This document shows positions 1-64,000 of a stretch of DNA of 64,000 bases, piece by piece. Under the pieces are notes generated by a model. The model did not search any database and had not been told where the DNA came from. It worked only from the letters and a program-made list of their open reading frames with translations. The number at the start of each line of letters is the position of its first letter. Within the stretch, counting starts at the first letter, position 1. A program made the translations under genes and the position numbers. This DNA comes from Candidatus Levyibacteriota bacterium (GTDB taxonomy: Bacteria > Patescibacteriota > Microgenomatia > Levybacterales > UBA12049), in contig CAWBPM010000002.1 of the NCBI GenBank assembly GCA_963790825.1, positions 423,159-487,158 of the forward strand, written 5' to 3'.

Positions 1-606
1 CAAAGACCGCGCTCAATAAGAGCAGCAATGACCCAAATCCCATTCTGGCTCCCGCTACTATATCGGGGTCAATTCTGGATAATATTCTTCTGGCAAGTAC
101 AGTTTCTACTGCCCAAAGTAAAGTAGCAATGAGTATAAACATCTCACCCTCTGAGAAGCTGAAGCCTTTAAACCCCCCGATTGTCAAATTTCCCAAAAAT
201 ATCAAAATGACTGCGACAAATTGTAAACGGGACAGTTTTTCTTTTAACAGCGGAATTGCCAGCAGGGCAACCCAAAAAACTAATGTCTTATTGATGAGAA
301 CTGCATTGATTGCGGGAACCATCGAAAGACCGGTAAAAAAAAGATAAAAGGGAATCGACCCACCAACAATACCGATCAAACCTAAAATTAAATAATCCTT
401 CCGGGTCAAGTATTTCAGTTTTTTCCATTTCGCAGAGATAAGTAAAATGCCGATAAGGAGAAGTCCTACCCCAAAATTTTTAGTTGAAGTAAATATTAAT
501 GGCGGTTTGATGATATCCACGGCAAATTTATTGGCAAAATTAGAAAATCCGGAAATCACTGCAGTGATGAGCGCAAGATAAATACCTGTTTTATAGGCAC
601 TTTTCA
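1..606 (-). CDS. EamA/DMT-family membrane transporter (3' end runs off window start)
   Basis: Reverse-strand ORF starts ATG at 606 (MKSAYKTGIYLALITAVISGFSNF...). It is highly hydrophobic and multi-helix with a duplicated EamA-like pattern. No stop lies in the window, so it is absent from the ORF track. Confidence 0.5.
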
Positions 607-615
607 TAGAGGAAA

Positions 616-900
616 TTAGTTTGGCCAAACCTGTTTGCCGGTCTCCGCGTCTGTGATAATAATTGCTTTAGTCGGACAGGACTCTGCAGCGGTTATTATA
701 TTTTCCGGACTGTCAGTGCTGTTTTGAAGAACAATTGCTTTATTTTCGTTGTCTAATTGAAAAGTACCCGGAGAAACCGCTACGCACGATGCTGCCCCGA
801 TACATGCATTGCGATCTACTTTCACTTTATATTTTCCGATAACGAATACTTTATCTCCTGTTGCAGGTGGTTGGGAAGGAGGATTCGCTTGATCTGGCAT
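616..900 (-). CDS. small ferredoxin (single [4Fe-4S]/[3Fe-4S] cluster type)
   Basis: 94 aa; Cys motifs DRNACIGAASCVAVSP ... AESCPTKAI are typical of Pyrococcus-type ferredoxins (Fer4_13-like). Confidence 0.65.
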   Translation of the reverse strand: MPDQANPPSQPPATGDKVFVIGKYKVKVDRNACIGAASCVAVSPGTFQLDNENKAIVLQNSTDSPENIITAAESCPTKAIIITDAETGKQVWPN

Positions 901-989
901 AATATATTACTAGTATAAAGATTGTAGGAAAAAAATCAAGAGGACGATTTTGTATGTGCTATTATTGATAGGTAAAATAAAATTAAGCT

Positions 990-1694
990 ATGCGCGCATT
1001 ACTCAAAGACAGAAAAGAAATAGCCCAAGACACACTCTATCTCGCTTTTGATCTGCTCGGGCAAGAGCTGACGTTCCAGGCAGGGCAGTTTTTTACGCTG
1101 ACATTATCTAATCCTTCCCATACCGACAACAGAGGAAACCAGCGCTTTCTGGGTTTTATTAATAGTCCCAGTAAAAAGGGAATTGTCGAAACTGCGACAG
1201 TTATGGGAGTTTCCGCGTTTAAAAAATCATTAGTCGAGTTGGAATTGGGAAGTGAAGTAGAAATCGGACCGGTTGGGGGAGAAGGAGTACTAAAAGACAA
1301 AACCAAACCCCTGGTCTATGTCGCATCGGGTATTGGCATTGTTCCTTTTATGAGTGCTATTCATATGGTAAAAGATTTGAATTTGCCGGACAAAATAATT
1401 CTGCTTTATGAGCAAACCGATAAAGCGTCAACTGCGTTCTTTGATGAGTTGACAACGTATGCTAAAGAGAATCAAAATTTCACCTGTATTATAACGCTGA
1501 CTGACGATTCAAGTTGGGTAGGGGAGAAAAGAAAAATCGATTCACAATTTTTCAAAGAGTATCTCTTGAAACCAGAGATATATCACTATGTTATCACCGG
1601 TCCGCTAAAGAATGTTTTAGCAATACAAAATGCACTAAAAGTTGCTGGTGCAAAACCGGAAGACATCAGAATAGAAATATTTTCAGGTTACTAA
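990..1694 (+). CDS. FNR-like FAD/NAD(P)-binding oxidoreductase
   Basis: 234 aa; ferredoxin-NADP reductase-like fold signatures (GQFFTL beta-barrel, GIGIVPFMS NAD-binding glycine motif). Confidence 0.55.
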   Translation: MRALLKDRKEIAQDTLYLAFDLLGQELTFQAGQFFTLTLSNPSHTDNRGNQRFLGFINSPSKKGIVETATVMGVSAFKKSLVELELGSEVEIGPVGGEGVLKDKTKPLVYVASGIGIVPFMSAIHMVKDLNLPDKIILLYEQTDKASTAFFDELTTYAKENQNFTCIITLTDDSSWVGEKRKIDSQFFKEYLLKPEIYHYVITGPLKNVLAIQNALKVAGAKPEDIRIEIFSGY

Positions 1695-1710
1695 TTCGGA
1701 GTGACAATCT

Positions 1711-2570
1711 TTATGTAAACTTCTTAAATAGTTCCGCCAGATCTCTTCCTTCAGGTGAGTGCTCAATGAGTGGTTTATCTTTGATTTGCAGAATAAGAGA
1801 TTCATATGAAGGCTCCTTGTCATTTTTATAAAATACGCCGATAGGGATTTGCTTTAGTCCCCATTCTCCTGCTTTTTTGAACGCCGCATCTTTGTCACTT
1901 GTATTATGACTTGCATCAAGATTATAAATATTCTCCTGGAAGAATAAATGTGTATATTGTTTATTCCAGGTAACACACGGCTGGAGAATATCGACAACTG
2001 CAAATCCCGGGTGCTGTTCCGCCTGAATCATGAGATCCGTAAGCTGAGGGATATTACTCGCATAAGCTCGGGCAACAAATGTAGCGCCGGCCGCAATTGC
2101 CAACCTCAGCGGATTTAACGGTCCTTCTATGCTGCCAAAGGAGTTGACTTTGATTTATACTCCATCGGTGACGTTGGAGAAGTTTGACCGGTTGTCAGCC
2201 CGTATATAGAATTGTCATGAATAAAGACAGTGATGTTGACATTTCTGCGAGCTGCATGCAGGAAATGATTGCCTCCTTCAGACAATGAGTCTCCATCTCC
2301 GGTAAAAACAAAAACATGCAATTTGTTATTCGCCATTTTAATGCCTTCCGCTACAGGTAATGCCCGTCCGTGAAGTCCTTCGAATGAAGTCAGTTTGGTA
2401 AAGTTAGTCAGGTGTCCATGGCAGCCGATGCCCGCAACGAGTGCGGTATTGCTATTATTCCAATCCTCCTTCACTGCGGCATTTTTAAAAGCAGCCCAAA
2501 TGGCAATATCTCCACAACCCGGACACCAACTTTGCTGACAAGGTGTAGTTAAGTCCTGTAAAGTAATCAT
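1711..2570 (-). pseudogene. 2-oxoacid:ferredoxin oxidoreductase beta subunit (TPP-binding), interrupted by a 1-nt frameshift
   Basis: ORF 2127-2570 carries CPGCGD and GDGD (TPP/Fe-S motifs) and ends ...MEYKSKSTPLAA*. ORF 1711-2103 is the C-terminal part (LAIAAGATFVAR...). The two frames join perfectly (KSKSTP[F/Y]GSIEGPLNPLRLAIAAGATF) if one base is added in the AAA run at plus-strand 2137-2139. Confidence 0.75.
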
Positions 2571-2575
2571 ATTTC

Positions 2576-4294
2576 TTATTTCTTTAGAATATTTTGTAGT
2601 TTTTCACTAATTTCCTCGGGAAAGAATGGTCGTCCATCATATTTTAGTAACGTATCGGTAATCTTGTATCCCGTATGCTCCATTACAAGATGTGCAAATT
2701 GGGCAGTATAGTTCGATTCAATATCTAGAACATGTTTTGCTTTTATCAGTGCATTTCTCACTGCTGACGTCGGGAATGGACTCATCCAGGTGACGTGTAA
2801 AAAATTAACATTGGGAAAATCCTCTAATGCCTGTAAAATACTACCCTTTGTACTTCCCCAAGAAATGACAGTAACCTCAGCATTTTCCGGTCCATACAAC
2901 TTTGGCAAGGTCATATCCTGCTCCTGACAAATTTGTTGTTTTTTCATACGTTTATCAACCTGCATGCGCACTATTTCCGCTTCTTCGCTGTCATACCCCT
3001 TGTCCGTATGTTCGTTAGAATTGCCGATGAAAAAATTTCCTAATCCCGGCAAAGACCTCGGAGAAATACCGTCATCACTTGCTGCATACCGACTATAATT
3101 TGCGTCAGTTGACAATGTGAGCTTACCCCGATCTATCGTATAGGAACTCGTATCAAATAACCGGTAACCATGATCGTCTTCGCAAATATTTTTATCGATG
3201 AGAACTATAACCGGTGTTTGGTATTTATCCGCCAGATTAAACGCCTGCATGGTCAGCTCGAAAGCTTCTTTGCCGTCTCCGGGAGAGAGAACAATACGGG
3301 GAAAATCACCCTGATGGGCATGGAGAATAAATTGCAAATCTCCTTGTGCTGTCCAGGTCGGCAAACCCGTAGCCGGACCAGGACGCATACCCTCGATAAT
3401 AACCAAAGGTGTTTCAGTCATTGCCGCCAAGCCGTAGCCTTCTGTCATCAGACAAAAACCACCGCCTGACGTCGCTACCAGTGATCTTGCTCCGGTAAAA
3501 CTGGCTCCGATAGCCATATTGATTGCTGAAATTTCGTCTTCAGGTTGTTTATAGATGTAGGCGAATTTTTCTTGCTGCAAAGCAAGCACTGCCAGAATGT
3601 TTGTGATCGGCGTCATCGGGTAGATAGAGGCGAACTGCATTCCAGCCGCAATCGCCCCCAAAGCGACTGCTTCAGTACCATTAACAATCATCTGTGGTTC
3701 TCTGTATTGCGGAGTTAGGAGCGGCTGAATTTTATCGGCAAACTGTTCTTTGGCGAACTCATATCCTGCCTGTGCTGCCTTATGATTCATCTTTATGATA
3801 CTTTCTCCTTTTTTTAAAAATTCTTCTTCCAATAACGTTTTGACAATCGTAATATCTCCACCAATGAGTGCTATTAATGCACCAACAGCCACAGTATTAA
3901 TGAGAATTTCTTTGCCGCCCGCTTCGGCTGCAAATTTTGCCAACGGAACAGGATATAAGCGAATATTTTTGCTCCCCTTGCTGATTGTAAAATCTTTTTC
4001 ACTATCATAAAGTATGCCCCCTCCGTCCGGGATTTCACTTATGTGTCTTGTGATCGTATCCTGATTGAGAGCAATTAAGAAATCTGTGCGTTTAATTGGC
4101 GCTCTGACTTCTTCCCGGGAAAAAAGAATTTGCATGACATTATGTCCGCCCCGAATAAGTGAAGGATATTCCGTATATGTATGAATATAATATCCTGACC
4201 GGGTAGCAACTTTTGCAAACAATAGTCCTTCTGATTTTACTCCCTGACCTGCTTGCCCGCCGATTTTTACGCTTATGATAGTTTGATTGGACAT
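2576..4294 (-). CDS. 2-oxoacid:ferredoxin oxidoreductase, fused gamma-alpha subunit
   Basis: 572 aa. The N-terminus has the POR gamma fold (IGGQAGQGVKSEGLL...RGGHNV). The remainder is the alpha subunit (transketolase-like pyrimidine-binding, ...GIAAGMQFASIYPMTPIT...). It lies 5 nt upstream of the beta gene. Confidence 0.8.
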   Translation of the reverse strand: MSNQTIISVKIGGQAGQGVKSEGLLFAKVATRSGYYIHTYTEYPSLIRGGHNVMQILFSREEVRAPIKRTDFLIALNQDTITRHISEIPDGGGILYDSEKDFTISKGSKNIRLYPVPLAKFAAEAGGKEILINTVAVGALIALIGGDITIVKTLLEEEFLKKGESIIKMNHKAAQAGYEFAKEQFADKIQPLLTPQYREPQMIVNGTEAVALGAIAAGMQFASIYPMTPITNILAVLALQQEKFAYIYKQPEDEISAINMAIGASFTGARSLVATSGGGFCLMTEGYGLAAMTETPLVIIEGMRPGPATGLPTWTAQGDLQFILHAHQGDFPRIVLSPGDGKEAFELTMQAFNLADKYQTPVIVLIDKNICEDDHGYRLFDTSSYTIDRGKLTLSTDANYSRYAASDDGISPRSLPGLGNFFIGNSNEHTDKGYDSEEAEIVRMQVDKRMKKQQICQEQDMTLPKLYGPENAEVTVISWGSTKGSILQALEDFPNVNFLHVTWMSPFPTSAVRNALIKAKHVLDIESNYTAQFAHLVMEHTGYKITDTLLKYDGRPFFPEEISEKLQNILKK

Positions 4295-4306
4295 AAGATT
4301 TTTTCT

Positions 4307-5056
4307 CTAGAACTTTTCAGTATAGATTCTCTCTTTTGGACAGTTATTAGAAAGCAGGATGTTGGTTGCTTCTTCAATCATTTCTTTATTACCGCATAGA
4401 TACGCACTGCATCCGCTTGCATCAGGATATTCTTTATTTAAATAGTCGGTGATATGACCCGTATATCCCTGCCAGTCCTGATCAGGCTTAGAAAGGGTAA
4501 TATTACAAGTAAAATTAGGATGTTCCTCGGATAACTGCTCAAAGTAACCTTGCCAAAAGATGTCAGTAGGATAGCGTAAACCAAAAAAGAGCGTCATGGG
4601 TGTTTGGATATTTTTCTCTTTCAGTGCCGAATAAATAATACTTCTGAGTGGACTGCAACCTGAACCTGTTGCGAGAAAGAGCATATGTTTTGCGCCGTCA
4701 TTTTCCTGCAAAGTAAAAACACCAAATGGTCCCAGATATTCTATTTCGTCACTGACTTTTAAATTTTCAAAATAATGAGAACCAGGACCCCCCGGAGTTA
4801 TATCAACCAATAATTTAAATTTATTCGGATCATCAAGACAAGCAATAGAATAATCCCTGATTTGATTTTCTGCGACTTTTATACTGATATACTGCCCGGG
4901 TTTAAAAACTAAAGGAGTAGAAGATTCAAGCGTAAATTGATGACAGCAAGTAGTGAGAATACTGTGATCCAATACTTTTGCGCTGTGAAACGCAGGACCC
5001 ACTACAATAGGTGGGGAAGTTACTTCTTGCGGTTGTACTAACAAATCATTTGACAT
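4307..5056 (-). CDS. FNR-like FAD/NAD(P)-binding oxidoreductase (first gene of OFOR operon)
   Basis: 249 aa; FKPGQYISIKV ... LFLATGSGCSPLRS motifs of the FNR family. Its stop is 12 nt from the OFOR gamma-alpha start. Confidence 0.55.
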   Translation of the reverse strand: MSNDLLVQPQEVTSPPIVVGPAFHSAKVLDHSILTTCCHQFTLESSTPLVFKPGQYISIKVAENQIRDYSIACLDDPNKFKLLVDITPGGPGSHYFENLKVSDEIEYLGPFGVFTLQENDGAKHMLFLATGSGCSPLRSIIYSALKEKNIQTPMTLFFGLRYPTDIFWQGYFEQLSEEHPNFTCNITLSKPDQDWQGYTGHITDYLNKEYPDASGCSAYLCGNKEMIEEATNILLSNNCPKERIYTEKF

Positions 5057-5334
5057 ACTCTAATCTATACTAGTGGACAATATTCTTTTTGTCAAAAGTA
5101 TAAATTTCCTATTAATGAATATTAAGGAATAAATAATGTTGAATATTTACAAACTGTAACTTATGAAATACAGAAATTAGCAACAAATGTGCTAAAACAA
5201 CGCAGAGAACAAAACTTGCTTTATAAATTTATCTCTTTACATTGTTAGAAGAGCATAAACAGTAACTCCTCATTGACACTTATTTGCCTGTATGGCATAG
5301 TAAAATTACGCAGTAAAGTCTGTAGTTTTTTGTT

Positions 5335-5817
5335 ATGAAGAAAATTACAACATACGCCTTTATCGACAGTCAAAACTTGAACTTAGGAGTTCGTTCACAG
5401 GGGTGGAGACTGGACTGGCAAAAATTTAGACAATACCTACGAAATAAATATAACGTGACAAATGCTTTTCTGTTTATTGGATATAAGCCGGGTAATGAAG
5501 CTCTTTACGCCAACTTACAAAAAATGGGCTATTTGGTAATTCTTAAGCCAACACTGGAATTACCGGATAAGTCAGTTAAAGGAAATGTTGATGCTGAGCT
5601 TGTACTCCACACAATGATTCAGTTTGAAAACTTTGACAAAGCTATCATTTTCTCAGGAGATGAAGATTTCTTCTGCTTGGTAGAGTATCTTGAGAGTAAA
5701 AATAAACTACTACATATTTTGACTCCAAATAAGCATTATTCAAGGTTGTTTAAGAAATACTCAGGATATATTGTACAAGTAGATTGGTTAAGAAACAGTC
5801 TGGAACTTAAAACATAA
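5335..5817 (+). CDS. NYN/LabA-like domain protein
   Basis: 160 aa; IDSQNL ... FLFIGY ... FSGDEDF acidic motif pattern of NYN (PIN-like) nucleases. Confidence 0.45.
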   Translation: MKKITTYAFIDSQNLNLGVRSQGWRLDWQKFRQYLRNKYNVTNAFLFIGYKPGNEALYANLQKMGYLVILKPTLELPDKSVKGNVDAELVLHTMIQFENFDKAIIFSGDEDFFCLVEYLESKNKLLHILTPNKHYSRLFKKYSGYIVQVDWLRNSLELKT

Positions 5818-5944
5818 AAAAACTGGCATCAGCGGTCGGTCGAAACCTTAGGCCTATCCAGTCATCGTGATAAAATATTTATATCATATGAAACACAAAT
5901 TGTCAAATATTTTTACAGCGAAATAATTTAACAATTATTAACTT

Positions 5945-8900
5945 ATGCAAGCGAAACATTTATTAAAATTTAATAATTATATAGTGACTCCGACTTTGCC
6001 GCGAACGAATCGGAAGAGATGGAGATTTCATAAATGGAAGTTTCCGACATTCACTTCACTTCTTTTCTGGAAAAATTTAAGAGGACAAAAAAAGCAATAT
6101 TATTACCTTATTTTGGGAAGCGTACTGCTCCTAGCGGGAATTGCCGCTCTAACGATTGCTCTCAATATGAAAAAAGCCGAAGCAGCCTGGTATAACGATA
6201 ATTGGGAATACAGACAGGCTATAACAGTTACCGTTCCCAGCAACGGAAGCGATGTGAATAATTTGGAGACTCTTTTAACTATCATTAACACTAATACGCT
6301 TATTTCCGCCGGTAAACTGCAAACCAATTGTCAGGATCTTAGATTTACTTCTCAAACAGGCACTCTATTACCTTACTATATAGATTCAGGTTGTAATACC
6401 GCCTCTGCCAAAATCTGGGTAGCGGTGGATAAAGTCCCTGCCAATACTACTACTTACACTCTCTATATGTATTATGGTAACCCCTCAGCTATTGCCGGAA
6501 CCAATCCTACCCGCTTTGATCTCTTTAACGGTCTCGTCGGCTACTGGCCGATGAATGAAACCACCTGGAATAACGTAGCAGGGGAAGTGAAAGATGTATC
6601 AGTCAGTGGAAACAATGGCCAGGGTTCAGGCTATAGTTCAACCTCGCTCCCAGCGGGCAAGTACGGAAATGCAGGAACGTTTAGCGGGAGTCAAGGAGTG
6701 ACATTGTCTCCGCTCTCAGCATTAACCACAAATTTTACAGTGAGCGCATGGGTGAAGACTACAACCAGTGGTGTATGGCAATCTATTTATCGAAGTGGCA
6801 CTGCTACAAATTTTTGGAAATTTGTTATCGATTATAATAATCATTTGGATTTCACTGAGCAAGGAATAACCGATTATCCCACGACACAAACAATTTCACA
6901 GAACCAATGGGTATTTGTCGCCGTGACAAAAAACGGTGATACCGGCACTAATCTTGCCTTTTACATTAATGGGATAGCTGCTGGAACCGCAAGTGTGGGA
7001 TCGGTGGTTACACCAAGCGGGAGTGCAAATATAGGTGGAATAGAGAATTTCGTTGGATAAATTGATGACGAGCGTACCTACAACCGCGCGCTCGCACCTT
7101 GGGAGATTAAGAATCTTTATAACAACCCCGGAGTTCTGGCGTCTTACGCTTCGACTAATTCCAATCCACCACCTCCTTCGCCAGTGAAGAAGTCGGCACA
7201 GCCCCAATAGCCTATTGGAAATTTGATGACGGACAGGGAATTATAGCCTCCAATTCCGCTTCGCTTAACAATTACGGAGTCTTATCAGGAGCAACAAAAC
7301 CAGCTTGGCAGACCGAGGACCAGTGTGTCAGCGGTAAATGTTTGTATTTCAACGGGATAACCTCCAATGTCTCCACTGCCAGTATCAGTGGAGCTATCCA
7401 AACAGTTTCTCTTTGGGTGAAGCCAGCTACCTCTTCCGCCTCCATCCTCCAACTCAATAGTACTCAGGACATTTACGCTGCTAGCGGAGTAGTCAGTACA
7501 GATGGCATCACCTCACCTGTTATTTATGTCAATGGAAATCAGAACGGTACCCTTAAAGCTAACAACTGGAATCATATAGAAGTTACTACTCCCAATGGTA
7601 TGATTGCTACTACTCCCATCCTTGGTAAACTCTGGCGGGGAGTATTAAATGGTTTTATTGATGACGTCAAACTCTATCCCTACGCCCGCACAGCACAAGT
7701 ATTAACCGATTACAACGCCCGTGGTTCAGTCAAAGGCGCATCCGTCAATATCGGTATTCCTCCTAACTCCAATTTCTCCGCTCTTAACCAGGGTCTCGTC
7801 GGCTACTGGAAAATGGATGAAGCTACCTGGAGCGGAACCCTGGGGGAAGTAGTCGATTCATCGGGGAACGGAAATAACGGGACGGCAGCATGTTCAGGAA
7901 CAGGCTGCGGAAAGGCCTATTCTGGAAGTCCGTCTAAATTTGGTAATGCAGGACAGTTTGAGGGATAGATAATTATGTAAGTATTGGAAATCCCTCATTG
8001 CTCCAGATGACTGGCTCTTTTACTCTATCAGCTTGGGTTAATCTAAAAAATTACAATAAATTTAGCGATTTTATCGGCAAGAGTGATAATACGCAGACGA
8101 ATAATGCATATACATTACGTACAAATTCAACAACAGGGATTCCCGACATGATTGTATTTACAGGAGCATCCTGTACTGGCACTAATATAGTCGGGTCAAC
8201 CGCCCTTGGTACCAATGCCTGGCATTTAGTTACCGGGGTATATAATGCCAGTATCGGCACGGGATATTTATATATTGATGGTATCTTAACCTCAACGCAA
8301 GCTGGGATAACCGGTACCGTTTGTGGAACAAATGGAAATGTACAGATAGGTATCATGGGAGCCGGTGGATATGGGAGCGGGACTAATGGTTCCATCGACG
8401 AAGCTCGTATCTACAACCGAGCGCTATCTCCTTCCGATGTGCAGAATTTGTATAACTACGCCCCAGGTCCAGTGGCGTATTATAACTTTGAAGAAGGTTC
8501 AGGAAGCACTGTGAATGATAAATCAGGCTATGGCAACAATGGCACGTGGGAAGGAACCCTGGGCAAGCAATACAAGACAGGAAAATACGGTTGGGCCGGC
8601 AACTTCAACGGAACGGATAATGGTGTATTCATGGGTGTTAATAAACTTGCAACCGCAAGTGGTGGCTTAAGTTTTGGTGCTTGGGCAAAGTGGAAAAGTT
8701 TTCCAACAAGTAATGTACCTGCAGTCTTGAGTGATGCAGATAGTGGCGCAATAAACGGGTTTATGCTCTATAGTGGGACTTCTGCACCATATAATACAGC
8801 AAAAGCATTTGTCCATACATCAAATGGCCTAAATGTCGTACAAAGTAGTACATTGTTGAATACAAATCAATGGTATTACATTTATGTTACTTATGATGGT

Positions 8901-11295
8901 ACGAATCTCAAGTTGTATTTAAATGGAGTTTTGGATACAACCCAGTCAGCAACTGGAACAATTACATCGGGGCGCCCTGGATGGTTTCCTTATCGGACAG
9001 ACCTACTATTATGGTCTAGCACCTTTTAACGGTCAAATCGACGAAGTCCGTATCTACAACTACGCCATCTCGCAAAAACAAATAGTTCAGGACATGAACG
9101 GGGGAGCTTCCACTGTGGCAGTAGGCGGCACCAGGGCTGGGGCTGTAGGGTATTGGAAATTTGATGAAGGCTACGGGACAGTAGTAAATAATTCGGGATA
9201 TGGCGGTACTGTGCTAAACGGAACAAACGGTATCGGTACAACAGCATGGAGGCTAGATGGAAAGTATGGGAAAGCACTTTATTTTAATGGCGCAAGTAAT
9301 ATTTCTATTCCGGCTAATAGTGTATTTAACGGTTTTAATTCGTCAAGTCAGTTTTCGCTTTGCGCATGGATTTCAACCACTGCATCTGGCGGTTATATTA
9401 TGTCCACTATGAATGTAACACCAAGAGGATATGGGATGTATCTATCTTCGGGAAAAGTTGCTGTTGAACTTTATAATAACGGGTCAAATGTAATAAAAGT
9501 TGTATCTGCAAACACTGTAAATGATGGTAAGTGGCATTATGTTATGGCTACTTATGATGGTTCGGTTAAAGCAGCAGGAGTCAATATCTATATAGACGGG
9601 GTATTACAGCAAAAAAATATTTTGAACGATAGTTTAACAGGTACAATAAGCTCGGGCACGGTACTGGGAATAGGTTCTTACGGACAGGGGGGTTCTTTTT
9701 TCTCAGGCCTAATCGATGAAGTAAAACTCTATCCCTACGCTCTTTCTCCCTCCGAAGTCAAGATGGATTATAACCACAACTCCGCGACTGTCATCGGCGC
9801 GTTCTCGACAAATCCAAGTAACGGGAAAACAGCGTCTAATTCCGCCAGTGCAATTTACTGTGTTCCGGGTGATACAACTACTTGTAATCCGCCGGTTGGG
9901 GAGTGGAATTTTGACGAAGGTGTAGGCGGATATGCAAACGACAGTTCGGGAAATGGGAATCAGGGAACTTGGAATGGGACGGGTAAGAAACATTGAGTAC
10001 CCGGTGTCTCCAACGCCGCCGGCAACTTCAACGGAAGTAATGACTATGTCAGCATAGGGGATAACACTACATTGCATTCTCAGTATGGGACCGTTGAAGG
10101 CTGGGTCAAAACTAAAAATGACGCAGACACGGAATTCTTTACTGGAACCGATGCATCTTCCGGCCAGGATGAATTTGATGTTGAACTTGGTCCGTCCACT
10201 GCCATTTGCACTAACGAGCTGATTACCGTTTATAGTATCGTAACTAATACAGAAGATGTTGATTGCTATACAACTACCAATAGGAATGAGCTGTTTGATG
10301 GTAAATGGCACTATATTGCCGCAACAGTAAGTTCTACAGGAATAAATATATACTTAGACGGTGTGTCAAAGACCCTAAATGTAACAAATTACAGAGGAGA
10401 TGCAGGAGTATTTACTCAATCAACAAACATCAATCGATTCAGGATCGGCGTCTATCCTTCTCCTACAAATTATCTCAAAGGCAGTATCGATCAATTCAGA
10501 ATCTATAACTACGCTCGTACTCCTGCCCAGGTGGCCTGGGATTACAACCGTGGAGGGCCAGTCGGGTATTGGAAGTTTGACGAGTGCCAGGGAGCGACAG
10601 TATTGGATCATTCAGGAAAAGGGAATAACGGCACGATCACAGTTGGCGGAAGCGGAACAGACGTTCTCGGCACATGCACCGGTTCCACCGCCAGCGCTTG
10701 GAAAACCGGAGTGCTGGGAAAATATAATTCCTCGTTATATTTCGACGGCAGCAACGATTATGTGGATATGAGTCAGCCAATCAGTTTGAATATTTCGGGT
10801 GATATGAGTATCAGCGCATGGATAAGGCCATCTGCAATGGGTGCTTTAAATGATGTTATCTCGAATTATAATTCAGGAGGAACTATAGCTGAATATGAAC
10901 TTTATTTCACTAATAATTCAGGCAATCATGTTGATTTTGATTGGGGCAATTCAGGTAATTATAATGACTGGGGAGCTGAAGGATATAATTTTGGAGTGAA
11001 TACGTGGTACCATATCGTAGCAGTCAGAATCGGACTTACAGCTAAGATTTATATAAACGGGATATCTCAACCCCTTACTCAAAGAGGAGCACCAGGCGGA
11101 TCAGGGACGACAGTTCCAACCTCAGGATATGGTAATACCACGATAGGCCGCGCTGGCAGCTTCAGTGGACAGTATTTTTCAGGCCAGATTGATGATGTGC
11201 GGGTGTTCAATTATGCACTGACTCCGGTACAAGTCCAGCTGTTGTATAACAATAACGCAGCATTACAAGTGGCCCCGTTAACAGGGACACCATAA
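5945..11295 (+). pseudogene. giant DUF2341 + multi-LamG/ConA-like lectin repeat surface protein, disrupted by 2 in-frame stops and 3 frameshifts
   Basis: The N-terminus has a signal anchor plus WYNDNWEYRQAITV (DUF2341-like). There are then at least eight ~200-aa repeats with the motifs GYWKFDEG ... GNNGT ... FNG.NDYV ... SAW ... IDEVRIYN.ALS. The gene is fragmented into ORFs 5945-7060, 7342-7968, 7998-9029, 8923-9996 and 10072-11295. Conserved motifs continue straight through each break. Confidence 0.7.
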
Positions 11296-11360
11296 TATTG
11301 AATTTTTAATTTACAATTTACAATTTTTCTCGCGGAGCGAGATCTCGCTTCGCTGAGACA

Positions 11361-11645
11361 ATGAATAACCAAACAATAAAAAGCACAAAATACGATTTGG
11401 AAGAACTAACTGCAGTATTTGCCGAAAATATCATTGATCTTATGAAGAAGTTACCCAATAATCCAATAAACAAAATAATGATAGAACAACTAGTCGGATC
11501 AGGAGGATCAATGGGAGCAAACTATTGTGAAGCAAATGAAGCAGAAAGTAAAAAGGATTTTATTCACAAAGTAGGAATTTGTAAAAAGGAAACCAAGGAA
11601 ACAAAGCATTGGCTGCGCTTATTAGCCAGAGCAAACCTGAACTAG
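11361..11645 (+). CDS. four-helix-bundle protein (23S rRNA IVS protein / Avd-like family)
   Basis: 94 aa; GSGGSMGANYCEANEAESKKDFIHKVGICKKETKETKHWLRL matches the PF05635/TIGR02436 signature. It is preceded by a 12-bp palindrome gcgagatctcgc. Confidence 0.65.
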   Translation: MNNQTIKSTKYDLEELTAVFAENIIDLMKKLPNNPINKIMIEQLVGSGGSMGANYCEANEAESKKDFIHKVGICKKETKETKHWLRLLARANLN

Positions 11646-11859
11646 CCGAAGAATTTCGTGTATTATGGAAAGAATGCCAAGAACTCCTTTTGATTTTTTC
11701 AGCTATTATCACCAAAAGCAAAACTAGTAATGTTTGAAAATTGTGTCATTGGAGCTTGATTGAAAATTGCCCCTAGGTCCTTAGACTAAGGATCTAAGGA
11801 GAAACTGGGATTTGAAAATTAACTAAATATGGTTTAAATGAGGATATCTAAACGGACTC

Positions 11860-11889
11860 TTGACAATACCTTCAAAGATACTTTATAAT
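11860..11889 (+). promoter_or_regulatory. consensus sigma70-like promoter for phd/relE operon
   Basis: TTGACA (11860-11865), a 17-nt spacer, then TATAAT (11884-11889), about 10 nt upstream of the antitoxin ATG. Confidence 0.45.
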
Positions 11890-11898
11890 GTATGTATT

Positions 11899-12150
11899 AT
11901 GTTACAGACAACTTCAATTACCAACTTAAAACAGAATATTGCAAGCATTATCAATGGAGTTAAGACTACCAATGAACCTGTAGTCATACTCCAACGCTCC
12001 GAACCAGCTGCGGTTATTGTTGATCCTACATATTATAGAATTCTCGAAGAAGCATTGGAGGAAAAAGAGGATCTGAGAGCAATCGCGGATCGGAAGAATG
12101 AGGCAACAGTTACCTCTGAAGAACTCGCAAAGAAACTAGAACAACTATGA
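11899..12150 (+). CDS. Phd/YefM-family antitoxin
   Basis: Starting at ATG 11899: MLQTTSITNLKQNIASIINGVKTTNEPVVILQRSEPAAVIVDPTYYRILEEALE..., the typical YefM layout. There is a 4-nt ATGA overlap with the downstream toxin gene. Confidence 0.7.
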   Translation: MLQTTSITNLKQNIASIINGVKTTNEPVVILQRSEPAAVIVDPTYYRILEEALEEKEDLRAIADRKNEATVTSEELAKKLEQL

Positions 12151-12395
12151 AAATAGTCTTTGCTGTCTCAGCTTCGAAAGAGCTCCTGAATTTGGATAAA
12201 ACTCTCAGAAATAGAATTTTTGAGAAAATTATGACCCTCTCTTCAGATCCCTATCAAATTGGAAGTCAGAAATTAGGCGGTGGAGAAGGATATAGAATAC
12301 GAATTGGCAACTATAGGGTCGTTTACATAATTGATAAAGAGACGAAAGTAATCACGATTATAAAAATCAAACATAGAAGAGACGTATATAGATAA
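12147..12395 (+). CDS. RelE/ParE-family toxin
   Basis: 82 aa; translationally coupled to the antitoxin; size and basic C-terminal half (KIKHRRDVYR) are typical of RelE/ParE toxins. Confidence 0.65.
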   Translation: MKIVFAVSASKELLNLDKTLRNRIFEKIMTLSSDPYQIGSQKLGGGEGYRIRIGNYRVVYIIDKETKVITIIKIKHRRDVYR

Positions 12396-12398
12396 GAG

Positions 12399-12551
12399 TA
12401 TTTCTCCAGTGTCAGCGACGACGTTCGTGTCTATAACTACGCTCTTACCCCGTTACAGATTCAACTTTTAGCCTTGCAAGGTCTCACCTTGCAAGAAACA
12501 ATTTCTCGATCATTTTATCAAGTTCATGCGTGCATATCAAGCCGCATCTGA
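12399..12551 (+). pseudogene. orphan 3' fragment of a LamG-repeat gene
   Basis: The frame directly after the relE stop reads EYFSSVSDDVRVYNYALTPLQIQLLALQG... This is paralogous to the C-terminus of the giant gene (YFSGQIDDVRVFNYALTPVQVQLL). It has no start or upstream part. Confidence 0.5.
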
Positions 12552-12585
12552 CAAAAGTAAATGAGACTATAAATAGGTCAGGTTG

Positions 12586-12840
12586 CTATTTCTCTTTCAT
12601 CTCAGTTATTTCGTCCTTATACTCAAGAATTTCAGGATGCAATTTTATGTCTTTGCGCATCATTGTAAGAACATGGAGTAACTCTTTAACAGAGTCTCCA
12701 ACAATAATCGGCTCTTGTGTCCAAGTCATTGGCTTGTTTGTTTTGTCATACCATGTTTCATGTACACCCAATCCTCCGTTTTTATAACGGAAAATACGAT
12801 AATTCCAATATTCCAGCTTTGGTAAATTTTTTGCTTTCAT
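12586..12840 (-). CDS. hypothetical small protein (possibly HicB-like)
   Basis: 84-aa ORF between the two toxin-antitoxin pairs. Weak resemblance to HicB-type N-terminal domains; not confidently assigned. Confidence 0.25.
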   Translation of the reverse strand: MKAKNLPKLEYWNYRIFRYKNGGLGVHETWYDKTNKPMTWTQEPIIVGDSVKELLHVLTMMRKDIKLHPEILEYKDEITEMKEK

Positions 12841-12864
12841 GGCATAAGACAGTACAACGTACCT

Positions 12865-13140
12865 TTACAGATGTGAAGATTGCAGTTTCTCCATAATCCA
12901 CATCCGGGTAAGACTTGAAATGTTTAAACCTTTCCCTCGTGCTATGTGTTCCAAACGATCTTTTATTGGCTTTTGCAACCGCACGACAATATTTTCCTCT
13001 TTTGGTTGCTCAAGTTGGAAATCCACACTAACCGGCGTAAAGTCATATTCGGTCATGTCATGAGTATCGAACCACTTTGCCATTTCGGTTCTGTTCTTGA
13101 ATTCAGGAATTTGCTTTTTTTGCTGTTTTGTTTGTGTCAT
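12865..13140 (-). CDS. BrnA-family antitoxin (CopG/RHH-like)
   Basis: 91 aa; ...EMAKWFDTHDMTEYDFTPVSVDF...VRLQKPIKDRLEHIARGKGLNISSLTRMWIMEKL matches the BrnA layout (DxxDxxD ... RHH). Confidence 0.6.
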   Translation of the reverse strand: MTQTKQQKKQIPEFKNRTEMAKWFDTHDMTEYDFTPVSVDFQLEQPKEENIVVRLQKPIKDRLEHIARGKGLNISSLTRMWIMEKLQSSHL

Positions 13141-13443
13141 ATTGTTTTTTCACCTCCTTTAAGCCATTTGTTGTAATCTTTTCGTTCTTTTCTGCTTGCA
13201 TCTCTTGCTGATACCGGATAATAGATACCTCCTACTGGTTCTGGATCAAGAAATGCCGAGATAAGTCGTCCGTTTTGTGTCAGTCCTGTTATTCTGAGAC
13301 GTCCTTTTTTTTGCACCTTCTGTTTGGGAAGATGGTTTACAAATATCTTCTACCTCCTCAAGTTTTACATTATGTCGAGCGATATGCGCGATATTCCAGT
13401 TATCCCAAACCAGTTTTGTAATAACAATTTTAGTATTGTTCAC
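13137..13443 (-). pseudogene. BrnT-family toxin (DUF497), frameshifted in a T8/A8 homopolymer
   Basis: The N-terminus LVWDNWNIAHIARHNVKLEEVEDIC is the BrnT signature. After the A8 run (plus-strand T8 at 13305-13312), a different frame encodes the conserved C-terminus GRLRITGLTQNGRLISAFLDPEPVGGIYYPVSARDASRKERKDY. That frame ends in a TGA overlapping the brnA ATG. Confidence 0.6.
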
Positions 13444-13791
13444 AATACAAATCTCTGTTATACAGACTACTACAAATGTATGACAATGTCAATAAGTTAA
13501 AATGTATTCTTTGGTAGAAGTTATACGCTTATTTTAAGAATTAAGTCAAAAGTACAAATGGTCCGAGTCTCCTCCTCTTGTTGTACATCCTAGGCATGAG
13601 TTAACTCAATAGAAATTGTTACATTGAATCCTGAATCTGAAGCTAAAATCGATAAAATAACGAGGGTGTCCACTCTAGTGCAGCCTCTGGGACGAAGTTC
13701 GAACCTACCTCGTTTACGATATAAATCCGAAAGGAAAAGCCTTTCTTAAAATAGCTTTCGCTCATTTCAAAAAGAAAGAAGAGGTAAAGTC

Positions 13792-14280
13792 ATGAATCGG
13801 TTTAAACCATTCAGACTAATCCCCCAACCTCTTCCAGAACCTGTCTCTATTTTATACGATGAGACTACTTTTTACAACAAATTCAAGCAGGATTTACTGA
13901 AGGCTAAGCAGGAGGTTATTATTGAAAGTCCTTTTATTACTACCAGGAGGCTGGAAATGTTAAAGCCGGTATTTGAAATATTGGTTGATAGAGGCATTAA
14001 AGTCTTTGTCATAACCCGTGATCCTAAAGAGCACGATGAATCTATATCGATACAGGCAGAAGAAGGAGTTCGATATTTTGAAGTTTTAGGAGTACAGGTT
14101 CTATTATGCGAGGGTGGTCATCATCGAAAACTGGCAATAATAGACCGAAAAATTCTCTGGGAAGGAAGTTTAAATATTCTTTCACAGTCTAATAGTCGAG
14201 AAATTATGAGAAGAATAGACAATGAAGAAATGACTAAAGATTTATTTAAGTTTTTGATGTTTGACCGGGTTATTTTTTAG
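13792..14280 (+). CDS. phospholipase D-like (HKD) nuclease-domain protein
   Basis: 162 aa with a single HxKx4D motif (GGHHRKLAIIDRKILWEGSLN), as in the PLD/NucT nuclease family. Confidence 0.55.
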   Translation: MNRFKPFRLIPQPLPEPVSILYDETTFYNKFKQDLLKAKQEVIIESPFITTRRLEMLKPVFEILVDRGIKVFVITRDPKEHDESISIQAEEGVRYFEVLGVQVLLCEGGHHRKLAIIDRKILWEGSLNILSQSNSREIMRRIDNEEMTKDLFKFLMFDRVIF

Positions 14281-14355
14281 AGATAATATTTGTTCATATA
14301 ATGGAAACGATTAATTGATATTAAATATCAAGATGAAGTAAATTATGTAGTAAGT

Positions 14356-15651
14356 TTAGTGCGTTAAAATATATTGCCTATGCATTGGAAATTTTTGCAA
14401 TAACGTATCCCTTGCGCTAGTTGTTGGATGTTCCGTCTTATCTCCAATATCACTACCAAAATCAACGTATTTAAATCCTTGATTATCAACGTCAAATACT
14501 AGATCCGCAATAAAATTGATAGTTTGATATCCACTCGCATCCAGCCTTTTTGCAATAAATAATAATTGATCAAGGTATGTTCTTATAATATCATCTGATA
14601 ATGGATTTGAAGCAATACTATTTATAACTCGCTCTGAATGATCATTAACAATAAATTCTTGATAATGAGTGGCGCCTCTAACTCCGTAGTTTTGCGGTAC
14701 AGGAATTCCGATACTTTTAATTTCTTCCATCCTCCTATTATGTATACTTGCCTTTTGTCCAAGACCTCCAGCGAAAGAAATCATATTTTTTTCTTTTATA
14801 TATACATATTGAACAGAGGTATTTGTTGGATCCAATACCGCTACCTTATAGCCATAAATCCAACTTTCAGATCTCATCCCGCTGTCAAAAATTCGTTGTA
14901 TTGAAAGTACCTCCTGTTTATCCCCAACAATCCCTAAATCTCTTAATGTCTCATCGCTTGGCATAGAGGATGCTGTTAAAGCAGCTTTGCTCTCCAACTC
15001 TTGTGTAAGTCCGCGTAAAAAGCCAATCTCTTTTTTTACCGAGTCAACTGAATCACTACCATGAGTTAAATTATTAGGCAATTTATCTTGAATAGCATAT
15101 TTGCCACGAATAGAATTTGGATCTGCTTCATTAGCTCTAGTTTTACCCATACGATTTCTCCACCAACTTACAGCATCACCTTCTGATCTATATATAAGTA
15201 AAAAGGTTAGAGGACCAGATTGTGCGAATTCAGAAATAGTATCCCAAACAGTTTTATCTGGTCCAGCTTGAATTTTTTCATATATTGGTTTTACATCGCT
15301 ATAAAATCTTACAGCCTGTTCGTTATTTAATCGAGATGAAAACGAAAATACGATATTATCCCTTCCAACTTCATCGATTAATTTATCCGCAGCTTCTTGG
15401 TCTCTATCAGGTAAATCTCGTCCTTCGTGAGCATGCGGTTTTATAATACCTAAGGTTAGGTTTCCTTCTTCAATCATTGTATCTAAAGCAGGATGCTGCA
15501 ATACTTCATTAATTTTGTGTAGACGTTCTAACTCCAATGCACCTAAGCTAAGAGTTTCATTTCTTAAACCCACAGAAATTTCATCCGATAGATCTCGGCG
15601 GCTAAGTGAATATGGTGGTTGAACTGAGTTAAATTCTTGTTCTATTTTCAT
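14356..15651 (-). CDS. nucleoside diphosphate kinase domain fused to a C-terminal protein-kinase-like (DFG-motif) domain
   Basis: Residues ~65-215 align to the canonical NDK (LTLGIIKPHA ... SGPLTFLLIY ... NLTHGSDSVDSVKKEI catalytic His). The C-terminal ~200 aa contain IADLVFDVDNQGFKYVDFGSD (catalytic-loop Asp/Asn plus a DFG-like motif). Confidence 0.6.
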   Translation of the reverse strand: MKIEQEFNSVQPPYSLSRRDLSDEISVGLRNETLSLGALELERLHKINEVLQHPALDTMIEEGNLTLGIIKPHAHEGRDLPDRDQEAADKLIDEVGRDNIVFSFSSRLNNEQAVRFYSDVKPIYEKIQAGPDKTVWDTISEFAQSGPLTFLLIYRSEGDAVSWWRNRMGKTRANEADPNSIRGKYAIQDKLPNNLTHGSDSVDSVKKEIGFLRGLTQELESKAALTASSMPSDETLRDLGIVGDKQEVLSIQRIFDSGMRSESWIYGYKVAVLDPTNTSVQYVYIKEKNMISFAGGLGQKASIHNRRMEEIKSIGIPVPQNYGVRGATHYQEFIVNDHSERVINSIASNPLSDDIIRTYLDQLLFIAKRLDASGYQTINFIADLVFDVDNQGFKYVDFGSDIGDKTEHPTTSARDTLLQKFPMHRQYILTH

Positions 15652-15830
15652 ATTTCTTACTTTTTAGCTTTTGAACTTTATTCAAAATTTGAATAAATTG
15701 ATCAAGTTTTTTAATTTCATCAAGCAGTTTCTTCTTAGTTTGATTAGTTTTAAGAGGTAACATATATTATAAGCCATCTCGTTAGGATTTTCAAGCTCGT
15801 CAAAAATTAATATATTATGGTTAAATATAT

Positions 15831-16337
15831 TTATAGAGTATTAGGTTCTTTCTCTATGGAGACAATATTATTTTTTTCGTTATATAATATTTTAACGAAT
15901 TGGACTAAAGAACTTTTTGAAAGTAATGAATCAATTATCTGCTCAAAGGCAGGATATAAATTTTGTTGCTGTAATTGCTTTGATGTAAGAAAAAGGATCT
16001 TACCCTCAGGTGTAGTCGCAATTTCTCCTCCTGCGTAATCAGCAATAAAATAAAATGAAACCCATGTCGAATCATTAGGCCTAACTTCAGTAGTTATAGC
16101 ACTCAATTTCAAATGATTAATATAAACTCCAGCTTCTTCATGTGTTTCTCTTAATGCGCAACTATATATATTTTCATCCTTTTCCAACTTACCGCCGAGT
16201 GGATGTATGACTCCTGGAGCATAATTTTTTTTGTTTGAACGCTTTATTACTATATACTTATTACCTCTTTTAACTAACACATTAACACTTATTACAATAT
16301 TATGTATATAAGGGATTGTGTTTATAGATTGTGTCAT
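15831..16337 (-). CDS. Nudix hydrolase
   Basis: Nudix box GGKLEKDENIYSCALRETHEEAGV (Gx5Ex7REUxEExGU). Confidence 0.7.
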   Translation of the reverse strand: MTQSINTIPYIHNIVISVNVLVKRGNKYIVIKRSNKKNYAPGVIHPLGGKLEKDENIYSCALRETHEEAGVYINHLKLSAITTEVRPNDSTWVSFYFIADYAGGEIATTPEGKILFLTSKQLQQQNLYPAFEQIIDSLLSKSSLVQFVKILYNEKNNIVSIEKEPNTL

Positions 16338-17039
16338 TTAAATATTAATATCGACGTTAACAGCTTGTTTCATATTAAAAACAATTTGATCATACATTAT
16401 GCCAACGACGCTGTCTATAGGAAGAGAAGTTGTATCTATTAAAACAGCATTTTCGGCTTTACGAAGTGGAGATGTAGTTCGAGAAGTATCTAAATTATCT
16501 CTTTCCTGAAGTTGAATAAATAGTGCTTCTAATGATGTATCATGTCCTTTCCCTATCTGCTGCGATAATCTTCTTCTTGTACGAGCCTCAGGAGATGCAG
16601 TTAGGTAAAATTTATGTAAAGCATCAGGAAATATATCAGTGCCAATATCTCTTCCAGCCATCACAATTTCACCTTGCACACCGAATGCTTGTTGTCGAGT
16701 CTTAACAACCCGTCTTACTTCTGCACCAGAGCCTACATATGGTACAATTTTAGTAACAACGGGATTATCTAACTCAGCTGTTACATCAATTCCATTAACA
16801 TAAACTATTTGTTCACAATCAGTTGAAATAATCTGAATATCTAATTCTTGAAATATTTTAGCAGTTTCAACATCCGACTTCGGTTTTAATTCATTTTTTA
16901 ATAAATAATGACATCCCGCTCGGTATAACTGTCCAGAATCAACAAATCTAAAATTTAATTTTTTTGCTATAGACAATCCTGTTGTTGTTTTTCCTGAAGA
17001 AGCAGGGCCATCAACAGTGACAATAGTTTCGTTCCTCAT
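16338..17039 (-). CDS. cmk: cytidylate (CMP/dCMP) kinase-like
   Basis: IVTVDGPASSGKTTTGLSIAKKLNFRFVDSGQLYRA matches the Cmk N-terminal P-loop and NMP-binding segment. The stop is adjacent to the Nudix start. Confidence 0.65.
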   Translation of the reverse strand: MRNETIVTVDGPASSGKTTTGLSIAKKLNFRFVDSGQLYRAGCHYLLKNELKPKSDVETAKIFQELDIQIISTDCEQIVYVNGIDVTAELDNPVVTKIVPYVGSGAEVRRVVKTRQQAFGVQGEIVMAGRDIGTDIFPDALHKFYLTASPEARTRRRLSQQIGKGHDTSLEALFIQLQERDNLDTSRTTSPLRKAENAVLIDTTSLPIDSVVGIMYDQIVFNMKQAVNVDINI

Positions 17040-17812
17040 AAATTTGCACTTACTAACAAATTTTCAACAAATAATCTTTCAGCTTGTTGTATGTTCCACC
17101 GAGGATCTTTCCTAAAACGTGCTTGTTTTTCTTCACTAGTTAAAAAACCTGGTAAGTCTCGAGCTATCATATCATTGTATCCTTCTCTTACAATCTCATA
17201 TACAGGTATACCAACCTCATATTTTAATACTGATAGAGCATTATATTGAGGATTTACCTCAACTTCAAAGAATTGTCCTTGGGGCGCTAAGCTATCAAGC
17301 GTAAATGTCCCAAATGGATTTTCATATTGTACTCGATGTTTATCGACTATAATTGCTGGATTTATTGCTCTAGAGTGAAGTACTTCAGCTAATTCGAAAT
17401 ATACTAATGTGTTTGCGTCTGCAATAGGAGGAACTGGTAGCTGCAATCTTCGAAAGATAGCATTTAAAATTTTTATTGTTTCAGATGTAAAAGGTAAAGG
17501 CATAACTATTTCCTCAATGTACCATGGGTTTTCGCGATTTGCGTATTGGTTAAAGAATAGCGATTTGAATTCAAACATTGTTGGTTGTGGACCTTCAAAT
17601 CTAGCCCTTAAACCTCTATTTAAATTCGTTATTATTGCCTCAGGAGTATCAAAATAAATATCTTTCTGATCATATTCTCCTACTAATTGGGTCTGGTATG
17701 CTAAATAATTTGCTATTTTAGATGAATATTTAGGAGAAACACGGATTTTAACCTCTCGTTCTTCTTTACTTGTATGTTCTTCGTCTTTGGGTTTTCGTCC
17801 TTTCTCTTGCAT
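17036..17812 (-). CDS. CYTH-like (triphosphate tunnel metalloenzyme) domain protein
   Basis: EREVKIRVSP...QKDIYFDTP...GLRARFEG resembles the CYTH N-terminal ExExK motif and the following strands. There is a 4-nt overlap with cmk. Confidence 0.4.
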   Translation of the reverse strand: MQEKGRKPKDEEHTSKEEREVKIRVSPKYSSKIANYLAYQTQLVGEYDQKDIYFDTPEAIITNLNRGLRARFEGPQPTMFEFKSLFFNQYANRENPWYIEEIVMPLPFTSETIKILNAIFRRLQLPVPPIADANTLVYFELAEVLHSRAINPAIIVDKHRVQYENPFGTFTLDSLAPQGQFFEVEVNPQYNALSVLKYEVGIPVYEIVREGYNDMIARDLPGFLTSEEKQARFRKDPRWNIQQAERLFVENLLVSANL

Positions 17813-17846
17813 AATTTTTAATATTTCAAATATATTTATATAACAA

Positions 17847-19391
17847 TTAGTTTTTTACTCCAGGTAAATATTCTCCAAGAGCCAACATATCTCGTCTTTG
17901 TAAAGTCATTGCATCTGCAATCAATCCTTGAATTTCGGATGGCTTGATGTCAGAAAATGCTAGATCAGTAGTATAATTGTGTTTTTGTCTCTCTTCAAGT
18001 CCTTCTAATAATACTGGCTGAAATCCTCTTAATATTTCTTCTTCAGAATACATATATGATCTTTGAGGATTTCCCCAAATTCCTTCAGGCCAAGACTCTA
18101 TACCGGTTATATAATTATATAAAGCAGTACCTGGATAGGGTCTAAACTCAAACATACTACCTCTAAATTGAGCGTTATTTGTTTTTCCAGATGGAGTTAT
18201 AGGATTTCTAGCAACTGCATCTCGCGTAACTTGACGTAACCGATGCATAAAAGCGATTGTTTGTTCCATCTCTTCACGTGTTTCAGATGGGGTTCCTAAA
18301 ATAAAGTATCCCTTAGTCCTTATACCAACACTAGCTAGTTTAGCAACTGACTCTTCAACCATTTCGGGTGTTACTTTTTTATCCATTACACCAAGAACAC
18401 GAGGTACAGCGGACTCGATACCCATCGAAATTTCGCGACATCCACTTAACGCTATCATATTCATGATATCAGTCCCAAGCATTGATAGTATATTCGCTCT
18501 ACCAGTCGCATCCCATACGAAGTCACTATTTAATCCTGTTTGTATCATATGGGTAAGAAACCCTTCCATTCTTTTTCTATTTGCAAGAAAAAGATCATCA
18601 AGAAATCTTACAGCATTAACTGATTGATCTCTTAACATTTCTAGTTCACCGATCATATTCTGAGGCGTACGGTTTCGTACTCCAAATAACATCATTTCTC
18701 TTGCTCCAGCACAGAATCTGCAGTTAAATGGACATCCTCTAGAGCCAACCATATTCGTCTCAGTTCGTCCTTCAGACAAAAAAGGATCATTTGGTAAAAA
18801 TTTTCTGTCTGCATATGACAATTCGTCGATATTCCACGGAATCCATAACTTATCTGGATCTGTTCGTCTTTCAACAAATTCGCCAGTTTTTTCATCAATA
18901 TACGCAATTCCACTCATTTGTCGAGGTTCAACGTCTTTTAATAAACCTCTCATAACATATTCTCCATCTTCAAGGGCAAGTACCTTTATTTTTCTTCCAA
19001 TGTCCGGATCTCTCAATACCTTCTCCGGTAGTGCTTTTGCATGTGCCGCCCCAACTGCAACAGCAATAGACGGGTTAACATTTTTGAGTATTCTTTTAGC
19101 AAGCGAATATGTGGGAGTTAATAAATTAATACCTATCCACCTTGGATTTGCCTCATTTAGAATTCTTGCTGCTGTTTCGGGGGATAACGCTTGCGTTTCT
19201 ACATCAAGCACACCAACATTATATCCTACCCTTTCGCATTCAGTTGCAATATATGCTAATCCAAATGCTGGAAGTTCTTCCGTATCTGGTCGATTTATAT
19301 TTGTGTAATCATTAATTGGAGAATTAACTAATATCAGATCAGCTTTTTGTTGTGGCTCTTTAAGTCCGCTTATGTAAGTTTCTTTTTCCAT
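17847..19391 (-). CDS. B12-binding-domain radical SAM enzyme (class B)
   Basis: The N-terminus has a Rossmann-like cobalamin-binding region. A CPFNCRFC (CxxxCxxC) radical SAM motif follows. 514 aa. Confidence 0.7.
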   Translation of the reverse strand: MEKETYISGLKEPQQKADLILVNSPINDYTNINRPDTEELPAFGLAYIATECERVGYNVGVLDVETQALSPETAARILNEANPRWIGINLLTPTYSLAKRILKNVNPSIAVAVGAAHAKALPEKVLRDPDIGRKIKVLALEDGEYVMRGLLKDVEPRQMSGIAYIDEKTGEFVERRTDPDKLWIPWNIDELSYADRKFLPNDPFLSEGRTETNMVGSRGCPFNCRFCAGAREMMLFGVRNRTPQNMIGELEMLRDQSVNAVRFLDDLFLANRKRMEGFLTHMIQTGLNSDFVWDATGRANILSMLGTDIMNMIALSGCREISMGIESAVPRVLGVMDKKVTPEMVEESVAKLASVGIRTKGYFILGTPSETREEMEQTIAFMHRLRQVTRDAVARNPITPSGKTNNAQFRGSMFEFRPYPGTALYNYITGIESWPEGIWGNPQRSYMYSEEEILRGFQPVLLEGLEERQKHNYTTDLAFSDIKPSEIQGLIADAMTLQRRDMLALGEYLPGVKN

Positions 19392-19495
19392 AATGAGTAA
19401 CAGATACTCAATGAGTATCTGTTACTCATATTATCATATTTGTATTTAATGTCAAGTTAGTTATAAAGTTAAAGAATATAAGAGTTTTTCTATAT

Positions 19496-20068
19496 TTATC
19501 TTGAATATTCGGGGTCGTCACGCATTCTCTGTTCAATTAGATCTCTAAAAAAATCAGATTTAGAAGCATATCTTCTCTTTTTAGCAGCCCACTTCATATA
19601 AGAATCAATTTCATGTGATATAAAAACATTAAATTTAACCTTATTTTTTTTAAATGAACTTAAGAAATGAGATAACTGTTTGCTCAAATTACTTTTATTA
19701 AAGATTAATAGATTAAATATTTGAGAGTTTCTTTTATGAGTGAGAATATTGGGAATATTAGCTTGATTACTATCCTCACAGATACATAAAATAGGGACAT
19801 TATTATAACGCGCAAATTCAATTAGTATACCAAGAGAAATTGATTGATCAGTTATATCTACCATTAGAAGATCAGAGTTACTAACGCTTTTTAACGCTAC
19901 TTCATAAAGGTCTGGTGGCAATGGCACTTTATCTTTATTTTCAACAACAGAAGTTAAATATGGGTTGCTATTCTCAATATCTAAAGAACGAAAAATTTCT
20001 AAAATAGATCTAAATTGTTCTTTATTATCGCCCATTCTCTCTGTAGTGGATGTTAAATACACTTTCAT
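19496..20068 (-). CDS. nucleoside 2-deoxyribosyltransferase-like domain protein with C-terminal RHH-like tail
   Basis: MKVYLTST ... SDLLMVDITDQSISLGILIEFARYNNVPIL pattern of the NDT/LOG-like fold. The C-terminus FISHEIDSYMKWAAKKRRYASKSDFFRDLIEQRMRDD resembles a ribbon-helix-helix. Confidence 0.4.
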   Translation of the reverse strand: MKVYLTSTTERMGDNKEQFRSILEIFRSLDIENSNPYLTSVVENKDKVPLPPDLYEVALKSVSNSDLLMVDITDQSISLGILIEFARYNNVPILCICEDSNQANIPNILTHKRNSQIFNLLIFNKSNLSKQLSHFLSSFKKNKVKFNVFISHEIDSYMKWAAKKRRYASKSDFFRDLIEQRMRDDPEYSR

Positions 20069-20322
20069 AGAATATTGTTAACCTATATATTACTTTTATT
20101 ATAGTCTTACAATTTGAAAACTTTAAAACTATCGCACTATATTATAGCATTAATCGTAGTTTTTACCTATAGTATGTTTTCTTTTAATCTGGCTGTATTT
20201 GTGGTTGTCTATTCTGTTGTGGAATGTCTGTTTCTATTTCTCGTTTCATAGCGGGGATAATTACTATTATATATTTATGGGAATACCACCAAAGATGAGT
20301 ATTGGAAGTATTATAGGTATCA

Positions 20323-20565
20323 TCAAGACAAATACGTCAAGACGATTAAAAGAGGAACTATAGTTAGTGCTAGTTCTCTATTTTCAAATTTGGTTTTCAA
20401 TCTTTCTCTATATTCTTGTTGATCTTGCTCTGTCTCAGTTGAATGATCTTCATGTGATAATTTTGCTACTTCGTCTAAAACTCCGACTGGAATGAAGGAT
20501 GTAAAAGATGGTTTTTCTTCTTCTATTTTAAAAAATGTTGTTAGTGAATATCCTGATAAATCCAT
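20323..20565 (-). CDS. hypothetical small protein
   Basis: 80-aa ORF at the head of the minus-strand island operon; no recognisable domain. Confidence 0.2.
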   Translation of the reverse strand: MDLSGYSLTTFFKIEEEKPSFTSFIPVGVLDEVAKLSHEDHSTETEQDQQEYRERLKTKFENRELALTIVPLLIVLTYLS

Positions 20566-20729
20566 ATTTATTTTAACTAAATTCTATCAAGGACTATACA
20601 TTTTTGCAACTTATAATTAAGCTCATAAACTGAAAATTTGAGATGCTTAATATTAATTGTTTAAAAGAAATACTTTGAGATTCGAACTGTTCTCTACTGG
20701 TCACAAATTTCGAAGCTAAAAATGATTAG

Positions 20730-20812
20730 TGCGGATGAGAGGAGTTGAACCTCCACGCCCTTGCGAGCACTACCACCTCAAGGTAGCGTGTATACCATTT
20801 CACCACATCCGC
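20730..20812 (-). tRNA. tRNA-Leu (anticodon GAG), type II
   Basis: The reverse complement folds as a cloverleaf: acceptor gcggatg/catccgc, anticodon loop ttGAGgt, long variable arm, T-arm gaggttcaactcctc. Confidence 0.85.
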
Positions 20813-20965
20813 GAACTTTAGGGACAAAACCTAACGGTTTTTTCCCAACGATTTTCCCTTTAAGGATGCGCCTTAGCACGAATCCTGACGGCATGCTGTT
20901 CGGCGCAGTTATATCAATTTGAAGAACCATTCTTCAATATTAGCGAATCATTATCACTAATCCTG

Positions 20966-21048
20966 TGCCGCGGAGAGGAGTTGAACCTCCACGCCCTTGC
21001 GAGCACAGCGTTCTGAACACTGCGTGTATACCATTTCACCACCGCGGC
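20966..21048 (-). tRNA. tRNA-Leu (anticodon CAG), type II
   Basis: The reverse complement has an acceptor gccgcgg and anticodon loop ttCAGaa. The D-arm, variable arm and T-arm are identical to the neighbouring tRNA-Leu(GAG). Confidence 0.85.
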
Positions 21049-21149
21049 TTTTTCCTCTGGTAAACCACAGTATAGCAAACTACCGCCTATTCTACCAGAA
21101 GGCTAAAAACTTGACAACCGAGTTAAAATTTGTCATATTAGAAGTACAG

Positions 21150-21716
21150 ATGAGAAAGCTTATACTGCTCGTAACTTTCTTCGCAGCGACGCCGCTGGTT
21201 TTTTTGTTAAGCCTCATATTTGTGTTATTTCTTTCCTATCAAAAAAATTCTCATTCTTTAGCCACGACACAAAAGATAGATTATGCTGCCCTGCCTACGA
21301 ATGAGAATACATTCAGTGATTCAATCTCCTCAACTGATGCCAGAGTAGAAATGATCCGCCAATTTCTCTCCCGTTATAATTCGCCGCTTGAGCCTTATTC
21401 CCAGGATATTGTAGATACCGCCGATAAATACAGCCTCGATTTTCGGCTCATTCCGGCTATCGCGATGCAGGAGTCAGGGTTATGTAAAACTATTCCCCCA
21501 AACTCGTATAATTGCTGGGGATTTGGCATTTATACCGGACATACCACCATGTTCAATAATTACCCGGAAGCAATTGAAAAAGTAAGCGAAACGCTGGCTA
21601 CCAAGTATAAAAACAACGGCCTTGAAACGCCTGAACAGATCATGACTATGTATACTCCTTCGAGTAAGGGAAGTTGGGCAAACGGGGTTAATAATATCAT
21701 GAATCAGCTTCAGTAG
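21150..21716 (+). CDS. secreted glucosaminidase/muramidase-like domain protein
   Basis: The ATG at 21150 gives an N-terminal TM/signal segment (KLILLVTFFAATPLVFLL). The C-terminal ...AIAMQESGLCK...NCWGFGIY resembles the FlgJ/glucosaminidase motif. The longer track ORF overlaps the tRNA and is rejected. Confidence 0.4.
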   Translation: MRKLILLVTFFAATPLVFLLSLIFVLFLSYQKNSHSLATTQKIDYAALPTNENTFSDSISSTDARVEMIRQFLSRYNSPLEPYSQDIVDTADKYSLDFRLIPAIAMQESGLCKTIPPNSYNCWGFGIYTGHTTMFNNYPEAIEKVSETLATKYKNNGLETPEQIMTMYTPSSKGSWANGVNNIMNQLQ

Positions 21717-21846
21717 CCTATAATAATGCCTCTTGACAAACCTATAGTTATCTGATATATTTCTATATAGATCCTGAGGTTTGTTTTCCAACACAGACGT
21801 CAGGATTTTTATCAACACCTTACTGTAAAGAAACAGAAAGGAAATT

Positions 21847-22401
21847 ATGAGAAAACAATTTTTTGTTTTCCTCGCAGTTCTATCCTTCTATACTGCGCTT
21901 TCTCCTCAAAAAATTTATGCCCTCACAAGTTCTGCGCCTTCGGCAGAAATTACTAAACTTTCTGGAATAACGAAAGCGGATGATCGCGGGCAAATTTTAC
22001 GTGACTATTTAAACAGCTATAATTCACCGCTTGCAGATTCTGCCGATTCTTTTGTGAAAGAAGCTGACAAAAACGGAATTGACTGGAAATTATTAGTTGC
22101 CATTTCGGGAACCGAATCATATTTTGGCCAACAGTTACCGCTCGGTTCGTATAATGCCTGGGGTTATGGTATTTATGGCACCAACGTACGTTATTTTATT
22201 TCCTGGAATGACGGAATTCGTGTCGTTTCGAAAGATATTCGCAGTCTTTATATGAATAAATGGGGTGCGAAAGATATTTACGGGATAGGCAGGCTCTATG
22301 CTGCGGATCCTCTGTGGGCATATAAAGTAACGCATTATATGGACCAGATTGAATCGTTTCAAACCGAAGAAGAGAATCAAACTCTTTCAATTTCTCTCTA
22401 A
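21847..22401 (+). CDS. secreted glucosaminidase/muramidase-like domain protein (paralog)
   Basis: It has a signal peptide. LLVAISGTESYFG...NAWGYGIYG is paralogous to the upstream gene. Confidence 0.4.
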   Translation: MRKQFFVFLAVLSFYTALSPQKIYALTSSAPSAEITKLSGITKADDRGQILRDYLNSYNSPLADSADSFVKEADKNGIDWKLLVAISGTESYFGQQLPLGSYNAWGYGIYGTNVRYFISWNDGIRVVSKDIRSLYMNKWGAKDIYGIGRLYAADPLWAYKVTHYMDQIESFQTEEENQTLSISL

Positions 22402-22554
22402 ATCATCTATAATAGCCACATTGTTAGGGCAGGGACGAGGCAATCCATATAATTTGCGCGCCTGGACCGCTATGTACCGGAGTTACCGGTCTAGCGCCTC
22501 AAATAGAGGAAGAAAGGTAGAAAGAAACCAGGAGTGTCTTTCTAAGCAGTGCTC

Positions 22555-22638
22555 GCGGACGTGGTGAAATGGTAGACACGCAAGGTTTAGGACCTTGTGG
22601 CCTCAACAGCCGTGGGGGTTCAAGTCCCTTCGTCCGCA
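22555..22638 (+). tRNA. tRNA-Leu (anticodon TAG), type II
   Basis: gcggacg...cgtccgca acceptor; anticodon stem caagg/ccttg with loop ttTAGga; long variable arm; T-arm ggggttcaagtccc. Confidence 0.85.
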
Positions 22639-22657
22639 CAAAAAAGGTCTAAACTAT

Positions 22658-23491
22658 ATGGCAACACAATCAACAATTACAAGACACGAAAATGGCGACA
22701 TTACTCTCGCGATTGCTATCCCGTGGATTACGGTAAAAAAAATCCGGGAAGCTGTTTTGGACGAAATAGTTACGACTTCAGAAATTCAAGGATTTCGTAA
22801 AGGAAAAGCGCCGAGAGAGCTTGTAGAAAAACAGATAAATCCGCAGAAATTTCAGGAAGAAGTTTTAAGAAAAGTACTTCCTGAAGCCTATATCCAAGCA
22901 GTTGGGGAACACAAATTGCAGCCTTTGGTTAACCCTAAAATTCACGTTGATAAATTAGAAGAGGAAAAAGACTGGAAATTTGAAGCAACAACCTGCGAAA
23001 TGCCCGAGATAAATCTGGGAATATATAAAGATGAGGTGAAGAAAATTACGGCAAAAAGTAAAATTATCATACCCGGAAAAAAACCGGAGGAGGTAAGTTT
23101 TGATGTGATTATGAATGCTATTTTATCTGTAGTAAAAATATCGGTGCCCCACATGCTTGTAGAGCAGGAAGTTGACAGGCTTCTCTCCCAAACGCTTGAT
23201 GAAATTAAAAAACTGGGTTTAACACTCGACCAATATTTACAATCTACTAAAAAGTCCCCTGAACAGCTACGAAGCGAGTACGGACAAAAAGCAGAAAATG
23301 ATATTAAAATTGAGTTAATCCTGCAGAAAATTGCGGAAACAGAAAAAATTACGGTTGAAGAAAAAGAAATTAGTGAAGCAATTGAAAAAGCAAAAGATGC
23401 AAAAGAAAAACAATATTTAGAAGGTAATAAATACATGCTCGCCAGTATCCTCCGGCAGCAAAAAACCCTTGATTTTCTTAAGAATCTGTGA
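22658..23491 (+). CDS. tig: trigger factor (short form lacking PPIase domain)
   Basis: Starting at ATG 22658: MATQSTITRHENGDITLAIAIPWITVKK...GFRKGKAP (trigger-factor hallmark), with an extended C-terminal helical region. Confidence 0.6.
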   Translation: MATQSTITRHENGDITLAIAIPWITVKKIREAVLDEIVTTSEIQGFRKGKAPRELVEKQINPQKFQEEVLRKVLPEAYIQAVGEHKLQPLVNPKIHVDKLEEEKDWKFEATTCEMPEINLGIYKDEVKKITAKSKIIIPGKKPEEVSFDVIMNAILSVVKISVPHMLVEQEVDRLLSQTLDEIKKLGLTLDQYLQSTKKSPEQLRSEYGQKAENDIKIELILQKIAETEKITVEEKEISEAIEKAKDAKEKQYLEGNKYMLASILRQQKTLDFLKNL

Positions 23492-23526
23492 TATACCTTT
23501 CTCAAGGCGTTAAGGAGGCTGGTTTT

Positions 23527-24213
23527 ATGGCAGGAAAGACCACACACACAAAAGTGGGTAAAACAAAAACACTGAACCCATTTGAGTCTTTGACAGAGAC
23601 GATTACACAACCTTTTACCGACTTGGGAAAGGGTATACTTCATACTGCTCAAGACGAATTGAAAATATCTTCTCTTTTAGCTGTCGACCAAATTTTATCC
23701 ACAGAACACAAAATTGAAGTGCGGGAACATAAAGACTTAGCCAAAGAGGGGGAAATTTTTAATGCAGGTAAAAAAATCGAAACAGCTCCGAAAGCGAAAC
23801 GTATTGATGCTGCACCCGCGATGGAATATTTTAGCCAATTTAGTAATAAAGATATTATTCATTCGGGTGAACGTTTACAGTCAAGAGAGGCTCGTGAAAT
23901 GGAGCAAACGATCCAAAACATTAAAGCAGAATTATTGCACTTAGTTTCCTCATCAAATGTAGTATTGCAGGCAGAATTTGCCCAAGTAGCAGTTGAACAG
24001 GCTCCCGTAAACCCGGGAAAATATCATCTTGGTTTCTTTGAATGGATTTTAGAGCTCATTAAACAAACTCGCATGAAAGTAGAAGACTCAGGTGCATGGA
24101 TTGCGGCTGTCAGCAGCAAAAAAGGTAAAAAAGGGTATTGGAATATGTTTAAAAAACACGGAACGAGTTTTGGTCTGTCAAATGAACGGACTGTTGCTAC
24201 ACAAACCGGATAA
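23527..24213 (+). CDS. hypothetical protein
   Basis: AAGGAGG sits 7 nt upstream of ATG 23527 (MAGKTTHTK...). No recognised domain. Confidence 0.4.
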   Translation: MAGKTTHTKVGKTKTLNPFESLTETITQPFTDLGKGILHTAQDELKISSLLAVDQILSTEHKIEVREHKDLAKEGEIFNAGKKIETAPKAKRIDAAPAMEYFSQFSNKDIIHSGERLQSREAREMEQTIQNIKAELLHLVSSSNVVLQAEFAQVAVEQAPVNPGKYHLGFFEWILELIKQTRMKVEDSGAWIAAVSSKKGKKGYWNMFKKHGTSFGLSNERTVATQTG

Positions 24214-24340
24214 TATTTTGCCTCTTGTAAAATAACTGGCTAGTGTTCTACAATAAGAAAATAATGACAGTTGTAAATAAGTTTATTATTCGCCTTATTA
24301 ACCATTTCTAGCGGGTTAATTTGCGTGAGTACCAAATTAT

Positions 24341-24362
24341 CCCGCGAAAGCGGGTTTTTTTT
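24341..24362 (+). terminator. rho-independent terminator
   Basis: cccgcGAAAgcggg hairpin followed by T8. Confidence 0.6.
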
Positions 24363-24366
24363 ATGA

Positions 24367-24600
24367 TTTGGAAGGGGGGTGAATCTTATGAATGCAGAAA
24401 GAAGGGGAAATTATTCAGTATTACCAGTCATACGAATGGAATCTTGGCAGATGACAAGGGCCGTACTGCAAGCGGCAGGAGATGAGGTAGCCGAAAGAAG
24501 ACCGGGACTGACCATGACGGATGCCCTGAAAGGTTTTAAGCCTGCTCCTGTTTGGGAAACAAGACATACAAAATGAGCAATTATCCAAACAAGGGAGGAC
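24367..24600 (+). ncRNA. candidate structured ncRNA (class unresolved) upstream of tRNA-Val/thrS
   Basis: This ~230-nt non-coding stretch is much more GC-rich than its surroundings. It begins GGAAGGGGGGUG and contains complementary segments (GGCAGGAG/CUCCUGC; GGGCC...GCCC) and a GAAA loop. The only ORF (65 aa) has no recognisable family. Confidence 0.25.
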
Positions 24601-24710
24601 ATTAAGTTTTAATAAAAAATGACTTGGGTAAAAAAAGAGGAGGGATGGGTAATTTATAACCTGTGTTATAATTGCTAGATACGGGTTCTTATTCTAGTTA
24701 AATAAGATGT

Positions 24711-24784
24711 GGAGCTGTAGCTCAGCTGGTTAGAGCGTTTCATTGACATTGAAAAGGTCACAGGTTCGAATCCTGTTAGCTCCA
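24711..24784 (+). tRNA. tRNA-Val (anticodon GAC)
   Basis: ggagctg acceptor; D-arm gctcagctggttagagc; anticodon stem tttca/tgaaa with loop ttGACat; T-arm acaggttcgaatcctgt. Confidence 0.85.
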
Positions 24785-25233
24785 CAAATATTTCGCTTAT
24801 AATCATTGAGATAGAACAGATGAATAGTCACTCCGACCATTTCACCGGAGATTGTGTTTATCAACTTTTAAGCAAATATCTACAAAATAAAAATCTTATC
24901 ATGTATTGTTTAGCTTGACTGGGAAAGTTCTCCTGATATAATAAGTGCAAAGATGTTTCTTGAGAATGGGTCAAAGATAGTTCTGGGACCGGGTGTAAGA
25001 ATGTTGAAAGACGGGGCAGTAGCTCAGGATATGGAATTTTGGTTGAGAAGAAAATCAAGAGAGCAGGACGACAAAGAAGCCCAAGAACGTATAAATATTT
25101 ATTTACACAAGAAGAAACTGGACATCATACAAGCAAATACCTCAATTCAGTTGCCTAATCATACGAAAGTTTCTAAATAAGCATCAGTTCTCTTTTCTTA
25201 ACCTCACATTTCTGCTATAGTACAGATAAACTT

Positions 25234-26955
25234 ATGAATAACGATGTGTTATTAAACCTTCGCCATTCCAGCGCACATTTACTCGCAGCAGCAATACTGA
25301 AGCTTTGGCCCGGTACTCTGCGCGCCATAGGTCCGGCAATCGAGAACGGGTTTTATTATGATTTTGAATTTAAAAATCCTATTTCTGAAGACGATTTTCC
25401 TAAAATTGAACAGTCTATGCGGGAATTGCTAAAAACGTGGAAGGATTTTAAACAAAACGAAATTTCGCTGGAAGATGCAAAAAAACAATTTAAACATGAA
25501 CCATACAAATTAGAGCTCATCGAAGAATTCAGCCACGATGGGCAGAAATTAACAACTTATATCTCTGGAGAATATACAGATCTTTGTAAAGGCGGACACG
25601 TCGATAATCCCGAAAAAGAGATCGGTGCATTTAAACTGCTCTCCCTTGCCGGAGCGTATTGGCGAGGATCTGAGAAAAATAAAATGCTGACCAGAATTTA
25701 TGGTACCGCTTTCTCGACGAAGAAAGAATTGGATCAATATTTAGCTATGCTTGAAGAAGCAAAAAAGAGGGATCATAAAAAACTCGGACCGCAACTTGAA
25801 TTATTTATGTTCCACGAAACAGCTCCGGGTATGCCGTATTGGCTACCAAAAGGCGTTACGCTGTATAACGAACTAATAAATTTCTGGAGAGAAGAACATA
25901 AAAAAAGGAATTACCTGGAAACTATTTCTCCGATTGTTAATAAAAAAGAATTATACGTCACATCAGGACATTTCGCACACTATTGGGAAGATATGTTTCA
26001 CTTTGAAACAAAAGACGGCGAAGAATATGGATTAAAAGCTATGAATTGCCCAAATGCCATGGTGATTTTTGGAGCAAAAACCAGAAGCTATAAAGATTTA
26101 CCATTACGATTTTCGGATACTGATACTCTTCATCGCAATGAGCGGTCAGGCACTCTGAACGGCCTTTTAAGAGTGCGGGAGTTTCGCCAGGACGATGCAC
26201 ATTGTTTTGTAACTGAAGATCAAATTAAAGAGGAATATGAACGTATCTTTGAAATCACTGAAAGATTTTATTCAATTTTTAATATGAGTTTCTCTTTCCG
26301 TTTAGGCACGAGGCCTGAAAATTACATGGGGGATATCGATTCGTGGAACAGAGCTGAAAAAGAGTTAAAAGAAATTTTGGAAATTTCAAAAAAACCCTAT
26401 TCTATTTTAGAAGGTGATGGAGCATTTTATGGTCCAAAGGTTGATATTTTAATGAAAGATTCTATCGGCAGAAGTTGGCAGATGGGAACAATTCAATTAG
26501 ATTTTCATCAACCAAAAAACTTTAATTTAAAATACACCGATGCAGATGGTAAAGAAAAAACACCAATTGCAATTCACCGCGTCATTTACGGATCACTTGA
26601 GCGCTTCATCGGAATTTTAATTGAACATACTGCCGGTGTCTTTCCACTTTGGCTCGCCCCGGTTCAATTTACCATTATTCCGATTGCCGATCGGCATAAT
26701 GAATACGGAGAAAAGTTACTCGAAGAGTTACTGGGGAAAAACATTCGGGCAGAGATGGATACCCGTCCGGAACGGCTTCAGGCTAAAATTCGCGATGCTA
26801 CTTTACAAAAGGTACCCTTCATGGGTATAATAGGGGACAGAGAAATCGAGAAAAAGACGATTTCTGTTCGTAGTCGAGAAGGGAAAGATTTGGGCAGTCT
26901 AGAAATTTCCCAACTGCTCGGGAAATTACAAGAAGAAATTGATAAAAAGACATAA
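25234..26955 (+). CDS. thrS: threonyl-tRNA synthetase
   Basis: 573 aa; class II core and anticodon-binding regions (RDHKKLGPQLELFMFHE...; ...HRVIYGSLERFIGILIEH). Confidence 0.9.
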   Translation: MNNDVLLNLRHSSAHLLAAAILKLWPGTLRAIGPAIENGFYYDFEFKNPISEDDFPKIEQSMRELLKTWKDFKQNEISLEDAKKQFKHEPYKLELIEEFSHDGQKLTTYISGEYTDLCKGGHVDNPEKEIGAFKLLSLAGAYWRGSEKNKMLTRIYGTAFSTKKELDQYLAMLEEAKKRDHKKLGPQLELFMFHETAPGMPYWLPKGVTLYNELINFWREEHKKRNYLETISPIVNKKELYVTSGHFAHYWEDMFHFETKDGEEYGLKAMNCPNAMVIFGAKTRSYKDLPLRFSDTDTLHRNERSGTLNGLLRVREFRQDDAHCFVTEDQIKEEYERIFEITERFYSIFNMSFSFRLGTRPENYMGDIDSWNRAEKELKEILEISKKPYSILEGDGAFYGPKVDILMKDSIGRSWQMGTIQLDFHQPKNFNLKYTDADGKEKTPIAIHRVIYGSLERFIGILIEHTAGVFPLWLAPVQFTIIPIADRHNEYGEKLLEELLGKNIRAEMDTRPERLQAKIRDATLQKVPFMGIIGDREIEKKTISVRSREGKDLGSLEISQLLGKLQEEIDKKT

Positions 26956-27544
26956 ACATAAACAAGAACAGAAACGGTTTTACCGGACTAATGAGCGTAT
27001 TTTCGCGACTACGCTTCGAGTGCTGGACAGTACGGGTACGCAAGTCGGCATCATAACGAAAGCTGAAGCGCTGCAGATATCGCATCAACAAGGCTTGGAT
27101 TTGGTTGAGATTGCTCCGACAGCGGAGCCGCCGGTTGCAAAAATTATCGATTTCAAAAAGTTTCTTTACCAGGAAGAGAAAAAGAAACGTGAGGAGAAAA
27201 GAAAGGCAAAAGTGTCCGAGACGAAGGAAATTCGGCTTGGACCTTTTATGTCTGATTATGATTTACAAACCATGGTCAGACGAGGGAGAGAATTTCTCGA
27301 AGACGGTGATAAAGTACGCTTAGTTTTAAAATTTAAAGGAAGACAAATTACGCATCCTGAGTTCGGACAGAGTGTTGTACGAAAAATTATTGAAGCTCTG
27401 GCGGACATTTCGAAAGTTGATCGGGAGGCGCATTTCGAAGGAAAACAGTTAATAGCATTGCTGTCAGCAGAAAGGAATAAAAAACATGAAAAAAAAGATC
27501 AAAGACTCAGTAGCAAAACGCTTCAAAGTAACGAAGACCGGTAA
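26939..27544 (+). CDS. infC: translation initiation factor IF-3
   Basis: ...VGIITKAEALQISHQQGLDLVEIAPTAEPPVAKIIDFKKFLYQ...KEIRLGPFMSDYDLQ... It overlaps the thrS 3' end. There is no in-frame ATG, so the start is probably TTG, ATA or ATT, as is common for infC. Confidence 0.8.
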   Translation: MIKRHKHKQEQKRFYRTNERIFATTLRVLDSTGTQVGIITKAEALQISHQQGLDLVEIAPTAEPPVAKIIDFKKFLYQEEKKKREEKRKAKVSETKEIRLGPFMSDYDLQTMVRRGREFLEDGDKVRLVLKFKGRQITHPEFGQSVVRKIIEALADISKVDREAHFEGKQLIALLSAERNKKHEKKDQRLSSKTLQSNEDR

Positions 27545-27680
27545 GGTAATGTTTGAACACCAGTACGGTAGTCATAAAAAACTGCATAAATCAGCCGGAA
27601 GACAAAGGAGACAAAAAGAACCGGGTATTCTTAGAGGAAAATTCGCAAAGAAAATCAAACAAATGCTAGGAGAAGCATAA
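27486..27680 (+). CDS. rpmI: ribosomal protein L35
   Basis: 64 aa, basic; the KRFK(V)TKTGK motif is typical of L35. Confidence 0.8.
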   Translation: MKKKIKDSVAKRFKVTKTGKVMFEHQYGSHKKLHKSAGRQRRQKEPGILRGKFAKKIKQMLGEA

Positions 27681-27755
27681 AAAGAATTCAAAATTTAGAA
27701 TTCAGAACTATAAATTAAATTCTGGATTTTGAACTATAAATTCTAAATTATAATT

Positions 27756-28109
27756 ATGGTACGAGTGAAAAGAGGGATGGTTTCCCGAAGAAAACATAAT
27801 AAATTATTAGGCCTTACGAAAGGTTATCGCGGCACGAAAAGTAAATTGACGAAGATGGCACATGAAGCATCAATTCATGCAGGCCAATACGCATTTCATG
27901 GACGGAAGCTGCGCAAACGTGATTTCAGATCTTTGTGGATAATCCGTATTGGTGAAGCTGCGAAAAGAGAAGGTCTGACTTACAGCGTTTTTATGGATAA
28001 GCTGAAAAAAGCTCATATCGAACTGGACCGAAAGATATTAAGTGATTTGGTGGTCAATGACCCCGAAGTGTTCAAGCAAATTGTTGAAAACGTAAAAACC
28101 GACAATTAA
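27756..28109 (+). CDS. rplT: ribosomal protein L20
   Basis: MVRVKRGMVSRRKHNKLL...FRSLWIIRI is a clear L20 match. Confidence 0.9.
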   Translation: MVRVKRGMVSRRKHNKLLGLTKGYRGTKSKLTKMAHEASIHAGQYAFHGRKLRKRDFRSLWIIRIGEAAKREGLTYSVFMDKLKKAHIELDRKILSDLVVNDPEVFKQIVENVKTDN

Positions 28110-28111
28110 TT

Positions 28112-28186
28112 ATGTATTTACAAAGTTCACAGACATTATTCTTTTACTTTACTTCCCGCAAAGTCGGGAGGTTTGTTGGTGCATAA
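28112..28186 (+). CDS. Phe-rich leader peptide (pheM-like) of pheST attenuator
   Basis: 24-codon ORF MYLQSSQTLFFYFTSRKVGRFVGA immediately after rplT. It has a run of Phe codons and is followed by hairpins and a terminator. Confidence 0.5.
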   Translation: MYLQSSQTLFFYFTSRKVGRFVGA

Positions 28187-28220
28187 GCTGTACTAACCAG
28201 GAGTAAAATCCAAACAAGAT

Positions 28221-28243
28221 CTCCCCAACGGGGAGGTTTTTTT
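28221..28243 (+). terminator. attenuator terminator upstream of pheS
   Basis: ctccccAACggggag hairpin followed by T7. An upstream alternative hairpin lies at 28151-28170 (cttcccgcaaagtcgggagg). Confidence 0.55.
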
Positions 28244-28347
28244 GTGGTTAAACCATTCGTCTCCGTTAGTTGACGGATTTAGATGATGGTCGGATTTCTT
28301 AAAAAAACAAACGGGCCAATATTCCTATTCAAAAGGAAAGGTAAATA

Positions 28348-29397
28348 ATGTATCATACGTATATGGATGAAGAGCTGATACAAATTAAAAACTCTGCAAT
28401 ACCGATGATTCTGGAAGCGAAGACTTTTTCGGAACTCGAGGAAATAAAGCTACAGTTTTTAGGCAGAAGCGGCGTTCTAACGCTTGCAGTCAAAAACATT
28501 AAAGATGTAGCAAAAGAAAAACGGCCTGAAATGGGAATTCTGATCAATGAGGTAAAAATGATCATTGAGGACGCAATTGATGAAAGAGCCAAAAATCTGA
28601 AAGAGGTAAAAAAACGTGAAACACACAAAAAACTCGACGTAACAGATCCGGGTATTCTACCACCTCTTGGTCATTTACATCCGGTGACGCAGGCAATTGA
28701 AGAAATCAGCAATATCTTTGCCGGAATTGGCTTTACCAGGCAGCGTTATCCTGAAATTGATTATGACTGGTACGCATTTGAAGCCTTGAATTTTCCTGAA
28801 AATCATCCGGCTCGAGATGATTGGGAGACGTTTTTTATCAAACAAGCTCCAGATCTGAAAAAGGGTCCGCTGGTTCTGACACCGCATACATCAAATGGAC
28901 AAGTACGCGAAATGGAAAATAAAAAGCTCCCAATAAAAATGTTGAATATTGCCAAGTGCTACCGCCGGCAATCCGATGTTTCTCATACTCCTATGTTTCA
29001 TCAATTTGAGACATTAGTAGTAGGAAAAGATATTTCTATTGTTCACCTTAAAGGTACTTTGGATTACTTTGTTAAATCTTATTTCGGACAAAATCGTAAA
29101 GCCAGAATCCGTCCGTATCATTTCCAGTTCACCGAACCGTCATTTGAAGTTGATATCTCTTGTGGGGTTTGTAATGGAGAAGGGTGTAAATTATGTAAAG
29201 CTGGTTGGTTAGAACTTGGAGGAGCCGGCATGGTACATCCGAATGTGTTAAAGGCTTGTAATATTGACCCGGATATATATTCTGGGTTTGCTTCTGGCTT
29301 CGGGGTTGAACGGGTGCTTATGATGCGGGAAGGAATTGAAATCGATGATCTACGGATATTATACGCAAATAAATTAGAATTTTTAGAGCAGTTCTGA
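28348..29397 (+). CDS. pheS: phenylalanyl-tRNA synthetase alpha subunit
   Basis: 349 aa; class II motifs (…FEALNFPENHPARD…; …GAGMVHPNVL…). It ends with TGA 1 nt before the pheT ATG. Confidence 0.9.
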   Translation: MYHTYMDEELIQIKNSAIPMILEAKTFSELEEIKLQFLGRSGVLTLAVKNIKDVAKEKRPEMGILINEVKMIIEDAIDERAKNLKEVKKRETHKKLDVTDPGILPPLGHLHPVTQAIEEISNIFAGIGFTRQRYPEIDYDWYAFEALNFPENHPARDDWETFFIKQAPDLKKGPLVLTPHTSNGQVREMENKKLPIKMLNIAKCYRRQSDVSHTPMFHQFETLVVGKDISIVHLKGTLDYFVKSYFGQNRKARIRPYHFQFTEPSFEVDISCGVCNGEGCKLCKAGWLELGGAGMVHPNVLKACNIDPDIYSGFASGFGVERVLMMREGIEIDDLRILYANKLEFLEQF

Positions 29398-29398
29398 T

Positions 29399-31351
29399 AT
29401 GAATATTAAAATACTTGATTCGTGGTTACGTGAATATTTAGAAACCAATGCGTCACCACAAGAAATTGCGAAGGAACTTTCTTTAACCAGCGTCTCGATT
29501 GAAAAAATTGAACAGTTCAAAAAAGATCATGTATACGACATTGAAATAACAACCAACCGGCCTGATTTGGCCGGCGTTAATGGCTTGGCCCGTGAAGCCG
29601 GTGCAGTTCTGATAAGGCAAGGAATAAGGGCTACCTACAAGCCGCTTCGATTTACTAAAGCAAAGACAGAGCATAAAAATGAACTGGCAATACAAATAGA
29701 AAGTAGCCTGGTCAATCGCGTCTGCGCGGTAGTAATGGAAGTGCAAATGGGTAAGTCGCCACAAATCATTCAAGATAGACTTGAAGCATCCGGAATTCGA
29801 AGTTTAAACAATCTGGTAGATATTACCAATTACGTCATGCGCACAACAGGACAGCCAACTCACGTGTTTGATTATGACAGACTAAAGGGTACAACTCTCA
29901 AAATACGTGAAGCAAAAAAAAGTGAAAAAATAACAACACTGGACAATAAAACATATACGCTGCTTGGCGGAGAAGTTGTGGCAGAAAATGAGCATGGAGA
30001 AATTGTGGATCTTCTCGCTGTCATGGGACTTGCAAACAGCGTCGTAACTGAAAAGACTAAACGGATTGTCTTTTTTGTTAACAATATCGACTCCGTCAGG
30101 GTTCGCAAAACTTCAATGAGTTTGGGAATTAGAACAGAAGCAGCACAATTGAACGAGAAGCACCTTGATCCAAATCTTTGTGAAACTGCTCTTTACTGCG
30201 GAATTCAGATGTATAAAGAACTTGCCCGGGGCAGAGTGACAAGTGAAATTATAGATATGTATCCTCATAAACCCGAAGAAAAACAGATATTTGTAAGTTT
30301 GCAAAAAATAAGCAGGGCTATCGGGGTAGCAATACCGGAAAAACAATCCATCGATATTTTAAGCGGACTGGGGTTCGGGGTTGAGCAAAAAGATGAAAAA
30401 CTTTTTGTTTCCGTTCCGCCGTGGCGACTGTCTGATATAAGTCTTCCCGAAGATATTATTGAGGAGATTGCCCGAGTTTACGGCTATCATAACCTTCCCG
30501 GTGTTCTGCCGCTATTGAATACCTTTCAGATACAACAGCAAGAAAACAGTCCTTTTTATTGGGAACAACGGATAAAAAATGCCTTGAAATATTGGGGGTT
30601 TAGCGAAGTCTATGCCTATTCCATGGTTCCGGAAGTTCTTTATGAAGGACCGCTGGAAGAAGCCGTAACGATCGCTAATCCACTCAGTGAAGAATTTGTT
30701 TACATGCGTAAAACTTTGGTACCGAGCTTACTTCATATCATAAGCGAGAACAAAAAACGTGATATGATCCGTATTTTTGAAATTGCGAACGTTTATCATA
30801 AAAAAACACATCAATTACCAAAGGAGGTAAGAATGTTGGCCGGAGTTGTGAAGCATACGAAAAATTCATTTTTCCTGGTAAAGGGCTATATCGAGCAATT
30901 ATTTCGTGATTTAGGTATTTCCGACTATTCGTTTAAACCGACCGATCAAGGCGGCGATGGTGCCGGCATTTTTATTGCAAACAACTTCCTGGGAGAGATT
31001 GAAATTCTCGACCAGGATTTGATTAACTTCGAGATTAATTTTGACCAGCTTTTACAATATGTTTCGCTTAGTAAAACGTATATTCCGCCCGGTAAATACC
31101 CACCGATTATTGAAGATATAGCATTAAATGCGCCGATTCAGATATTGACCGGAGATATTATTAAAGAAATTAGGAAACTAAGTAAGCTCATCTCGTCAGT
31201 CTCGCTTTTGGATCGTTTCGCTGATACCAGAACTTTTCATGTTGTCTACCAGGATTCGACTGGGAATTTAACCAATGAAGAAGTAAAAAATATTCATAAC
31301 ACTATTCTTCAATCTTTAAATAAAAAGTGGGGCATAAAGGAGAAGGGCTGA
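29399..31351 (+). CDS. pheT: phenylalanyl-tRNA synthetase beta subunit (short form)
   Basis: 650 aa; B3/4 and B5 domains and a C-terminal FDX-ACB-like region. It lacks the N-terminal tRNA-binding domain. Confidence 0.85.
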   Translation: MNIKILDSWLREYLETNASPQEIAKELSLTSVSIEKIEQFKKDHVYDIEITTNRPDLAGVNGLAREAGAVLIRQGIRATYKPLRFTKAKTEHKNELAIQIESSLVNRVCAVVMEVQMGKSPQIIQDRLEASGIRSLNNLVDITNYVMRTTGQPTHVFDYDRLKGTTLKIREAKKSEKITTLDNKTYTLLGGEVVAENEHGEIVDLLAVMGLANSVVTEKTKRIVFFVNNIDSVRVRKTSMSLGIRTEAAQLNEKHLDPNLCETALYCGIQMYKELARGRVTSEIIDMYPHKPEEKQIFVSLQKISRAIGVAIPEKQSIDILSGLGFGVEQKDEKLFVSVPPWRLSDISLPEDIIEEIARVYGYHNLPGVLPLLNTFQIQQQENSPFYWEQRIKNALKYWGFSEVYAYSMVPEVLYEGPLEEAVTIANPLSEEFVYMRKTLVPSLLHIISENKKRDMIRIFEIANVYHKKTHQLPKEVRMLAGVVKHTKNSFFLVKGYIEQLFRDLGISDYSFKPTDQGGDGAGIFIANNFLGEIEILDQDLINFEINFDQLLQYVSLSKTYIPPGKYPPIIEDIALNAPIQILTGDIIKEIRKLSKLISSVSLLDRFADTRTFHVVYQDSTGNLTNEEVKNIHNTILQSLNKKWGIKEKG

Positions 31352-31455
31352 ATTGTAGAATTTTTTGTATAGTAATTCCCGGAATATTATTTTAGCCTTA
31401 TAAGTACCCCTTGCATTACTTAATTGATAGTGCTATATTAACTGAAATATAGTTT

Positions 31456-33048
31456 ATGCCATTTAGAACAGAAGCTCATTCTGATCTAAGCCTTCAACAA
31501 AACGGAGGAAGCTATAATAGGGATCGTTTACCTCTTTCAGCTCATAAAGAACCCGAAACAAAAGACCCGACGTCCCAGGCAAAAGAACACCATCATCATA
31601 CAAGAATAGAAGAAATCCTGGATTCGGCTATAGTAAAAATTGGGAAAACGCCGGACGATCCACAACCTGTAGCTGATGAAGCACAATCCGGACTCCAACT
31701 TATATTTCAAAATTTACGGGATCATCACAGAGTTCGGCAGGATAGACATGGAGATTTACTAAGTGGAGAGATAGAAGGAAGTGATGCGTTAGTAAAACCG
31801 GGCGGTCATACCGGTTTTGAAGTACACGGTAATATACTTAGGGTACATTCACAAAGCAGGGGTAGTAGTGGCGAGACAATAGAATCTGAGATAATAGGAG
31901 ATATAGATATAGGATCTGTCGACTATGCTTCCGTGCAATACCGCTTTATTCACCCGACCGATCATGAATATAATAGATACTATCGCAAAAATATAAGATT
32001 TATAGAGGAGGGACTTAGGTCTCCCGAAATAGTTGATAGAGCAGAAGGCGGTGTAAGAAGTGGTATAAAAGCCAAAAATAATCACTATAGATTGACAAAA
32101 TTATTCCATACTTATAGTGAAGAAGACATAGTTCCCGGGGAAATTTTTCCCGGGAGAATTGCAGAAACTGCAGTTTTTAAGGAAAAAAGTGCAACTACAA
32201 AAGAATTAGAAGAAAAACTTGCAGTTAATCCTGATAAATTAGCTAATGATAAAGAAAGAATGGGTTATTTTCAAAATGTACTAGATTATATTTGTAGTAT
32301 TAATAGGGATCTTGATGATCCAAAAAAGATACCCTTTATTGAGGATTATGCGGATGCTATTGGTTTACATAAACCTAAAGATGGTGAACTTGAACCCGGA
32401 TCTACTAAAAATGGTCTATTAGATAAACTGAGAGATGCCGGCTTTTACTCAATATCGCATAAAGGCGAAGTCCGCATTGTCTCTGAAGCGCAAATATCAA
32501 AACCGCAGGAAGATGACGAAGTTGTAGTTCTTTCTGCACAATATAATAGTGGTCGTGCTGCAGTATCCGTTTCGATTTTAGACCACATCCGAGATCACGA
32601 GGATAAGGATACAGTGATGGGAGTAAAAAGACGGTTAACTCGCCTTACACTTTCGACTCATAATCCAGCAATCAGGGGGAAAATGGGCATGTTTCTTAGC
32701 AGACAGGATTATTCTCTCCACAAAATCAAAGGCTGGGAGAGAGCGCTTGTTAACTTCAGAACCCAACATATTATTCCCCATCACAAAAGAAACTTTATAG
32801 ACGAATTCGTGGATCCGACTGACCGCAACTGGAATACCGGGATGCACCCGTGGCCGGCAGCATCTATGGATGACAGCGCCGCAGGATTTATTACGGATGA
32901 AGAAAGAACTCGTATAGATGAAACATATAAAGCTAAAGATAAACATACTATTGCTTCTAAGGCAGGAATTTATAACAATAAAAATCTAATTGATAAAACA
33001 AGAGCTACAACTGCTTTATTAAAAGGACTCACTTTTCGCCGCCCATAA
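31456..33048 (+). CDS. hypothetical protein (orphan, 530 aa, His-run near N-terminus)
   Basis: Long intact ORF with no signal peptide, no TM segment and no recognisable domain; contains HHHH. Confidence 0.4.
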   Translation: MPFRTEAHSDLSLQQNGGSYNRDRLPLSAHKEPETKDPTSQAKEHHHHTRIEEILDSAIVKIGKTPDDPQPVADEAQSGLQLIFQNLRDHHRVRQDRHGDLLSGEIEGSDALVKPGGHTGFEVHGNILRVHSQSRGSSGETIESEIIGDIDIGSVDYASVQYRFIHPTDHEYNRYYRKNIRFIEEGLRSPEIVDRAEGGVRSGIKAKNNHYRLTKLFHTYSEEDIVPGEIFPGRIAETAVFKEKSATTKELEEKLAVNPDKLANDKERMGYFQNVLDYICSINRDLDDPKKIPFIEDYADAIGLHKPKDGELEPGSTKNGLLDKLRDAGFYSISHKGEVRIVSEAQISKPQEDDEVVVLSAQYNSGRAAVSVSILDHIRDHEDKDTVMGVKRRLTRLTLSTHNPAIRGKMGMFLSRQDYSLHKIKGWERALVNFRTQHIIPHHKRNFIDEFVDPTDRNWNTGMHPWPAASMDDSAAGFITDEERTRIDETYKAKDKHTIASKAGIYNNKNLIDKTRATTALLKGLTFRRP

Positions 33049-33120
33049 AATTACACAATCTAACTAACTAATTGCACAATCTCAGGATCAACTAAGCAAC
33101 AAGATATAATGGATTTTATT

Positions 33121-35421
33121 TTACTGACTTGATGTGGGTGTTGGAGTCGGAGTATCCGTTGGGCTACTGCTCCCGGGAGTTGGAGTCGGCGTATCTCCGT
33201 GTTCCCAATATTTTAATTCGTCCGGCGGATTCCACAAATCGTCTCCTTTATGATTTTGCTGTATCCACGCATCAATTCCCGTTTGCCAACGGTTTTGTCC
33301 ATCAGTTGAAACCGGATCATCTTCATGGAAAACCAAATAATTCTTTCCATCTTTACTTTGATAAATCGCTGATTCCGCTGTCGGCTCGGTTCCTTTGATG
33401 AAATATTCTGCGCGAGTCGGCTGCCCGGCATGTGGCAGCCCGCCGGCAAAGGCATCGATTTGCAAAGCGTTTACATCATCGGGCTTTTTTTCCTGTTCAT
33501 CCGGTTTCCCTTTCAGAACATAACTCATAATCATATTCCAGATTGGCGAGGCGCCGGTTTCGCCGGATGAAATGATCGGGTTCATCGGTGAATTGTCATT
33601 ATTTCCCACCCATACACCAACGACATATGACGGGCTGTAGCCGATTGTCCAGTTATCGCGTTTTTCATCAGTTGTTCCGGTTTTCACGGAAACTGTTTTA
33701 CCCGAAACGACAAGCCATGAGTTTGTCCCGAACTCCATTGAACGGGCATTGTTGTCTGACAGAATATGCGAAATAAGGAAGCTGACATCTTCAGGGAGAA
33801 CCCGGTTACCTTGGGTATTCTGATGTTGATATAATATATTTCCTTGTCCATCGCTGACTTTTAAGATTGATACCGGATCCTGACGAACACCTGCATTTGC
33901 GAACACTCCATACGCAGTTGTTTCGTCGAGAAGAGATGTCTCGCGTCCTCCAAGAACAAGTGACATGCCGACGCTGGCGAGATTTTGCGAAGTTGGCTGC
34001 CAGTTACTTATTCCCATATTGTATGCTTGTTGCATGACGGACTCAATGCCGACACGCGCCAGCATTTTTACTGCCGGAATATTCATAGAATTTCCTAGAG
34101 CAAATCGAAGCTGTATCGGTCCATGAAATTTACCATCATAATTTACCGGAATGTAGTCAGGATCTGAATCTTTTGTTTTAAAATTCGTCTGTACATCCAT
34201 AACCATCGTAGCCGGTGTATATCCTTTTTCAAATGCGACCGCGTACATGACGGGTTTTAGTGATGATCCGGGCTGTCTGGTTTGAGAAATAGCGACATTA
34301 AAGTTGCCGTCATTTGCGGTATCGAAATAATCCTTGCTCCCGACCATTGCCAAAATTTCGCCGGTTTTAGGATCGGTAACAATTGCCGCGCCGTTACTGA
34401 CATGATAATTTTTCAAACCATCTACCTGACTTTTTACGATATCTTCCGCGTGTTTTTGGATGTTATAATCAAGCGTAGTCGTTACCTGGAGTCCTCCGGT
34501 TTCTACCATTTGTTCGCCAAACTGCTTGGCAAGAAGTTCTTTCACGTACATTACAAAGTGCGGGGCTTTTATAGAAATGTCTTGCTGGCTAAATTCGTAA
34601 TTAGAAATTTCTTTATAAGCAGCGTCACTTTGTTTTTGTGTAATATAATTATCACTTACCATTTGTACCAGTACTGCCTGTAAGCGATCAAGGTAATACT
34701 TGTGTCCGCTGAAAGGAGAATAAATACTTGGGTCCTGCGGAAGACCAGACAGAAATGCTGATTGGGCTAAATCTAAATTTTTTACGTCTTTGCCAAAATA
34801 GTCTTGCGCCGCAGCCTCTACGCCGATATTGGCACCGCCATAGCCGATATTGTTCAAATACATTTCTAAAATTTGATTTTTAGTATAAACCTGATTTATC
34901 TGAATTGATAAAATTAATTCTTTAATTTTTCGCGGTAAACTTCGCTCGTTTGTTAAAAGCACATTCTTAACCAGCTGCTGACTGATAGTAGATCCGCCGG
35001 CTAATCCTCGACCTAACAGGACATTTTTAAATACCCTAAGATATGCGACAGGCGAAAAGCCGCTATTCTTATAAAAGTCCTTATCTTCAATCGCGATGGT
35101 TCCTTCCTGAAGATATTTAGGAATTTGATCAAGCTTGACATACGTTCTGTTTTCGTTCTGGTAAACAGAATAAAGAAGAACGCCGCTACGATCATAGATA
35201 CGGGTTGCATCTTTATATTTTGAGTATACTAATTTACCCGGAGCCGGCAAATCACGGCTATACCAAAGAAAAAGCAAAGGAATAAGAATAACAAGACCAA
35301 TAAGTCCAAAAAAAATATATTTGGAAATTCGGCTGAGAAGAAAAATATTCCGAAGCTTCTGTGAATTAAATACTGTTCTATTTCGTCTGCGCCGTGAACG
35401 TTTCTGGTTATAATCAACCAT
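33121..35421 (-). CDS. penicillin-binding protein 1A (bifunctional glycosyltransferase/transpeptidase)
   Basis: N-terminal TM segment; GT51 motifs (EDKDFYKNSGF; GGSTISQQLVKN); transpeptidase SxxK ... SGKTGTT (KTG); Thr/Pro-rich C-terminal tail. Confidence 0.85.
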   Translation of the reverse strand: MVDYNQKRSRRRRNRTVFNSQKLRNIFLLSRISKYIFFGLIGLVILIPLLFLWYSRDLPAPGKLVYSKYKDATRIYDRSGVLLYSVYQNENRTYVKLDQIPKYLQEGTIAIEDKDFYKNSGFSPVAYLRVFKNVLLGRGLAGGSTISQQLVKNVLLTNERSLPRKIKELILSIQINQVYTKNQILEMYLNNIGYGGANIGVEAAAQDYFGKDVKNLDLAQSAFLSGLPQDPSIYSPFSGHKYYLDRLQAVLVQMVSDNYITQKQSDAAYKEISNYEFSQQDISIKAPHFVMYVKELLAKQFGEQMVETGGLQVTTTLDYNIQKHAEDIVKSQVDGLKNYHVSNGAAIVTDPKTGEILAMVGSKDYFDTANDGNFNVAISQTRQPGSSLKPVMYAVAFEKGYTPATMVMDVQTNFKTKDSDPDYIPVNYDGKFHGPIQLRFALGNSMNIPAVKMLARVGIESVMQQAYNMGISNWQPTSQNLASVGMSLVLGGRETSLLDETTAYGVFANAGVRQDPVSILKVSDGQGNILYQHQNTQGNRVLPEDVSFLISHILSDNNARSMEFGTNSWLVVSGKTVSVKTGTTDEKRDNWTIGYSPSYVVGVWVGNNDNSPMNPIISSGETGASPIWNMIMSYVLKGKPDEQEKKPDDVNALQIDAFAGGLPHAGQPTRAEYFIKGTEPTAESAIYQSKDGKNYLVFHEDDPVSTDGQNRWQTGIDAWIQQNHKGDDLWNPPDELKYWEHGDTPTPTPGSSSPTDTPTPTPTSSQ

Positions 35422-35493
35422 AATAGCTCCTGTATTATAGCAAATTATGAAGTATCAAACATCAAATCCTAAAAAATATGCTATACTCAACTC

Positions 35494-36684
35494 ATGGATA
35501 AAATAGAAGAATTACTAACCCGGGGAGTAGCAAACATCATTCCCGGTAAAGATGCATTAGTAAAGCTGCTTGAGACCGGGAAAAAATTAAATATTTATTT
35601 AGGTATTGACCCGACCAGTATACATATTCATCTGGGACACGCATTCAATCTACGGAAACTGCAACAATTTACCAATCTTGGGCACAATGTAACGTTTCTT
35701 ATCGGAGATTTTACCGCACTCATTGGCGATACGTCTGATAAAGACACGGAACGCCCGATACTAACGAGTGAGCAAATTCATGCAAACTTTCAAACCTATA
35801 AAAAACAGGCGGAAAAGCTGCTCGATTTTTCCCAGGTTAGAATTGTTCATAACAGTGAGTGGCTGAGAAAATTGACATTTGAAGAAATTATCAAATTAAC
35901 CCAACATTTCGCAGTTGGTGATTTTGTCGGCCGAGAACTTATCCGTAAAAGACTTCTGGAAAACAAGCGCGTCGGACTTCACGAAATGTTGTATCCGATA
36001 ATGCAGGGCTATGACAGCTATCATATGGATACCGATATACAAATAGGCGGAACTGACCAAACATTTAATATGCAAGCCGGAAGAACGCTGCAGAAAGATT
36101 TACGGGGTAAGGATTCGTCCGTCATAACAAGTAAATTTTTGCCGGGAACAGACGGACGAAAGATGAGTAAATCCTGGGGAAACGCAATCTGGCTTGACGA
36201 CAGTCCGTCTGACATTTATACCAAGGTTATGGCAATCAGAGATGAACTTATAATTCAGTATTTTACTCTGGCAACCAATCTCCCACTTGTTGAGATCAAG
36301 GAGCTTGAACAAAGATTAGATAACAATGAGGAACACCCCATGCAAGCGAAGAAAAAACTTGCAGCGACGATCGTTGAAGAATTGCATAGTAAGACAGAAG
36401 CTGAAAAAGCAGCTCAGGATTTCCAAAAAATTGTGCAAAAAAAAGAATTTCCCTCCGAGATTCCGATTATACCGATTCATATTCAGGGAAATTTTTCATT
36501 TCCGGATGGACTCGTCATCTTACAATTGGCAGAGAGTATCTCGGAGGCGAAAAGGCTTATTGAACAGGGAGGGGTGACGCTTGACGGAGAAAAAATTAGC
36601 GATCCCCACTCTCCATTCACTCCGAAAAACGGATCGATCTTAAAGGTTGGGAAACGGAAAATTGTCAAACTTCAGGTAGAATAG
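35494..36684 (+). CDS. tyrS: tyrosyl-tRNA synthetase
   Basis: GIDPTSIHIHLGH (HIGH), KMSKS, and a C-terminal S4-like domain. Confidence 0.8.
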   Translation: MDKIEELLTRGVANIIPGKDALVKLLETGKKLNIYLGIDPTSIHIHLGHAFNLRKLQQFTNLGHNVTFLIGDFTALIGDTSDKDTERPILTSEQIHANFQTYKKQAEKLLDFSQVRIVHNSEWLRKLTFEEIIKLTQHFAVGDFVGRELIRKRLLENKRVGLHEMLYPIMQGYDSYHMDTDIQIGGTDQTFNMQAGRTLQKDLRGKDSSVITSKFLPGTDGRKMSKSWGNAIWLDDSPSDIYTKVMAIRDELIIQYFTLATNLPLVEIKELEQRLDNNEEHPMQAKKKLAATIVEELHSKTEAEKAAQDFQKIVQKKEFPSEIPIIPIHIQGNFSFPDGLVILQLAESISEAKRLIEQGGVTLDGEKISDPHSPFTPKNGSILKVGKRKIVKLQVE

Positions 36685-36813
36685 TATAATTATTGCATAT
36701 GGATTTCGTGAGAAAGCATGAAAAGGTTTTTAAGGTAGTGATGATTATCGCCATCATTTCTTTAATTCTTCTTTCATTCCTTCCCTATTTAGCCATACTC
36801 TAAGCGAAATTCG

Positions 36814-38910
36814 ATGCTTATGGATTTGTCAACCCCTATTCAAGACGCAGGAAGAATATATAAAGCCTATTCGTCCCGTTTGGAAAAATTGGGCATTTTA
36901 ACTCTCTTCGATTTTCTTTATTTCATCCCGACTCGTTACGAAGATTATTCTCTTGTTTCTCGAATAGGACAGGTTCAGGCCGGAGAAGTGGTAACGCTCA
37001 GGGGACAAGTGCTGGAGATAAAAAATGAATATACCCGGAATTTTAAAAAGCTGCAGAAAGCAGTCATTGCCGATAAATCGGGAAGCATCGAAATTATCTG
37101 GTTTAATCAGCCGTTCCTCATCAAATATATTCACGTCAATGATACGCTTTCCGTATCCGGACGAGTTGATTTTTACAGGTCAAAACTTATGTTACAGTCT
37201 CCGGATTATGAGGTACTTACTCAAAATAGTATAAACATTCACACCGGCAGATTAGTACCCGTCTATCACGAAACAAAAGGCGTTACGTCGAAATGGATCC
37301 GACGGCAAATCTATAAATTACTGGGTGAGTACAAAAATGACCTGACAGAGTTTCTTCCCGATAGGCTGATTAAAGAAAATCATTTTATGGAGTTGGGGCG
37401 GGCAATTGAAACTGTTCATTTTCCCGAAAACTACAGCGAAGCGCTTATGGCAAAGGAACGATTGGCATTTGACGAATTATTTTTACTCCAGCTGAGAGGT
37501 CAGGAAAGACGTTTTGAGTGGAATAAAAATATGCTGGGAAAAATGTTTCAGATTACTAAATATCAACCAGAGCTAGAAAAACTCATCTCATCTCTGCCTT
37601 TTACGCTTACCCAAGCGCAGCAGCTGGCACTTAAGGAAATAACTAGTGACCTCGGGAGGAAAACTCCTATGAACCGTCTTCTCCAGGGAGATGTGGGATC
37701 AGGAAAAACAATTGTTTCAGCAATTGCAATGTATCTGGCGTTTTTAAACGGTTTTCAATCTACGCTTATGGCGCCGACTGAAATTCTGGCCCAGCAACAC
37801 TTCGCGACAATTTCTAAATTACTCTTACCGTTTGGCGTAAAAGTCGATTTAGTCACCGGAAGCAAAAAATTGGTACGAGGTACGAATTACGAAGTACAAG
37901 GTACGGAAAAATCCCGTAATTCTAAATTCTTAATTCGTAATTCTGATGTCGAATTCGACATCCTTGTCGGCACTCACGCTGTTTTATCTGAAAAAATTAA
38001 ATTTCAAAACCTCGGTCTCGTCATCATCGATGAGCAGCAGCGCTTCGGTGTCCGGCAGCGAGGAATAATCCGTAGTAAAGGACAAAATCCGCATCTTTTA
38101 ACCATGACCGCAACCCCTATTCCTCGAACTGTTGCGCTTACAATGTATGGTGATTTGGATTTATCCTATCTTTTCGAAATGCCCAGGGGGAGAAAGATTG
38201 TCAAAACCTGGCTGGTACCTGAAGAAAAACGGGACGGAGCATATGATTGGATCCGTAAGCAAATTCTGACTCATAATTCGCAGGCATTTATTATTTGTCC
38301 ATTTATTGATGAGTCGGAAAGTATGCAAACAGTAAAAGCAGCAAGTATTGAGTTTGAACGGTTACGAAAAGATGTTTTTCCTGACCTAAAACTCGGTTTA
38401 CTTCATGGTAAATTAAAAGCAAAAGAGAAAAATAGCGTACTTACGGATTTTAAAGACAAAAAATTTCATATTCTGGTTGCGACACCGGTCGTTGAAGTAG
38501 GAATTGATATAGCAAATGCCACAATTATTATGATTGAAGCTTCAGAACGATTTGGACTATCACAACTGCATCAGCTTCGCGGACGCGTCGGCAGGGGAGA
38601 TAAGCAGTCATATTGTCTGCTGTTTACCCAGTCAAACAACACGTCAACGCTTACCCGTCTTCAGGCAATGGAAAAAAGTAATATCGGTTCAGAGTTAGCT
38701 GAGCTTGATCTGAAACTCCGCGGTCCGGGAGATATTTATGGAACTACCCAACACGGTTTGCCGAGGTTAAAGGTAGCAAACTTCTCCGATTTTCCTCTTA
38801 TCCAGAAGGCAAAAGATAGCGCGGCTTTTATTTTTCCTAGGCTGTCTTCGTATCCAAAGTTGGTAGAGAAAATTGAAAAACTGGAAATTACCGATATAAC
38901 TCCTGACTGA
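36814..38910 (+). CDS. recG: ATP-dependent DNA helicase RecG
   Basis: Wedge domain plus SF2 helicase motifs GDVGSGKT, IIDEQQRFGV and QLRGRVGRG. Confidence 0.85.
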   Translation: MLMDLSTPIQDAGRIYKAYSSRLEKLGILTLFDFLYFIPTRYEDYSLVSRIGQVQAGEVVTLRGQVLEIKNEYTRNFKKLQKAVIADKSGSIEIIWFNQPFLIKYIHVNDTLSVSGRVDFYRSKLMLQSPDYEVLTQNSINIHTGRLVPVYHETKGVTSKWIRRQIYKLLGEYKNDLTEFLPDRLIKENHFMELGRAIETVHFPENYSEALMAKERLAFDELFLLQLRGQERRFEWNKNMLGKMFQITKYQPELEKLISSLPFTLTQAQQLALKEITSDLGRKTPMNRLLQGDVGSGKTIVSAIAMYLAFLNGFQSTLMAPTEILAQQHFATISKLLLPFGVKVDLVTGSKKLVRGTNYEVQGTEKSRNSKFLIRNSDVEFDILVGTHAVLSEKIKFQNLGLVIIDEQQRFGVRQRGIIRSKGQNPHLLTMTATPIPRTVALTMYGDLDLSYLFEMPRGRKIVKTWLVPEEKRDGAYDWIRKQILTHNSQAFIICPFIDESESMQTVKAASIEFERLRKDVFPDLKLGLLHGKLKAKEKNSVLTDFKDKKFHILVATPVVEVGIDIANATIIMIEASERFGLSQLHQLRGRVGRGDKQSYCLLFTQSNNTSTLTRLQAMEKSNIGSELAELDLKLRGPGDIYGTTQHGLPRLKVANFSDFPLIQKAKDSAAFIFPRLSSYPKLVEKIEKLEITDITPD

Positions 38911-38918
38911 TTTTTTTA

Positions 38919-39404
38919 TTAATTGTATGTTTGAGGGTTTGCGATTTGACTTCGTAAGATAAGATTGAGAAGCTGTACACTTTTTTCCAGAGCTGACGCC
39001 AGAATCTGTCCGTCACCTATTCCTATGGTAACTGAGATATGAAATGTTCCGCGCGCATCTTCTCTCCAATTCCAATGCGTCTCACCGTCATAAACCACAT
39101 CCTCGTACCCCGCAGCCACCTTCTCAAGAAACAGATATTCCAAAAGTATATGCTCAAATAAATGTCCTACCTCAGTCGCTCTGACCTCTTTTTCGAAAGG
39201 AAATTTATCGTCATTAAAACATTTTCCACCGTAGACTCCGGGCAGTAATTTTTTTAAAATATCGTGTGTCTGGGGAATGCCGGATGTATTTACAATAGGA
39301 ATAAAAAGTCTCATGGTAATCGTTAATTGAGAGATATTCTGAATAATATTTAAGGTGTAAAAATCAGATTCAACAATTTGCGGAGCAAGCATTAGATTCG
39401 GCAT
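38919..39404 (-). CDS. hypothetical protein
   Basis: 161-aa ORF convergent with recG; no domain recognised. Confidence 0.3.
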   Translation of the reverse strand: MPNLMLAPQIVESDFYTLNIIQNISQLTITMRLFIPIVNTSGIPQTHDILKKLLPGVYGGKCFNDDKFPFEKEVRATEVGHLFEHILLEYLFLEKVAAGYEDVVYDGETHWNWREDARGTFHISVTIGIGDGQILASALEKSVQLLNLILRSQIANPQTYN

Positions 39405-39741
39405 AATATTTACCTGATTCTTACTGATTTCTTTCGCGATACTTACTTAGAATAAGGGAAGGAGGAGAGAATGTCAAGGTGAACAATAATAGTAATCAAA
39501 TATCAATATTATGCCTAAGGACGTGGGAATTTCCTGATGAGCTTTCTGTAAATTAAAAATAGAAATTCTAAAAAATCTAATTTTTGTTTAAACATTTACT
39601 AATTTAAGATACGGGATGTTGACAAAAATATGATAGGTGGAGTAATATAGCAAGCTACTTCTTTCTTAACCATTTATATAAAGGTTATTGCAAGAAATGG
39701 GCAAATAAAGTACAATATATAGGTTAGAAAGAGAAAAAACT

Positions 39742-39945
39742 ATGCCGCATGAACCAAAGAAAAGACATTCACGTGCCAGACAGGGAAAAAGACGGGCTGC
39801 AATTAAATTAACTCTAGAGCAAGTTACAATTTGTCCAAACTGCGCTGCATCTCATACAAGTCACACAGTTTGTCCGAATTGCGGATTTTATAAAGGAAAG
39901 CAGGTATTAGCTGTAAAAAAACCAGCTGACCTCAAAACAGAATGA
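39742..39945 (+). CDS. rpmF: ribosomal protein L32
   Basis: Basic N-terminus (KKRHSRARQGKRRA) and a CPNC...CPNC zinc ribbon. Confidence 0.75.
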   Translation: MPHEPKKRHSRARQGKRRAAIKLTLEQVTICPNCAASHTSHTVCPNCGFYKGKQVLAVKKPADLKTE

Positions 39946-40301
39946 AAACCCCGGATGATCCCAGACATAAAAAACGGCAAGAATTAGTACAAGAATTATT
40001 TAAACGGGAATTTCATCGTCAGCGAATAAGTGTAAAAGCACAGGAAATTTTTGCAGAAATTGAAAAAATAGATAGGCAAATTGAGAAGGCTGCCTCCGAA
40101 TATCCGATTGATAAAATTAATAAGGTTGATCTCGCGGTTTTGCGTTTGGCAATTTTTGAACTTTTAATTGAGAAAAAAGTACCCAAAAACGTCGTAGTCG
40201 ATGAGGCAGTCGAGCTGGCAAAAGAGTTTGGCAATGACACAAGTCCTTCTTTTATTAATGGCGCTTTGGGGAAAATAATGAATTATGAAAAAACTTCCTA
40301 A
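39942..40301 (+). CDS. nusB: transcription antitermination factor NusB
   Basis: LAVLRLAIFELL...VVVDEAVELAKEFG...SFINGALGKI signature. Confidence 0.7.
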   Translation: MKTPDDPRHKKRQELVQELFKREFHRQRISVKAQEIFAEIEKIDRQIEKAASEYPIDKINKVDLAVLRLAIFELLIEKKVPKNVVVDEAVELAKEFGNDTSPSFINGALGKIMNYEKTS

Positions 40302-40953
40302 ATTTAAAAATCAAAAATTATTTGAACAAGCCTTTACTCATCGTTCGTTTTTAAACGAGACCAGGGAAAACACCCAGTCAAATGAGAGGCTTGAGTTTCT
40401 GGGAGACAGTATTCTGTCTTTTATCGTTTCCAACCATTTATACAATGAATATCCTGTTTTTAATGAAGGCGTTCTGACTAATCTCAGATCACTTCTGGTA
40501 AATACGAAAAGTCTCGCAAATTTGGCAAAAGAGTTAAAATTTGGCCAATACCTGAGGCTTTCAAAAGGCGAGGAAGAATCAAAAGGCCGGGAAAATGAAT
40601 CGCTTCTCGCAAATGCGTTTGAGGCACATCTGGGAGCTTTGTATCTGGACCAGGGAATAGGTGCAGCTACCTCTTTTCTGCAGGATATTTTGTTTCCTAA
40701 AATTGAAGGATACGTAAAAAATAAAGCATTTAAGGACCCGAAAAGCTTACTCCAGGAATACGTTCAATCGAAAAAACACAATTCGCCCGTTTACAAAGTA
40801 CTTCGCGAAGAAGGACCACCGCACGCGAAGATTTTTACCATCGGTGTATTCATAGGAGACAGTCTGATCGGCGAAGGGAATGGTAAATCCAAACAAGAAG
40901 CTGAGGAGAGAGCTGCCAAGCAAGCTTTGAGCCAATTAAGAGCCATAAAGTAG
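40285..40953 (+). CDS. rnc: ribonuclease III
   Basis: ERLEFLGDSIL catalytic motif plus a C-terminal dsRBD. Confidence 0.85.
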   Translation: MKKLPKFKNQKLFEQAFTHRSFLNETRENTQSNERLEFLGDSILSFIVSNHLYNEYPVFNEGVLTNLRSLLVNTKSLANLAKELKFGQYLRLSKGEEESKGRENESLLANAFEAHLGALYLDQGIGAATSFLQDILFPKIEGYVKNKAFKDPKSLLQEYVQSKKHNSPVYKVLREEGPPHAKIFTIGVFIGDSLIGEGNGKSKQEAEERAAKQALSQLRAIK

Positions 40954-41069
40954 ACATAAACCCTGCAGTAGTAAAATTATACACAGAATAAGCAAACTTC
41001 TTAGCCTGAATCATTAGCTGGAATACAGCTCTTGAGAAACTGAGGCGAGTTTGCTACAATGTACATATT

Positions 41070-41291
41070 ATGTCTTTAGTTATACGCTTAAAAAGAATGG
41101 GACGCAAAGGAGAACGTAAGTTCCGTATTGTCGTGCAAGAAAAACGCAGCCGTAGAGATGGTGAAGGTGTGGATTTATTAGGTTTTTATGAAATGGGACC
41201 AAAAGGCAAAAAGCAAATAAATAAAGATAGATTTAACTATTGGGTGTCCAAAGGCGCCAAGCCAAGTGCTACTGTTGCAAAATTAGTTTAG
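41070..41291 (+). CDS. rpsP: ribosomal protein S16
   Basis: MSLVIRLKRMGRKGERKFRIVV is a clear S16 match. Confidence 0.85.
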   Translation: MSLVIRLKRMGRKGERKFRIVVQEKRSRRDGEGVDLLGFYEMGPKGKKQINKDRFNYWVSKGAKPSATVAKLV

Positions 41292-41293
41292 TT

Positions 41294-41536
41294 ATGAAAG
41301 ATACACTCCATTATATCGTTTCCTCTATCGTTGAAAATCCGGATGCAGTACAAGTTTCCGAAGAAGAAGTAGATGGAATTGTTAACTTTACAGTGACAGT
41401 GGCGAAAGAAGATATGGGGAAAGTAATTGGTAAAGAAGGGAAAGTTATTAGAAGCATTAGAAATGTAATGAAGATTAAAGCCATGAAAGAAAATAAAAAA
41501 ATTAATATAACTCTTTCCGAAGTACCCCAAGAATAA
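41294..41536 (+). CDS. KH-domain RNA-binding protein (YlqC-like)
   Basis: Starting at ATG 41294 (MKDTLHYIV...); GKVIGKEGKVIRSIR is a KH GxxG motif. Confidence 0.6.
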   Translation: MKDTLHYIVSSIVENPDAVQVSEEEVDGIVNFTVTVAKEDMGKVIGKEGKVIRSIRNVMKIKAMKENKKINITLSEVPQE

Positions 41537-41583
41537 ATTTTCTCCAAATTTTTAATAAAAACTGTATATGCTACAATAATTCT

Positions 41584-42291
41584 ATGAAGATTACGATTCT
41601 TACTCTGTTTCCGGAAATGTTTCAAGGTCCATTTGACCTGTCAATTATAAAAAGAGCGAAAGAGAAAAAACTTATCGAGATAGATCTGATTAATATCAGG
41701 GATTTTGGTATCGGGAAACATAAATCGGTCGATGACACACCATACGGCGGAGGTGTCGGTATGATTATGCGGATCGACGTACTGCATACGGCGATAGAGC
41801 AGGTTCTTAGCAAAAATACTCAGAAGAAGAATAGAATTGTTCTTATGTCGGCTGCCGGGAAGCCGTTTCATCAAGCAAAAGCAAAGGAACTTTCAATGTA
41901 TGATCATCTAATTCTTATCTGCGGACATTATGAAGGTGTCGACGAGCGGATACTCGCATTTATTGATGAGGAGATTTCAATCGGAGACTTCGTGTCGACA
42001 GGGGGGGAACTTCCGGCAATGCTTATTACTGATGCGGTAACACGTTTACTCCCCGGGGTTATTTCCGAAGGAGCAACGGAATCTGAATCGTTCTCAGAAA
42101 CTGCTGGTGGTAAAGAACAAACTAAGCAGAAATTGCTGGTAGAACATCCACAGTATACAAATCCAAGAGAATACCGCAGTCTATCAGTGCCGGATGTACT
42201 CGTTTCCGGAAATCATAAAATGATTGCAAAGTGGCGAGAAGAGGAAGCCAAGAAAAAAACCAGCCGTAACCGTCCGGATATAAGTAAGTAA
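41584..42291 (+). CDS. trmD: tRNA (guanine37-N1)-methyltransferase
   Basis: MKITILTLFPEMF...DDTPYGGGVGMIM SPOUT knot motifs. No rimM lies between the KH gene and trmD. Confidence 0.85.
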   Translation: MKITILTLFPEMFQGPFDLSIIKRAKEKKLIEIDLINIRDFGIGKHKSVDDTPYGGGVGMIMRIDVLHTAIEQVLSKNTQKKNRIVLMSAAGKPFHQAKAKELSMYDHLILICGHYEGVDERILAFIDEEISIGDFVSTGGELPAMLITDAVTRLLPGVISEGATESESFSETAGGKEQTKQKLLVEHPQYTNPREYRSLSVPDVLVSGNHKMIAKWREEEAKKKTSRNRPDISK

Positions 42292-42350
42292 AGCTTCACA
42301 ACCTTTGATTATAATATCAAATATTTGCAAAAGGTGGAGAGAAGAATAAA

Positions 42351-43079
42351 TTAGAAAGGCGAATTGAAAGAACTTGACGACGTAGACATTGGATTTACAA
42401 TATACTCACTGCCAGACTGCCAGGATCTGAGGTTAGTCAGTAAAGATTGGCTCGTTTTACTCAGGGGTTGAATCGGTTGGGTATCATCTATGTTTATAAC
42501 AGGGAGAGGTTTATAATAAAATGCCAGGTTGATTGTCGTAACTTTATCGATAATTTCAGTTTTGACAACCTCAGCAAGCGGCAACTTCTTTTGAATCTCC
42601 TCTGTAAACTTTTGAATCTGAGAAAGTGTGTTGTTACTGATAGAAAGCGACACATCTATTGGTGATTGGTTTTTTTGTGAAAGGGATGTAGATGAGGAGA
42701 CATTACCCACACGAATTGTATAGTCGTCAATCATTACTCCGGAGGCAAGGGCCGCATCGGAAATTGCCTGTATAATTCCCGAAGGATCGCGGTCTATTGG
42801 AAGTGCTAAGTAGGCTGTAGCCAAATTATCATCAAGTTCAGATGTATTAATTGTTGTAATGTATGATAAATTATTTTGTATCGTAGCGATTTTTGAACGC
42901 TCTACCGCTGTTTCATTTTCAATAGAGAAAAGCTTATTAATTTGGGGAATAAGCAGAAGTCCTACGATAAATAAACAAACAATAATTACTCCAAGATATA
43001 TCGATAGCGAGTAATAATCAGAGTTTCTGAAGCGGTAATAGTATAGCCTGATTGTTTTTTCATCTATTTTTATTGTCAT
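42351..43079 (-). CDS. pilO: type IV pilus assembly protein PilO-like
   Basis: Single N-terminal TM segment, coiled-coil, periplasmic domain; last gene of the pilMNO operon. Confidence 0.5.
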   Translation of the reverse strand: MTIKIDEKTIRLYYYRFRNSDYYSLSIYLGVIIVCLFIVGLLLIPQINKLFSIENETAVERSKIATIQNNLSYITTINTSELDDNLATAYLALPIDRDPSGIIQAISDAALASGVMIDDYTIRVGNVSSSTSLSQKNQSPIDVSLSISNNTLSQIQKFTEEIQKKLPLAEVVKTEIIDKVTTINLAFYYKPLPVINIDDTQPIQPLSKTSQSLLTNLRSWQSGSEYIVNPMSTSSSSFNSPF

Positions 43080-43612
43080 AATACTATATCAACAGAACAG
43101 ACATACTTGGATGTATCTGTTTCCAAAGATAATCCGTCAAGAGACATTGTAGTAAAGTCATCGCGCTTACTAAATTCAGACTCTAAAGCAGTGACATACG
43201 AATCAATTGCCGAAAGTGACGGGGAAGAAATTCTGACTAGAACAACATTTTTATCTAGTGAAAGCGATTCGATTGTTACCCCCTGTGATTTTTGGGGTTG
43301 TAGCAAATTGAGAATTTGATCTTGGGAACCACGTTTTTTCAGAATAGCGTTAATAGCAACCAAGCGTTCTTTAGTCATCTCGAGTTTCAAAACTTTTGGA
43401 TCAAATTGTGTCATTTGAAAAGTTAATGTGTTTTCAGTTTTTCTCATCCCTGACAAGGGAGAGAATAAAATAAAAATAAAAAGCATTACCGCAGAGATAG
43501 AAACGAAAAAAAGAAAACTGATTGAAACGAGTCTTAGGATAAAGATTCTCTTTTTCAGTTTTTCATTTGCCGTACTCTTTTTATCAATAAGTAGATTTAT
43601 CTCACTTTTCAT
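43076..43612 (-). CDS. pilN: type IV pilus assembly protein PilN-like
   Basis: Short cytoplasmic N-terminus (EINLL), one TM segment; overlaps the pilM stop. Confidence 0.55.
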   Translation of the reverse strand: MKSEINLLIDKKSTANEKLKKRIFILRLVSISFLFFVSISAVMLFIFILFSPLSGMRKTENTLTFQMTQFDPKVLKLEMTKERLVAINAILKKRGSQDQILNLLQPQKSQGVTIESLSLDKNVVLVRISSPSLSAIDSYVTALESEFSKRDDFTTMSLDGLSLETDTSKYVCSVDIVL

Positions 43613-44642
43613 AATCCTTTAATGCAAGTCCTGTCGCAACAGTGTAAATAGGAGATTCATTCTCCAGGTCTTTAGGGACATTTCCGATCGCTCGTACTTT
43701 CCAGGGATTTACAACAATTGTTTCGACGTCGACATTTTGCACGAAAAATAAATCAATTCCCGGAAGTTTTGCAGTTCCTCCGGCTAAGAGTATCTGACTG
43801 ATCGGTAAATCGTTTTTATATTTTTCATTGTAAAATGTAATTGCTTTTTTTACCTCGGAAAGAATAGACTTCAGTATTGGTTCAATTGCTTTACCAATTT
43901 TAGCACCTAAATTTTGGTCAGAGATGCCATAGGTTCTTTTATATTGTTCTGCCTGATCTATCGTAAAAGCAAAATCTGTGGCAATTGCCCTGTTCATCGC
44001 GACTCCGCCCACCGGAATAGAATAGGTAAAGACAATAATACCTTTCTGTGTGATTGAAAGAGAGGTACTTAAGGCTCCAATAGTCAAAATAAGTGCTGTT
44101 GGGGAAGTGTTAGTTACGCCGATTGCGCGTACTACTGAAATCATTTCTGTCTCAATAGAAAGAAGGGATACTCCTGCAAGTTCCAGGACGTGCTGGTATT
44201 TCTGAATCAGATGTGTCGGCGCACCGACAAGTAGTACCTGCATCTTTGCTGCTTCTTCGTTGCTTTCAGGACGACGTAGGATTTGATGAGCAAGTGTGAT
44301 TGTTGACAGCGGAGCCGGGATATACTGTTCCGCTTCCCAATAAACAGCATTTTCCAATTCTTTGTCAGATAATTTTGGGATGTCTAAAACCTTGATATAT
44401 ACCTGGTCATCTGAAAGAGCAATATGAGCATAATTCGTAGTAATTCCGGCATCTATAATGAGTTTCTGGATAGCCTGCGCCATTTGTTCTTGGTCAAAAG
44501 GGGATTCTGACCACATCCCCCTTGGCGGAGTAGGACTGCTTAAACACGAACGAAGTATTAGGTTTTCTTTTGCCTTACCCAACCATACTACTTTTATTAA
44601 AGTTGTCCCGATGTCCAGACCGAATGCGTCAGTATCTTTCAT
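43602..44642 (-). CDS. pilM: type IV pilus assembly ATPase-like protein PilM
   Basis: Actin-like fold (FGLDIGTTLIKVVWL ...). Confidence 0.75.
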   Translation of the reverse strand: MKDTDAFGLDIGTTLIKVVWLGKAKENLILRSCLSSPTPPRGMWSESPFDQEQMAQAIQKLIIDAGITTNYAHIALSDDQVYIKVLDIPKLSDKELENAVYWEAEQYIPAPLSTITLAHQILRRPESNEEAAKMQVLLVGAPTHLIQKYQHVLELAGVSLLSIETEMISVVRAIGVTNTSPTALILTIGALSTSLSITQKGIIVFTYSIPVGGVAMNRAIATDFAFTIDQAEQYKRTYGISDQNLGAKIGKAIEPILKSILSEVKKAITFYNEKYKNDLPISQILLAGGTAKLPGIDLFFVQNVDVETIVVNPWKVRAIGNVPKDLENESPIYTVATGLALKDYEK

Positions 44643-45493
44643 GATGATTTTGCTACAAAAAGTGAAAATGGAAAAAATTCAGTTGGCAGTTGTGGATATC
44701 CTTTATAAACTTTCAATTGACGCACTGTATCTCCTGAAGTACCGGTGGAAGATATAACCTGTCCTTGTGATGGCAGAAAGGAATCTCCCTTTACCGCCAT
44801 TACTGTCCCACTATAGAGAGGGATAACACGAGCAAGAAGACCACTATTTACCGGAATAGTTGTACTATTTTCAAATGCTATTCCACCGATGGTATTACCA
44901 CCGGAAACTGAAGAAAAATTATTAGCTGCCCGACGTGCTCCGCATGGGTCGACTGCGAAATGGCTTACAGTAGGTGACGCTTTATCCCCGGACAGCAAAA
45001 CTACCTCTATGGCAGTTTCTGTATTGGTCGCAGGATCTAAACTGCAAACATCGGAGGATGATCCCCAATAGATTGTCAAATTACCCGACCATGGATTAAG
45101 ATAGGTTGGATATGTACTAAGCCATATATCAAACCCCTCGTCTTTATTAACAATTGTTCCGTTATTCAGCAGCAATTCTGCTCCTGCCACCGGATTCACC
45201 GAAGTAGCGTACGAAGAATTATTCGCAAATGTGCCGGCAGTTGACGTATTACTTTTTATTACCTGTTCCGCTCCCGCTTCGGCCGCCGAAAGCGCCCGTT
45301 CCGAATTTACCTCTTCTGTTGAGGTATGAAGATTCGTTAAGCTTGTCGTTGCTACCGATAAACCGATTGTTAATGATACTACCATAGCCAAAACAACCAG
45401 GAGAAGAATCTGTCCATTTTCAAAATATTTGTCGTATGTCATATAGCGACTACTAATATCGTAACAACCGCGCTTGCAACCTGTCAACTCCAA
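44639..45493 (-). CDS. PilX-N-like pilus assembly protein
   Basis: N-terminal hydrophobic helix GQILLLVVLAMVVSLTIGL followed by ...SERALSAAEAGAEQV, as in the PilX N-terminal domain. Confidence 0.4.
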   Translation of the reverse strand: MELTGCKRGCYDISSRYMTYDKYFENGQILLLVVLAMVVSLTIGLSVATTSLTNLHTSTEEVNSERALSAAEAGAEQVIKSNTSTAGTFANNSSYATSVNPVAGAELLLNNGTIVNKDEGFDIWLSTYPTYLNPWSGNLTIYWGSSSDVCSLDPATNTETAIEVVLLSGDKASPTVSHFAVDPCGARRAANNFSSVSGGNTIGGIAFENSTTIPVNSGLLARVIPLYSGTVMAVKGDSFLPSQGQVISSTGTSGDTVRQLKVYKGYPQLPTEFFPFSLFVAKSS

Positions 45494-45510
45494 CCTAATT
45501 TTCTTCTCGG

Positions 45511-46071
45511 TTACTGACCAAAATTCCGGAGTGAAACCGAGGTTTGAAAGGGAATAGTAGCATTATTTTCAGGTAAATTGCTGGTAGTTTTGCTGGATAA
45601 ACTAAAAGAAAGACCGATATCGGGAGGAGCTGTTACAGTAATCTGAGTACAAGTAAATGAACAGGAAGAGAGCACTACTGTTCCGGTATTAATAAGAGAA
45701 ACTGTCGACGCAGCTGTTGTCTCGGTAATAGCAGGCCCTGGACCTACACAGCTATATGTCGTATCAATGCCGGTAGATGTTGTAATTCGCAGGAAATTAT
45801 ATTGATTAGACCCTGTGGCTGTACAATCCGTAGTATAGGTAATATTATTGTTACTTACCCCGGCGAAACCCGAGGCGAAACGCACTGTTTTTATTATCTG
45901 AGCTATAGCATAATCACCATTTTGGCGAACTACAGTCAAGGTATTTACCTTGGTGGCAGTACGAAGAGACGCGAAATAGATTCCGCTCACGATTGCGCTG
46001 ACAAAAACCATAATTCCCAATACTACAAGTACCTCAATAAGCGTAAATCCTTTATTTATTTTATTTTTCAT
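45511..46071 (-). CDS. prepilin-type pseudopilin (minor pilin)
   Basis: MKNKINKG|FTLIEVLVVL class III signal peptide. Confidence 0.6.
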   Translation of the reverse strand: MKNKINKGFTLIEVLVVLGIMVFVSAIVSGIYFASLRTATKVNTLTVVRQNGDYAIAQIIKTVRFASGFAGVSNNNITYTTDCTATGSNQYNFLRITTSTGIDTTYSCVGPGPAITETTAASTVSLINTGTVVLSSCSFTCTQITVTAPPDIGLSFSLSSKTTSNLPENNATIPFQTSVSLRNFGQ

Positions 46072-46583
46072 GGTGCGGGTGCTGCTGTAAAATTAGATAA
46101 ACATGTTGTCAGATTAACACTATGGCAGTATGGATTACTTACATCGCGGCATTTCCCATCACTCCATGAAACTCCTACATTTACTTGGGTAATTCCGCTG
46201 CAGCCCGTCGGATCGATCTTTACTTTACGGATAAAATTATCAACATTTGGCGTAGTACAGCTGCTTACCAGCGTCGGATCATTTTTATTTAAGCAATAGG
46301 TGCCGCTAAAACTGGAAAATGAGCTGTAATTACTGTCGCGAAGATTTCGCATAGTTTCAATTCCTTCCTGCGCATATTGCTCTGCCAGATTTTGGTTTTT
46401 ACTAAATTCCGCGTTTTGCAGACTGTTAATAACCAGCGTCGTAACTGCCGTCATTATAATAACTGCTATTGCCAGACCTATAACCACCTCGATAAGGCTT
46501 TGTCCTTTCATATAGCTATACATTCTATTAATTCGCTGTTGGATTGCCATTGCTATCAATGTTGATCGTTTTAGAACTTCCAA
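46068..46583 (-). CDS. prepilin-type pseudopilin (minor pilin)
   Basis: ...MKGQSLIEVVIGLAIAV prepilin motif. The true start is probably an internal Met near 46511-46523. Confidence 0.5.
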   Translation of the reverse strand: MEVLKRSTLIAMAIQQRINRMYSYMKGQSLIEVVIGLAIAVIIMTAVTTLVINSLQNAEFSKNQNLAEQYAQEGIETMRNLRDSNYSSFSSFSGTYCLNKNDPTLVSSCTTPNVDNFIRKVKIDPTGCSGITQVNVGVSWSDGKCRDVSNPYCHSVNLTTCLSNFTAAPAP

Positions 46584-47067
46584 ATCCCTGTAGTATAATC
46601 TTATTACTGCCCACTATCGTAATTACACTACTGAAAACAGGAAAGGTAAGTGAGGAGGATACTGAGGTAAAGGTAATACCATTCGGAAGTGAACTAATTT
46701 GTAAATGGACCGGAGTATCACAATTCGCATCCAGCTCAAATGTAACGGGTGGAGATATCTTAACCGTATAGTTTACCAATTGTCCTGAGCAGATGGTAGG
46801 CTTTACTTGTGATTGCGCATCGGATTTGGCAGTTTGCAGCATGGTCACGATGTCGCGAGTACTTTCCTGAATTGATTGATAATTTTTATAACTAATGACA
46901 TTAGGAATTGTTATGCTGAGAAATATTGCACTAATTGCCATTACCAATAATAACTCGACCAGTGAAAATGCACATTCCGTTATTTTCAAAGTAAGGATAT
47001 AACGCTTATAGAAATTTCTCATCATAATTAGGGATTGGTATAGGTTTTTGAAGCACCAGTAGTACAA
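46528..47067 (-). CDS. prepilin-type pseudopilin (atypical Ala at -1)
   Basis: ...TECA|FSLVELLLVMAIS. An Ala replaces the usual Gly before the conserved F/E-x-x-x-E segment. Confidence 0.45.
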   Translation of the reverse strand: MYYWCFKNLYQSLIMMRNFYKRYILTLKITECAFSLVELLLVMAISAIFLSITIPNVISYKNYQSIQESTRDIVTMLQTAKSDAQSQVKPTICSGQLVNYTVKISPPVTFELDANCDTPVHLQISSLPNGITFTSVSSSLTFPVFSSVITIVGSNKIILQGFGSSKTINIDSNGNPTAN

Positions 47068-47507
47068 GCCGACTGGGTGGTAGCATCTTTATCAGGATCG
47101 CTTGTATATTCCAGACAAGCGAAAATACTGTATGTCGTTCCCGTACTGCTATAGCCATAAATACCTCCGGTTTTCGGATCACAGGGAATATTCTGCATAT
47201 AGGTAACGCTGTTATAAGTCAATGTTTTATTGGCGCCGCATGACGACGGAAATTGACCGGCAGGAGCACTTGACGTCGGGTAGGAACCGGCGTCTGCACG
47301 ATACTGTTCGAGGACTGCTTGAATTTTCAGCATATCTGTTTTACGCTCCGCATCTCTGGCTTTTTGCATCTCTGCTACCGGATTAATAAGGATATAGACA
47401 CTGGTAGCTAAAACGCTCATCACGCCAATGACTACCAAAAGCTCAACTAATGTAAAACCACGTTCTTGACGCATACCTCTACTCTTCTTAAGCGTAACAT
47501 ATAACAA
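47028..47507 (-). CDS. type IV pilin-like protein
   Basis: MRQERG|FTLVELLVVIGVMSVL. The true start is probably the Met at ~47474. Confidence 0.6.
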   Translation of the reverse strand: MLYVTLKKSRGMRQERGFTLVELLVVIGVMSVLATSVYILINPVAEMQKARDAERKTDMLKIQAVLEQYRADAGSYPTSSAPAGQFPSSCGANKTLTYNSVTYMQNIPCDPKTGGIYGYSSTGTTYSIFACLEYTSDPDKDATTQSACTTGASKTYTNP

Positions 47508-47519
47508 ATACCTTGTCCA

Positions 47520-48320
47520 TTAAAAAGGCAGATGCAGCCAGAGTAATAAATTCTTAAGGATTAGATCACTCCAAAAAACATTCAGAAATGTGCCGATTAC
47601 TAAAAATGGGCCGAAAGGAATAGTCCCGCCCTTCAGTTTCTTTTTTTGAACCAGAACAAGAAGAAGAGAAACAACAGCTCCGACTACAAAAGCAATATAA
47701 ATGGCGAAAAACGTCCCGGGAAATCCTAAAAGTATTCCCATAAAGAAGACAAATACTACGTCTCCGAAGCCGATTCCTTTCCCTTTTGTTATAATGAATA
47801 ATAATAAAAAGCAAAAGAAAGCTCCTACGGCAGAAAGGATGTGATTAAATAGGAGTTGTGGAAAAAGAAAAAAGAACCATAAAAACACTAAGATACTTGC
47901 CGGAATAACAACCGTGAAAGGAATAATCCCATATTTAAGATCCGTGAAAAAAATGACAATCAAAGAAGAAATAATAAATAGATAATAAATAAGCTGCAGA
48001 TCGAAAGAAGGGGAAGTGGATAGTCCCCCATAGTTATTCCAGACAATAAGTGCTGTTGTTAAAAATAGTATACCGGTAAGAAGTTCTATAGAAGGATAAT
48101 AAAAACTCAGTTTTTTGTGGCAATACCGGCATTTGCCCGAAAGCATAATAAAGGAAATAAGGGGGATAAGATCATACCATTTAAGCTTTTTTTTACACAA
48201 TTCGCAGTAAGATCTACCTAAAAGAATTGACTCCCCACGCGAAACTCTATCAACGATGACATTAAGAAAGCTACCGATAATTAAACCAAGAGGAAAAACT
48301 ATGAATAAAAACAGATCCAT
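47520..48320 (-). CDS. pilD: prepilin peptidase (A24 family)
   Basis: N-terminal Zn-binding CxxC pairs (CELC...CRYC) and a polytopic membrane domain typical of PilD. Confidence 0.8.
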   Translation of the reverse strand: MDLFLFIVFPLGLIIGSFLNVIVDRVSRGESILLGRSYCELCKKKLKWYDLIPLISFIMLSGKCRYCHKKLSFYYPSIELLTGILFLTTALIVWNNYGGLSTSPSFDLQLIYYLFIISSLIVIFFTDLKYGIIPFTVVIPASILVFLWFFFLFPQLLFNHILSAVGAFFCFLLLFIITKGKGIGFGDVVFVFFMGILLGFPGTFFAIYIAFVVGAVVSLLLVLVQKKKLKGGTIPFGPFLVIGTFLNVFWSDLILKNLLLWLHLPF

Positions 48321-48387
48321 AATTCTATTAAATCAGAAAAACAAAAAATTTACTAATTATTAAAGACTCTTAAAGATCGAGGACTAA

Positions 48388-48906
48388 TTATTTCAAAGTA
48401 GTATCACCAGGCTGCGGTTCACCTGATGCAGGACAATCAACTCCAGTCCGTCCTGCTGCTGACGACCATGTTAAATATGCAGTACCGGAAGCGCATTTAG
48501 ATTTTTCCGAGCTGGATTCTGCAGGAGTGTATACTACCGCTTCAGGTGTTGCATTAACGTTATAACAATATCCCCCTTGAGCATTAGTACAAGTAGGAGT
48601 AGTATAAGCAGGACCTGTCGGATTAGCAGGTATAATTTTTAATTCACCTGCTGTTTGTAGGGTGGTCACCCATGCAGCACCTACCGCAGGAAAGCTATTC
48701 TGTACAGTATAATACGCTTCAACAGCATGACCCAATTGATCGATAGTTGATAATCTCCCAGCATCTCTTCCTCTGGCAAGCTGCTCGGCCGGATTAATCG
48801 CAAGAAGCACTGCGGCTGCCAATACGCCTAAAATCGCTATTACTACCAAAAGCTCAATAAGCGTGAAACCCCTGCGGTAATTTTGTGCTGGAGAAAACTT
48901 AATCAT
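48388..48906 (-). CDS. pilA: type IV major pilin
   Basis: 13-aa leader then G|FTLIELLVVIAILGVLAA, plus C-terminal Cys pairs. Confidence 0.75.
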   Translation of the reverse strand: MIKFSPAQNYRRGFTLIELLVVIAILGVLAAAVLLAINPAEQLARGRDAGRLSTIDQLGHAVEAYYTVQNSFPAVGAAWVTTLQTAGELKIIPANPTGPAYTTPTCTNAQGGYCYNVNATPEAVVYTPAESSSEKSKCASGTAYLTWSSAAGRTGVDCPASGEPQPGDTTLK

Positions 48907-48987
48907 ATATAATAAAATATACTGTACTATATTAGTAGAACAGACTTAAAGCTTCTTGTCAAGTATCTATTTTACTTTAGTTTTATT

Positions 48988-50493
48988 TTAAGTGTGGATA
49001 AGGCCGACTTCTTTACCGTTATGCTCGTGTGACACATTGTAAGCTCGCATTGCCTCTTCGCTAAAAACCGGCAGGGTAAAGGCAAAGATAGCTCCTTTTC
49101 CTTTTCCTTGCGAAGAAACTGAAATCGTTCCTGAGTGGAGTTCAATAATTGATTTCGAAATATAAAGCCCGAGTCCTGTTCCCTGAACGCTTGATTGATT
49201 TGACGTATAGGACCCCTCAACTAATCCGAATTTCTGAAACAACTTCGGAATATCAATAGGGTCAATTCCTACACCCGTATCACTAATTTCTGTCCGAACC
49301 ATATTATCAACGTGCCGGAAACTGATACCGATTCTTCCGCCGCGGGATGTAAATTTCAAAGAATTTCCAATCAGATTAAAAAATACTTCTTTTAGTTTAT
49401 CGGCGTCTCCCAGAATAACCGGCGAGAAATCGGCAGTATATAACATTACTTCGACTCCTAATTCTTTCGCATGAGACAAAACGTCACTCAATACCTCACT
49501 TGCCATCTTATCGAGAAGTACTTTACCCATCGCCACCGTTAACCTGCCTGATTCGATACGCGAAACATTCAGCATGTCATTTACGAGTTTAATGAGTCTG
49601 TCCGTTGACTGATATGCACGGTCCAAATACCACTTTTGCTTTTCAGTGAGGTGGCCGCCTCTTCCATCCAGAGTCATCCATAAATATGACTTAATCGCTG
49701 TCATAGGCGTACGCAGCTCATGCGAAGCCACAGACACAAATTCAGATTTCAATTTATCCAGTACTTTTAATTGTTCGTTCTTATCCTGTACCTGTTTATA
49801 CAAAAGCGCATTATCCATAGCAATCCCGATAACACCATGCAAGCGGCTTAACAAGTCTTTGTGATAGTCCGACAGTTCTTCAGTTGACTCATTAAGACAA
49901 ATAATCATTCCGCCGATTACCTGACCTCGCACTAACAACGGATAAACAAACGACGTTTTTATATTTGCCTCCCGTTGAACTTGGTTAATCTCATCGATAC
50001 TTTTCGCATCCAGCGATAAACCTTTAAAAAAGTCCGAAAGGTTGTCAGTTTTCTTGACTTCTTTATCGACTAACGCTTTAACCAATAAGTTATCTGTTTG
50101 TGATATTGATATATCTTTAAAAGTGTAAATCTTCTTAAGCATTGCCTCATGCATTTCATAAGTACTGTCAGTGAGATAAATCGACAAAACATGAATGGCT
50201 TTTGCTTCTTTAATCATGTAAATAGCCGAGATACTGAATTCTGCATCTTCTACCAGTACTTTAGTGACTTCTTTTGCAATCTCTATTGCGTCGGTTGCGG
50301 AAGAAAGTACTATTTCATCAATTTTTTGCAGAATTGAGAGCGTCTTATTTTTTTCCGCAAGTTCCATGTTCTTTTTATACATTTCCTGGGTAATATGTGT
50401 AATTTCATCATTTGCAGCGGGAGCCGTATTAACAGGACTCGGAGAATTGGGTTGTATTTTTTTTACCGGAGAGAAAAGTGAACGAAAGTTCAT
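48988..50493 (-). CDS. GAF-domain sensor histidine kinase (soluble, orphan)
   Basis: H-box HELRTPMTAIKSY plus HATPase_c N/G boxes. The N-terminal half is GAF-like. There is no TM segment and no adjacent response regulator. Confidence 0.75.
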   Translation of the reverse strand: MNFRSLFSPVKKIQPNSPSPVNTAPAANDEITHITQEMYKKNMELAEKNKTLSILQKIDEIVLSSATDAIEIAKEVTKVLVEDAEFSISAIYMIKEAKAIHVLSIYLTDSTYEMHEAMLKKIYTFKDISISQTDNLLVKALVDKEVKKTDNLSDFFKGLSLDAKSIDEINQVQREANIKTSFVYPLLVRGQVIGGMIICLNESTEELSDYHKDLLSRLHGVIGIAMDNALLYKQVQDKNEQLKVLDKLKSEFVSVASHELRTPMTAIKSYLWMTLDGRGGHLTEKQKWYLDRAYQSTDRLIKLVNDMLNVSRIESGRLTVAMGKVLLDKMASEVLSDVLSHAKELGVEVMLYTADFSPVILGDADKLKEVFFNLIGNSLKFTSRGGRIGISFRHVDNMVRTEISDTGVGIDPIDIPKLFQKFGLVEGSYTSNQSSVQGTGLGLYISKSIIELHSGTISVSSQGKGKGAIFAFTLPVFSEEAMRAYNVSHEHNGKEVGLIHT

Positions 50494-50542
50494 ATATATT
50501 CAGTATACAGTAAAATTGTGAATTGCAAAATCCTAAACTAAA

Positions 50543-50562
50543 AGGGGAGGGAGCTGGTCTTG
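50543..50562 (+). repeat. direct repeat (left copy) flanking AbiE cassette
   Basis: aggggagggagctggtcttg; 19/20 identical to 51521-51540. Confidence 0.8.
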
Positions 50563-50574
50563 TAACGCAATAGC

Positions 50575-51231
50575 TTATGGAAGAGATATATAATTCTTAA
50601 CTAATAGTTCAAAAAAACTTTTTATTTCCTGAGGCTGATAAATTTGACCGCCGGAAATTGGAATAATACGAAAATCCAACATATCATCAAAATATACTAA
50701 CTGTTGTAAAAACAACCGCTCATCAAAGATACCTCCATATACTTTTTTAGTAAGACGAATAAGTTCGGGTAGCTCTATATATTTATTTTTTATAATTGCA
50801 TACAGATCATACACGTCCCGATATTCACCTCTTCTTCCAATTGTATAGGCTTTTTGTAAAGCAATTTCCTGGACCGGGAACAATCGTAAACCGCTCTCGG
50901 TTTGAAGAATAGCAAAGTAAGATGTAAATGGATAATAGAGAAATGTAATTTTTATCCCATTTTTGCCAGTAAAAGTTAGTTCCTCCGTTGTATCTACGGA
51001 AGTATTACCAATCTCTATCTTTTTCGAAAGTTTTTCCAGAAGATTCTTAGGAAAAGTAGTAGTACTAAAAAAATCAAAATCGAATGATTTACGGTGATTG
51101 ATTTGTAAAGCGAGGGCTGTCCCGCCAGCTAATACAAATTCCTTGGTGAAAGGAATAAGTTTTTGTAATAACTGCTGCCTCTCGTTATTTAATATTTCGA
51201 GGTGTAGATTTGAGATAATTTTGTTCATCAA
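50575..51231 (-). CDS. AbiEii/AbiGii-family nucleotidyltransferase toxin
   Basis: ...AGGTALALQINHRKSFDFDF... matches the PF08843 core (GGTAL..HR.S.D.D). Confidence 0.6.
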   Translation of the reverse strand: MMNKIISNLHLEILNNERQQLLQKLIPFTKEFVLAGGTALALQINHRKSFDFDFFSTTTFPKNLLEKLSKKIEIGNTSVDTTEELTFTGKNGIKITFLYYPFTSYFAILQTESGLRLFPVQEIALQKAYTIGRRGEYRDVYDLYAIIKNKYIELPELIRLTKKVYGGIFDERLFLQQLVYFDDMLDFRIIPISGGQIYQPQEIKSFFELLVKNYISLP

Positions 51232-51469
51232 TAGACACAGTAATATGTAAAATATAATTTTTAATAAAGTTAAGTGTCTGAGGAGTATAGATTTTCTTCG
51301 GATATTGCAGGAATATTTCCCGGAGAGTCTTTTCTCCCACTATTTTTTTTAATAACTGAATTTCCTTCAGACTACCGAAAACGAGAATTTGTTGTATCGT
51401 ATCGGGAGAAGTTATATCATTGGTTGGAGTATACCAGGCTCGCTTTATTTGCATATTCTTATTATACAT
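51185..51469 (-). CDS. putative cognate antitoxin (small)
   Basis: 94-aa ORF immediately upstream of, and overlapping, abiEii; no recognisable domain. Confidence 0.3.
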   Translation of the reverse strand: MYNKNMQIKRAWYTPTNDITSPDTIQQILVFGSLKEIQLLKKIVGEKTLREIFLQYPKKIYTPQTLNFIKNYILHITVSIDEQNYLKSTPRNIK

Positions 51470-51507
51470 TATACAAGAAATTCTTCTAAATTAGAATATG
51501 CTGAATT

Positions 51508-51789
51508 CTACTTCGCCAGGAGGGGAGGGAGCTGGTCCTGGGGAAGTTGATCAACAAGATCTTTTACCGCATCGCGACAAACTTGAACCGAGGCATTACC
51601 GAAAAATTCCCGGTATTTTTCGATAAGCTGTTCAATCGCATTTTTTTCATCGCCTTTAATCGTCACTTCCTTTTTTTGCCAGTCGACACTTAGCCCGGAA
51701 ACCTTTTTCGCCTGTTCTAGTGCAACCGGACCGATAATAGATTCCTGTTCTTCAATGATTCTTTTGGCTAACTGCCCAAAGATATCCAT
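51508..51789 (-). CDS. hypothetical protein
   Basis: 93-aa ORF whose 3' end contains the right copy of the direct repeat. Confidence 0.3.
   Translation of the reverse strand: MDIFGQLAKRIIEEQESIIGPVALEQAKKVSGLSVDWQKKEVTIKGDEKNAIEQLIEKYREFFGNASVQVCRDAVKDLVDQLPQDQLPPLLAK
51521..51540 (+). repeat. direct repeat (right copy) flanking AbiE cassette
   Basis: aggggagggagctggtcctg; encodes the C-terminus (QDQLPPLL) of gene 51508-51789. Confidence 0.8.
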
Positions 51790-51794
51790 ATGAG

Positions 51795-52613
51795 TTATTC
51801 TTTATTTTGTATTTTTAAAAAAACTAAATTCAAATGTAATAAACTTAACGTCATAGCTAAGTACGCCACTAAATACATATAATCATTAATTCCACCGGAC
51901 GCCCATGTATTATTAGCAGACTGGTATAAAAATGTATAGTCGGCAAAAAACTGTAATACAAGAGAAAATAAAATTGCCAAGATTGTCTTTTTCATGATGC
52001 CACCCAAAATACTTCTCGACAGAAGAAGTGTTAAGATAGTTAAAGAAATATAAATAGCTTCTCCAAGCGGATAGCCAAAGTCAAGAAAAACCTTAATCGG
52101 TTGTGACCAATCAAATTTGTACTCTTGTAAAAAGAGAAAATAACCTAATCCCAACATTAAGATAGGGATTATAAATGCTTGTAGTCGCCCTTCAATTGTT
52201 CGTAGTTTAATGTTGACACCCGTAACTTTACCCAAGTTATATACAGCTATAATATAAAGGGGAATACTTCCAAAATAACCAACGTCTCCCAGAGAGGGAT
52301 AGGGAATATTGACATGAAGAATGTGAAAGTAATAAGAATATGCTAACTGTCCAAATTCCTGAGCTAAAAGTCCAAAAGAAAGGAAGGCTACTGCTCTTCC
52401 TAATGAGCTTTTTATCCCTCCCCAATGCCTTGACAATATTAATCCCCAAATTCCACCCCATAAAGCCATAACTCCATAGGTATCTGAGAATAATTGGTTA
52501 AGCGAGGGGTGACTTTGAAAATTTATTTGAAGATAAATCCAAAATAAAGTTAAAGAAATAAACAAGAGGACTGCAACGACTATTTGCCATTGGCTTTTCA
52601 GAAATCTTAACAT
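51795..52613 (-). CDS. polytopic membrane protein (hypothetical)
   Basis: 272 aa with ~7 hydrophobic helices. Confidence 0.4.
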   Translation of the reverse strand: MLRFLKSQWQIVVAVLLFISLTLFWIYLQINFQSHPSLNQLFSDTYGVMALWGGIWGLILSRHWGGIKSSLGRAVAFLSFGLLAQEFGQLAYSYYFHILHVNIPYPSLGDVGYFGSIPLYIIAVYNLGKVTGVNIKLRTIEGRLQAFIIPILMLGLGYFLFLQEYKFDWSQPIKVFLDFGYPLGEAIYISLTILTLLLSRSILGGIMKKTILAILFSLVLQFFADYTFLYQSANNTWASGGINDYMYLVAYLAMTLSLLHLNLVFLKIQNKE

Positions 52614-52731
52614 ACGTTAGGCATTTGTAATAACCTACCTCTGACTTAAGCTTATAATTAATAATTCCACTTGTCAAGTAGATGCAAGTTAGATTATAGT
52701 ATGCAGAGTAGCTAAATCTATTAGGTTAATT

Positions 52732-53640
52732 ATGATACCAATTTTCCCTGAATTTAAAAAGCTAGAAATTGCGGACAAAAACGATATTGATTCCTTCACG
52801 CTTAAATATCTTCCATATTCTGATTTTAACTTTGTTAGTATGTATAGCTACAATGTGCAAAATAAAATCAGTATATGTCAAATAGAAAATAATCTTGTTG
52901 TTAAATTTGAGGACTACACTCAGGAAGGGAAATTTTTCTACTCTTTTCTTGGAAAGTCTGCTGTTCAACAAACTGTTAAAACTTTATTTTCCGCTACAAA
53001 TGATATTGACATGCTTCCTGTATTGAAACTTCTACCAGAAATAAATTTTGAAGATACCCATTCCCTTACTAACTTTAATCTACAAGAAGAAAGAGATAAT
53101 TTTGATTATATTGTTAAGACTAACGGAATTATTGACCATAGTAATAGCGCGTTTTCTCATAAAAGAAGAATTATTAGACGTTTCTATCGAGAAAATCCAG
53201 TAGCAAAAGTAATTTCTCTGGACGTTACAGATCCCCTAGATCAACATAACATTCAGAATTGTTTTCAACAATGGGAAAGTGGGAAAAGAAAAGAACCAAA
53301 TGAAACTAATCATGAAAAGATAGCACTACAACGAGTCTTGAAAGCAAGTAGGAATTTTGATTTGTTATCTCTTGGAATCATACAAGAAGAGAAAATTATT
53401 GCTTTTTCAATTTACGAAATTGTACAACAAAATTATGGGATTATTCATTTCGCAAAATATAATCCTATTTATAAAGGAATATTTGATGCTCTTGTTGCTC
53501 AAACAGTTATTGATTGTGGTAAAAAAGGATGCGAGTATGTAAATATTGAGCAGGATCTAGGCATTGAGGGACTTCGCAATGCCAAATTACAATGGTACCC
53601 GGCCTTTTTTCTCAAAAAGTACACAATAACACCGAAATAA
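52732..53640 (+). CDS. DUF2156-like (MprF C-terminal/GNAT-like) domain protein
   Basis: The C-terminal ...EQDLGIEGLRNAKLQWYP resembles the conserved end of the DUF2156/LPG_synthase_C family. Confidence 0.35.
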   Translation: MIPIFPEFKKLEIADKNDIDSFTLKYLPYSDFNFVSMYSYNVQNKISICQIENNLVVKFEDYTQEGKFFYSFLGKSAVQQTVKTLFSATNDIDMLPVLKLLPEINFEDTHSLTNFNLQEERDNFDYIVKTNGIIDHSNSAFSHKRRIIRRFYRENPVAKVISLDVTDPLDQHNIQNCFQQWESGKRKEPNETNHEKIALQRVLKASRNFDLLSLGIIQEEKIIAFSIYEIVQQNYGIIHFAKYNPIYKGIFDALVAQTVIDCGKKGCEYVNIEQDLGIEGLRNAKLQWYPAFFLKKYTITPK

Positions 53641-53693
53641 GATATAAGTCGAATACCTTCAAAAAAGAAAAATCCGGGGATGATAAAATAATT

Positions 53694-54596
53694 TTAGACT
53701 GCAAGTAAAATAGCCCCAAAAACGATCATTATTATAGAGATGAGCTTCAAGGTCAATGTTTTCTTCGCTATCACTTCTTTTAGAATATAAGGAAAGAAAA
53801 GTGAAAGAATAATACCGTAAATCAAGACGAATAACGGTTGCAAACCGGCAAGCACACTAACTAAACTTGCAGAAATAAGCGACAATGCGAAAAAGCCGGT
53901 ATAACGTGATAATATATATACCGCCTCGTCAATAGACATTAAAAAGAAAGCTTGTCTCGGAAGTCGTTTGGTTTGTTTTTTTAATAAACGAAAATTATTG
54001 GGTAAAAACAACAGACAGACAGCACAGAGCGCTATACCAAATCCTTCGTAAGGCAAAATCTGCCAGAAGTTTTGTACGGTAACGCCGAATTTAAAAAACA
54101 GTATCGAAAACGCAGCAAATACACAAGATAAAAGCATAAACCAAAGTGCTTTTCTGGGTCTAAATAAATTTTTCTTATTTTTCTGTATTGATAAAAGTAA
54201 GCCGGATATAATAATCAAAGCTGATCCTACATACTGGAGATATGTCAATGATTCCCCCAGGATCAGAGCGTCTCCGATTATGACAAAAACAGGTACGAAC
54301 TGAAACAAAGGAATAACGCTTGATGTTTCATCCAGAGATAACGCTTTAAAATAGGGAAGTAGACATAGCTCTGTGAAAAATCCGGACAAAATAATCGAGA
54401 TAATTATGGGCGGAGCGAAAGCATGAAGCCCGATAATAAAGATAAGCAAGATACTTACTAAAAAAGCAATCGTTCCGCTGTATACGGCCAGAATTAATGA
54501 CGGTATTTCAAATTTTTCCAGTAAAAATTTATCAATATAATTGACTAGGGCGTAAATTGCCGGAGAAACAACAGCGAAAAAAATACCAACCAACAT
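53694..54596 (-). CDS. EamA/DMT-family transporter
   Basis: 300 aa, ~10 TM helices in two EamA-like halves. Confidence 0.55.
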   Translation of the reverse strand: MLVGIFFAVVSPAIYALVNYIDKFLLEKFEIPSLILAVYSGTIAFLVSILLIFIIGLHAFAPPIIISIILSGFFTELCLLPYFKALSLDETSSVIPLFQFVPVFVIIGDALILGESLTYLQYVGSALIIISGLLLSIQKNKKNLFRPRKALWFMLLSCVFAAFSILFFKFGVTVQNFWQILPYEGFGIALCAVCLLFLPNNFRLLKKQTKRLPRQAFFLMSIDEAVYILSRYTGFFALSLISASLVSVLAGLQPLFVLIYGIILSLFFPYILKEVIAKKTLTLKLISIIMIVFGAILLAV

Positions 54597-54610
54597 AGGC
54601 TATATGCAGT

Positions 54611-55099
54611 TTACCATTTTTCAGATTTATAGACGGCCAGTGCTAAAACACAAGTTGGTTTATCCGTTACCTTGGCTAATTTTATATCTATATTTATATC
54701 CGTATCTTTACAAGGATATTTTCTCAGTCTACAGAGATCTTTGATGCTATGTATTACGTCAAAGCGAAGTTGATTTTCCACTTCTTGTTTGGTTTTACCA
54801 ATTGCGTCATGCTCGACAAATACTCCGCCATTATCCTTTCTTTGATACCAACCCAGCGCGGCACCGATCCACTCTCCCGGCATACCTCCGCGGTGTTCCG
54901 CCTTAACAACGTAGAGACGATCCCCGTATTCGGCTTCAGGCGTAATGTGCGTCTCGTTTACAATTTCGGAATCAGGAGGAATAATTGAAGAAAGATAAAT
55001 AAGATTATAATTACTTACTCCGCAGTCTTTCAGAGCAGCGTCAAAAGCCGATAGGAGAGTGCTACCGGTTCCTTTTCCCGAGGTCAAAGTGACTTTCAT
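54611..55099 (-). CDS. pdaD: pyruvoyl-dependent arginine decarboxylase
   Basis: MKVTLTSGKGTGSTLLSAFDAALKDCGVSNYNLIYLSSIIPP is the canonical PvlArgDC N-terminus, including the self-cleavage Ser-Ser region. Confidence 0.8.
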   Translation of the reverse strand: MKVTLTSGKGTGSTLLSAFDAALKDCGVSNYNLIYLSSIIPPDSEIVNETHITPEAEYGDRLYVVKAEHRGGMPGEWIGAALGWYQRKDNGGVFVEHDAIGKTKQEVENQLRFDVIHSIKDLCRLRKYPCKDTDINIDIKLAKVTDKPTCVLALAVYKSEKW

Positions 55100-55251
55100 A
55101 TTGCTTAAATACTAAACCAGCTTAATAAAATTACTATAGCTATGTCAAGTACTATTGATCATATCACATCCTGTAGTTATTTGCAAGAGGAGGAGGAGGA
55201 TTAAAATAAATATTCGACTTGAGCACCAAAAACGATATAAAAATAACATTT

Positions 55252-56457
55252 TTATTGAATTGATGTGATAAGTTTGTAAATCGGTGTAATAACCATATAA
55301 ATCAAAAAGCCAACGCCAATTGACAGAATTATAATAATAAACGGTTCAAGTGCCGTAGTGATTGTTTTTACCCGTTCATCAACCTCCCTTTCGAAATATT
55401 CCGAAACTTTCAGCAGTGATTCGTCAACTTTTCCTGTTTGTTCGCCAATTTTTACCATTTCGACAAGAATGGGAGGGAAGAGAGGACTACTGCTCATAGC
55501 ATCTCCTACTGTTACTCCTTTTTCGACTCGTTTGGCAAGTGTAGAAATCGCTGCTTTATAGTTCACATTACCAACAACATCAGAACTCTGAGTTAACGCT
55601 TCAAAAATGGGTGTCCCAGTGCCTATAAGTAAACCAAATGTACGAGTAAACTCAACCAGAATTGATTCACTAGTCAACCTGCCAAATACGGGTAATTTAA
55701 GAATGAACATATCAACGATATGTTTTCCGCTTACTGTTTTATGCCATTTTCTAAACAAATAAACAAGAAAAACTATTGTAATGATAAGAATTGGCCAAAA
55801 AGTCGTCATTGACTGGGATATTCCCATAGCGATTTGCATCGTTGCAGGAAGCGGATAATTTAAATTGCTATAGAGACTGGCGAGTTGCGGAATAACGACA
55901 ACCGTCATAATGATAAAAACTCCAACCATGAGAAGAACAATAATTGCAGGATAAAGAAGTGCCCCTCTAATTGTAGAATTCAATTTTTGTTCTTTTTCCA
56001 GATTATCAGATAAACGAGTAAGAGTCTTATCAAGTATTCCTGAAGATTCGGCTGCTTTAATCAGGGCAATATAGACCGGAGAAAAAAATGCAGGATATTT
56101 ACTGATACCGGTAGACAACTTTCCGCCTTCCTCAATGACGCTCATAATTCCCCCCACCACTTCCATCATCGATCTTTTACTCATCTGATTTTTAAGTATT
56201 ACGAATGCTTGTATGAGAGTTAGTCCCGAGGTAAGCATGGAGCCTAATTGTCTGGTAAAAAAAATCAAATCCGTATGTGTGGGCTTTCTGAATCTGATAA
56301 GAAAATTTTCCAGGGTTTTTTCCCTAACAGATGTAATGTTAACCGGGTGGAGATGGTGTTGACGAAGGTACAAGGCTACTTGTTCCGAATCTACTGCTTC
56401 AATAGTACCTTTGAGAATTTTTCCGTCTTCCGCGATAGCCTTATATGCCAGTTTCAT
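55252..56457 (-). CDS. pilC: type IV pilus inner-membrane platform protein PilC
   Basis: Two GspF-like repeats, 401 aa. Confidence 0.85.
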   Translation of the reverse strand: MKLAYKAIAEDGKILKGTIEAVDSEQVALYLRQHHLHPVNITSVREKTLENFLIRFRKPTHTDLIFFTRQLGSMLTSGLTLIQAFVILKNQMSKRSMMEVVGGIMSVIEEGGKLSTGISKYPAFFSPVYIALIKAAESSGILDKTLTRLSDNLEKEQKLNSTIRGALLYPAIIVLLMVGVFIIMTVVVIPQLASLYSNLNYPLPATMQIAMGISQSMTTFWPILIITIVFLVYLFRKWHKTVSGKHIVDMFILKLPVFGRLTSESILVEFTRTFGLLIGTGTPIFEALTQSSDVVGNVNYKAAISTLAKRVEKGVTVGDAMSSSPLFPPILVEMVKIGEQTGKVDESLLKVSEYFEREVDERVKTITTALEPFIIIILSIGVGFLIYMVITPIYKLITSIQ

Positions 56458-56458
56458 G

Positions 56459-57535
56459 TTATTCCATCAAGCGCATGAATTCATCCTCACGAACTGCATA
56501 TCCTTTCGCGTCTTCTAATGATACGGTTCCCGCATGAACAAGTTGTGCCAATGAATCCTCAAGTGTCATCATGCCGATTTCTCTGGAGGTTTGGATCGTT
56601 GAATCAATAAGATGTGTTTTACCGTCTCTGATGTTACTGCTCACTGCGGAAGTACCTATTAGAATTTCGACTGCAGGTATTCTGCCGCCTCCGATTTGGG
56701 GAAGGAGTCGCTGTGAAATGATGCCTTTTAGTGTTGCTGCAAGTTGAATTTGGATTTGTTTTTGTTGTGAAGTCGGAAATGAATCAACAATACGATCAAC
56801 GCTCTGGGCGGCAGAGTTTGTATGTAAAGTCGCAAACACCAAATGCCCGGTTTCGGCAATAGTTAAGGCCGCAGCCATCGTTTCCGGATCCCGCATCTCG
56901 CCAATCAGCACAACATCCGGATCTTCACGAAGTGCGGACTTTAGTGCCATTGCCCATGAGTGTGTATCGGCTCCGAGTTCCCGTTGAGAAACGACACTTG
57001 TTCCTTTCGAATAGACATATTCAATCGGATCCTCGATTGTTAAGATGTGGGTATTTTTCTTCATGTTGATTTCGTTAATAATTGCAGCCAATGTACTAGA
57101 CTTTCCGTGTCCGGTCGGACCGGTGACCAGTACAAATCCCTGTTTAAGTTGGGCAAACTGCTCGCATACTTTGGGTAATTTTAATTCCTCAATTGTCTTA
57201 ATAGCGGGAGGAAGAAAACGAAGCGCTCCGGCCAAGTATCCTCTTTGAAAATAGGCATTTACGCGAAATCTTCCCAAATCTCCGTATGTACCGCCTCCAT
57301 ATCCGAAAGAAAAGTCGAGTTCCTTGTTTGATTGTAGCAACTCTTTTTGCTCCGGAGTTAGCAGGGAAAAAATCATTTTCTCAATTTCTGCTCCGGTCAA
57401 ATTTTTAGAATTGCTAATATTTCGCAGTTCGCCATCTACGCGGAGTGACGGAGGAAGCCCCGCGATAAGATGTAGATCAGATGCTTTACTTTCAACCGTT
57501 AATTTTAACAACCCTTGGATGTCTACGATTTCCAT
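56459..57535 (-). CDS. pilT: twitching-motility retraction ATPase PilT
   Basis: VTGPTGHGKSSTLAAIINEIN Walker A plus Asp and His boxes; 358 aa. Confidence 0.85.
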   Translation of the reverse strand: MEIVDIQGLLKLTVESKASDLHLIAGLPPSLRVDGELRNISNSKNLTGAEIEKMIFSLLTPEQKELLQSNKELDFSFGYGGGTYGDLGRFRVNAYFQRGYLAGALRFLPPAIKTIEELKLPKVCEQFAQLKQGFVLVTGPTGHGKSSTLAAIINEINMKKNTHILTIEDPIEYVYSKGTSVVSQRELGADTHSWAMALKSALREDPDVVLIGEMRDPETMAAALTIAETGHLVFATLHTNSAAQSVDRIVDSFPTSQQKQIQIQLAATLKGIISQRLLPQIGGGRIPAVEILIGTSAVSSNIRDGKTHLIDSTIQTSREIGMMTLEDSLAQLVHAGTVSLEDAKGYAVREDEFMRLME

Positions 57536-57537
57536 AT

Positions 57538-59307
57538 TTATTCCTCTGCTACACGCAATACTTCTTCTATTGTAGTCAATCCCTGTAAAACCTTCAAGAA
57601 CCCATCTTGGCGTATTGTAATCATTCCTTCCAGTATAGCTTGTTTTTCTATAGAATCGCTATCCGTATGCTCTAAAACCAAATGGGATATTTTCTCTGAA
57701 GCCAGAAGTACCTCATAAATACCGATTCTACCTAAGTATCCTGATGCTCCGCACTCATTGCAGCCTTTACCTTTAAAGAGCTTTACCTGATCTGAATTTA
57801 CCGGATATAAATTCCCCAAAACATGTTTCATTTGTATAACCAGCTGGGGCAGGGGAACATATGATTCTTTGCAGTGAGGACAAATTCTCCGGCAAATTCG
57901 CTGTCCGACTATCGCGTTAATTGTCGATGCGAGCAGAAAACTCTCAGCACCCAGGTCAATAAGACGCGGGAGTGCACCGGATGCGCTTGATGTATGAATC
58001 GTTGAAAAAACTAAATGGCCGGTTAATGCCGCTTGTATGGCAAGCTCCGTCGTTTCCTGATCCCGAATTTCCCCAACTAGTATGATATTCGGATCCTGAC
58101 GTAAAAAAGCCCTGAGTCCCGAGGCGAAAGTCAGCCCTACCGGGGGATTAATTTGCACCTGATTAATTCCCGGTATCTGATATTCAACCGGATCTTCCAG
58201 GGACATTATATTTACTCTGGTTGTGTTTAGCTTCGACAGGATGGCATAAAGCGTCGTCGTTTTCCCGCTTCCTGTCGGCCCGCAAACCAGAATAATTCCG
58301 TGCGGCTTAAGAATCGATCCTTCCAGATTTCGCATAGGAGGCCCCGATAATCCCAGTTCAGGAAGAGAGGGAATGCCACCGCTTTTTTGCAGAATACGCA
58401 TAACAATTTTTTCTCCGCTAACTGTGGGTATTGTTGAAATACGAAGATCTACTTCCTGATCACCCATTTGGAAACTAAATCTGCCATCTTGCGGGATTCG
58501 GTGTTCATCAATTTTTAATTCGGAGAGAATTTTTATACGCGAGATAAGAGAATCCTGGACATTTTTAGGCAGTGACAATTTATCATAAAGTATTCCGTCA
58601 ATTCTGTATCTCACCCGCAGCCGGTCTTCAAGTGGCTCAATGTGCACGTCTGATGCTCTACTATTAATCGCAAATTCCAGAATCGTTGAAACGATCTTTG
58701 CAATCGGCGCTTCTTTAATAATCTGACCGATTTGCTTACTGTCAACCGCAGGTCTTTTTTTTATTTCTTCCGTTTCTTTTAGAGCTTGACCCACTTCGCC
58801 GACAAGCTCCTGCCGATATTGCTTTTCGATTGCCGTTGCGACGTCTGCCGGAGCGGCAGCAAAAAAACGAATTTGTAATCCTGTTTTTTGCCGAACGAAA
58901 GCAATCGCATCCAGATCCACAGGATTTGCCATAGCAATAGAGAGAGTCTTTTCCTTTTCGTCGTAAGCAAAAGGGATCAGCTGAAACCGGTCAACTACTG
59001 CATTGGGAAGAAGACTAAGCGCTTGGGGAGAAAACGACGTATTAGCAAGTGTTATAAAAGGGATACCGATCAATTTAGCTCCTGCTTCGGCAATTTTTTC
59101 CTCGGGGACAATATGTATAGAACGCAGATATGCTTCAGGCGAGACTGCTTTAAGAACGCTTTTGTTTTTGATATCATCATACTGTTCTTGAGTTAAGACG
59201 TGCTCGGATAACAGGATATCGATAACGCTCTGATCGTTTTGTTGATCATTTGAGTTAGTGTTATTTGCCGGGGAACCGGAATTATTAACTTGAAAGAAAT
59301 TGGGCAT
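57538..59307 (-). CDS. pilB: type IV pilus assembly ATPase PilB
   Basis: N-terminal T2SSE_N-like domain, Walker A (VCGPTGSGKTTTLYA) and a tetracysteine motif (CPHC...CNEC). Confidence 0.85.
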   Translation of the reverse strand: MPNFFQVNNSGSPANNTNSNDQQNDQSVIDILLSEHVLTQEQYDDIKNKSVLKAVSPEAYLRSIHIVPEEKIAEAGAKLIGIPFITLANTSFSPQALSLLPNAVVDRFQLIPFAYDEKEKTLSIAMANPVDLDAIAFVRQKTGLQIRFFAAAPADVATAIEKQYRQELVGEVGQALKETEEIKKRPAVDSKQIGQIIKEAPIAKIVSTILEFAINSRASDVHIEPLEDRLRVRYRIDGILYDKLSLPKNVQDSLISRIKILSELKIDEHRIPQDGRFSFQMGDQEVDLRISTIPTVSGEKIVMRILQKSGGIPSLPELGLSGPPMRNLEGSILKPHGIILVCGPTGSGKTTTLYAILSKLNTTRVNIMSLEDPVEYQIPGINQVQINPPVGLTFASGLRAFLRQDPNIILVGEIRDQETTELAIQAALTGHLVFSTIHTSSASGALPRLIDLGAESFLLASTINAIVGQRICRRICPHCKESYVPLPQLVIQMKHVLGNLYPVNSDQVKLFKGKGCNECGASGYLGRIGIYEVLLASEKISHLVLEHTDSDSIEKQAILEGMITIRQDGFLKVLQGLTTIEEVLRVAEE

Positions 59308-59602
59308 TAATAATTATAGTAAAGAAAAGCCCATCTGAAGTCAAGAAACACTAGTGAAGCCTCATTTGAAACATCTGAAAAAACAGACCTAACTCATCTA
59401 ATTTCTTAAACTGCTTTCTGCCTGTTTCTAAAATCAGCTCTCTTTCATAATCGGCAATTGTTTTGATTCTTTTCTTTTGCTGTATAAATTTGGGCAAAGG
59501 AAATTTCATATATTAATAATGAGGCATGTTGTTGTATTTTCCGTTACAAAAACGTAAGGAATAGGAAAGAAGAAAATTTCCGGTGTTATAATAGAAATTA
59601 AT

Positions 59603-60316
59603 ATGACCAGCTTTATTATTGCGGGGAAGAACTGGGAAAAACAGGAAAAGGAAGTAAAAAAAATTGCAAGCCGATTTCATGTGAACCGATTTGATCTCAC
59701 GATTATCACGAGAGAACAGACGGATGGAAAAGCCAAACAAAGCCTGGGGATTGAAGACGTAAAGAACATGCAAAAGAAGCTGTTTCTAAAGCCTATAGAA
59801 AGTCCTGCCAAGGCCGTGGTACTGAAAGAAGCGGAACTTTTAACCATTGAAGCACAAAATGCATTGCTAAAAGTTTTGGAAGAACCACCGGATCATACAA
59901 TAATTATTTTGACAGTCGATACTCTTGACGCACTTCTGCCGACGATTCAATCGAGATGCCGTATTATCCAGCTGCCGGAAGAAATTGTGTCAATCGGAGA
60001 CACAGAAGCCGATGAATACAAAAAATTGGCGGAGAATTTGACACATCAGTCGATCGGTGAGTCTCTCAGGATCGCTGAGTCTTTGAGTAAAAATAAAGAC
60101 GGGGCAATCCTGTGGCTCGAGAAAATGATTGTTGTGACAAGAAAAGAGTTACTTAATCTCGCGCAAAAGAAAACGGATCCAACAAATGTCGATCTTTCCC
60201 AGCAAGATAAGTATCTGCGAATATTAAAATCATTTCAGAAATTCCGGATTCTTTTAAAAACAACCAACGTCAATCTCCGCCTCGCCCTGGAAAACCTCTT
60301 TCTGTCTCTAGGCTAA
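59603..60316 (+). CDS. holB: DNA polymerase III delta' subunit-like
   Basis: ...QNALLKVLEEPPDHTIIIL...SRCRIIQL (clamp-loader boxes). It lacks a Walker A motif, as is typical for delta'. Confidence 0.65.
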   Translation: MTSFIIAGKNWEKQEKEVKKIASRFHVNRFDLTIITREQTDGKAKQSLGIEDVKNMQKKLFLKPIESPAKAVVLKEAELLTIEAQNALLKVLEEPPDHTIIILTVDTLDALLPTIQSRCRIIQLPEEIVSIGDTEADEYKKLAENLTHQSIGESLRIAESLSKNKDGAILWLEKMIVVTRKELLNLAQKKTDPTNVDLSQQDKYLRILKSFQKFRILLKTTNVNLRLALENLFLSLG

Positions 60317-60356
60317 ATCTATTTCTTTTCAAAATACCTGTGCTATAATCCCGTGT

Positions 60357-60566
60357 ATGCCGGAAATAGAATTAGGTCCAAGAGCCAAGCAAAATTTACA
60401 AATTGCTAAAGAGTCTGCAATCGATTGGGGGATTGATAGAGCCAGACAATTCTTGTCAACCGGCGTGAGACGCAATGGTGTGGGCAGACTGTTTCAATTG
60501 ATTCTCCCGACAGAATATCAAGTCTTAAACGGCGCAGATAAAAAATTATTATCTCTGCAGCACTAG
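60357..60566 (+). CDS. hypothetical small protein
   Basis: 69-aa ORF; no domain recognised. Confidence 0.2.
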   Translation: MPEIELGPRAKQNLQIAKESAIDWGIDRARQFLSTGVRRNGVGRLFQLILPTEYQVLNGADKKLLSLQH

Positions 60567-60611
60567 GGTTTCGGCATTATCGAATGTTATCCTCATTCCA
60601 ATAAAGATGAT

Positions 60612-61250
60612 GTGCCGACGAATCAACAGGTTCAATATCCCCGTTACCGGACGCTTCGCGAAAAACCGATTGAAGTCCCGATTGCCAGACATCAGGTTGA
60701 TGAGAAAATCATATTATTATCCCGGTTGACCGATTTATGGTTGGATCAAATTATTACGCCGCATACTGTTCGGGCAAGAAAAAATTTTGATAAACAGGGC
60801 AATAAGATTAAGGATTCGGGAAAAGATCAATATATCACCCATGCAAGGGAAGCGCTCATGCAAGGAGGAACGGTAGTTATCGCTCCGGCAGCCGAAAGAC
60901 AACTACAATTAAAGCCTTTTCGTGCCGATGCGCTGCCGAATCTTCTCGAAGAAACAAAAGATATTCCCAGAGTCGGCTTGGCGTTTTTCGGACACAAGAT
61001 TGAAGGTGTTACGAATTATGAGGATGTCAAAGATAAAAACCAATTCGGCAAAAAACATATTGTTACTCTCGGTTATGTATATACGAGGCGAGAACTGAAT
61101 CAATTTGCCAAACAATACGACTTAACTATTAATGAAATAGCCTTTGTGCTCATGAGCGACCTCGCCCCTCAAGCATTCAGAAGCACAGAATTTTCAGATA
61201 ATCCAAAATATCAGTCTTTTCTCCAAGGTCTAAAACAACCTATTATATAA
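60612..61250 (+). CDS. hypothetical protein
   Basis: 212-aa ORF with a GTG start; no domain recognised. Confidence 0.3.
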   Translation: MPTNQQVQYPRYRTLREKPIEVPIARHQVDEKIILLSRLTDLWLDQIITPHTVRARKNFDKQGNKIKDSGKDQYITHAREALMQGGTVVIAPAAERQLQLKPFRADALPNLLEETKDIPRVGLAFFGHKIEGVTNYEDVKDKNQFGKKHIVTLGYVYTRRELNQFAKQYDLTINEIAFVLMSDLAPQAFRSTEFSDNPKYQSFLQGLKQPII

Positions 61251-61362
61251 TATTGGGCACTCATTTTTCAGATGCATGCTCTAAATAAATAATAATTGAT
61301 TTGGTAATTTCTTAACATAAATACCACCTTAGATCCAATCATTTGACTGCTCAAATTAGATT

Positions 61363-63381
61363 GTGCAATACTTGCATTATATGGACTTACACGGCGAAAG
61401 TCAGCAGACAGTAGATTCTCAGTCTCAGACACAAACAGAGCCACAATCAATTCATAATTCTCTTAAAATAAAACCAGTAAATAAATATTTATGGTTACTA
61501 ATTATTGCAGTCAGTATTATTCTGGTCGCTGCAGGTTATGGAAGTAATTTCTTTACTAGACCCAGACAAACTCAACACATAGTTTTACATACTCCTTCAG
61601 AACCAATTAAATTATCACTAATCTATTCGTTGGATAAAGCACATTTGCAAGATCATGATTATGATACTTTGATTAATGATTCAACTCAAACGTATATTTC
61701 TGACTTGAGTAGACAAAATACCAAAACAATATCAATTGGGTATGACTATAAAAATAATATTGACACGAATACATCCCTGTTCCAAACGACGCCAAATGGG
61801 AAATATATCATAAGAACACTTTACGGCAAGATTGAAATAAGCTCTGTTGATAATCCAACAAATTTCCAAACAATTTCTCCGCAAGGAGACAATTATTTCA
61901 TCTCACAAGATAGCACAAAAATGATAACTAAAGACGAAGCGGAGATTCATATTATTGATCTTTCTGATCCCCACAATATAATAAATGTTTCGCCACCTAA
62001 TCCAGAAGATATTAATCCTATTATTGGATATGACACAAATAAACATCGACTATATATTCATCGTTCATCATATTTCAAATATGATTATATTGACATTTTA
62101 ACTATTGATAACCAAGGAAACATTCTTAATTCAAAAGAGGAGAATGATTATAATTTCATCACAGAGTTTTCTTCAGATTTTCACTATGCATTTTTTGAAG
62201 ACATAGGGACCCAAGCAGATGGATATCCTGAGTATATATATAAAGAGGATCTAAATACAGGTCGAAAAACAATTCTTGCAACTTTACCAAAAGGTGATAG
62301 TCCAGTTGATATCAAATTATCTCCCACACAGGACACTTTATCCTTTTTTAATAATGCTCCCATTAGTGGTAGTAATGATTGGAACAACAAATTATATATC
62401 GTCAACCTTAAGACTAATTATGTACGTATAGTTAATGTTCCAGCCGGATTTACGCCCGAGGTGAAAAACTATATTTCCCCAGACGGTAAGTATTTTTTGC
62501 TTTATAACAGTTCCACATGTCGAAATGATACATGTACAACTAATAACGAGCAGAAAGTTATTTATTCAATCGCAAACAATAAATTCTATCTATACTATCA
62601 ACCAGTAGGAATAAATGAAGCAAATCAAGACGAGGGAAGCAAAACGAGTTACCATAATATTGAAACCATGACTATATTTGGTTGGCTTGCCGCTCCATCG
62701 GGGAGCAAAACTTCAGTATCCTTACCTGAATTTGACCTATCACCTGAACTGGCGACGCCAACTCCAAACCCACTTGTAACTAGCAGTTATCCGTTAATGC
62801 AAATTGATTTATCTAAAAATAAATATTACTATTCTCCTTACCAGTATCCTGATGAGATATTAAACGCTAAACCAGAAAATCTTATCGGCATGAAATGTTC
62901 GCCCAGATTTGCTTGTGATCCTCCTTACGATTCCTGTTGGGAATTTGATCCAAATAACTTTGGTCAAACGGTTACCAATAAAGATCCACAGTTTATTAAA
63001 GTGGTGAAAGAAGCAGCAGCTTCTATAGACGTCAAGCAATCTTCAGACAGCTTAGAAAATATTACAATATGCCAAACCAGAAGTGGCAATACTATAGTTG
63101 AATATCAAACTCTCGGTAATTCGGATCCAAAAATTGGATTGGCAGATGGTCTTGATTACGTTGGTTATGCTCCTTTAAATGAAAATTTAAAAAGAGTGGC
63201 AACGATAAATTCGCAAGCAGATGAGCATGCCTGTGACGAACCTATTATGCTCACCAACAATCTTGATTTTTATTTAAATTGCCAAGAGGATCAGAAAGAG
63301 ATAATGTATAAAATAAATCTTAATAATGCGGGACTGCAGCCAGTTATTAGCTGTGATAGAGATGCAAATGTTTGCCAATAA
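61363..63381 (+). CDS. membrane-anchored extracellular protein, Cys-rich C-terminus (hypothetical)
   Basis: TM anchor at residues ~45-65. Long beta-rich region. The C-terminal ~170 aa hold 10 Cys. Confidence 0.35.
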   Translation: MQYLHYMDLHGESQQTVDSQSQTQTEPQSIHNSLKIKPVNKYLWLLIIAVSIILVAAGYGSNFFTRPRQTQHIVLHTPSEPIKLSLIYSLDKAHLQDHDYDTLINDSTQTYISDLSRQNTKTISIGYDYKNNIDTNTSLFQTTPNGKYIIRTLYGKIEISSVDNPTNFQTISPQGDNYFISQDSTKMITKDEAEIHIIDLSDPHNIINVSPPNPEDINPIIGYDTNKHRLYIHRSSYFKYDYIDILTIDNQGNILNSKEENDYNFITEFSSDFHYAFFEDIGTQADGYPEYIYKEDLNTGRKTILATLPKGDSPVDIKLSPTQDTLSFFNNAPISGSNDWNNKLYIVNLKTNYVRIVNVPAGFTPEVKNYISPDGKYFLLYNSSTCRNDTCTTNNEQKVIYSIANNKFYLYYQPVGINEANQDEGSKTSYHNIETMTIFGWLAAPSGSKTSVSLPEFDLSPELATPTPNPLVTSSYPLMQIDLSKNKYYYSPYQYPDEILNAKPENLIGMKCSPRFACDPPYDSCWEFDPNNFGQTVTNKDPQFIKVVKEAAASIDVKQSSDSLENITICQTRSGNTIVEYQTLGNSDPKIGLADGLDYVGYAPLNENLKRVATINSQADEHACDEPIMLTNNLDFYLNCQEDQKEIMYKINLNNAGLQPVISCDRDANVCQ

Positions 63382-63507
63382 GTAACTTTATTAAGCCTCA
63401 TAAATTCTTTACCTCCTGTGCTATGCCACTTCGCCTTGCTTAGCAGAGCTACGCTGGGCATTATACTTATTGTATTTTGAAAACAGAGGGGTATACAATA
63501 AGGCCGT

Positions 63508-64000
63508 ATGAATCTCCCGTACCGTCTTCGCCCTCTTACCCTTTCCGATTTCGTCGGGCAGGAATATTTAATCGGAGAAGGAAAATTGATTCGTAAAATG
63601 ATCGAGTCAGACAATCTTTTCTCTATGATTCTCTGGGGACCGCCGGGAAGCGGAAAAACAACGCTTGCATCTATTATCGCCCATGAGACACACGCTGATT
63701 TTCATGAAGTTTCAGGCGTAACAGCCGGTAAGGAAGCACTGTTAAAAATCGTAGAAATAGCGAAAAAGAACAGAGAAACACAAATCACAACGATTCTTTT
63801 TATCGATGAAATTCACCGCTGGAATAAAGCCCAGCAGGACGCGCTTCTGCCGCACGTTGAAAGCGGACTGATTACGCTCATCGGCGCTACAACTGAAAAT
63901 CCGTCCTTCGAAATTATCAGCCCTTTACTTTCTAGATGTCGCGTGTTCGTTCTGAAAAGCTTAAACAAAGAAGATCTGGAAAAAATTATTACCCGTGCAC
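63508..64000 (+). CDS. rarA: replication-associated recombination protein A (MgsA/RarA), 5' part
   Basis: MNLPYRLRPLTLSDFVGQEYLIG...ILWGPPGSGKTTLA...FIDEIHRWNKAQQDALLPHVE are AAA+ RarA hallmarks. It runs off the window end. Confidence 0.8.
   Translation, partial: MNLPYRLRPLTLSDFVGQEYLIGEGKLIRKMIESDNLFSMILWGPPGSGKTTLASIIAHETHADFHEVSGVTAGKEALLKIVEIAKKNRETQITTILFIDEIHRWNKAQQDALLPHVESGLITLIGATTENPSFEIISPLLSRCRVFVLKSLNKEDLEKIITRA

Follow-up and report, generated by a model that had tools for sequence, protein, structure and literature searches.

A horizontally acquired gene block in a CPR bacterium, centred on a seemingly new clade of cobalamin radical SAM enzyme: a possible mobile pyrimidine-nucleotide cassette

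Why does a CPR bacterium carry a cobalamin-binding radical SAM enzyme (rSAM) within a compact block of nucleotide-processing genes, and which of these genes belong together? An earlier note on this DNA had proposed a six-gene nucleotide-modifying system accompanied by an HKD nuclease. We analysed the block within a 64-kb stretch of DNA (the window), and the seven ORFs were all found where that note had placed them. Its domain assignments hold throughout, by Pfam as well as by fold comparison. The features are listed below; every Pfam bit score given in the list is above its curated cut-off.

13792..14280, plus strand: HKD/PLD nuclease-like protein, single domain (PF13091, PLDc_2, 41.6 bits)
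14356..15651, minus strand: NDK plus RIO-kinase-like (protein-kinase-like fold) domain (PF00334, 56.3 bits)
15766..15794, minus strand: promoter-like site TTGAAA-17-TATAAT, 11/12 matches, in the gap before the NDK fusion
15831..16337, minus strand: Nudix hydrolase, MutT-like (PF00293, 49.9 bits)
16338..17039, minus strand: Cmk, (d)CMP kinase (Cytidylate_kin in Pfam, above its curated cut-off)
17036..17812, minus strand: CYTH / triphosphate-tunnel metalloenzyme (PF01928, 33.4 bits)
17847..19391, minus strand: cobalamin-binding rSAM, the gene that is always present and defines the cassette (PF02310, B12-binding, 42.3 bits; PF04055, Radical_SAM, 66.1 bits)
19393..19429, no strand: palindromic operator ATGAGTA-N5-TACTCAT, two adjacent copies, between promoter and rSAM start codon
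19428..19455, minus strand: promoter-like site of the rSAM operon, TTGACA-16-TAATAT, extended TG
19496..20068, minus strand: p190, 190 aa, N-terminal DNPH1/NDT-fold domain (residues ~1-140) and C-terminal RHH
20098..20127, minus strand: promoter-like site upstream of p190, TTTAAA-18-TATAAT, consensus match only
20199..20363, plus strand: IS200-type Y1 transposase fragment, 54 aa
20729..20812, minus strand: tRNA-Leu(GAG)

The small gene block is horizontally acquired and compositionally foreign. Its GC content (positions 13717-20728) is 0.333 versus 0.394 for the remainder of the window, the minimum among all 7-kb windows and about 4 sd under the mean of those outside the block, in agreement with the AT-richness reported earlier. 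The six minus-strand genes have GC3 values of 0.17-0.23, and no ORF of at least 150 aa elsewhere in the window has a lower value, with one tie at 0.228. The codon bias that had been described stands for AGA (0.50 of Arg codons inside the block, 0.27 elsewhere) but not for AAA, the use of which is no different from the remaining window. The right-hand border is indeed the tRNA-Leu(GAG), and the IS200 fragment lies between it and the block, with a match to PF01797 (E 5.4e-4, 20.5 bits) under the 23-bit cut-off. On the left, the supposed boundary, a degenerate tRNA-like fragment at about 13687-13716, has to be abandoned: it has no Rfam match at E<=1, and its alignments with four tRNAs are no better than those of shuffled sequence. 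A search for att-type direct repeats gave none, and Pfam matched no integrase family among the block proteins and immediate neighbours scanned. Two adjoining toxin-antitoxin pairs had been claimed; one, Phd/YefM with ParE, is clear, as is the CopG/BrnA-type antitoxin of the second, whose toxin partner is without Pfam support.

The last four genes had been described as overlapping by 0-4 nt. This is correct for CYTH and Cmk (4 nt) and for Cmk and Nudix, where stop abuts start, but 179 nt separate Nudix from the NDK fusion, and this gap holds the region's best promoter-like match. The NDK fusion is a separate transcription unit outside the conserved cassette, and is a lineage-specific CPR NDK. 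Its AF2 model (pLDDT 90.7) matches NDKs as well as RIOK2 (9f81, 1.2e-5) and Rio1 (1zth), the C-terminal half being the part that matches RIO kinases by fold. While its composition is that of the rest of the block (GC3 0.213), its homologues in the two other genomes examined (L100, L101) lie amid housekeeping genes and without the rSAM, and the six-gene system is not borne out. Nor is the HKD nuclease conserved with the block. This gene, convergent with the minus-strand block, with a GC3 of 0.31 and the motif HHRKLAIID visible in translation, gave weak PADLOC matches to MkoC and DrmC and accompanies the block only in the present genome, the one locus with both nuclease and rSAM (L010) being this same sequence. 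It is a neighbour and not a conserved partner.

Comparison of gene orders indicates a conserved CPR unit consisting of p190 (NDT-RHH), rSAM, CYTH, Cmk and Nudix. As the earlier note had anticipated, these genes are syntenic in other genomes rather than scattered. The rSAM-CYTH adjacency is kept in six independent CPR-type loci, with Cmk and Nudix also kept in four (L001, L012, L013, L102) and Cmk in L003. The order p190, rSAM, CYTH, Cmk, Nudix recurs in independent CPR loci with rSAM identities of 54-68% and differing genomic surroundings. One could still suppose that these are ordinary nucleotide-salvage genes of a reduced CPR genome, by chance beside an unrelated rSAM, given that the Cmk is canonical and that the NDK fusion has housekeeping contexts in other CPR genomes. 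We consider this extremely improbable in view of the foreign composition, the identical order at different positions in distant genomes, the dedicated (predicted) repressor and operator that control the block, and the fact that unrelated proteins provide the same functional set in actinomycetes and a phage. Moreover, the operon Cmk of L011 is a second copy, with another cmk elsewhere in that genome.

Catalytic signatures are intact in every enzyme. In the rSAM, C220/C224/C227 and the FEFRPYPGT motif are invariant. No named B12-rSAM family in NCBIfam reaches its cut-off, so that the rSAM is not a known housekeeping methyltransferase, an objection raised in the earlier note. Its only PDB sequence relatives are AprD4 (4.7e-8) and the radical SAM chain 9ccb (1.8e-6), and by sequence it represents a clade of cobalamin-dependent radical SAM enzymes that is new. 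It may act on a compound that is not a nucleotide. The CYTH protein, closest in the PDB to the Saci_0718 TTM (1e-11), retains ExExK (E18, E20, K22), R69, R71, K158, R160, E183 and E185 as invariants and carries a conserved C-terminal extension of ~60 aa; its subfamily is small, with just 68 representatives in a set of 1.84 billion proteins. Cmk looks canonical in sequence: it passes the TIGR00017 cmk equivalog (202.8 bits, cut-off 135.55) and matches S. pneumoniae Cmk (1q3t) at 8.6e-40. The Nudix box, GKLEKDENIYSCALRETHEEAGV, is legible in translation.

The remaining member, p190, has no Pfam match itself, while its orthologues match Nuc_deoxyrib_tr (PF05014, E 1e-4) and the RHH family DUF6290, both below threshold. 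Its AF2 model (pLDDT 82.7) matches DNPH1/Rcl (4kxm; Foldseek E 2e-6, TMt 0.82) and also the CMP glycosidase MilB (4jem), and D71, S76, G80 and E84 are invariant. The operator upstream of the rSAM contains a perfect 18-nt inverted repeat, and its core, GAGTA-N5-TACTC, recurs in six independent CPR-type loci, in each case immediately upstream of rSAM or p190; the 1.85 Mb of fetched loci contain no further occurrence. The core is missing from L003, where the NDT protein is without RHH. We infer that the operator is the likely binding site of the RHH domain. p190 probably represses the operon and binds or hydrolyses a nucleotide, although its DNPH1-like domain may be a sensor only.

As a whole, the rSAM clade is represented in 316 of the 185,579 species genomes. 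The rSAM always adjoins a protein of N-glycosidase fold (AlkA-like, UDG-like or DNPH1-like). A pyrimidine NMP kinase, either Tmk or Cmk, is usually present too, as is an NTP pyrophosphatase (Nudix or, in its place in sister loci, MazG or HD). Among 80 loci of an actinomycete sister clade, 50 contain AlkA-like, rSAM, Tmk and Nudix, and 12 AlkA-like, rSAM and Tmk. The Tmk scores above the cut-off of the dTMP-kinase equivalog model. The AlkA-like partner matches 3-methyladenine glycosylases (7e-13) and retains the HhH GPWTA motif and an invariant Asp. Same-function displacement at the glycosidase, NMP kinase and NTP phosphohydrolase positions argues that the activities, rather than particular proteins, are under selection. 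Tmk and Cmk are both pyrimidine-specific, and Tmk is deoxy-specific. The comparative data point to deoxypyrimidine monophosphates as the probable substrates, and the partner reaction that stays constant is, by the same data, N-glycosidic cleavage. The earlier note had suggested a stepwise pathway, in which a nucleotide, perhaps of cytidine, would be phosphorylated up to the triphosphate and then modified, and had treated N-glycosidic cleavage as peripheral.

We note that the only universal core is glycosylase plus rSAM (L008, L009, L103, L105), so that kinase and pyrophosphatase are add-ons and the essential reaction may occur on DNA instead of the nucleotide pool. Taken further, the rSAM would modify a base within DNA (C-methylation of self DNA, for instance), and the AlkA-like or UDG-like protein would act as a restriction glycosylase excising the unmodified or foreign form, with kinase and pyrophosphatase genes as secondary, pool-tuning additions. 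The occurrence of this pair alone in defence-type islands and the DNA-binding HhH hairpin and catalytic Asp of the AlkA-like partner fit such a scheme, which we nevertheless regard as unlikely: it leaves without a role the dTMP/dCMP kinase and NTP pyrophosphatase, which most actinomycete loci and the CPR loci retain, the fold of the CPR partner is that of enzymes for free nucleoside monophosphates and not for DNA, and the rSAM has no evident DNA-binding domain.

We instead favour, with a probability of roughly 0.45, a mobile cassette around the new rSAM clade, here in its CPR version, that acts on a pyrimidine (deoxy)nucleotide; its best reading is the making and handling of a non-canonical pyrimidine deoxynucleotide. 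Substrate, order of steps, chemistry and biological role are what we infer. The RHH domain of p190 would bind both operator copies and switch off the rSAM-CYTH-Cmk-Nudix promoter, while the DNPH1-like domain would bind, and probably hydrolyse, a deoxynucleoside 5'-monophosphate; through this binding, we propose, expression would be coupled to a nucleotide signal. Nudix, together with the CYTH triphosphatase, would convert a pyrimidine (d)NTP to the monophosphate, which the rSAM would modify by B12-dependent radical chemistry, either C-methylation or sugar rearrangement. Cmk would then re-phosphorylate the modified monophosphate, an NDK, which here is the co-acquired fusion, would bring it to the triphosphate, and the non-canonical nucleotide would enter nucleic-acid synthesis. 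The N-glycosidase partner would cut the unusual or a competing base from its sugar, at the level of the nucleotide in CPR and of DNA in the AlkA-like and UDG-like versions. The pathway's direction is ambiguous, as a kinase is combined with product-degrading enzymes (Nudix, DNPH1-like).

A precedent for B12-rSAM and phosphohydrolase acting together on deoxynucleotide phosphates is OxsB/OxsA (PMC9204698). That pair makes an antiviral nucleoside (PMC9204698). On another reading, the cassette might supply a free modified pyrimidine base or nucleoside as an antimetabolite, following the logic of MilA/MilB or bacimethrin: an NMP would be modified and the N-glycosidase would free the modified base as a small-molecule weapon. 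The resemblance of p190 to MilB and DNPH1, both hydrolases of modified pyrimidine NMPs, and the frequency of cassettes in Streptomyces and on its plasmids would agree with this. We find it quite improbable, however, as AlkA-like and UDG-like proteins belong to DNA glycosylase families for which free nucleotides are not known as substrates, genes for export, tailoring or resistance are not conserved with the cassette, the NMP kinase would draw flux from the glycosidase substrate, and the CPR glycosidase-fold protein is fused to a (predicted) repressor domain.

The favoured cassette is mobile, as is directly observed, like its gene content, catalytic motifs, operator, synteny and same-activity partner replacement. 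It is found on 11 Streptomyces plasmids, on 8 IMG/VR contigs, in islands that also hold known defence genes and in Streptomyces phage SF3, as gp35-38 adjoining the integrase. SF3 is called virulent in its paper (PMC5336643), which would favour a phage-benefiting function over prophage-encoded defence. Since the clade extends over more than 300 bacterial species, Streptomyces plasmids and one Streptomyces phage, the cassette probably produces or handles an unusual building block of DNA that serves in microbial conflicts; phages or other mobile elements would be the opponents, and the product of the cassette would most likely poison or mark replicating DNA. The earlier idea of a nucleotide kinase beside a nucleotide-modifying radical SAM enzyme in conflict loci is strengthened by the sister clade, SF3, the plasmids and the surroundings of two-gene versions.

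Alternatively, all parts could serve repair or sanitisation, removing a damaged or phage-derived non-canonical pyrimidine: Nudix or MazG would clean the triphosphate pool, the DNPH1-like, UDG-like or AlkA-like protein would remove the base, and the rSAM would reverse a lesion in the manner of spore photoproduct lyase. MutT-like Nudix, MazG, AlkA, UDG and DNPH1 are in fact classical house-cleaning or repair families, and Ham1/RdgB and HAD genes are also nearby in L001. Yet sanitisation has no place for an NMP kinase and would lead one to expect stable core positions, whereas the cassette is patchy (316 of 185,579 species, and only about 26 close CPR homologues among 5.8 billion proteins), mobile and phage-borne. 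Nor is a B12 domain known as a feature of rSAM repair enzymes, and we judge this explanation very doubtful.

The suggested comparison with defence-system models gave little, with no PADLOC model matched beyond weak generic matches, and the cassette is described in none of the defence-system models, NCBIfam models or papers within the literature searched. In 127 flanks of the actinomycete loci the nearest neighbours are heterogeneous and defence genes are not dominant. The two-gene versions adjoin RM of type I and of type ISP, CBASS, Abi, SIR2 and ubiquitin-like operons.

Positions 13717 to 20728 of the window form an AT-rich block that carries an HKD gene on the plus strand and, on the minus strand, genes transcribed in the order p190, rSAM, CYTH, Cmk, Nudix and NDK fusion. 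ORF listing and profile searches return the gene content proposed in the earlier note, and its labels "NDT-like/RHH" and "NDK fused to protein-kinase-like domain" prove right, as AF2 models and fold matches agree with them. The features of the block and its tRNA border are as follows (protein genes from ORF listing and profile searches, the cytidylate kinase from its equivalog model).

13792-14280, plus strand: HKD/PLDc_2 protein, 162 aa
14356-15651, minus strand: NDK-domain protein (NDK fusion), 431 aa
15831-16337, minus strand: Nudix hydrolase, 168 aa
16338-17039, minus strand: cytidylate kinase (Cmk), 233 aa, passes the cmk equivalog model
17036-17812, minus strand: CYTH protein, 258 aa
17847-19391, minus strand: B12-binding radical SAM protein (rSAM), 514 aa
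19496-20068, minus strand: p190, 190 aa, without Pfam match
20729-20812: tRNA-Leu(GAG)

The composition of the block sets it apart from the rest of the window, as had been claimed (GC 0.333 vs 0.394). In fact, its GC is the lowest among all 7-kb windows, about 4 sd under the mean of windows outside the block. GC3 lies between 0.17 and 0.23 in the six minus-strand genes; no other window ORF of at least 150 aa is lower, with one tie (0.228), and the HKD gene, at 0.31, falls inside the host range. The AGA/AAA-rich codon usage described previously holds for AGA (0.50 vs 0.27 of Arg codons) but not for AAA, whose usage is no different. On the basis of this composition, the six genes, including the NDK fusion, look recently acquired from a lower-GC donor. 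The block is flanked by housekeeping genes (trigger factor, ThrRS, PheRS beta, PBP1, RecG, PilB and POR), and the relatives of the window's proteins point to a bacterium of Patescibacteria/CPR type. We note other low-GC stretches at 50000-54000, which includes an LPG_synthase_C protein (52732-53640, GC3 0.228), and at 61000-63400 (GC 0.32-0.35 in both), the latter made up of a 672-aa ORF (61363-63381) with GC3 0.26 and no Pfam match at E<=1e-5.

The tRNA-like fragment placed at 13687-13716 did not withstand scrutiny: an Rfam search of 351 nt (13450-13800) finds nothing tRNA-like even at E<=1, and alignment to all four tRNAs of the window is no better than for shuffled sequence. Similarly, no integrase family is matched by the block proteins or the immediate neighbours scanned, and a search for att-type repeats, including one of the tRNA-Leu 3' end, found none. 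We therefore rejected the tRNA-fragment/att-site idea; the block does not fit a tRNA-targeted integrative island, for which an integrase gene and, at the far border, a repeated copy of the tRNA 3' end in direct orientation would be expected. The sole trace of a mobile element at the block is a sub-threshold IS200 fragment (20199-20363). A 7,010-bp Logan contig, L010 (ERR11594402, an independent sequencing-run assembly), is 100% identical to window 13757-20766. One of its ends lies inside tRNA-Leu(GAG), within a 34-nt run common to tRNA-Leu(CAG); the other, at 13757, has no second copy in the window and may therefore mark a strain-variable junction near the left border first proposed. The tRNA-Leu genes GAG (20729-20812), CAG (20965-21048) and TAG (22555-22639) all lie within 2 kb, GAG and CAG sharing 83% identity over 78 nt, and a tRNA-Val(GAC) is found at 24711.

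Of the two toxin-antitoxin pairs said to adjoin the block, a Phd/YefM and ParE pair and a CopG/BrnA-type antitoxin are borne out, but the second toxin lacks Pfam support. Ahead of the antitoxin (12865-13140, minus strand) are two short ORFs that overlap each other (13137-13316 and 13246-13443) and whose N-terminal sequence is BrnT toxin-like, likewise without Pfam support; because they occupy different frames, they may be a frameshifted toxin gene. A 23S rRNA-intervening-sequence four-helix protein (11361-11645, plus strand; PF05635, 51.8 bits) immediately precedes the toxin-antitoxin genes, and the accessory region may therefore start near 11.3 kb rather than 13.7 kb. A series of large Laminin_G_3/DUF2341 proteins, probably surface or secreted, occupies 5945-11295 (plus strand).

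The spacings from p190 to the NDK fusion are 104, 34, -4, 0 and 179 nt. The 0-4 nt overlaps attributed to the last four genes are thus present for CYTH/Cmk and Cmk/Nudix but not for Nudix/NDK, and tight coupling is limited to CYTH, Cmk and Nudix.

The rSAM protein matches both PF02310 (42.3 bits; cut-off 32.1) and PF04055 (66.1 bits; cut-off 29.5), and the cysteines of its CxxxCxxC motif (C220, C224 and C227) are invariant in 15/15 aligned sequences; with an N-terminal B12-binding domain and a radical SAM core, it belongs to class B (cobalamin-binding) of the radical SAM superfamily. Named families of such enzymes, among them HpnJ, BchE, PhpK, ApyD and AprD4, were considered by their curated NCBIfam cut-offs. 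The best match, HpnJ, scores 94 bits against a cut-off of 577.6, all 22 matches fall far under their cut-offs, and the homologue of Streptomyces phage SF3 (gp36) is likewise far below every named-family cut-off. A sequence search of the PDB at E<=1e-3 returned AprD4 and one unnamed radical SAM chain only, both distant; OxsB, whose structures have been solved, was absent. NCBIfam holds no model reached at cut-off by rSAM, p190 or the AlkA-like partner described below. PADLOC-DB v2 gave weak partial matches only (rSAM to PDC-M51A at 42 bits, Nudix to PDC-S07, the PLD protein to MkoC/DrmC), with no model for p190, CYTH or the NDK fusion and no viperin model for rSAM.

When a single genome of each species was scanned by pattern, rSAM relatives turned up in 316 of 185,579 species, most of them actinomycetes at 35-39% identity. 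Among the best 80 of the 316 genome loci, in which ORF calling was mechanical where GC is high, 50 carry the order AlkA-like, rSAM, Tmk, Nudix and 12 the order AlkA-like, rSAM, Tmk. The AlkA-like partner, encoded upstream of rSAM, is an AlkA-type HhH-GPD glycosylase: its profile finds the 3-methyladenine glycosylase 2jhj (7.2e-13) and E. coli AlkA 1diz (6.6e-8), and it keeps the GPWTA hairpin and an invariant D216 expected of that type. Tmk reaches the equivalog level for dTMP kinase. At least four loci without Nudix (L022, L044, L046 and L073) have a protein of 104-117 aa with a MazG-like EEAGE motif in its place; all 3 Pfam-scanned proteins match the MazG model, 2 of the 3 at or above cut-off. 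Three of these MazG-like proteins are from Streptomyces:

L022:12093-12443
L046:12119-12433
L073:12078-12428

The smallest versions, from other lineages, hold two genes, rSAM being paired with a UDG-superfamily protein alone in L008, L009 and L103, and with an AlkA-like protein alone in L105. Since these versions keep just that pair, the constant unit is rSAM plus an N-glycosidase-fold protein, a role filled by three unrelated folds (AlkA-like, UDG-like and DNPH1-like). In two clades the unit is extended by a pyrimidine NMP kinase (Tmk or Cmk) together with an NTP phosphohydrolase (Nudix, MazG or HD), and in the CPR version by CYTH as well. That unrelated enzymes sharing an activity stand in for one another at three positions is the strongest evidence for a joint action of these activities.

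The closest rSAM homologues are about 26 proteins at 54-69% identity. Among these CPR relatives, rSAM and CYTH are adjacent wherever context is available, and the p190 orthologue is usually first. Cmk and Nudix follow in L001/L011, L012, L013 and L102. Of three variants, one (L011) carries an additional Cmk, as described below, and two depart from this order. The first, L003/L015, encodes a 128-aa NDT-like protein without RHH, rSAM, CYTH, Cmk, and HD-domain and winged-helix proteins that replace Nudix; in L003, a Paceibacterota locus, the HD-domain protein at 11097-12074 fills the Nudix position. The second, L005, retains p190, rSAM and CYTH only. A metagenome scan gained one further CPR locus and no more.

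The cassette surroundings differ per genome, with a terminase and ParB-methylases in L001 and ClpB, GreA or RF-1 in others, and because they vary in every genome we regard the block as accessory and mobile rather than housekeeping. Housekeeping salvage would be compatible with a Cmk that matches its bacterial (d)CMP kinase model at equivalog level (TIGR00017, 202.8 bits vs 135.55 cut-off), and we consider it most improbable given these shifting surroundings. In L011, the same MAG encodes a second Cmk (20692-21363), 9 kb downstream of the cassette and 53% identical to the cassette Cmk; the operon copy there is therefore extra. A separate operon-type Cmk clade found no support, as this second Cmk is as close to its operon copy (53%) as operon copies are to one another. 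In L001, the region next to the cassette (1956-6051) looks like a prophage remnant: it encodes part of a terminase large subunit as well as two N6/N4 DNA methylases, of which one is ParB-fused.

The AF2 model of p190, built on its ten homologues (pLDDT 82.7), matches DNPH1/Rcl over residues ~1-140 (E 2e-6, TMt 0.82; DNPH1 range 0.8-0.85) and also the CMP N-glycosidase MilB, while the orthologues reach PF05014 (Nuc_deoxyrib_tr) at 22.9 bits vs a 28.8 cut-off. Membership of the NDT/DNPH1/MilB superfamily is judged by an NDT fold with a conserved catalytic Glu after an S-x-G phosphate loop; in p190, D71, S76, G80 and E84 are invariant, an arrangement that resembles the SLGxGYE catalytic segment of DNPH1. 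Its C-terminal 45 residues form a ribbon-helix-helix domain, and the orthologues match DUF6290. CYTH (PF01928, 33.4 bits vs 23.2 cut-off) has the hallmarks of a triphosphate tunnel metalloenzyme, with E18, E20 and K22 (ExExK), R69, R71, K158, R160, E183 and E185 all invariant; it is nearest to the archaeal TTM Saci_0718, and its subfamily, which has a C-terminal extension, is very small (68 representatives in 1.84 billion proteins). Three members of this subfamily (P0194, P0207 and P0216; 475-483 aa) are fused to a ~250-aa C-terminal domain with no Pfam match and no similarity to any window protein, which ruled out a CYTH-Cmk fusion as a Rosetta stone. Nudix matches PF00293 (49.9 bits), and its box GKLEKDENIYSCALRETHEEAGV fits Gx5Ex7REUxEExGU.

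The NDK fusion (AF2 pLDDT 90.7) resembles NDKs in its N-terminal half and RIO kinases (RIOK2 1.2e-5, Rio1) in its C-terminal half. The six-gene system envisaged in the earlier note does not hold, as this protein accompanies rSAM in this genome only. No other rSAM locus contains it and a separate promoter-like site precedes it, and we therefore dropped it as a conserved cassette member. In L100 and L101, the homologue loci examined in two other genomes, it lies without rSAM among housekeeping genes (tRNA synthetases and GreA in one genome, glycosyltransferases in the other). We note that the fusion adjoins a Nudix gene in L100 (6001-7877) and an HD gene in L101 (3951-6006), which may point to a recurrent association between the fusion itself and nucleotide hydrolases. 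The HKD protein (PF13091, 41.6 bits) carries HHRKLAIID, which matches the HxK(x)4D motif and places it among the HKD/PLD (Nuc-like) nucleases; it was rejected as a partner, occurring with rSAM in this genome and in no related locus. L010 is the same sequence as the window and hence no independent instance of either gene with rSAM.

Cmk and Tmk are both pyrimidine-specific, and Tmk is deoxy-specific. Two of the three glycosidase types are DNA glycosylases, and the third resembles hydrolases of modified pyrimidine dNMPs. Substrate, step order and chemistry are all inferred, and we give a probability of roughly 45% to the reading that the cassette makes and processes a non-canonical pyrimidine deoxynucleotide, most likely in a conflict role. 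Through the glycosidase, incorporated product might end up as abasic sites; alternatively, the enzyme might shield the producer by removing the product. More tentatively still, the rSAM clade could make a new modified deoxypyrimidine nucleotide (e.g., one with a C-methyl group on its base or sugar, or one whose sugar ring is rearranged) that cells, plasmids and a temperate phage deploy against competing DNA, the paired glycosidase giving lethal abasic sites or protecting the producer. If true, this would be the first cobalamin-radical-SAM nucleotide immune or hypermodification system, spread across CPR bacteria, actinomycetes and phages.

Several known systems share parts of this arrangement. 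DNPH1 and a UDG-superfamily glycosylase are both directed against one unusual base, the former in nucleotides and the latter in DNA, and DNPH1 and SMUG1 thereby protect by removing hydroxymethyl-dU; this parallels the alternation of DNPH1-like, UDG-like and AlkA-like proteins in the cassettes. We hold repair or sanitisation as the function of the cassette improbable. MilA/MilB and BcmA/BcmB combine a CMP hydroxymethylase with an NDT-fold N-glycosidase. MilB and DNPH1, the top fold matches of p190, are NDT-fold enzymes hydrolysing modified pyrimidine NMP; in contrast to MilA/MilB, no ThyA-like hydroxymethylase is present here, and p190 has an RHH domain and operator. OxsB is a cobalamin-dependent radical SAM enzyme that acts on 2'-deoxynucleoside mono-, di- and triphosphates and, with the phosphohydrolase OxsA, yields an antiviral nucleoside (PMC9204698). 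The cassette similarly joins a B12-rSAM to a nucleotide phosphohydrolase, with HD in the Nudix position of L003. However, its rSAM has no sequence relation to OxsB detectable in the PDB search, its kinases are pyrimidine rather than purine, its constant glycosidase-fold partner is absent from OxsB/OxsA, and it occurs in hundreds of species as opposed to one Bacillus megaterium plasmid. Antimetabolite biosynthesis along the lines of MilA/MilB is likewise improbable.

According to Bernheim et al. 2021, the radical SAM enzyme of prokaryotic viperins (pVips) reportedly modifies a nucleotide and often lies beside an NMP kinase in defence islands. Both systems thus share a radical SAM gene with an NMP kinase gene close by, but the cassette rSAM has a B12 domain and no viperin model match, and its obligatory glycosidase-fold partner and NTP pyrophosphatase are missing from pVip loci. 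In phage base replacement, T4 (gp56 dCTPase, gp42 dCMP hydroxymethylase, gp1 dNMP kinase) and dZ phages (MazZ/DatZ/PurZ) replace a base before replication. The cassette recalls this logic, in which an NTP pyrophosphatase feeds a monophosphate that is modified and rebuilt to the triphosphate by an NMP kinase and NDK, and its carriage by SF3 fits. It differs in that the modifying enzyme is a B12 radical SAM rather than ThyA-like or PurA-like, most copies are chromosomal or plasmid-borne rather than in phage replication modules, and two-gene cassettes lack the pool enzymes. Finally, TIGR03915/TIGR03916 ("DNA modification/repair radical SAM") denote a UDG-like protein and a radical SAM protein without a cobalamin domain, which likewise tie a radical SAM gene to a UDG-superfamily gene; neither model matched in our NCBIfam scans. 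Direct DNA modification with a restriction glycosylase would suit the two-gene cassettes but leaves the pyrimidine kinases and NTP phosphohydrolases of the larger cassettes without a role, and we see it as a minority possibility.

Literature searches (most subscription journals lie outside the coverage) returned no description of the cassette, and a review from 2026 on B12-dependent radical SAM enzymes names no system related to phages or the nucleotide pool in the passages where those words occur (PMC12931638). We read the cassette as an undescribed version of a known type, the nucleotide-modifying conflict cassette, and there is a real chance that its chemistry is new. Cobalamin-dependent radical SAM enzymes catalyse reactions beyond ordinary enzymes, and the OxsB product is an antiviral drug lead. 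To our knowledge, OxsB is the sole such enzyme known to act on nucleotides; the cassette would add another clade that is far more widespread and whose gene order links it with pyrimidine kinases, NTP pyrophosphatases and glycosidases of three unrelated families. If this is true, it would reveal a new way of making non-canonical DNA building blocks, and with it either a new mechanism of microbial immunity or a new kind of DNA hypermodification. The Streptomyces/SF3 version provides a culturable host and phage, and the CPR version a putative nucleotide-responsive repressor/operator pair.

In phage SF3, gp35 (AlkA-like), gp36 (rSAM), gp37 (Tmk) and gp38 (Nudix) lie between lysis genes and the integrase. 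The genome paper independently gives annotations for gp35 (HhH-GPD), gp37 (TMPK) and gp38 (Nudix) but none for gp36, and comments on none of these genes (PMC5336643). A viral-contig scan of IMG/VR finds eight contigs with the cassette, of the actinomycete type only; eleven Streptomyces plasmids and one Kitasatospora plasmid carry it, and an SF3-type integrase lies within 10 kb in 8/80 genome loci. The two-gene versions have known defence genes as neighbours. In L008 these are CBASS, Abi and type I RM genes; L104 has a Multi_ubiq/E1/BubE operon and a type ISP enzyme, L103 the same ubiquitin-like operon and an integrase, and L105 a SIR2 protein. Across 127 actinomycete-locus flanks, defence-gene enrichment gave no clear signal; nearest neighbours are heterogeneous, the commonest being Xre/DUF5753 regulators.

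Regulation appears to differ between the two main versions. Promoter-like sites in the correct orientation, found by consensus match, are present in all three intergenic gaps of the minus-strand genes, together with a palindrome:

Upstream of p190: promoter-like site
Upstream of rSAM: promoter-like site, TTGACA-16-TAATAT
19393-19429: palindrome ATGAGTA-N5-TACTCAT, two adjacent copies, between the rSAM promoter and ATG
Nudix-NDK gap: promoter-like site, TTGAAA-17-TATAAT, best match of the region

The palindrome core GAGTA-N5-TACTC recurs in six independent CPR-type loci, each time just upstream of rSAM or p190. The remainder of the 1.85 Mb of fetched DNA does not contain it, and neither does the sole CPR locus whose NDT-like protein is without RHH. 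The RHH domain and operator suggest a regulatory role for p190 too, and from these sequence features we infer that it may repress the rSAM operon through the palindromic operator. In many actinomycete loci, an Xre-type HTH_31/DUF5753 regulator and a HATPase_c_2 anti-sigma-like kinase come before the cassette (e.g., L018:7305-8159 and L099:7537-7986), the kinase being found in 24/80 loci and as SF3 gp32. These neighbours suggest that the actinomycete version receives a regulatory input other than the RHH/operator control of the CPR version.

Follow-up and report, generated by a model that had tools for sequence, protein, structure and literature searches.

A nucleoside diphosphate kinase fused to a RIO/Bud32-like domain, and the undescribed family to which this domain belongs

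Nucleoside diphosphate kinase (NDK) is among the most studied housekeeping enzymes, and we know of no dedicated partner protein for it. A gene in the window, by which the whole analyzed stretch of 64,000 nucleotides is meant, raises the question of whether such a partner exists. In a first-pass annotation made from the sequence alone, the gene had been described as an NDK fused to a second, "ePK/APH-like" kinase domain, placed within a candidate island operon and proposed to channel two successive phosphorylations. Is this indeed one gene, what kind of domain does the NDK carry, and what might that domain do there?

One gene encoding two enzyme folds

Analysis of the open reading frames of the window showed a single frame on the minus strand which runs from ATG to stop, encodes 431 aa and contains no internal stop or frameshift, with the same end points that the first-pass annotation had given (Table 1). 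The architecture of the encoded protein is common to 24 full-length homologues (identity 33-54%, E 1e-48 to 1e-148), and this recurrence indicates that the fused ORF is not a product of chance. The full-length AF2 model has a pLDDT of 90.7 and a pTM of 0.85.

The first-pass annotation had itself named two ways in which it might be wrong, namely a C-terminal domain without kinase character (see below) and two genes misread as one through a stop or frameshift missed during annotation or assembly. Natural split versions with separate ndk and RIO-like genes do exist, namely in loci L006 and L089 and on the contig of P0041, and could be taken to favor such an artefact. The frame in the window is continuous, however, the same continuous fusion is present in at least 24 independent metagenomic homologues, and AF2 places a continuous helix across the domain junction, which together leave this reading with practically negligible probability. 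That the protein consists of an NDK and a RIO/Bud32-like domain is well supported, and we consider this anatomy very likely to be correct.

Table 1. Positions of the fusion gene, its predicted parts and its upstream neighbors within the window.
Feature	Position	Strand	Basis
Whole gene, 431-aa NDK::RIO-like fusion	14356..15651	minus	single ORF; architecture common to homologues; full-length AF2 model
Stop codon of the fusion gene	14356-14358	minus	
RIO/Bud32-like minimal protein-kinase-like domain, predicted, aa ~246-431	14359..14916	minus	AF2; Foldseek PDB; BFVD; Pfam RIO1 in relatives; hhalign
Motif region D383-L-V-F-D...V-D397-F-G399-S-D401-I-G403	14443..14505	minus	conservation; Bud32 alignments; model strands
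Asn379, at the HRD/HGD catalytic Asp position	14515..14517	minus	HMM alignment to Bud32 8k20_B; hhalign; column composition
Lys288, probable strand-3 ATP-binding lysine	14788..14790	minus	K in 134/144; in modelled strand 280-290
Nucleotide-binding (P-) loop SGMRSESWIY, aa 257-266	14854..14883	minus	column statistics, 144 sequences
Linker, aa 214-245	14917..15012	minus	DSSP of full-length model; conserved FPSE motif
NDK domain, aa 60-213	15013..15474	minus	Pfam; PDB matches; alignment to canonical NDKs; Foldseek
Catalytic His197 codon, motif NLTHGSDS	15061..15063	minus	invariant in 25 homologues; aligns with NDK active-site His
N-terminal extension, aa 1-59, mostly helical	15475..15651	minus	separate HMM; full-length model
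Promoter-like site TTGAAA-17-TATAAT, 11/12 matches	15766..15794	minus	best of 7.3-kb scan; total count not above shuffled controls
NUDIX, upstream, co-directional	15831-16337	minus	Pfam and NCBIfam
(d)CMP kinase (cmk), upstream, co-directional	16338-17039	minus	Pfam and NCBIfam
CYTH, upstream, co-directional	17036-17812	minus	Pfam and NCBIfam
B12-binding radical SAM, upstream, co-directional	17847-19391	minus	Pfam and NCBIfam

The NDK part

The central part of the protein matches Pfam NDK (PF00334) above the gathering threshold (56.3 bits vs. a cutoff of 27, E 4.1e-15), and a PDB search with the protein returned more than 100 NDK matches. Alignment with canonical NDKs shows that all active-site residues are kept (K71, Y117, R165, T171, R182, N194, H197, S199, and E208), and these residues are invariant or nearly so in 25 homologues. 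Foldseek comparison of the full-length model with PDB NDK chains gave target-normalised TM values of 0.7-0.8 at an rmsd of 2.2-3.3 Å. The assignment of a full NDK including its catalytic His is borne out by these observations, and the domain is predicted to be a catalytically complete nucleoside diphosphate kinase. The cutoff of the housekeeping equivalog NCBIfam NF001908 was not reached (52.8 bits vs. 155), and on sequence grounds the domain is a divergent NDK.

Relative to canonical Ndk/NME proteins (PF00334), with which it shares active-site residues and fold, the fusion protein has a 59-aa N-terminal extension, two insertions within the NDK domain (8 aa after strand 1 and 10 aa after Tyr117) and the C-terminal kinase-fold domain. 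A separate HMM showed that Patescibacteria NDKs keep the extension whether or not they carry the C-terminal domain, the NDK-only proteins L008-L014 included; in the full-length model it comprises helices 2-8, 14-17, 19-30, 38-52, and 55-61. According to DSSP, the two domains are bridged by a linker in which the last part of a long helix (202-227) is followed by a short helix.

The C-terminal domain is closest to RIO and Bud32

The C-terminal domain (about 185-190 aa) was modelled by AF2 with a pLDDT of 93.9, its elements following the order strand-strand-strand-αC-strand-strand-hinge-helices-strand 7-strand 8. A Foldseek search with this model yielded 130 PDB matches at E<=1e-3, and the 50 matches listed are kinases throughout. 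The best among those listed are RIOK2 (7vbt_B, E 2.4e-6), A. fulgidus Rio1 (1zth, E 4.4e-6) and Bud32/PRPK, with a query-normalised TM of 0.49-0.56 against Rio1; LicA choline kinase is also among them. Structure matches in BFVD are nearly all kinases as well. On these grounds, the earlier claim of a protein-kinase-like domain at the C-terminus can be upheld, with a size of about 190 aa.

The more specific label "ePK/APH-like" was not borne out. For APH (PF01636), the query gave no match and one of 57 relatives was marginal (E 0.02), the Brenner motif HxDxxxxN being absent, and the Pkinase models of Pfam matched neither the query nor the relatives examined. Membership in the ePK or APH families was rejected because these profile matches and motifs are missing. 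The query did not match Pfam RIO1 (PF01163) at E<=10 either, but ten of the 57 relatives did so weakly at E<=1, the best of them at 3.1e-5; relative P0036, for which a score is listed, had 18.8 bits, below the cutoff of 22. Profile alignment by hhalign to Bud32 gave a probability of 42% (E 2.6e-4, 123 columns), with the catalytic loop aligned but lacking its Asp, and a PDB profile search matched Bud32 (8k20_B) at an E of about 1. Bud32 was the only family that aligned through both the catalytic loop and the DFG motif. As judged from the models, the C-terminal domain is of the protein-kinase-like fold with RIO/Bud32 as its nearest families. It is very small, stops about 30 residues past the DFG motif, and lacks an activation segment and a substrate-binding lobe.

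With the RIO kinases Rio1 and Rio2, the domain has in common a reduced C-lobe without activation loop, a Glu-containing P-loop, the DFG Asp and a similar αC-to-hinge pattern (R..L...G[IV].[VT]P..Y ... EFI). It differs from them in lacking the catalytic Asp of the RIO motif HxDLSxxN, whose Asn is replaced by Asp383, as well as the αC Glu and the N-terminal helix/flexible-loop module. RIO kinases function in maturation of the small ribosomal subunit, whereas here the partner is NDK and the neighborhoods belong to nucleotide metabolism rather than to ribosome biogenesis. Bud32/PRPK (TP53RK) resembles the domain in its minimal kinase fold, its GAEA-like P-loop and its fusion or adjacency to one dedicated enzyme, archaeal Kae1-Bud32 fusions being known from KEOPS. 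In contrast to Bud32 with its HGDLTTSN loop, the Asp of HGD is not conserved in the NDK-linked family, and NDK takes the place of Kae1 as partner; Kae1/TsaD, KEOPS or t6A genes were neither fused nor adjacent in any locus examined. APH, choline kinase and thiamine kinase are likewise of the PKL fold and likewise belong to metabolism, not signaling, but they are much larger than the domain, which has neither their substrate-binding C-terminal helical lobe nor the Brenner Asp.

Active-site residues of the C-terminal domain

Conservation was assessed on 144 domain sequences and on the fused full-length set of 25 homologues. The family consensus of the P-loop is RGGAET[YF] with Glu262 near-invariant, which we take to resemble the RIO "GKEA" and Bud32 "GAEA" loops. 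Across the 144 sequences, E262, K288, R307, D371, D383, D397, G399, and D401 are conserved family-wide. D397, the DFG Asp, is kept in 142 and G399 in 141 of them; together with D401, an additional invariant Asp beyond the DFG motif, both are invariant in the 25 full-length homologues and nearly so in the larger set. D371 is likewise invariant, and the αC carries the conserved Arg307.

The first-pass annotation had interpreted IADLVFDVDNQGFKYVDFGSD, which spans aa 381-401, as a catalytic loop followed by DFG. VDFG is indeed the DFG motif, but "DLVFD" does not qualify as a canonical catalytic loop, D383 being aligned with the metal-binding Asn in both HMM and profile-profile alignments to Bud32. 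In the full-length model, D383 directly precedes strand 384-387, which is paired with strand 392-395 leading into D397. An assignment of D383 as the HRD Asp with D387 as the Asn was considered and rejected, since D387 is found where strand 7 ends distally, by the hairpin turn, and shows no conservation among standalone members. The position of the catalytic Asp itself is occupied by N, S, D, or G across the 144 sequences, and no position of loop 376-382 holds a conserved acidic residue. The αC Glu position (H304) is not conserved either, with H, Q, or E in fused and W in standalone proteins. The domain would retain a predicted ATP·Mg2+-binding set of Glu262, Lys288, Asp383, and Asp397, while the Asp of the catalytic loop and the Glu of αC appear to have been lost, and the invariant Asp371 and Asp401 and the conserved αC Arg307 to have been gained.

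A family linked to NDK by fusion and by gene neighborhood

A profile search placed the domain in a family that comprises no fewer than 318 clusters (50% identity), mostly standalone proteins of about 220 aa that are often encoded beside ndk. The family has no Pfam or NCBIfam model and no PDB representative, and its clusters are publicly annotated as "nucleoside-diphosphate kinase" or "hypothetical" with no other functional names. A word-indexed protein search with a broad domain profile returned three matches, none informatively named, and a scan of genome contigs, in which the NDK motif predominated, gave Patescibacteria genes with NDK alone, NDKs of actinobacteria that are unrelated, and no further fusions. 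In the searchable literature, including a 2026 preprint on new PKL families, neither a fusion of NDK with a kinase fold nor a representative of the family was found. The family is undescribed.

Its architectures include NDK->RIO, RIO->NDK, a 994-aa NDK-RIO-like protein and a RIO-like domain with adenylate kinase; in P0112, the domain is fused to a mitochondrial-carrier protein. The NDK and adenylate kinase fusions occupy separate regions of the domain tree, by which the family is judged to have been fused independently to NDK, in both orders, and to adenylate kinase. Close relatives of the fusion protein without the C-terminal domain exist as well (P0031, P0033, L008-L014).

For standalone members, ndk was directly adjacent in three of five loci looked up and two genes away in a fourth. 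NDK was matched no more than 4 kb away or in the same frame at 13 out of 45 metagenome loci, with both gene orders represented, a lower bound as many contigs are short; the other 32 had no NDK within 4 kb, though many of those contigs are short, and the linkage is frequent but not universal. NDK was the commonest Pfam family among 131 neighbor ORFs, which also included NUDIX, dCTP deaminase-like, radical SAM, Ham1, ThyX, and HD_3. Fused homologues are found in dTTP/pyrimidine clusters with tmk, thyA, DHFR, DCD, NUDIX, and YfbR-like HD genes, and the NUDIX, CYTH, and radical SAM genes upstream of the gene studied here recur beside RIO-like/NDK genes elsewhere. P-loop NMP kinases are encoded nearby, namely cmk in the window and tmk in L136 and L137. 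We consider it likely that members of the RIO-like family are dedicated NDK partners, fused or encoded adjacent to it, in nucleotide-pool metabolism.

The framing as part of an island operon is weak, since the best promoter-like site lies directly upstream of the gene, in the gap of 179 nt, and the homologues occupy varied chromosomal contexts. This site is suggestive as a candidate promoter of the fusion gene, although the total count of such sites did not exceed that in shuffled controls. Island cargo was rejected on account of the varied contexts of the homologues, several of which are nucleotide-metabolism clusters. A defence or viperin-like cassette was rejected as well, because the radical SAM proteins encoded beside some NDK/RIO-like pairs match pVip by the generic radical SAM core only and score 55-57 bits, below the viperin equivalog cutoff of 180. 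PADLOC gave no match for the fusion protein.

Possible roles of the RIO-like domain

The explanation that we favor, although tentatively and with somewhat less than even confidence, is that the RIO-like domain is an ATP·Mg-binding module which works together with NDK in phosphoryl transfer to a nucleotide. It would bind ATP·Mg and, without a general base, transfer a phosphoryl group onto an acceptor that is already anionic. This acceptor would most plausibly be a phosphate group, namely that of a (deoxy)nucleoside monophosphate or related nucleotide. The neighboring NDK site would then take over the product, so that a single polypeptide would perform the steps NMP -> NDP -> NTP. As a general base is absent and conserved Arg/Lys residues are present in the P-loop and αC, a phosphate acceptor would fit better than a hydroxyl. 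This specific chemistry, base-independent transfer to a nucleotide phosphate, is a best guess to which we assign a minority share of the probability. The putative channelling of two successive phosphorylations proposed in the first-pass annotation is plausible, and the more so because fusions to NDK and adenylate kinase recur, as does adjacency.

Several points count against a nucleotide-phosphorylating module. RIO and Bud32 serve chiefly as ATPase switches for a partner protein, not as metabolite kinases, and have kept the catalytic Asp, and the homology to them is weak at the sequence level, as the low hhalign probability and the RIO1 score below cutoff show. With cmk or tmk already encoded next door, the need for another NMP kinase is not evident, and the linkage to NDK, though frequent, does not extend to all loci. 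The domain might instead be an ATP-binding or -hydrolysing switch that regulates or assists NDK without making a metabolite, possibly gating its oligomer state or activity in response to ATP/ADP or dNTP levels. This would parallel the action of Bud32 on Kae1 in KEOPS and of Rio1/Rio2 on the pre-40S particle, the nearest structures being partner-dependent ATPases, and the obligate association of the domain with a single partner protein, whether by fusion or by adjacency, resembles that of Bud32 with Kae1. The predicted ATP·Mg ligands are retained, the mitochondrial-carrier fusion looks like a regulatory nucleotide-sensing module, and the pTM of the full-length model suggests a fixed interdomain arrangement. 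However, the ATPase activity of Bud32 and RIO depends on the very Asp that is missing here, and NDK is not known to require a regulator; a switch is rather unlikely but keeps an appreciable share of the probability.

A kinase domain that has lost the HRD Asp together with the αC Glu bears a classic pseudokinase signature, and the lack of conservation at both positions, the small size of the domain with its short stretch after DFG, and its complete loss from some close relatives would fit a catalytically dead scaffold, an oligomerisation module or a passive nucleotide- or NDK-binding domain. Against this stands the near-invariance of K288, D383, D397, G399, and D401 across sequences of only about 20-50% identity, as one would expect of a metal-nucleotide site that is in use and not of one in decay. 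We consider a dead domain improbable. The PKL fold with its DFG motif and the many protein kinases among the PDB and BFVD matches could also point to a protein Ser/Thr (or His/Asp) kinase acting on NDK or on some other protein, with NDK as a local source of NTP. A catalytic base, an activation loop and the αF-αI substrate platform are all absent, though, as are Pkinase matches in Pfam, and the genomic context is metabolic, not signaling, so that we regard this as very improbable.

In its most far-reaching form, the favored explanation of nucleotide phosphorylation together with NDK would make the domain the founder of a new class of kinase-fold nucleotide kinases, base-independent (d)NMP/nucleotide-phosphate kinases in an NMP -> NDP -> NTP relay. 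We consider this form unlikely as it stands; it would include a kinase that many uncultivated bacteria encode as a standalone protein beside NDK and that has, in addition, been fused independently to NDK and adenylate kinase.

Implications

The tie to NDK is threefold, comprising fusion in both domain orders, adjacency to ndk in both gene orders and neighbors that act on nucleotide pools, and suggests that nucleotide metabolism has a partner enzyme which has gone unrecognised. Core nucleotide phosphorylation at this step is to date known as the work of P-loop kinases, with the exception of the UMP kinase PyrH, and the relay, if real, would be the first case of a protein-kinase-fold enzyme in it. 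A catalytic domain would represent a new enzyme for nucleotide salvage in the small genomes of host-dependent Patescibacteria as well as an example of a kinase fold that is active without the canonical catalytic Asp. If the domain is regulatory, it would be the first regulator built into an NDK and would correspond, in bacteria, to the Bud32-Kae1 pair.

A precedent for NDKs with accessory domains is given by the multidomain group II eukaryotic NDKs (NME5-9; e.g. PMC7024210), but these are axonemal proteins whose accessory domains are DM10, thioredoxin or Dpy-30 and never a kinase fold. In locus L006, a canonical NDK adjoins the split NDK/RIO-like version, which suggests that the split or fused NDK is a specialised paralogue.

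Architecture of the fusion protein and its NDK domain

The protein under study consists of a nucleoside diphosphate kinase (NDK) and a C-terminal domain resembling RIO and Bud32 kinases (RIO-like domain). No stop codon or frameshift was found within its ORF, and since 24 full-length homologues (33-54% identity, E values of 1e-48 to 1e-148) have the identical three-part layout, the fusion is no artefact. The few named homologues originate from Patescibacteria or Microgenomates MAGs and are annotated merely as "nucleoside-diphosphate kinase". Neither a fusion of NDK with a kinase fold nor a RIO-like family associated with NDK was found described in Pfam 2025, NCBIfam 2026, PADLOC, the searchable literature or the PDB.

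The NDK domain scores 56.3 bits (Pfam gathering cutoff 27), and more than 100 solved NDK structures match the query. Aligned with canonical NDKs of related loci, and also with the E. coli and Dictyostelium enzymes, the query shows the full catalytic set (K71, Y117, R165, T171, R182, N194, H197, S199, E208) conserved; relative to these NDKs, it carries insertions of 8 aa after strand 1 and of 10 aa after Tyr117. The protein belongs to the NDK family in all features tested except the housekeeping NCBIfam equivalog score, which is far under its cutoff (52.8 vs. 155), and its NDK is complete. The first-pass annotation of a single gene with an NDK core including the catalytic His is thereby borne out. 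Several Patescibacteria (proteins P0031 and P0033, loci L008-L014) have extension and NDK together but lack the C-terminal domain, which is therefore an add-on within one clade. The ~59-aa extension, which is helical, is kept across Patescibacteria NDKs with or without the RIO-like domain; oligomerisation is one possible role.

Coordinates and composition of the fusion gene, its surroundings in the window, related loci (L) and related proteins (P)
Feature	Location	Composition or basis
NDK::RIO-like fusion gene	window 14356-15651 (-)	uninterrupted ATG-to-stop ORF, 431 codons
N-terminal extension	aa 1-59; window 15475-15651 (-)	local HMMs
NDK domain	aa 60-213	local HMMs
C-terminal domain	aa ~215-431	local HMMs
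Tight co-directional run	window 15831-19391 (-)	B12-binding radical SAM (514 aa), CYTH (258 aa), (d)CMP kinase, MutT-like NUDIX
ORF upstream of this run	window 19496-20068	190 aa; no family match
CopG-type antitoxin and partner ORF	window 12586-13140 (-)	91 aa and 84 aa
Small PLD-like protein	window 13792-14280 (+)	matches PADLOC MkoC/MkoB/DrmC models
Recurrent operon	L119, L126	NUDIX - RIO-like - NDK
Recurrent operon	L093	NDK - RIO-like - NUDIX
Recurrent operon	L090:3458-6075, L091:38-2197	NDK - RIO-like - radical SAM (Radical_SAM + Fer4_12)
Recurrent operon	L129, L123, L007	NDK - CYTH-like - RIO-like
Co-directional run	L007:573-6639	RelA_SpoT (327 aa), two unknown proteins, NDK (181 aa), CYTH-like (210 aa), His_Phos_1 phosphatase, standalone RIO-like
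Deoxypyrimidine cluster, first part	L136	DCD - tmk - DCD/dUTPase-like, then opposite-strand gene without Pfam match
Deoxypyrimidine cluster, second part	L136	thyA - NUDIX::DHFR - NDK::RIO-like - NUDIX - NUDIX
NUDIX::DHFR fusion	L136:4875-5801	308 aa, immediately precedes the NDK fusion gene
Deoxypyrimidine cluster	L135	HTH-NUDIX - HD(YfbR-like) - NDK::RIO-like - HD(YfbR-like)
Deoxypyrimidine cluster	L137	NUDIX - PRTase - NUDIX - tmk, divergent from NDK::RIO-like
Adenylate-kinase-containing protein	L005:4628-5701	357 aa, directly upstream of an NDK-only homologue
Split pair with second NDK	L006:5053-7106	NDK (284 aa), RIO-like (234 aa); back-to-back canonical NDK (173 aa)
Stop-free frame	L115:2-8545	8.5 kb; NDK, RIO-like, HAD-like, dephospho-CoA kinase, iPGM domains
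Fusion proteins	P0091, P0125	canonical NDK, RIO-like
Fusion protein	P0092	RIO-like, NDK
Fusion protein	P0090	994 aa; NDK, RIO-like
Fusion protein	P0131	1533 aa; RIO-like + adenylate kinase
Fusion protein	P0112	535 aa, eukaryote-like; RIO-like + mitochondrial-carrier domain

Fold and active site of the RIO-like domain

The AlphaFold2 model of the C-terminal 217 aa reached a mean pLDDT of 93.9, the full-length model a pLDDT of 90.7 and a pTM of 0.85; in the latter, the NDK fold ends in a long helix (aa 202-227) that extends into the linker. The modelled N-lobe comprises three strands, a helix at the αC position and two strands; after the hinge follow two helices, a short loop and a strand 7/strand 8 hairpin that stops at D397-F-G; the model closes with a pair of short helices and contains neither an activation segment nor an αF-αI lobe. 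This order of elements is that of a kinase. A Foldseek search against the PDB yielded 130 matches at E<=1e-3, the best 50 of which were all protein-kinase-like, led by human RIOK2 (E 2.4e-6), A. fulgidus Rio1 and human PRPK/Bud32; the query-normalised TM against the top RIO/Bud32 structures was ~0.5. Matching viral predicted structures were almost all kinases as well, including a phage "RIO-like" kinase. The full-length model matched NDKs (target-normalised TM 0.7-0.8) and RIO kinases as separate regions, with no solved PDB chain covering both domains. [quoted passage not shown]

Outside the NDK domain, the query has no Pfam, NCBIfam or PADLOC match. The C-terminal domain aligned by hhalign to a Bud32 profile built in this analysis (E 2.6e-4, probability 42%), its profile matched plant Bud32 chains from αC to DFG at E ~1, and a broader family profile matched Rio1 at E 0.28. 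Pfam RIO1 matches at E<=1 were obtained for 10 of 57 family members (best E 3e-5); P0036, the sole match with a listed score, falls under the gathering cutoff. These sequence signals are weak and agree with the RIO/Bud32 direction of the structural matches. Assignment as a RIO, Bud32, ePK or APH kinase was rejected, as profile thresholds are failed or the defining catalytic-loop Asp is missing.

Column statistics of 144 domain sequences revealed as near-invariant E262, K288 (strand 3), R307 (αC helix), Y322, Y330 (the gatekeeper position according to the alignment with plant Bud32 chains), D371 (end of the helix at the αE position), D383, D397, G399, D401 and G403. E262 lies within a P-loop of consensus RGGAET[YF], similar to the P-loops with Glu that RIO and Bud32 have; the invariant residues D371 and D401, as well as the conserved αC arginine, are particular to this family. 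In two independent Bud32 alignments, D383 corresponds to the catalytic-loop Asn, consistent with its position directly before strand 7 in the model, D397 to the DFG Asp and N379 to the HGD Asp. Of the catalytic loop plus DFG read by the first-pass annotation from aa 381-401, the DFG (D397) therefore holds and the catalytic loop does not. Position 379 is N/S/D/G across the family, no conserved acid occurs anywhere in loop 376-382, and at the αC Glu position (304) H/Q/E or W are found. The nucleotide-Mg ligands are thus kept, but general base and Lys-Glu pair are missing.

Coupling of the RIO-like family to NDK

An exhaustive profile search of 1.84 billion representatives (E<=1e-3) recovered 318 clusters, the majority of members being standalone proteins of about 210-240 aa. 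When the domain is ordered by neighbour-joining, the fusion architectures are scattered, indicating that the fusions arose independently. The adenylate kinase and mitochondrial-carrier fusions are further ties of the domain to nucleotide handling.

In three of five look-ups of standalone genes (L006, the P0041 contig and L089), ndk was located immediately upstream, with overlapping stop and start in L089; in L007 it lay two genes away, and L088 showed no ndk by the RIO-like gene. Among 45 metagenome loci recovered with a standalone-subfamily profile, 13 had an NDK match within 4 kb or, in L115, in the same reading frame, a lower bound since many contigs are under 3 kb; the genes usually abut, in either order. 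Given that genomes normally have NDK in one copy, such linkage greatly exceeds chance; in evolutionary terms, the family is coupled to NDK and nucleotide-handling enzymes. The canonical NDK beside the split pair in L006 suggests that the partnered NDK is a specialised paralogue and that two NDK paralogues have different roles in one organism. The L115 frame encodes a single giant multi-enzyme protein or else spans several genes, in which case the genome would be recoded or very stop-poor.

Possible function

The second domain is a kinase fold in which the ATP·Mg ligands are conserved and a canonical base is missing. That both modules cooperate physically we infer from fusions in either order, from split genes lying side by side and from the pTM of 0.85. 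Our best guess, a tentative one, is that the RIO-like domain would pass the γ-phosphate of ATP on to a nucleotide, at one of its phosphate oxygens, e.g., (d)NMP to (d)NDP, after which NDK would complete the conversion of NDP to NTP. A phosphate acceptor fits the domain, because such a transfer needs no general base and would profit from the conserved Arg/Lys. However, neighbouring genes already encode P-loop NMP kinases, and metabolite kinases are not among the nearest relatives.

Hardly less likely than this guess is that the domain would be an ATP-dependent switch in the style of RIO/Bud32, acting on NDK. A nucleotide-binding pseudokinase scaffold appears unlikely, and a protein kinase very improbable. 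An NDK::RIO-like protein is surprising to kinase and nucleotide-metabolism specialists; phosphate transfer to a nucleotide stands at the level of a prediction, which is directly testable.

Gene neighbourhoods

Across 131 neighbour ORFs from 33 non-redundant loci, NDK was the commonest Pfam family (9 members), followed by GatB (5), radical SAM (4), NUDIX (4) and dCTP-deaminase-like proteins (3), with single occurrences of Ham1, ThyX, HD_3 and endonuclease V. The CYTH-like proteins of the recurrent operons are homologous to one another (E 1e-35 to 1e-102). Identification of the L090/L091 radical SAM as viperin was rejected, since pVip matches via the generic core alone and the viperin equivalog cutoff was failed; upstream in L090 lie a microbial PARG-like gene and a choline-kinase/APH-like kinase. 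The L007 run adjoins ArdC, PIN and integrase, and its cassette therefore appears to be on a mobile element, possibly serving nucleotide signalling or as a toxin.

Fused homologues are located in deoxypyrimidine clusters, some others among tRNA synthetase or glycosyltransferase genes. In the window, the preceding same-strand genes encode B12-radical SAM, CYTH, cmk (TIGR00017, 202.8 bits vs. a cutoff of 135.55) and NUDIX. In view of these surroundings the "island operon" setting was abandoned; nucleotide-pool metabolism, not island cargo, is the best description of the gene. The top promoter-like match of a 7.3-kb scanned stretch lies in the 179-nt gap before the gene. The window radical SAM showed its best, sub-threshold similarity to HpnJ/BchE/PhpK-type enzymes, and GC in the region of its run is about 0.33-0.35, compared with about 0.39-0.44 in much of the window. 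The CopG pair and PLD-like gene just downstream of the fusion gene are possible defence or mobile-element remnants.
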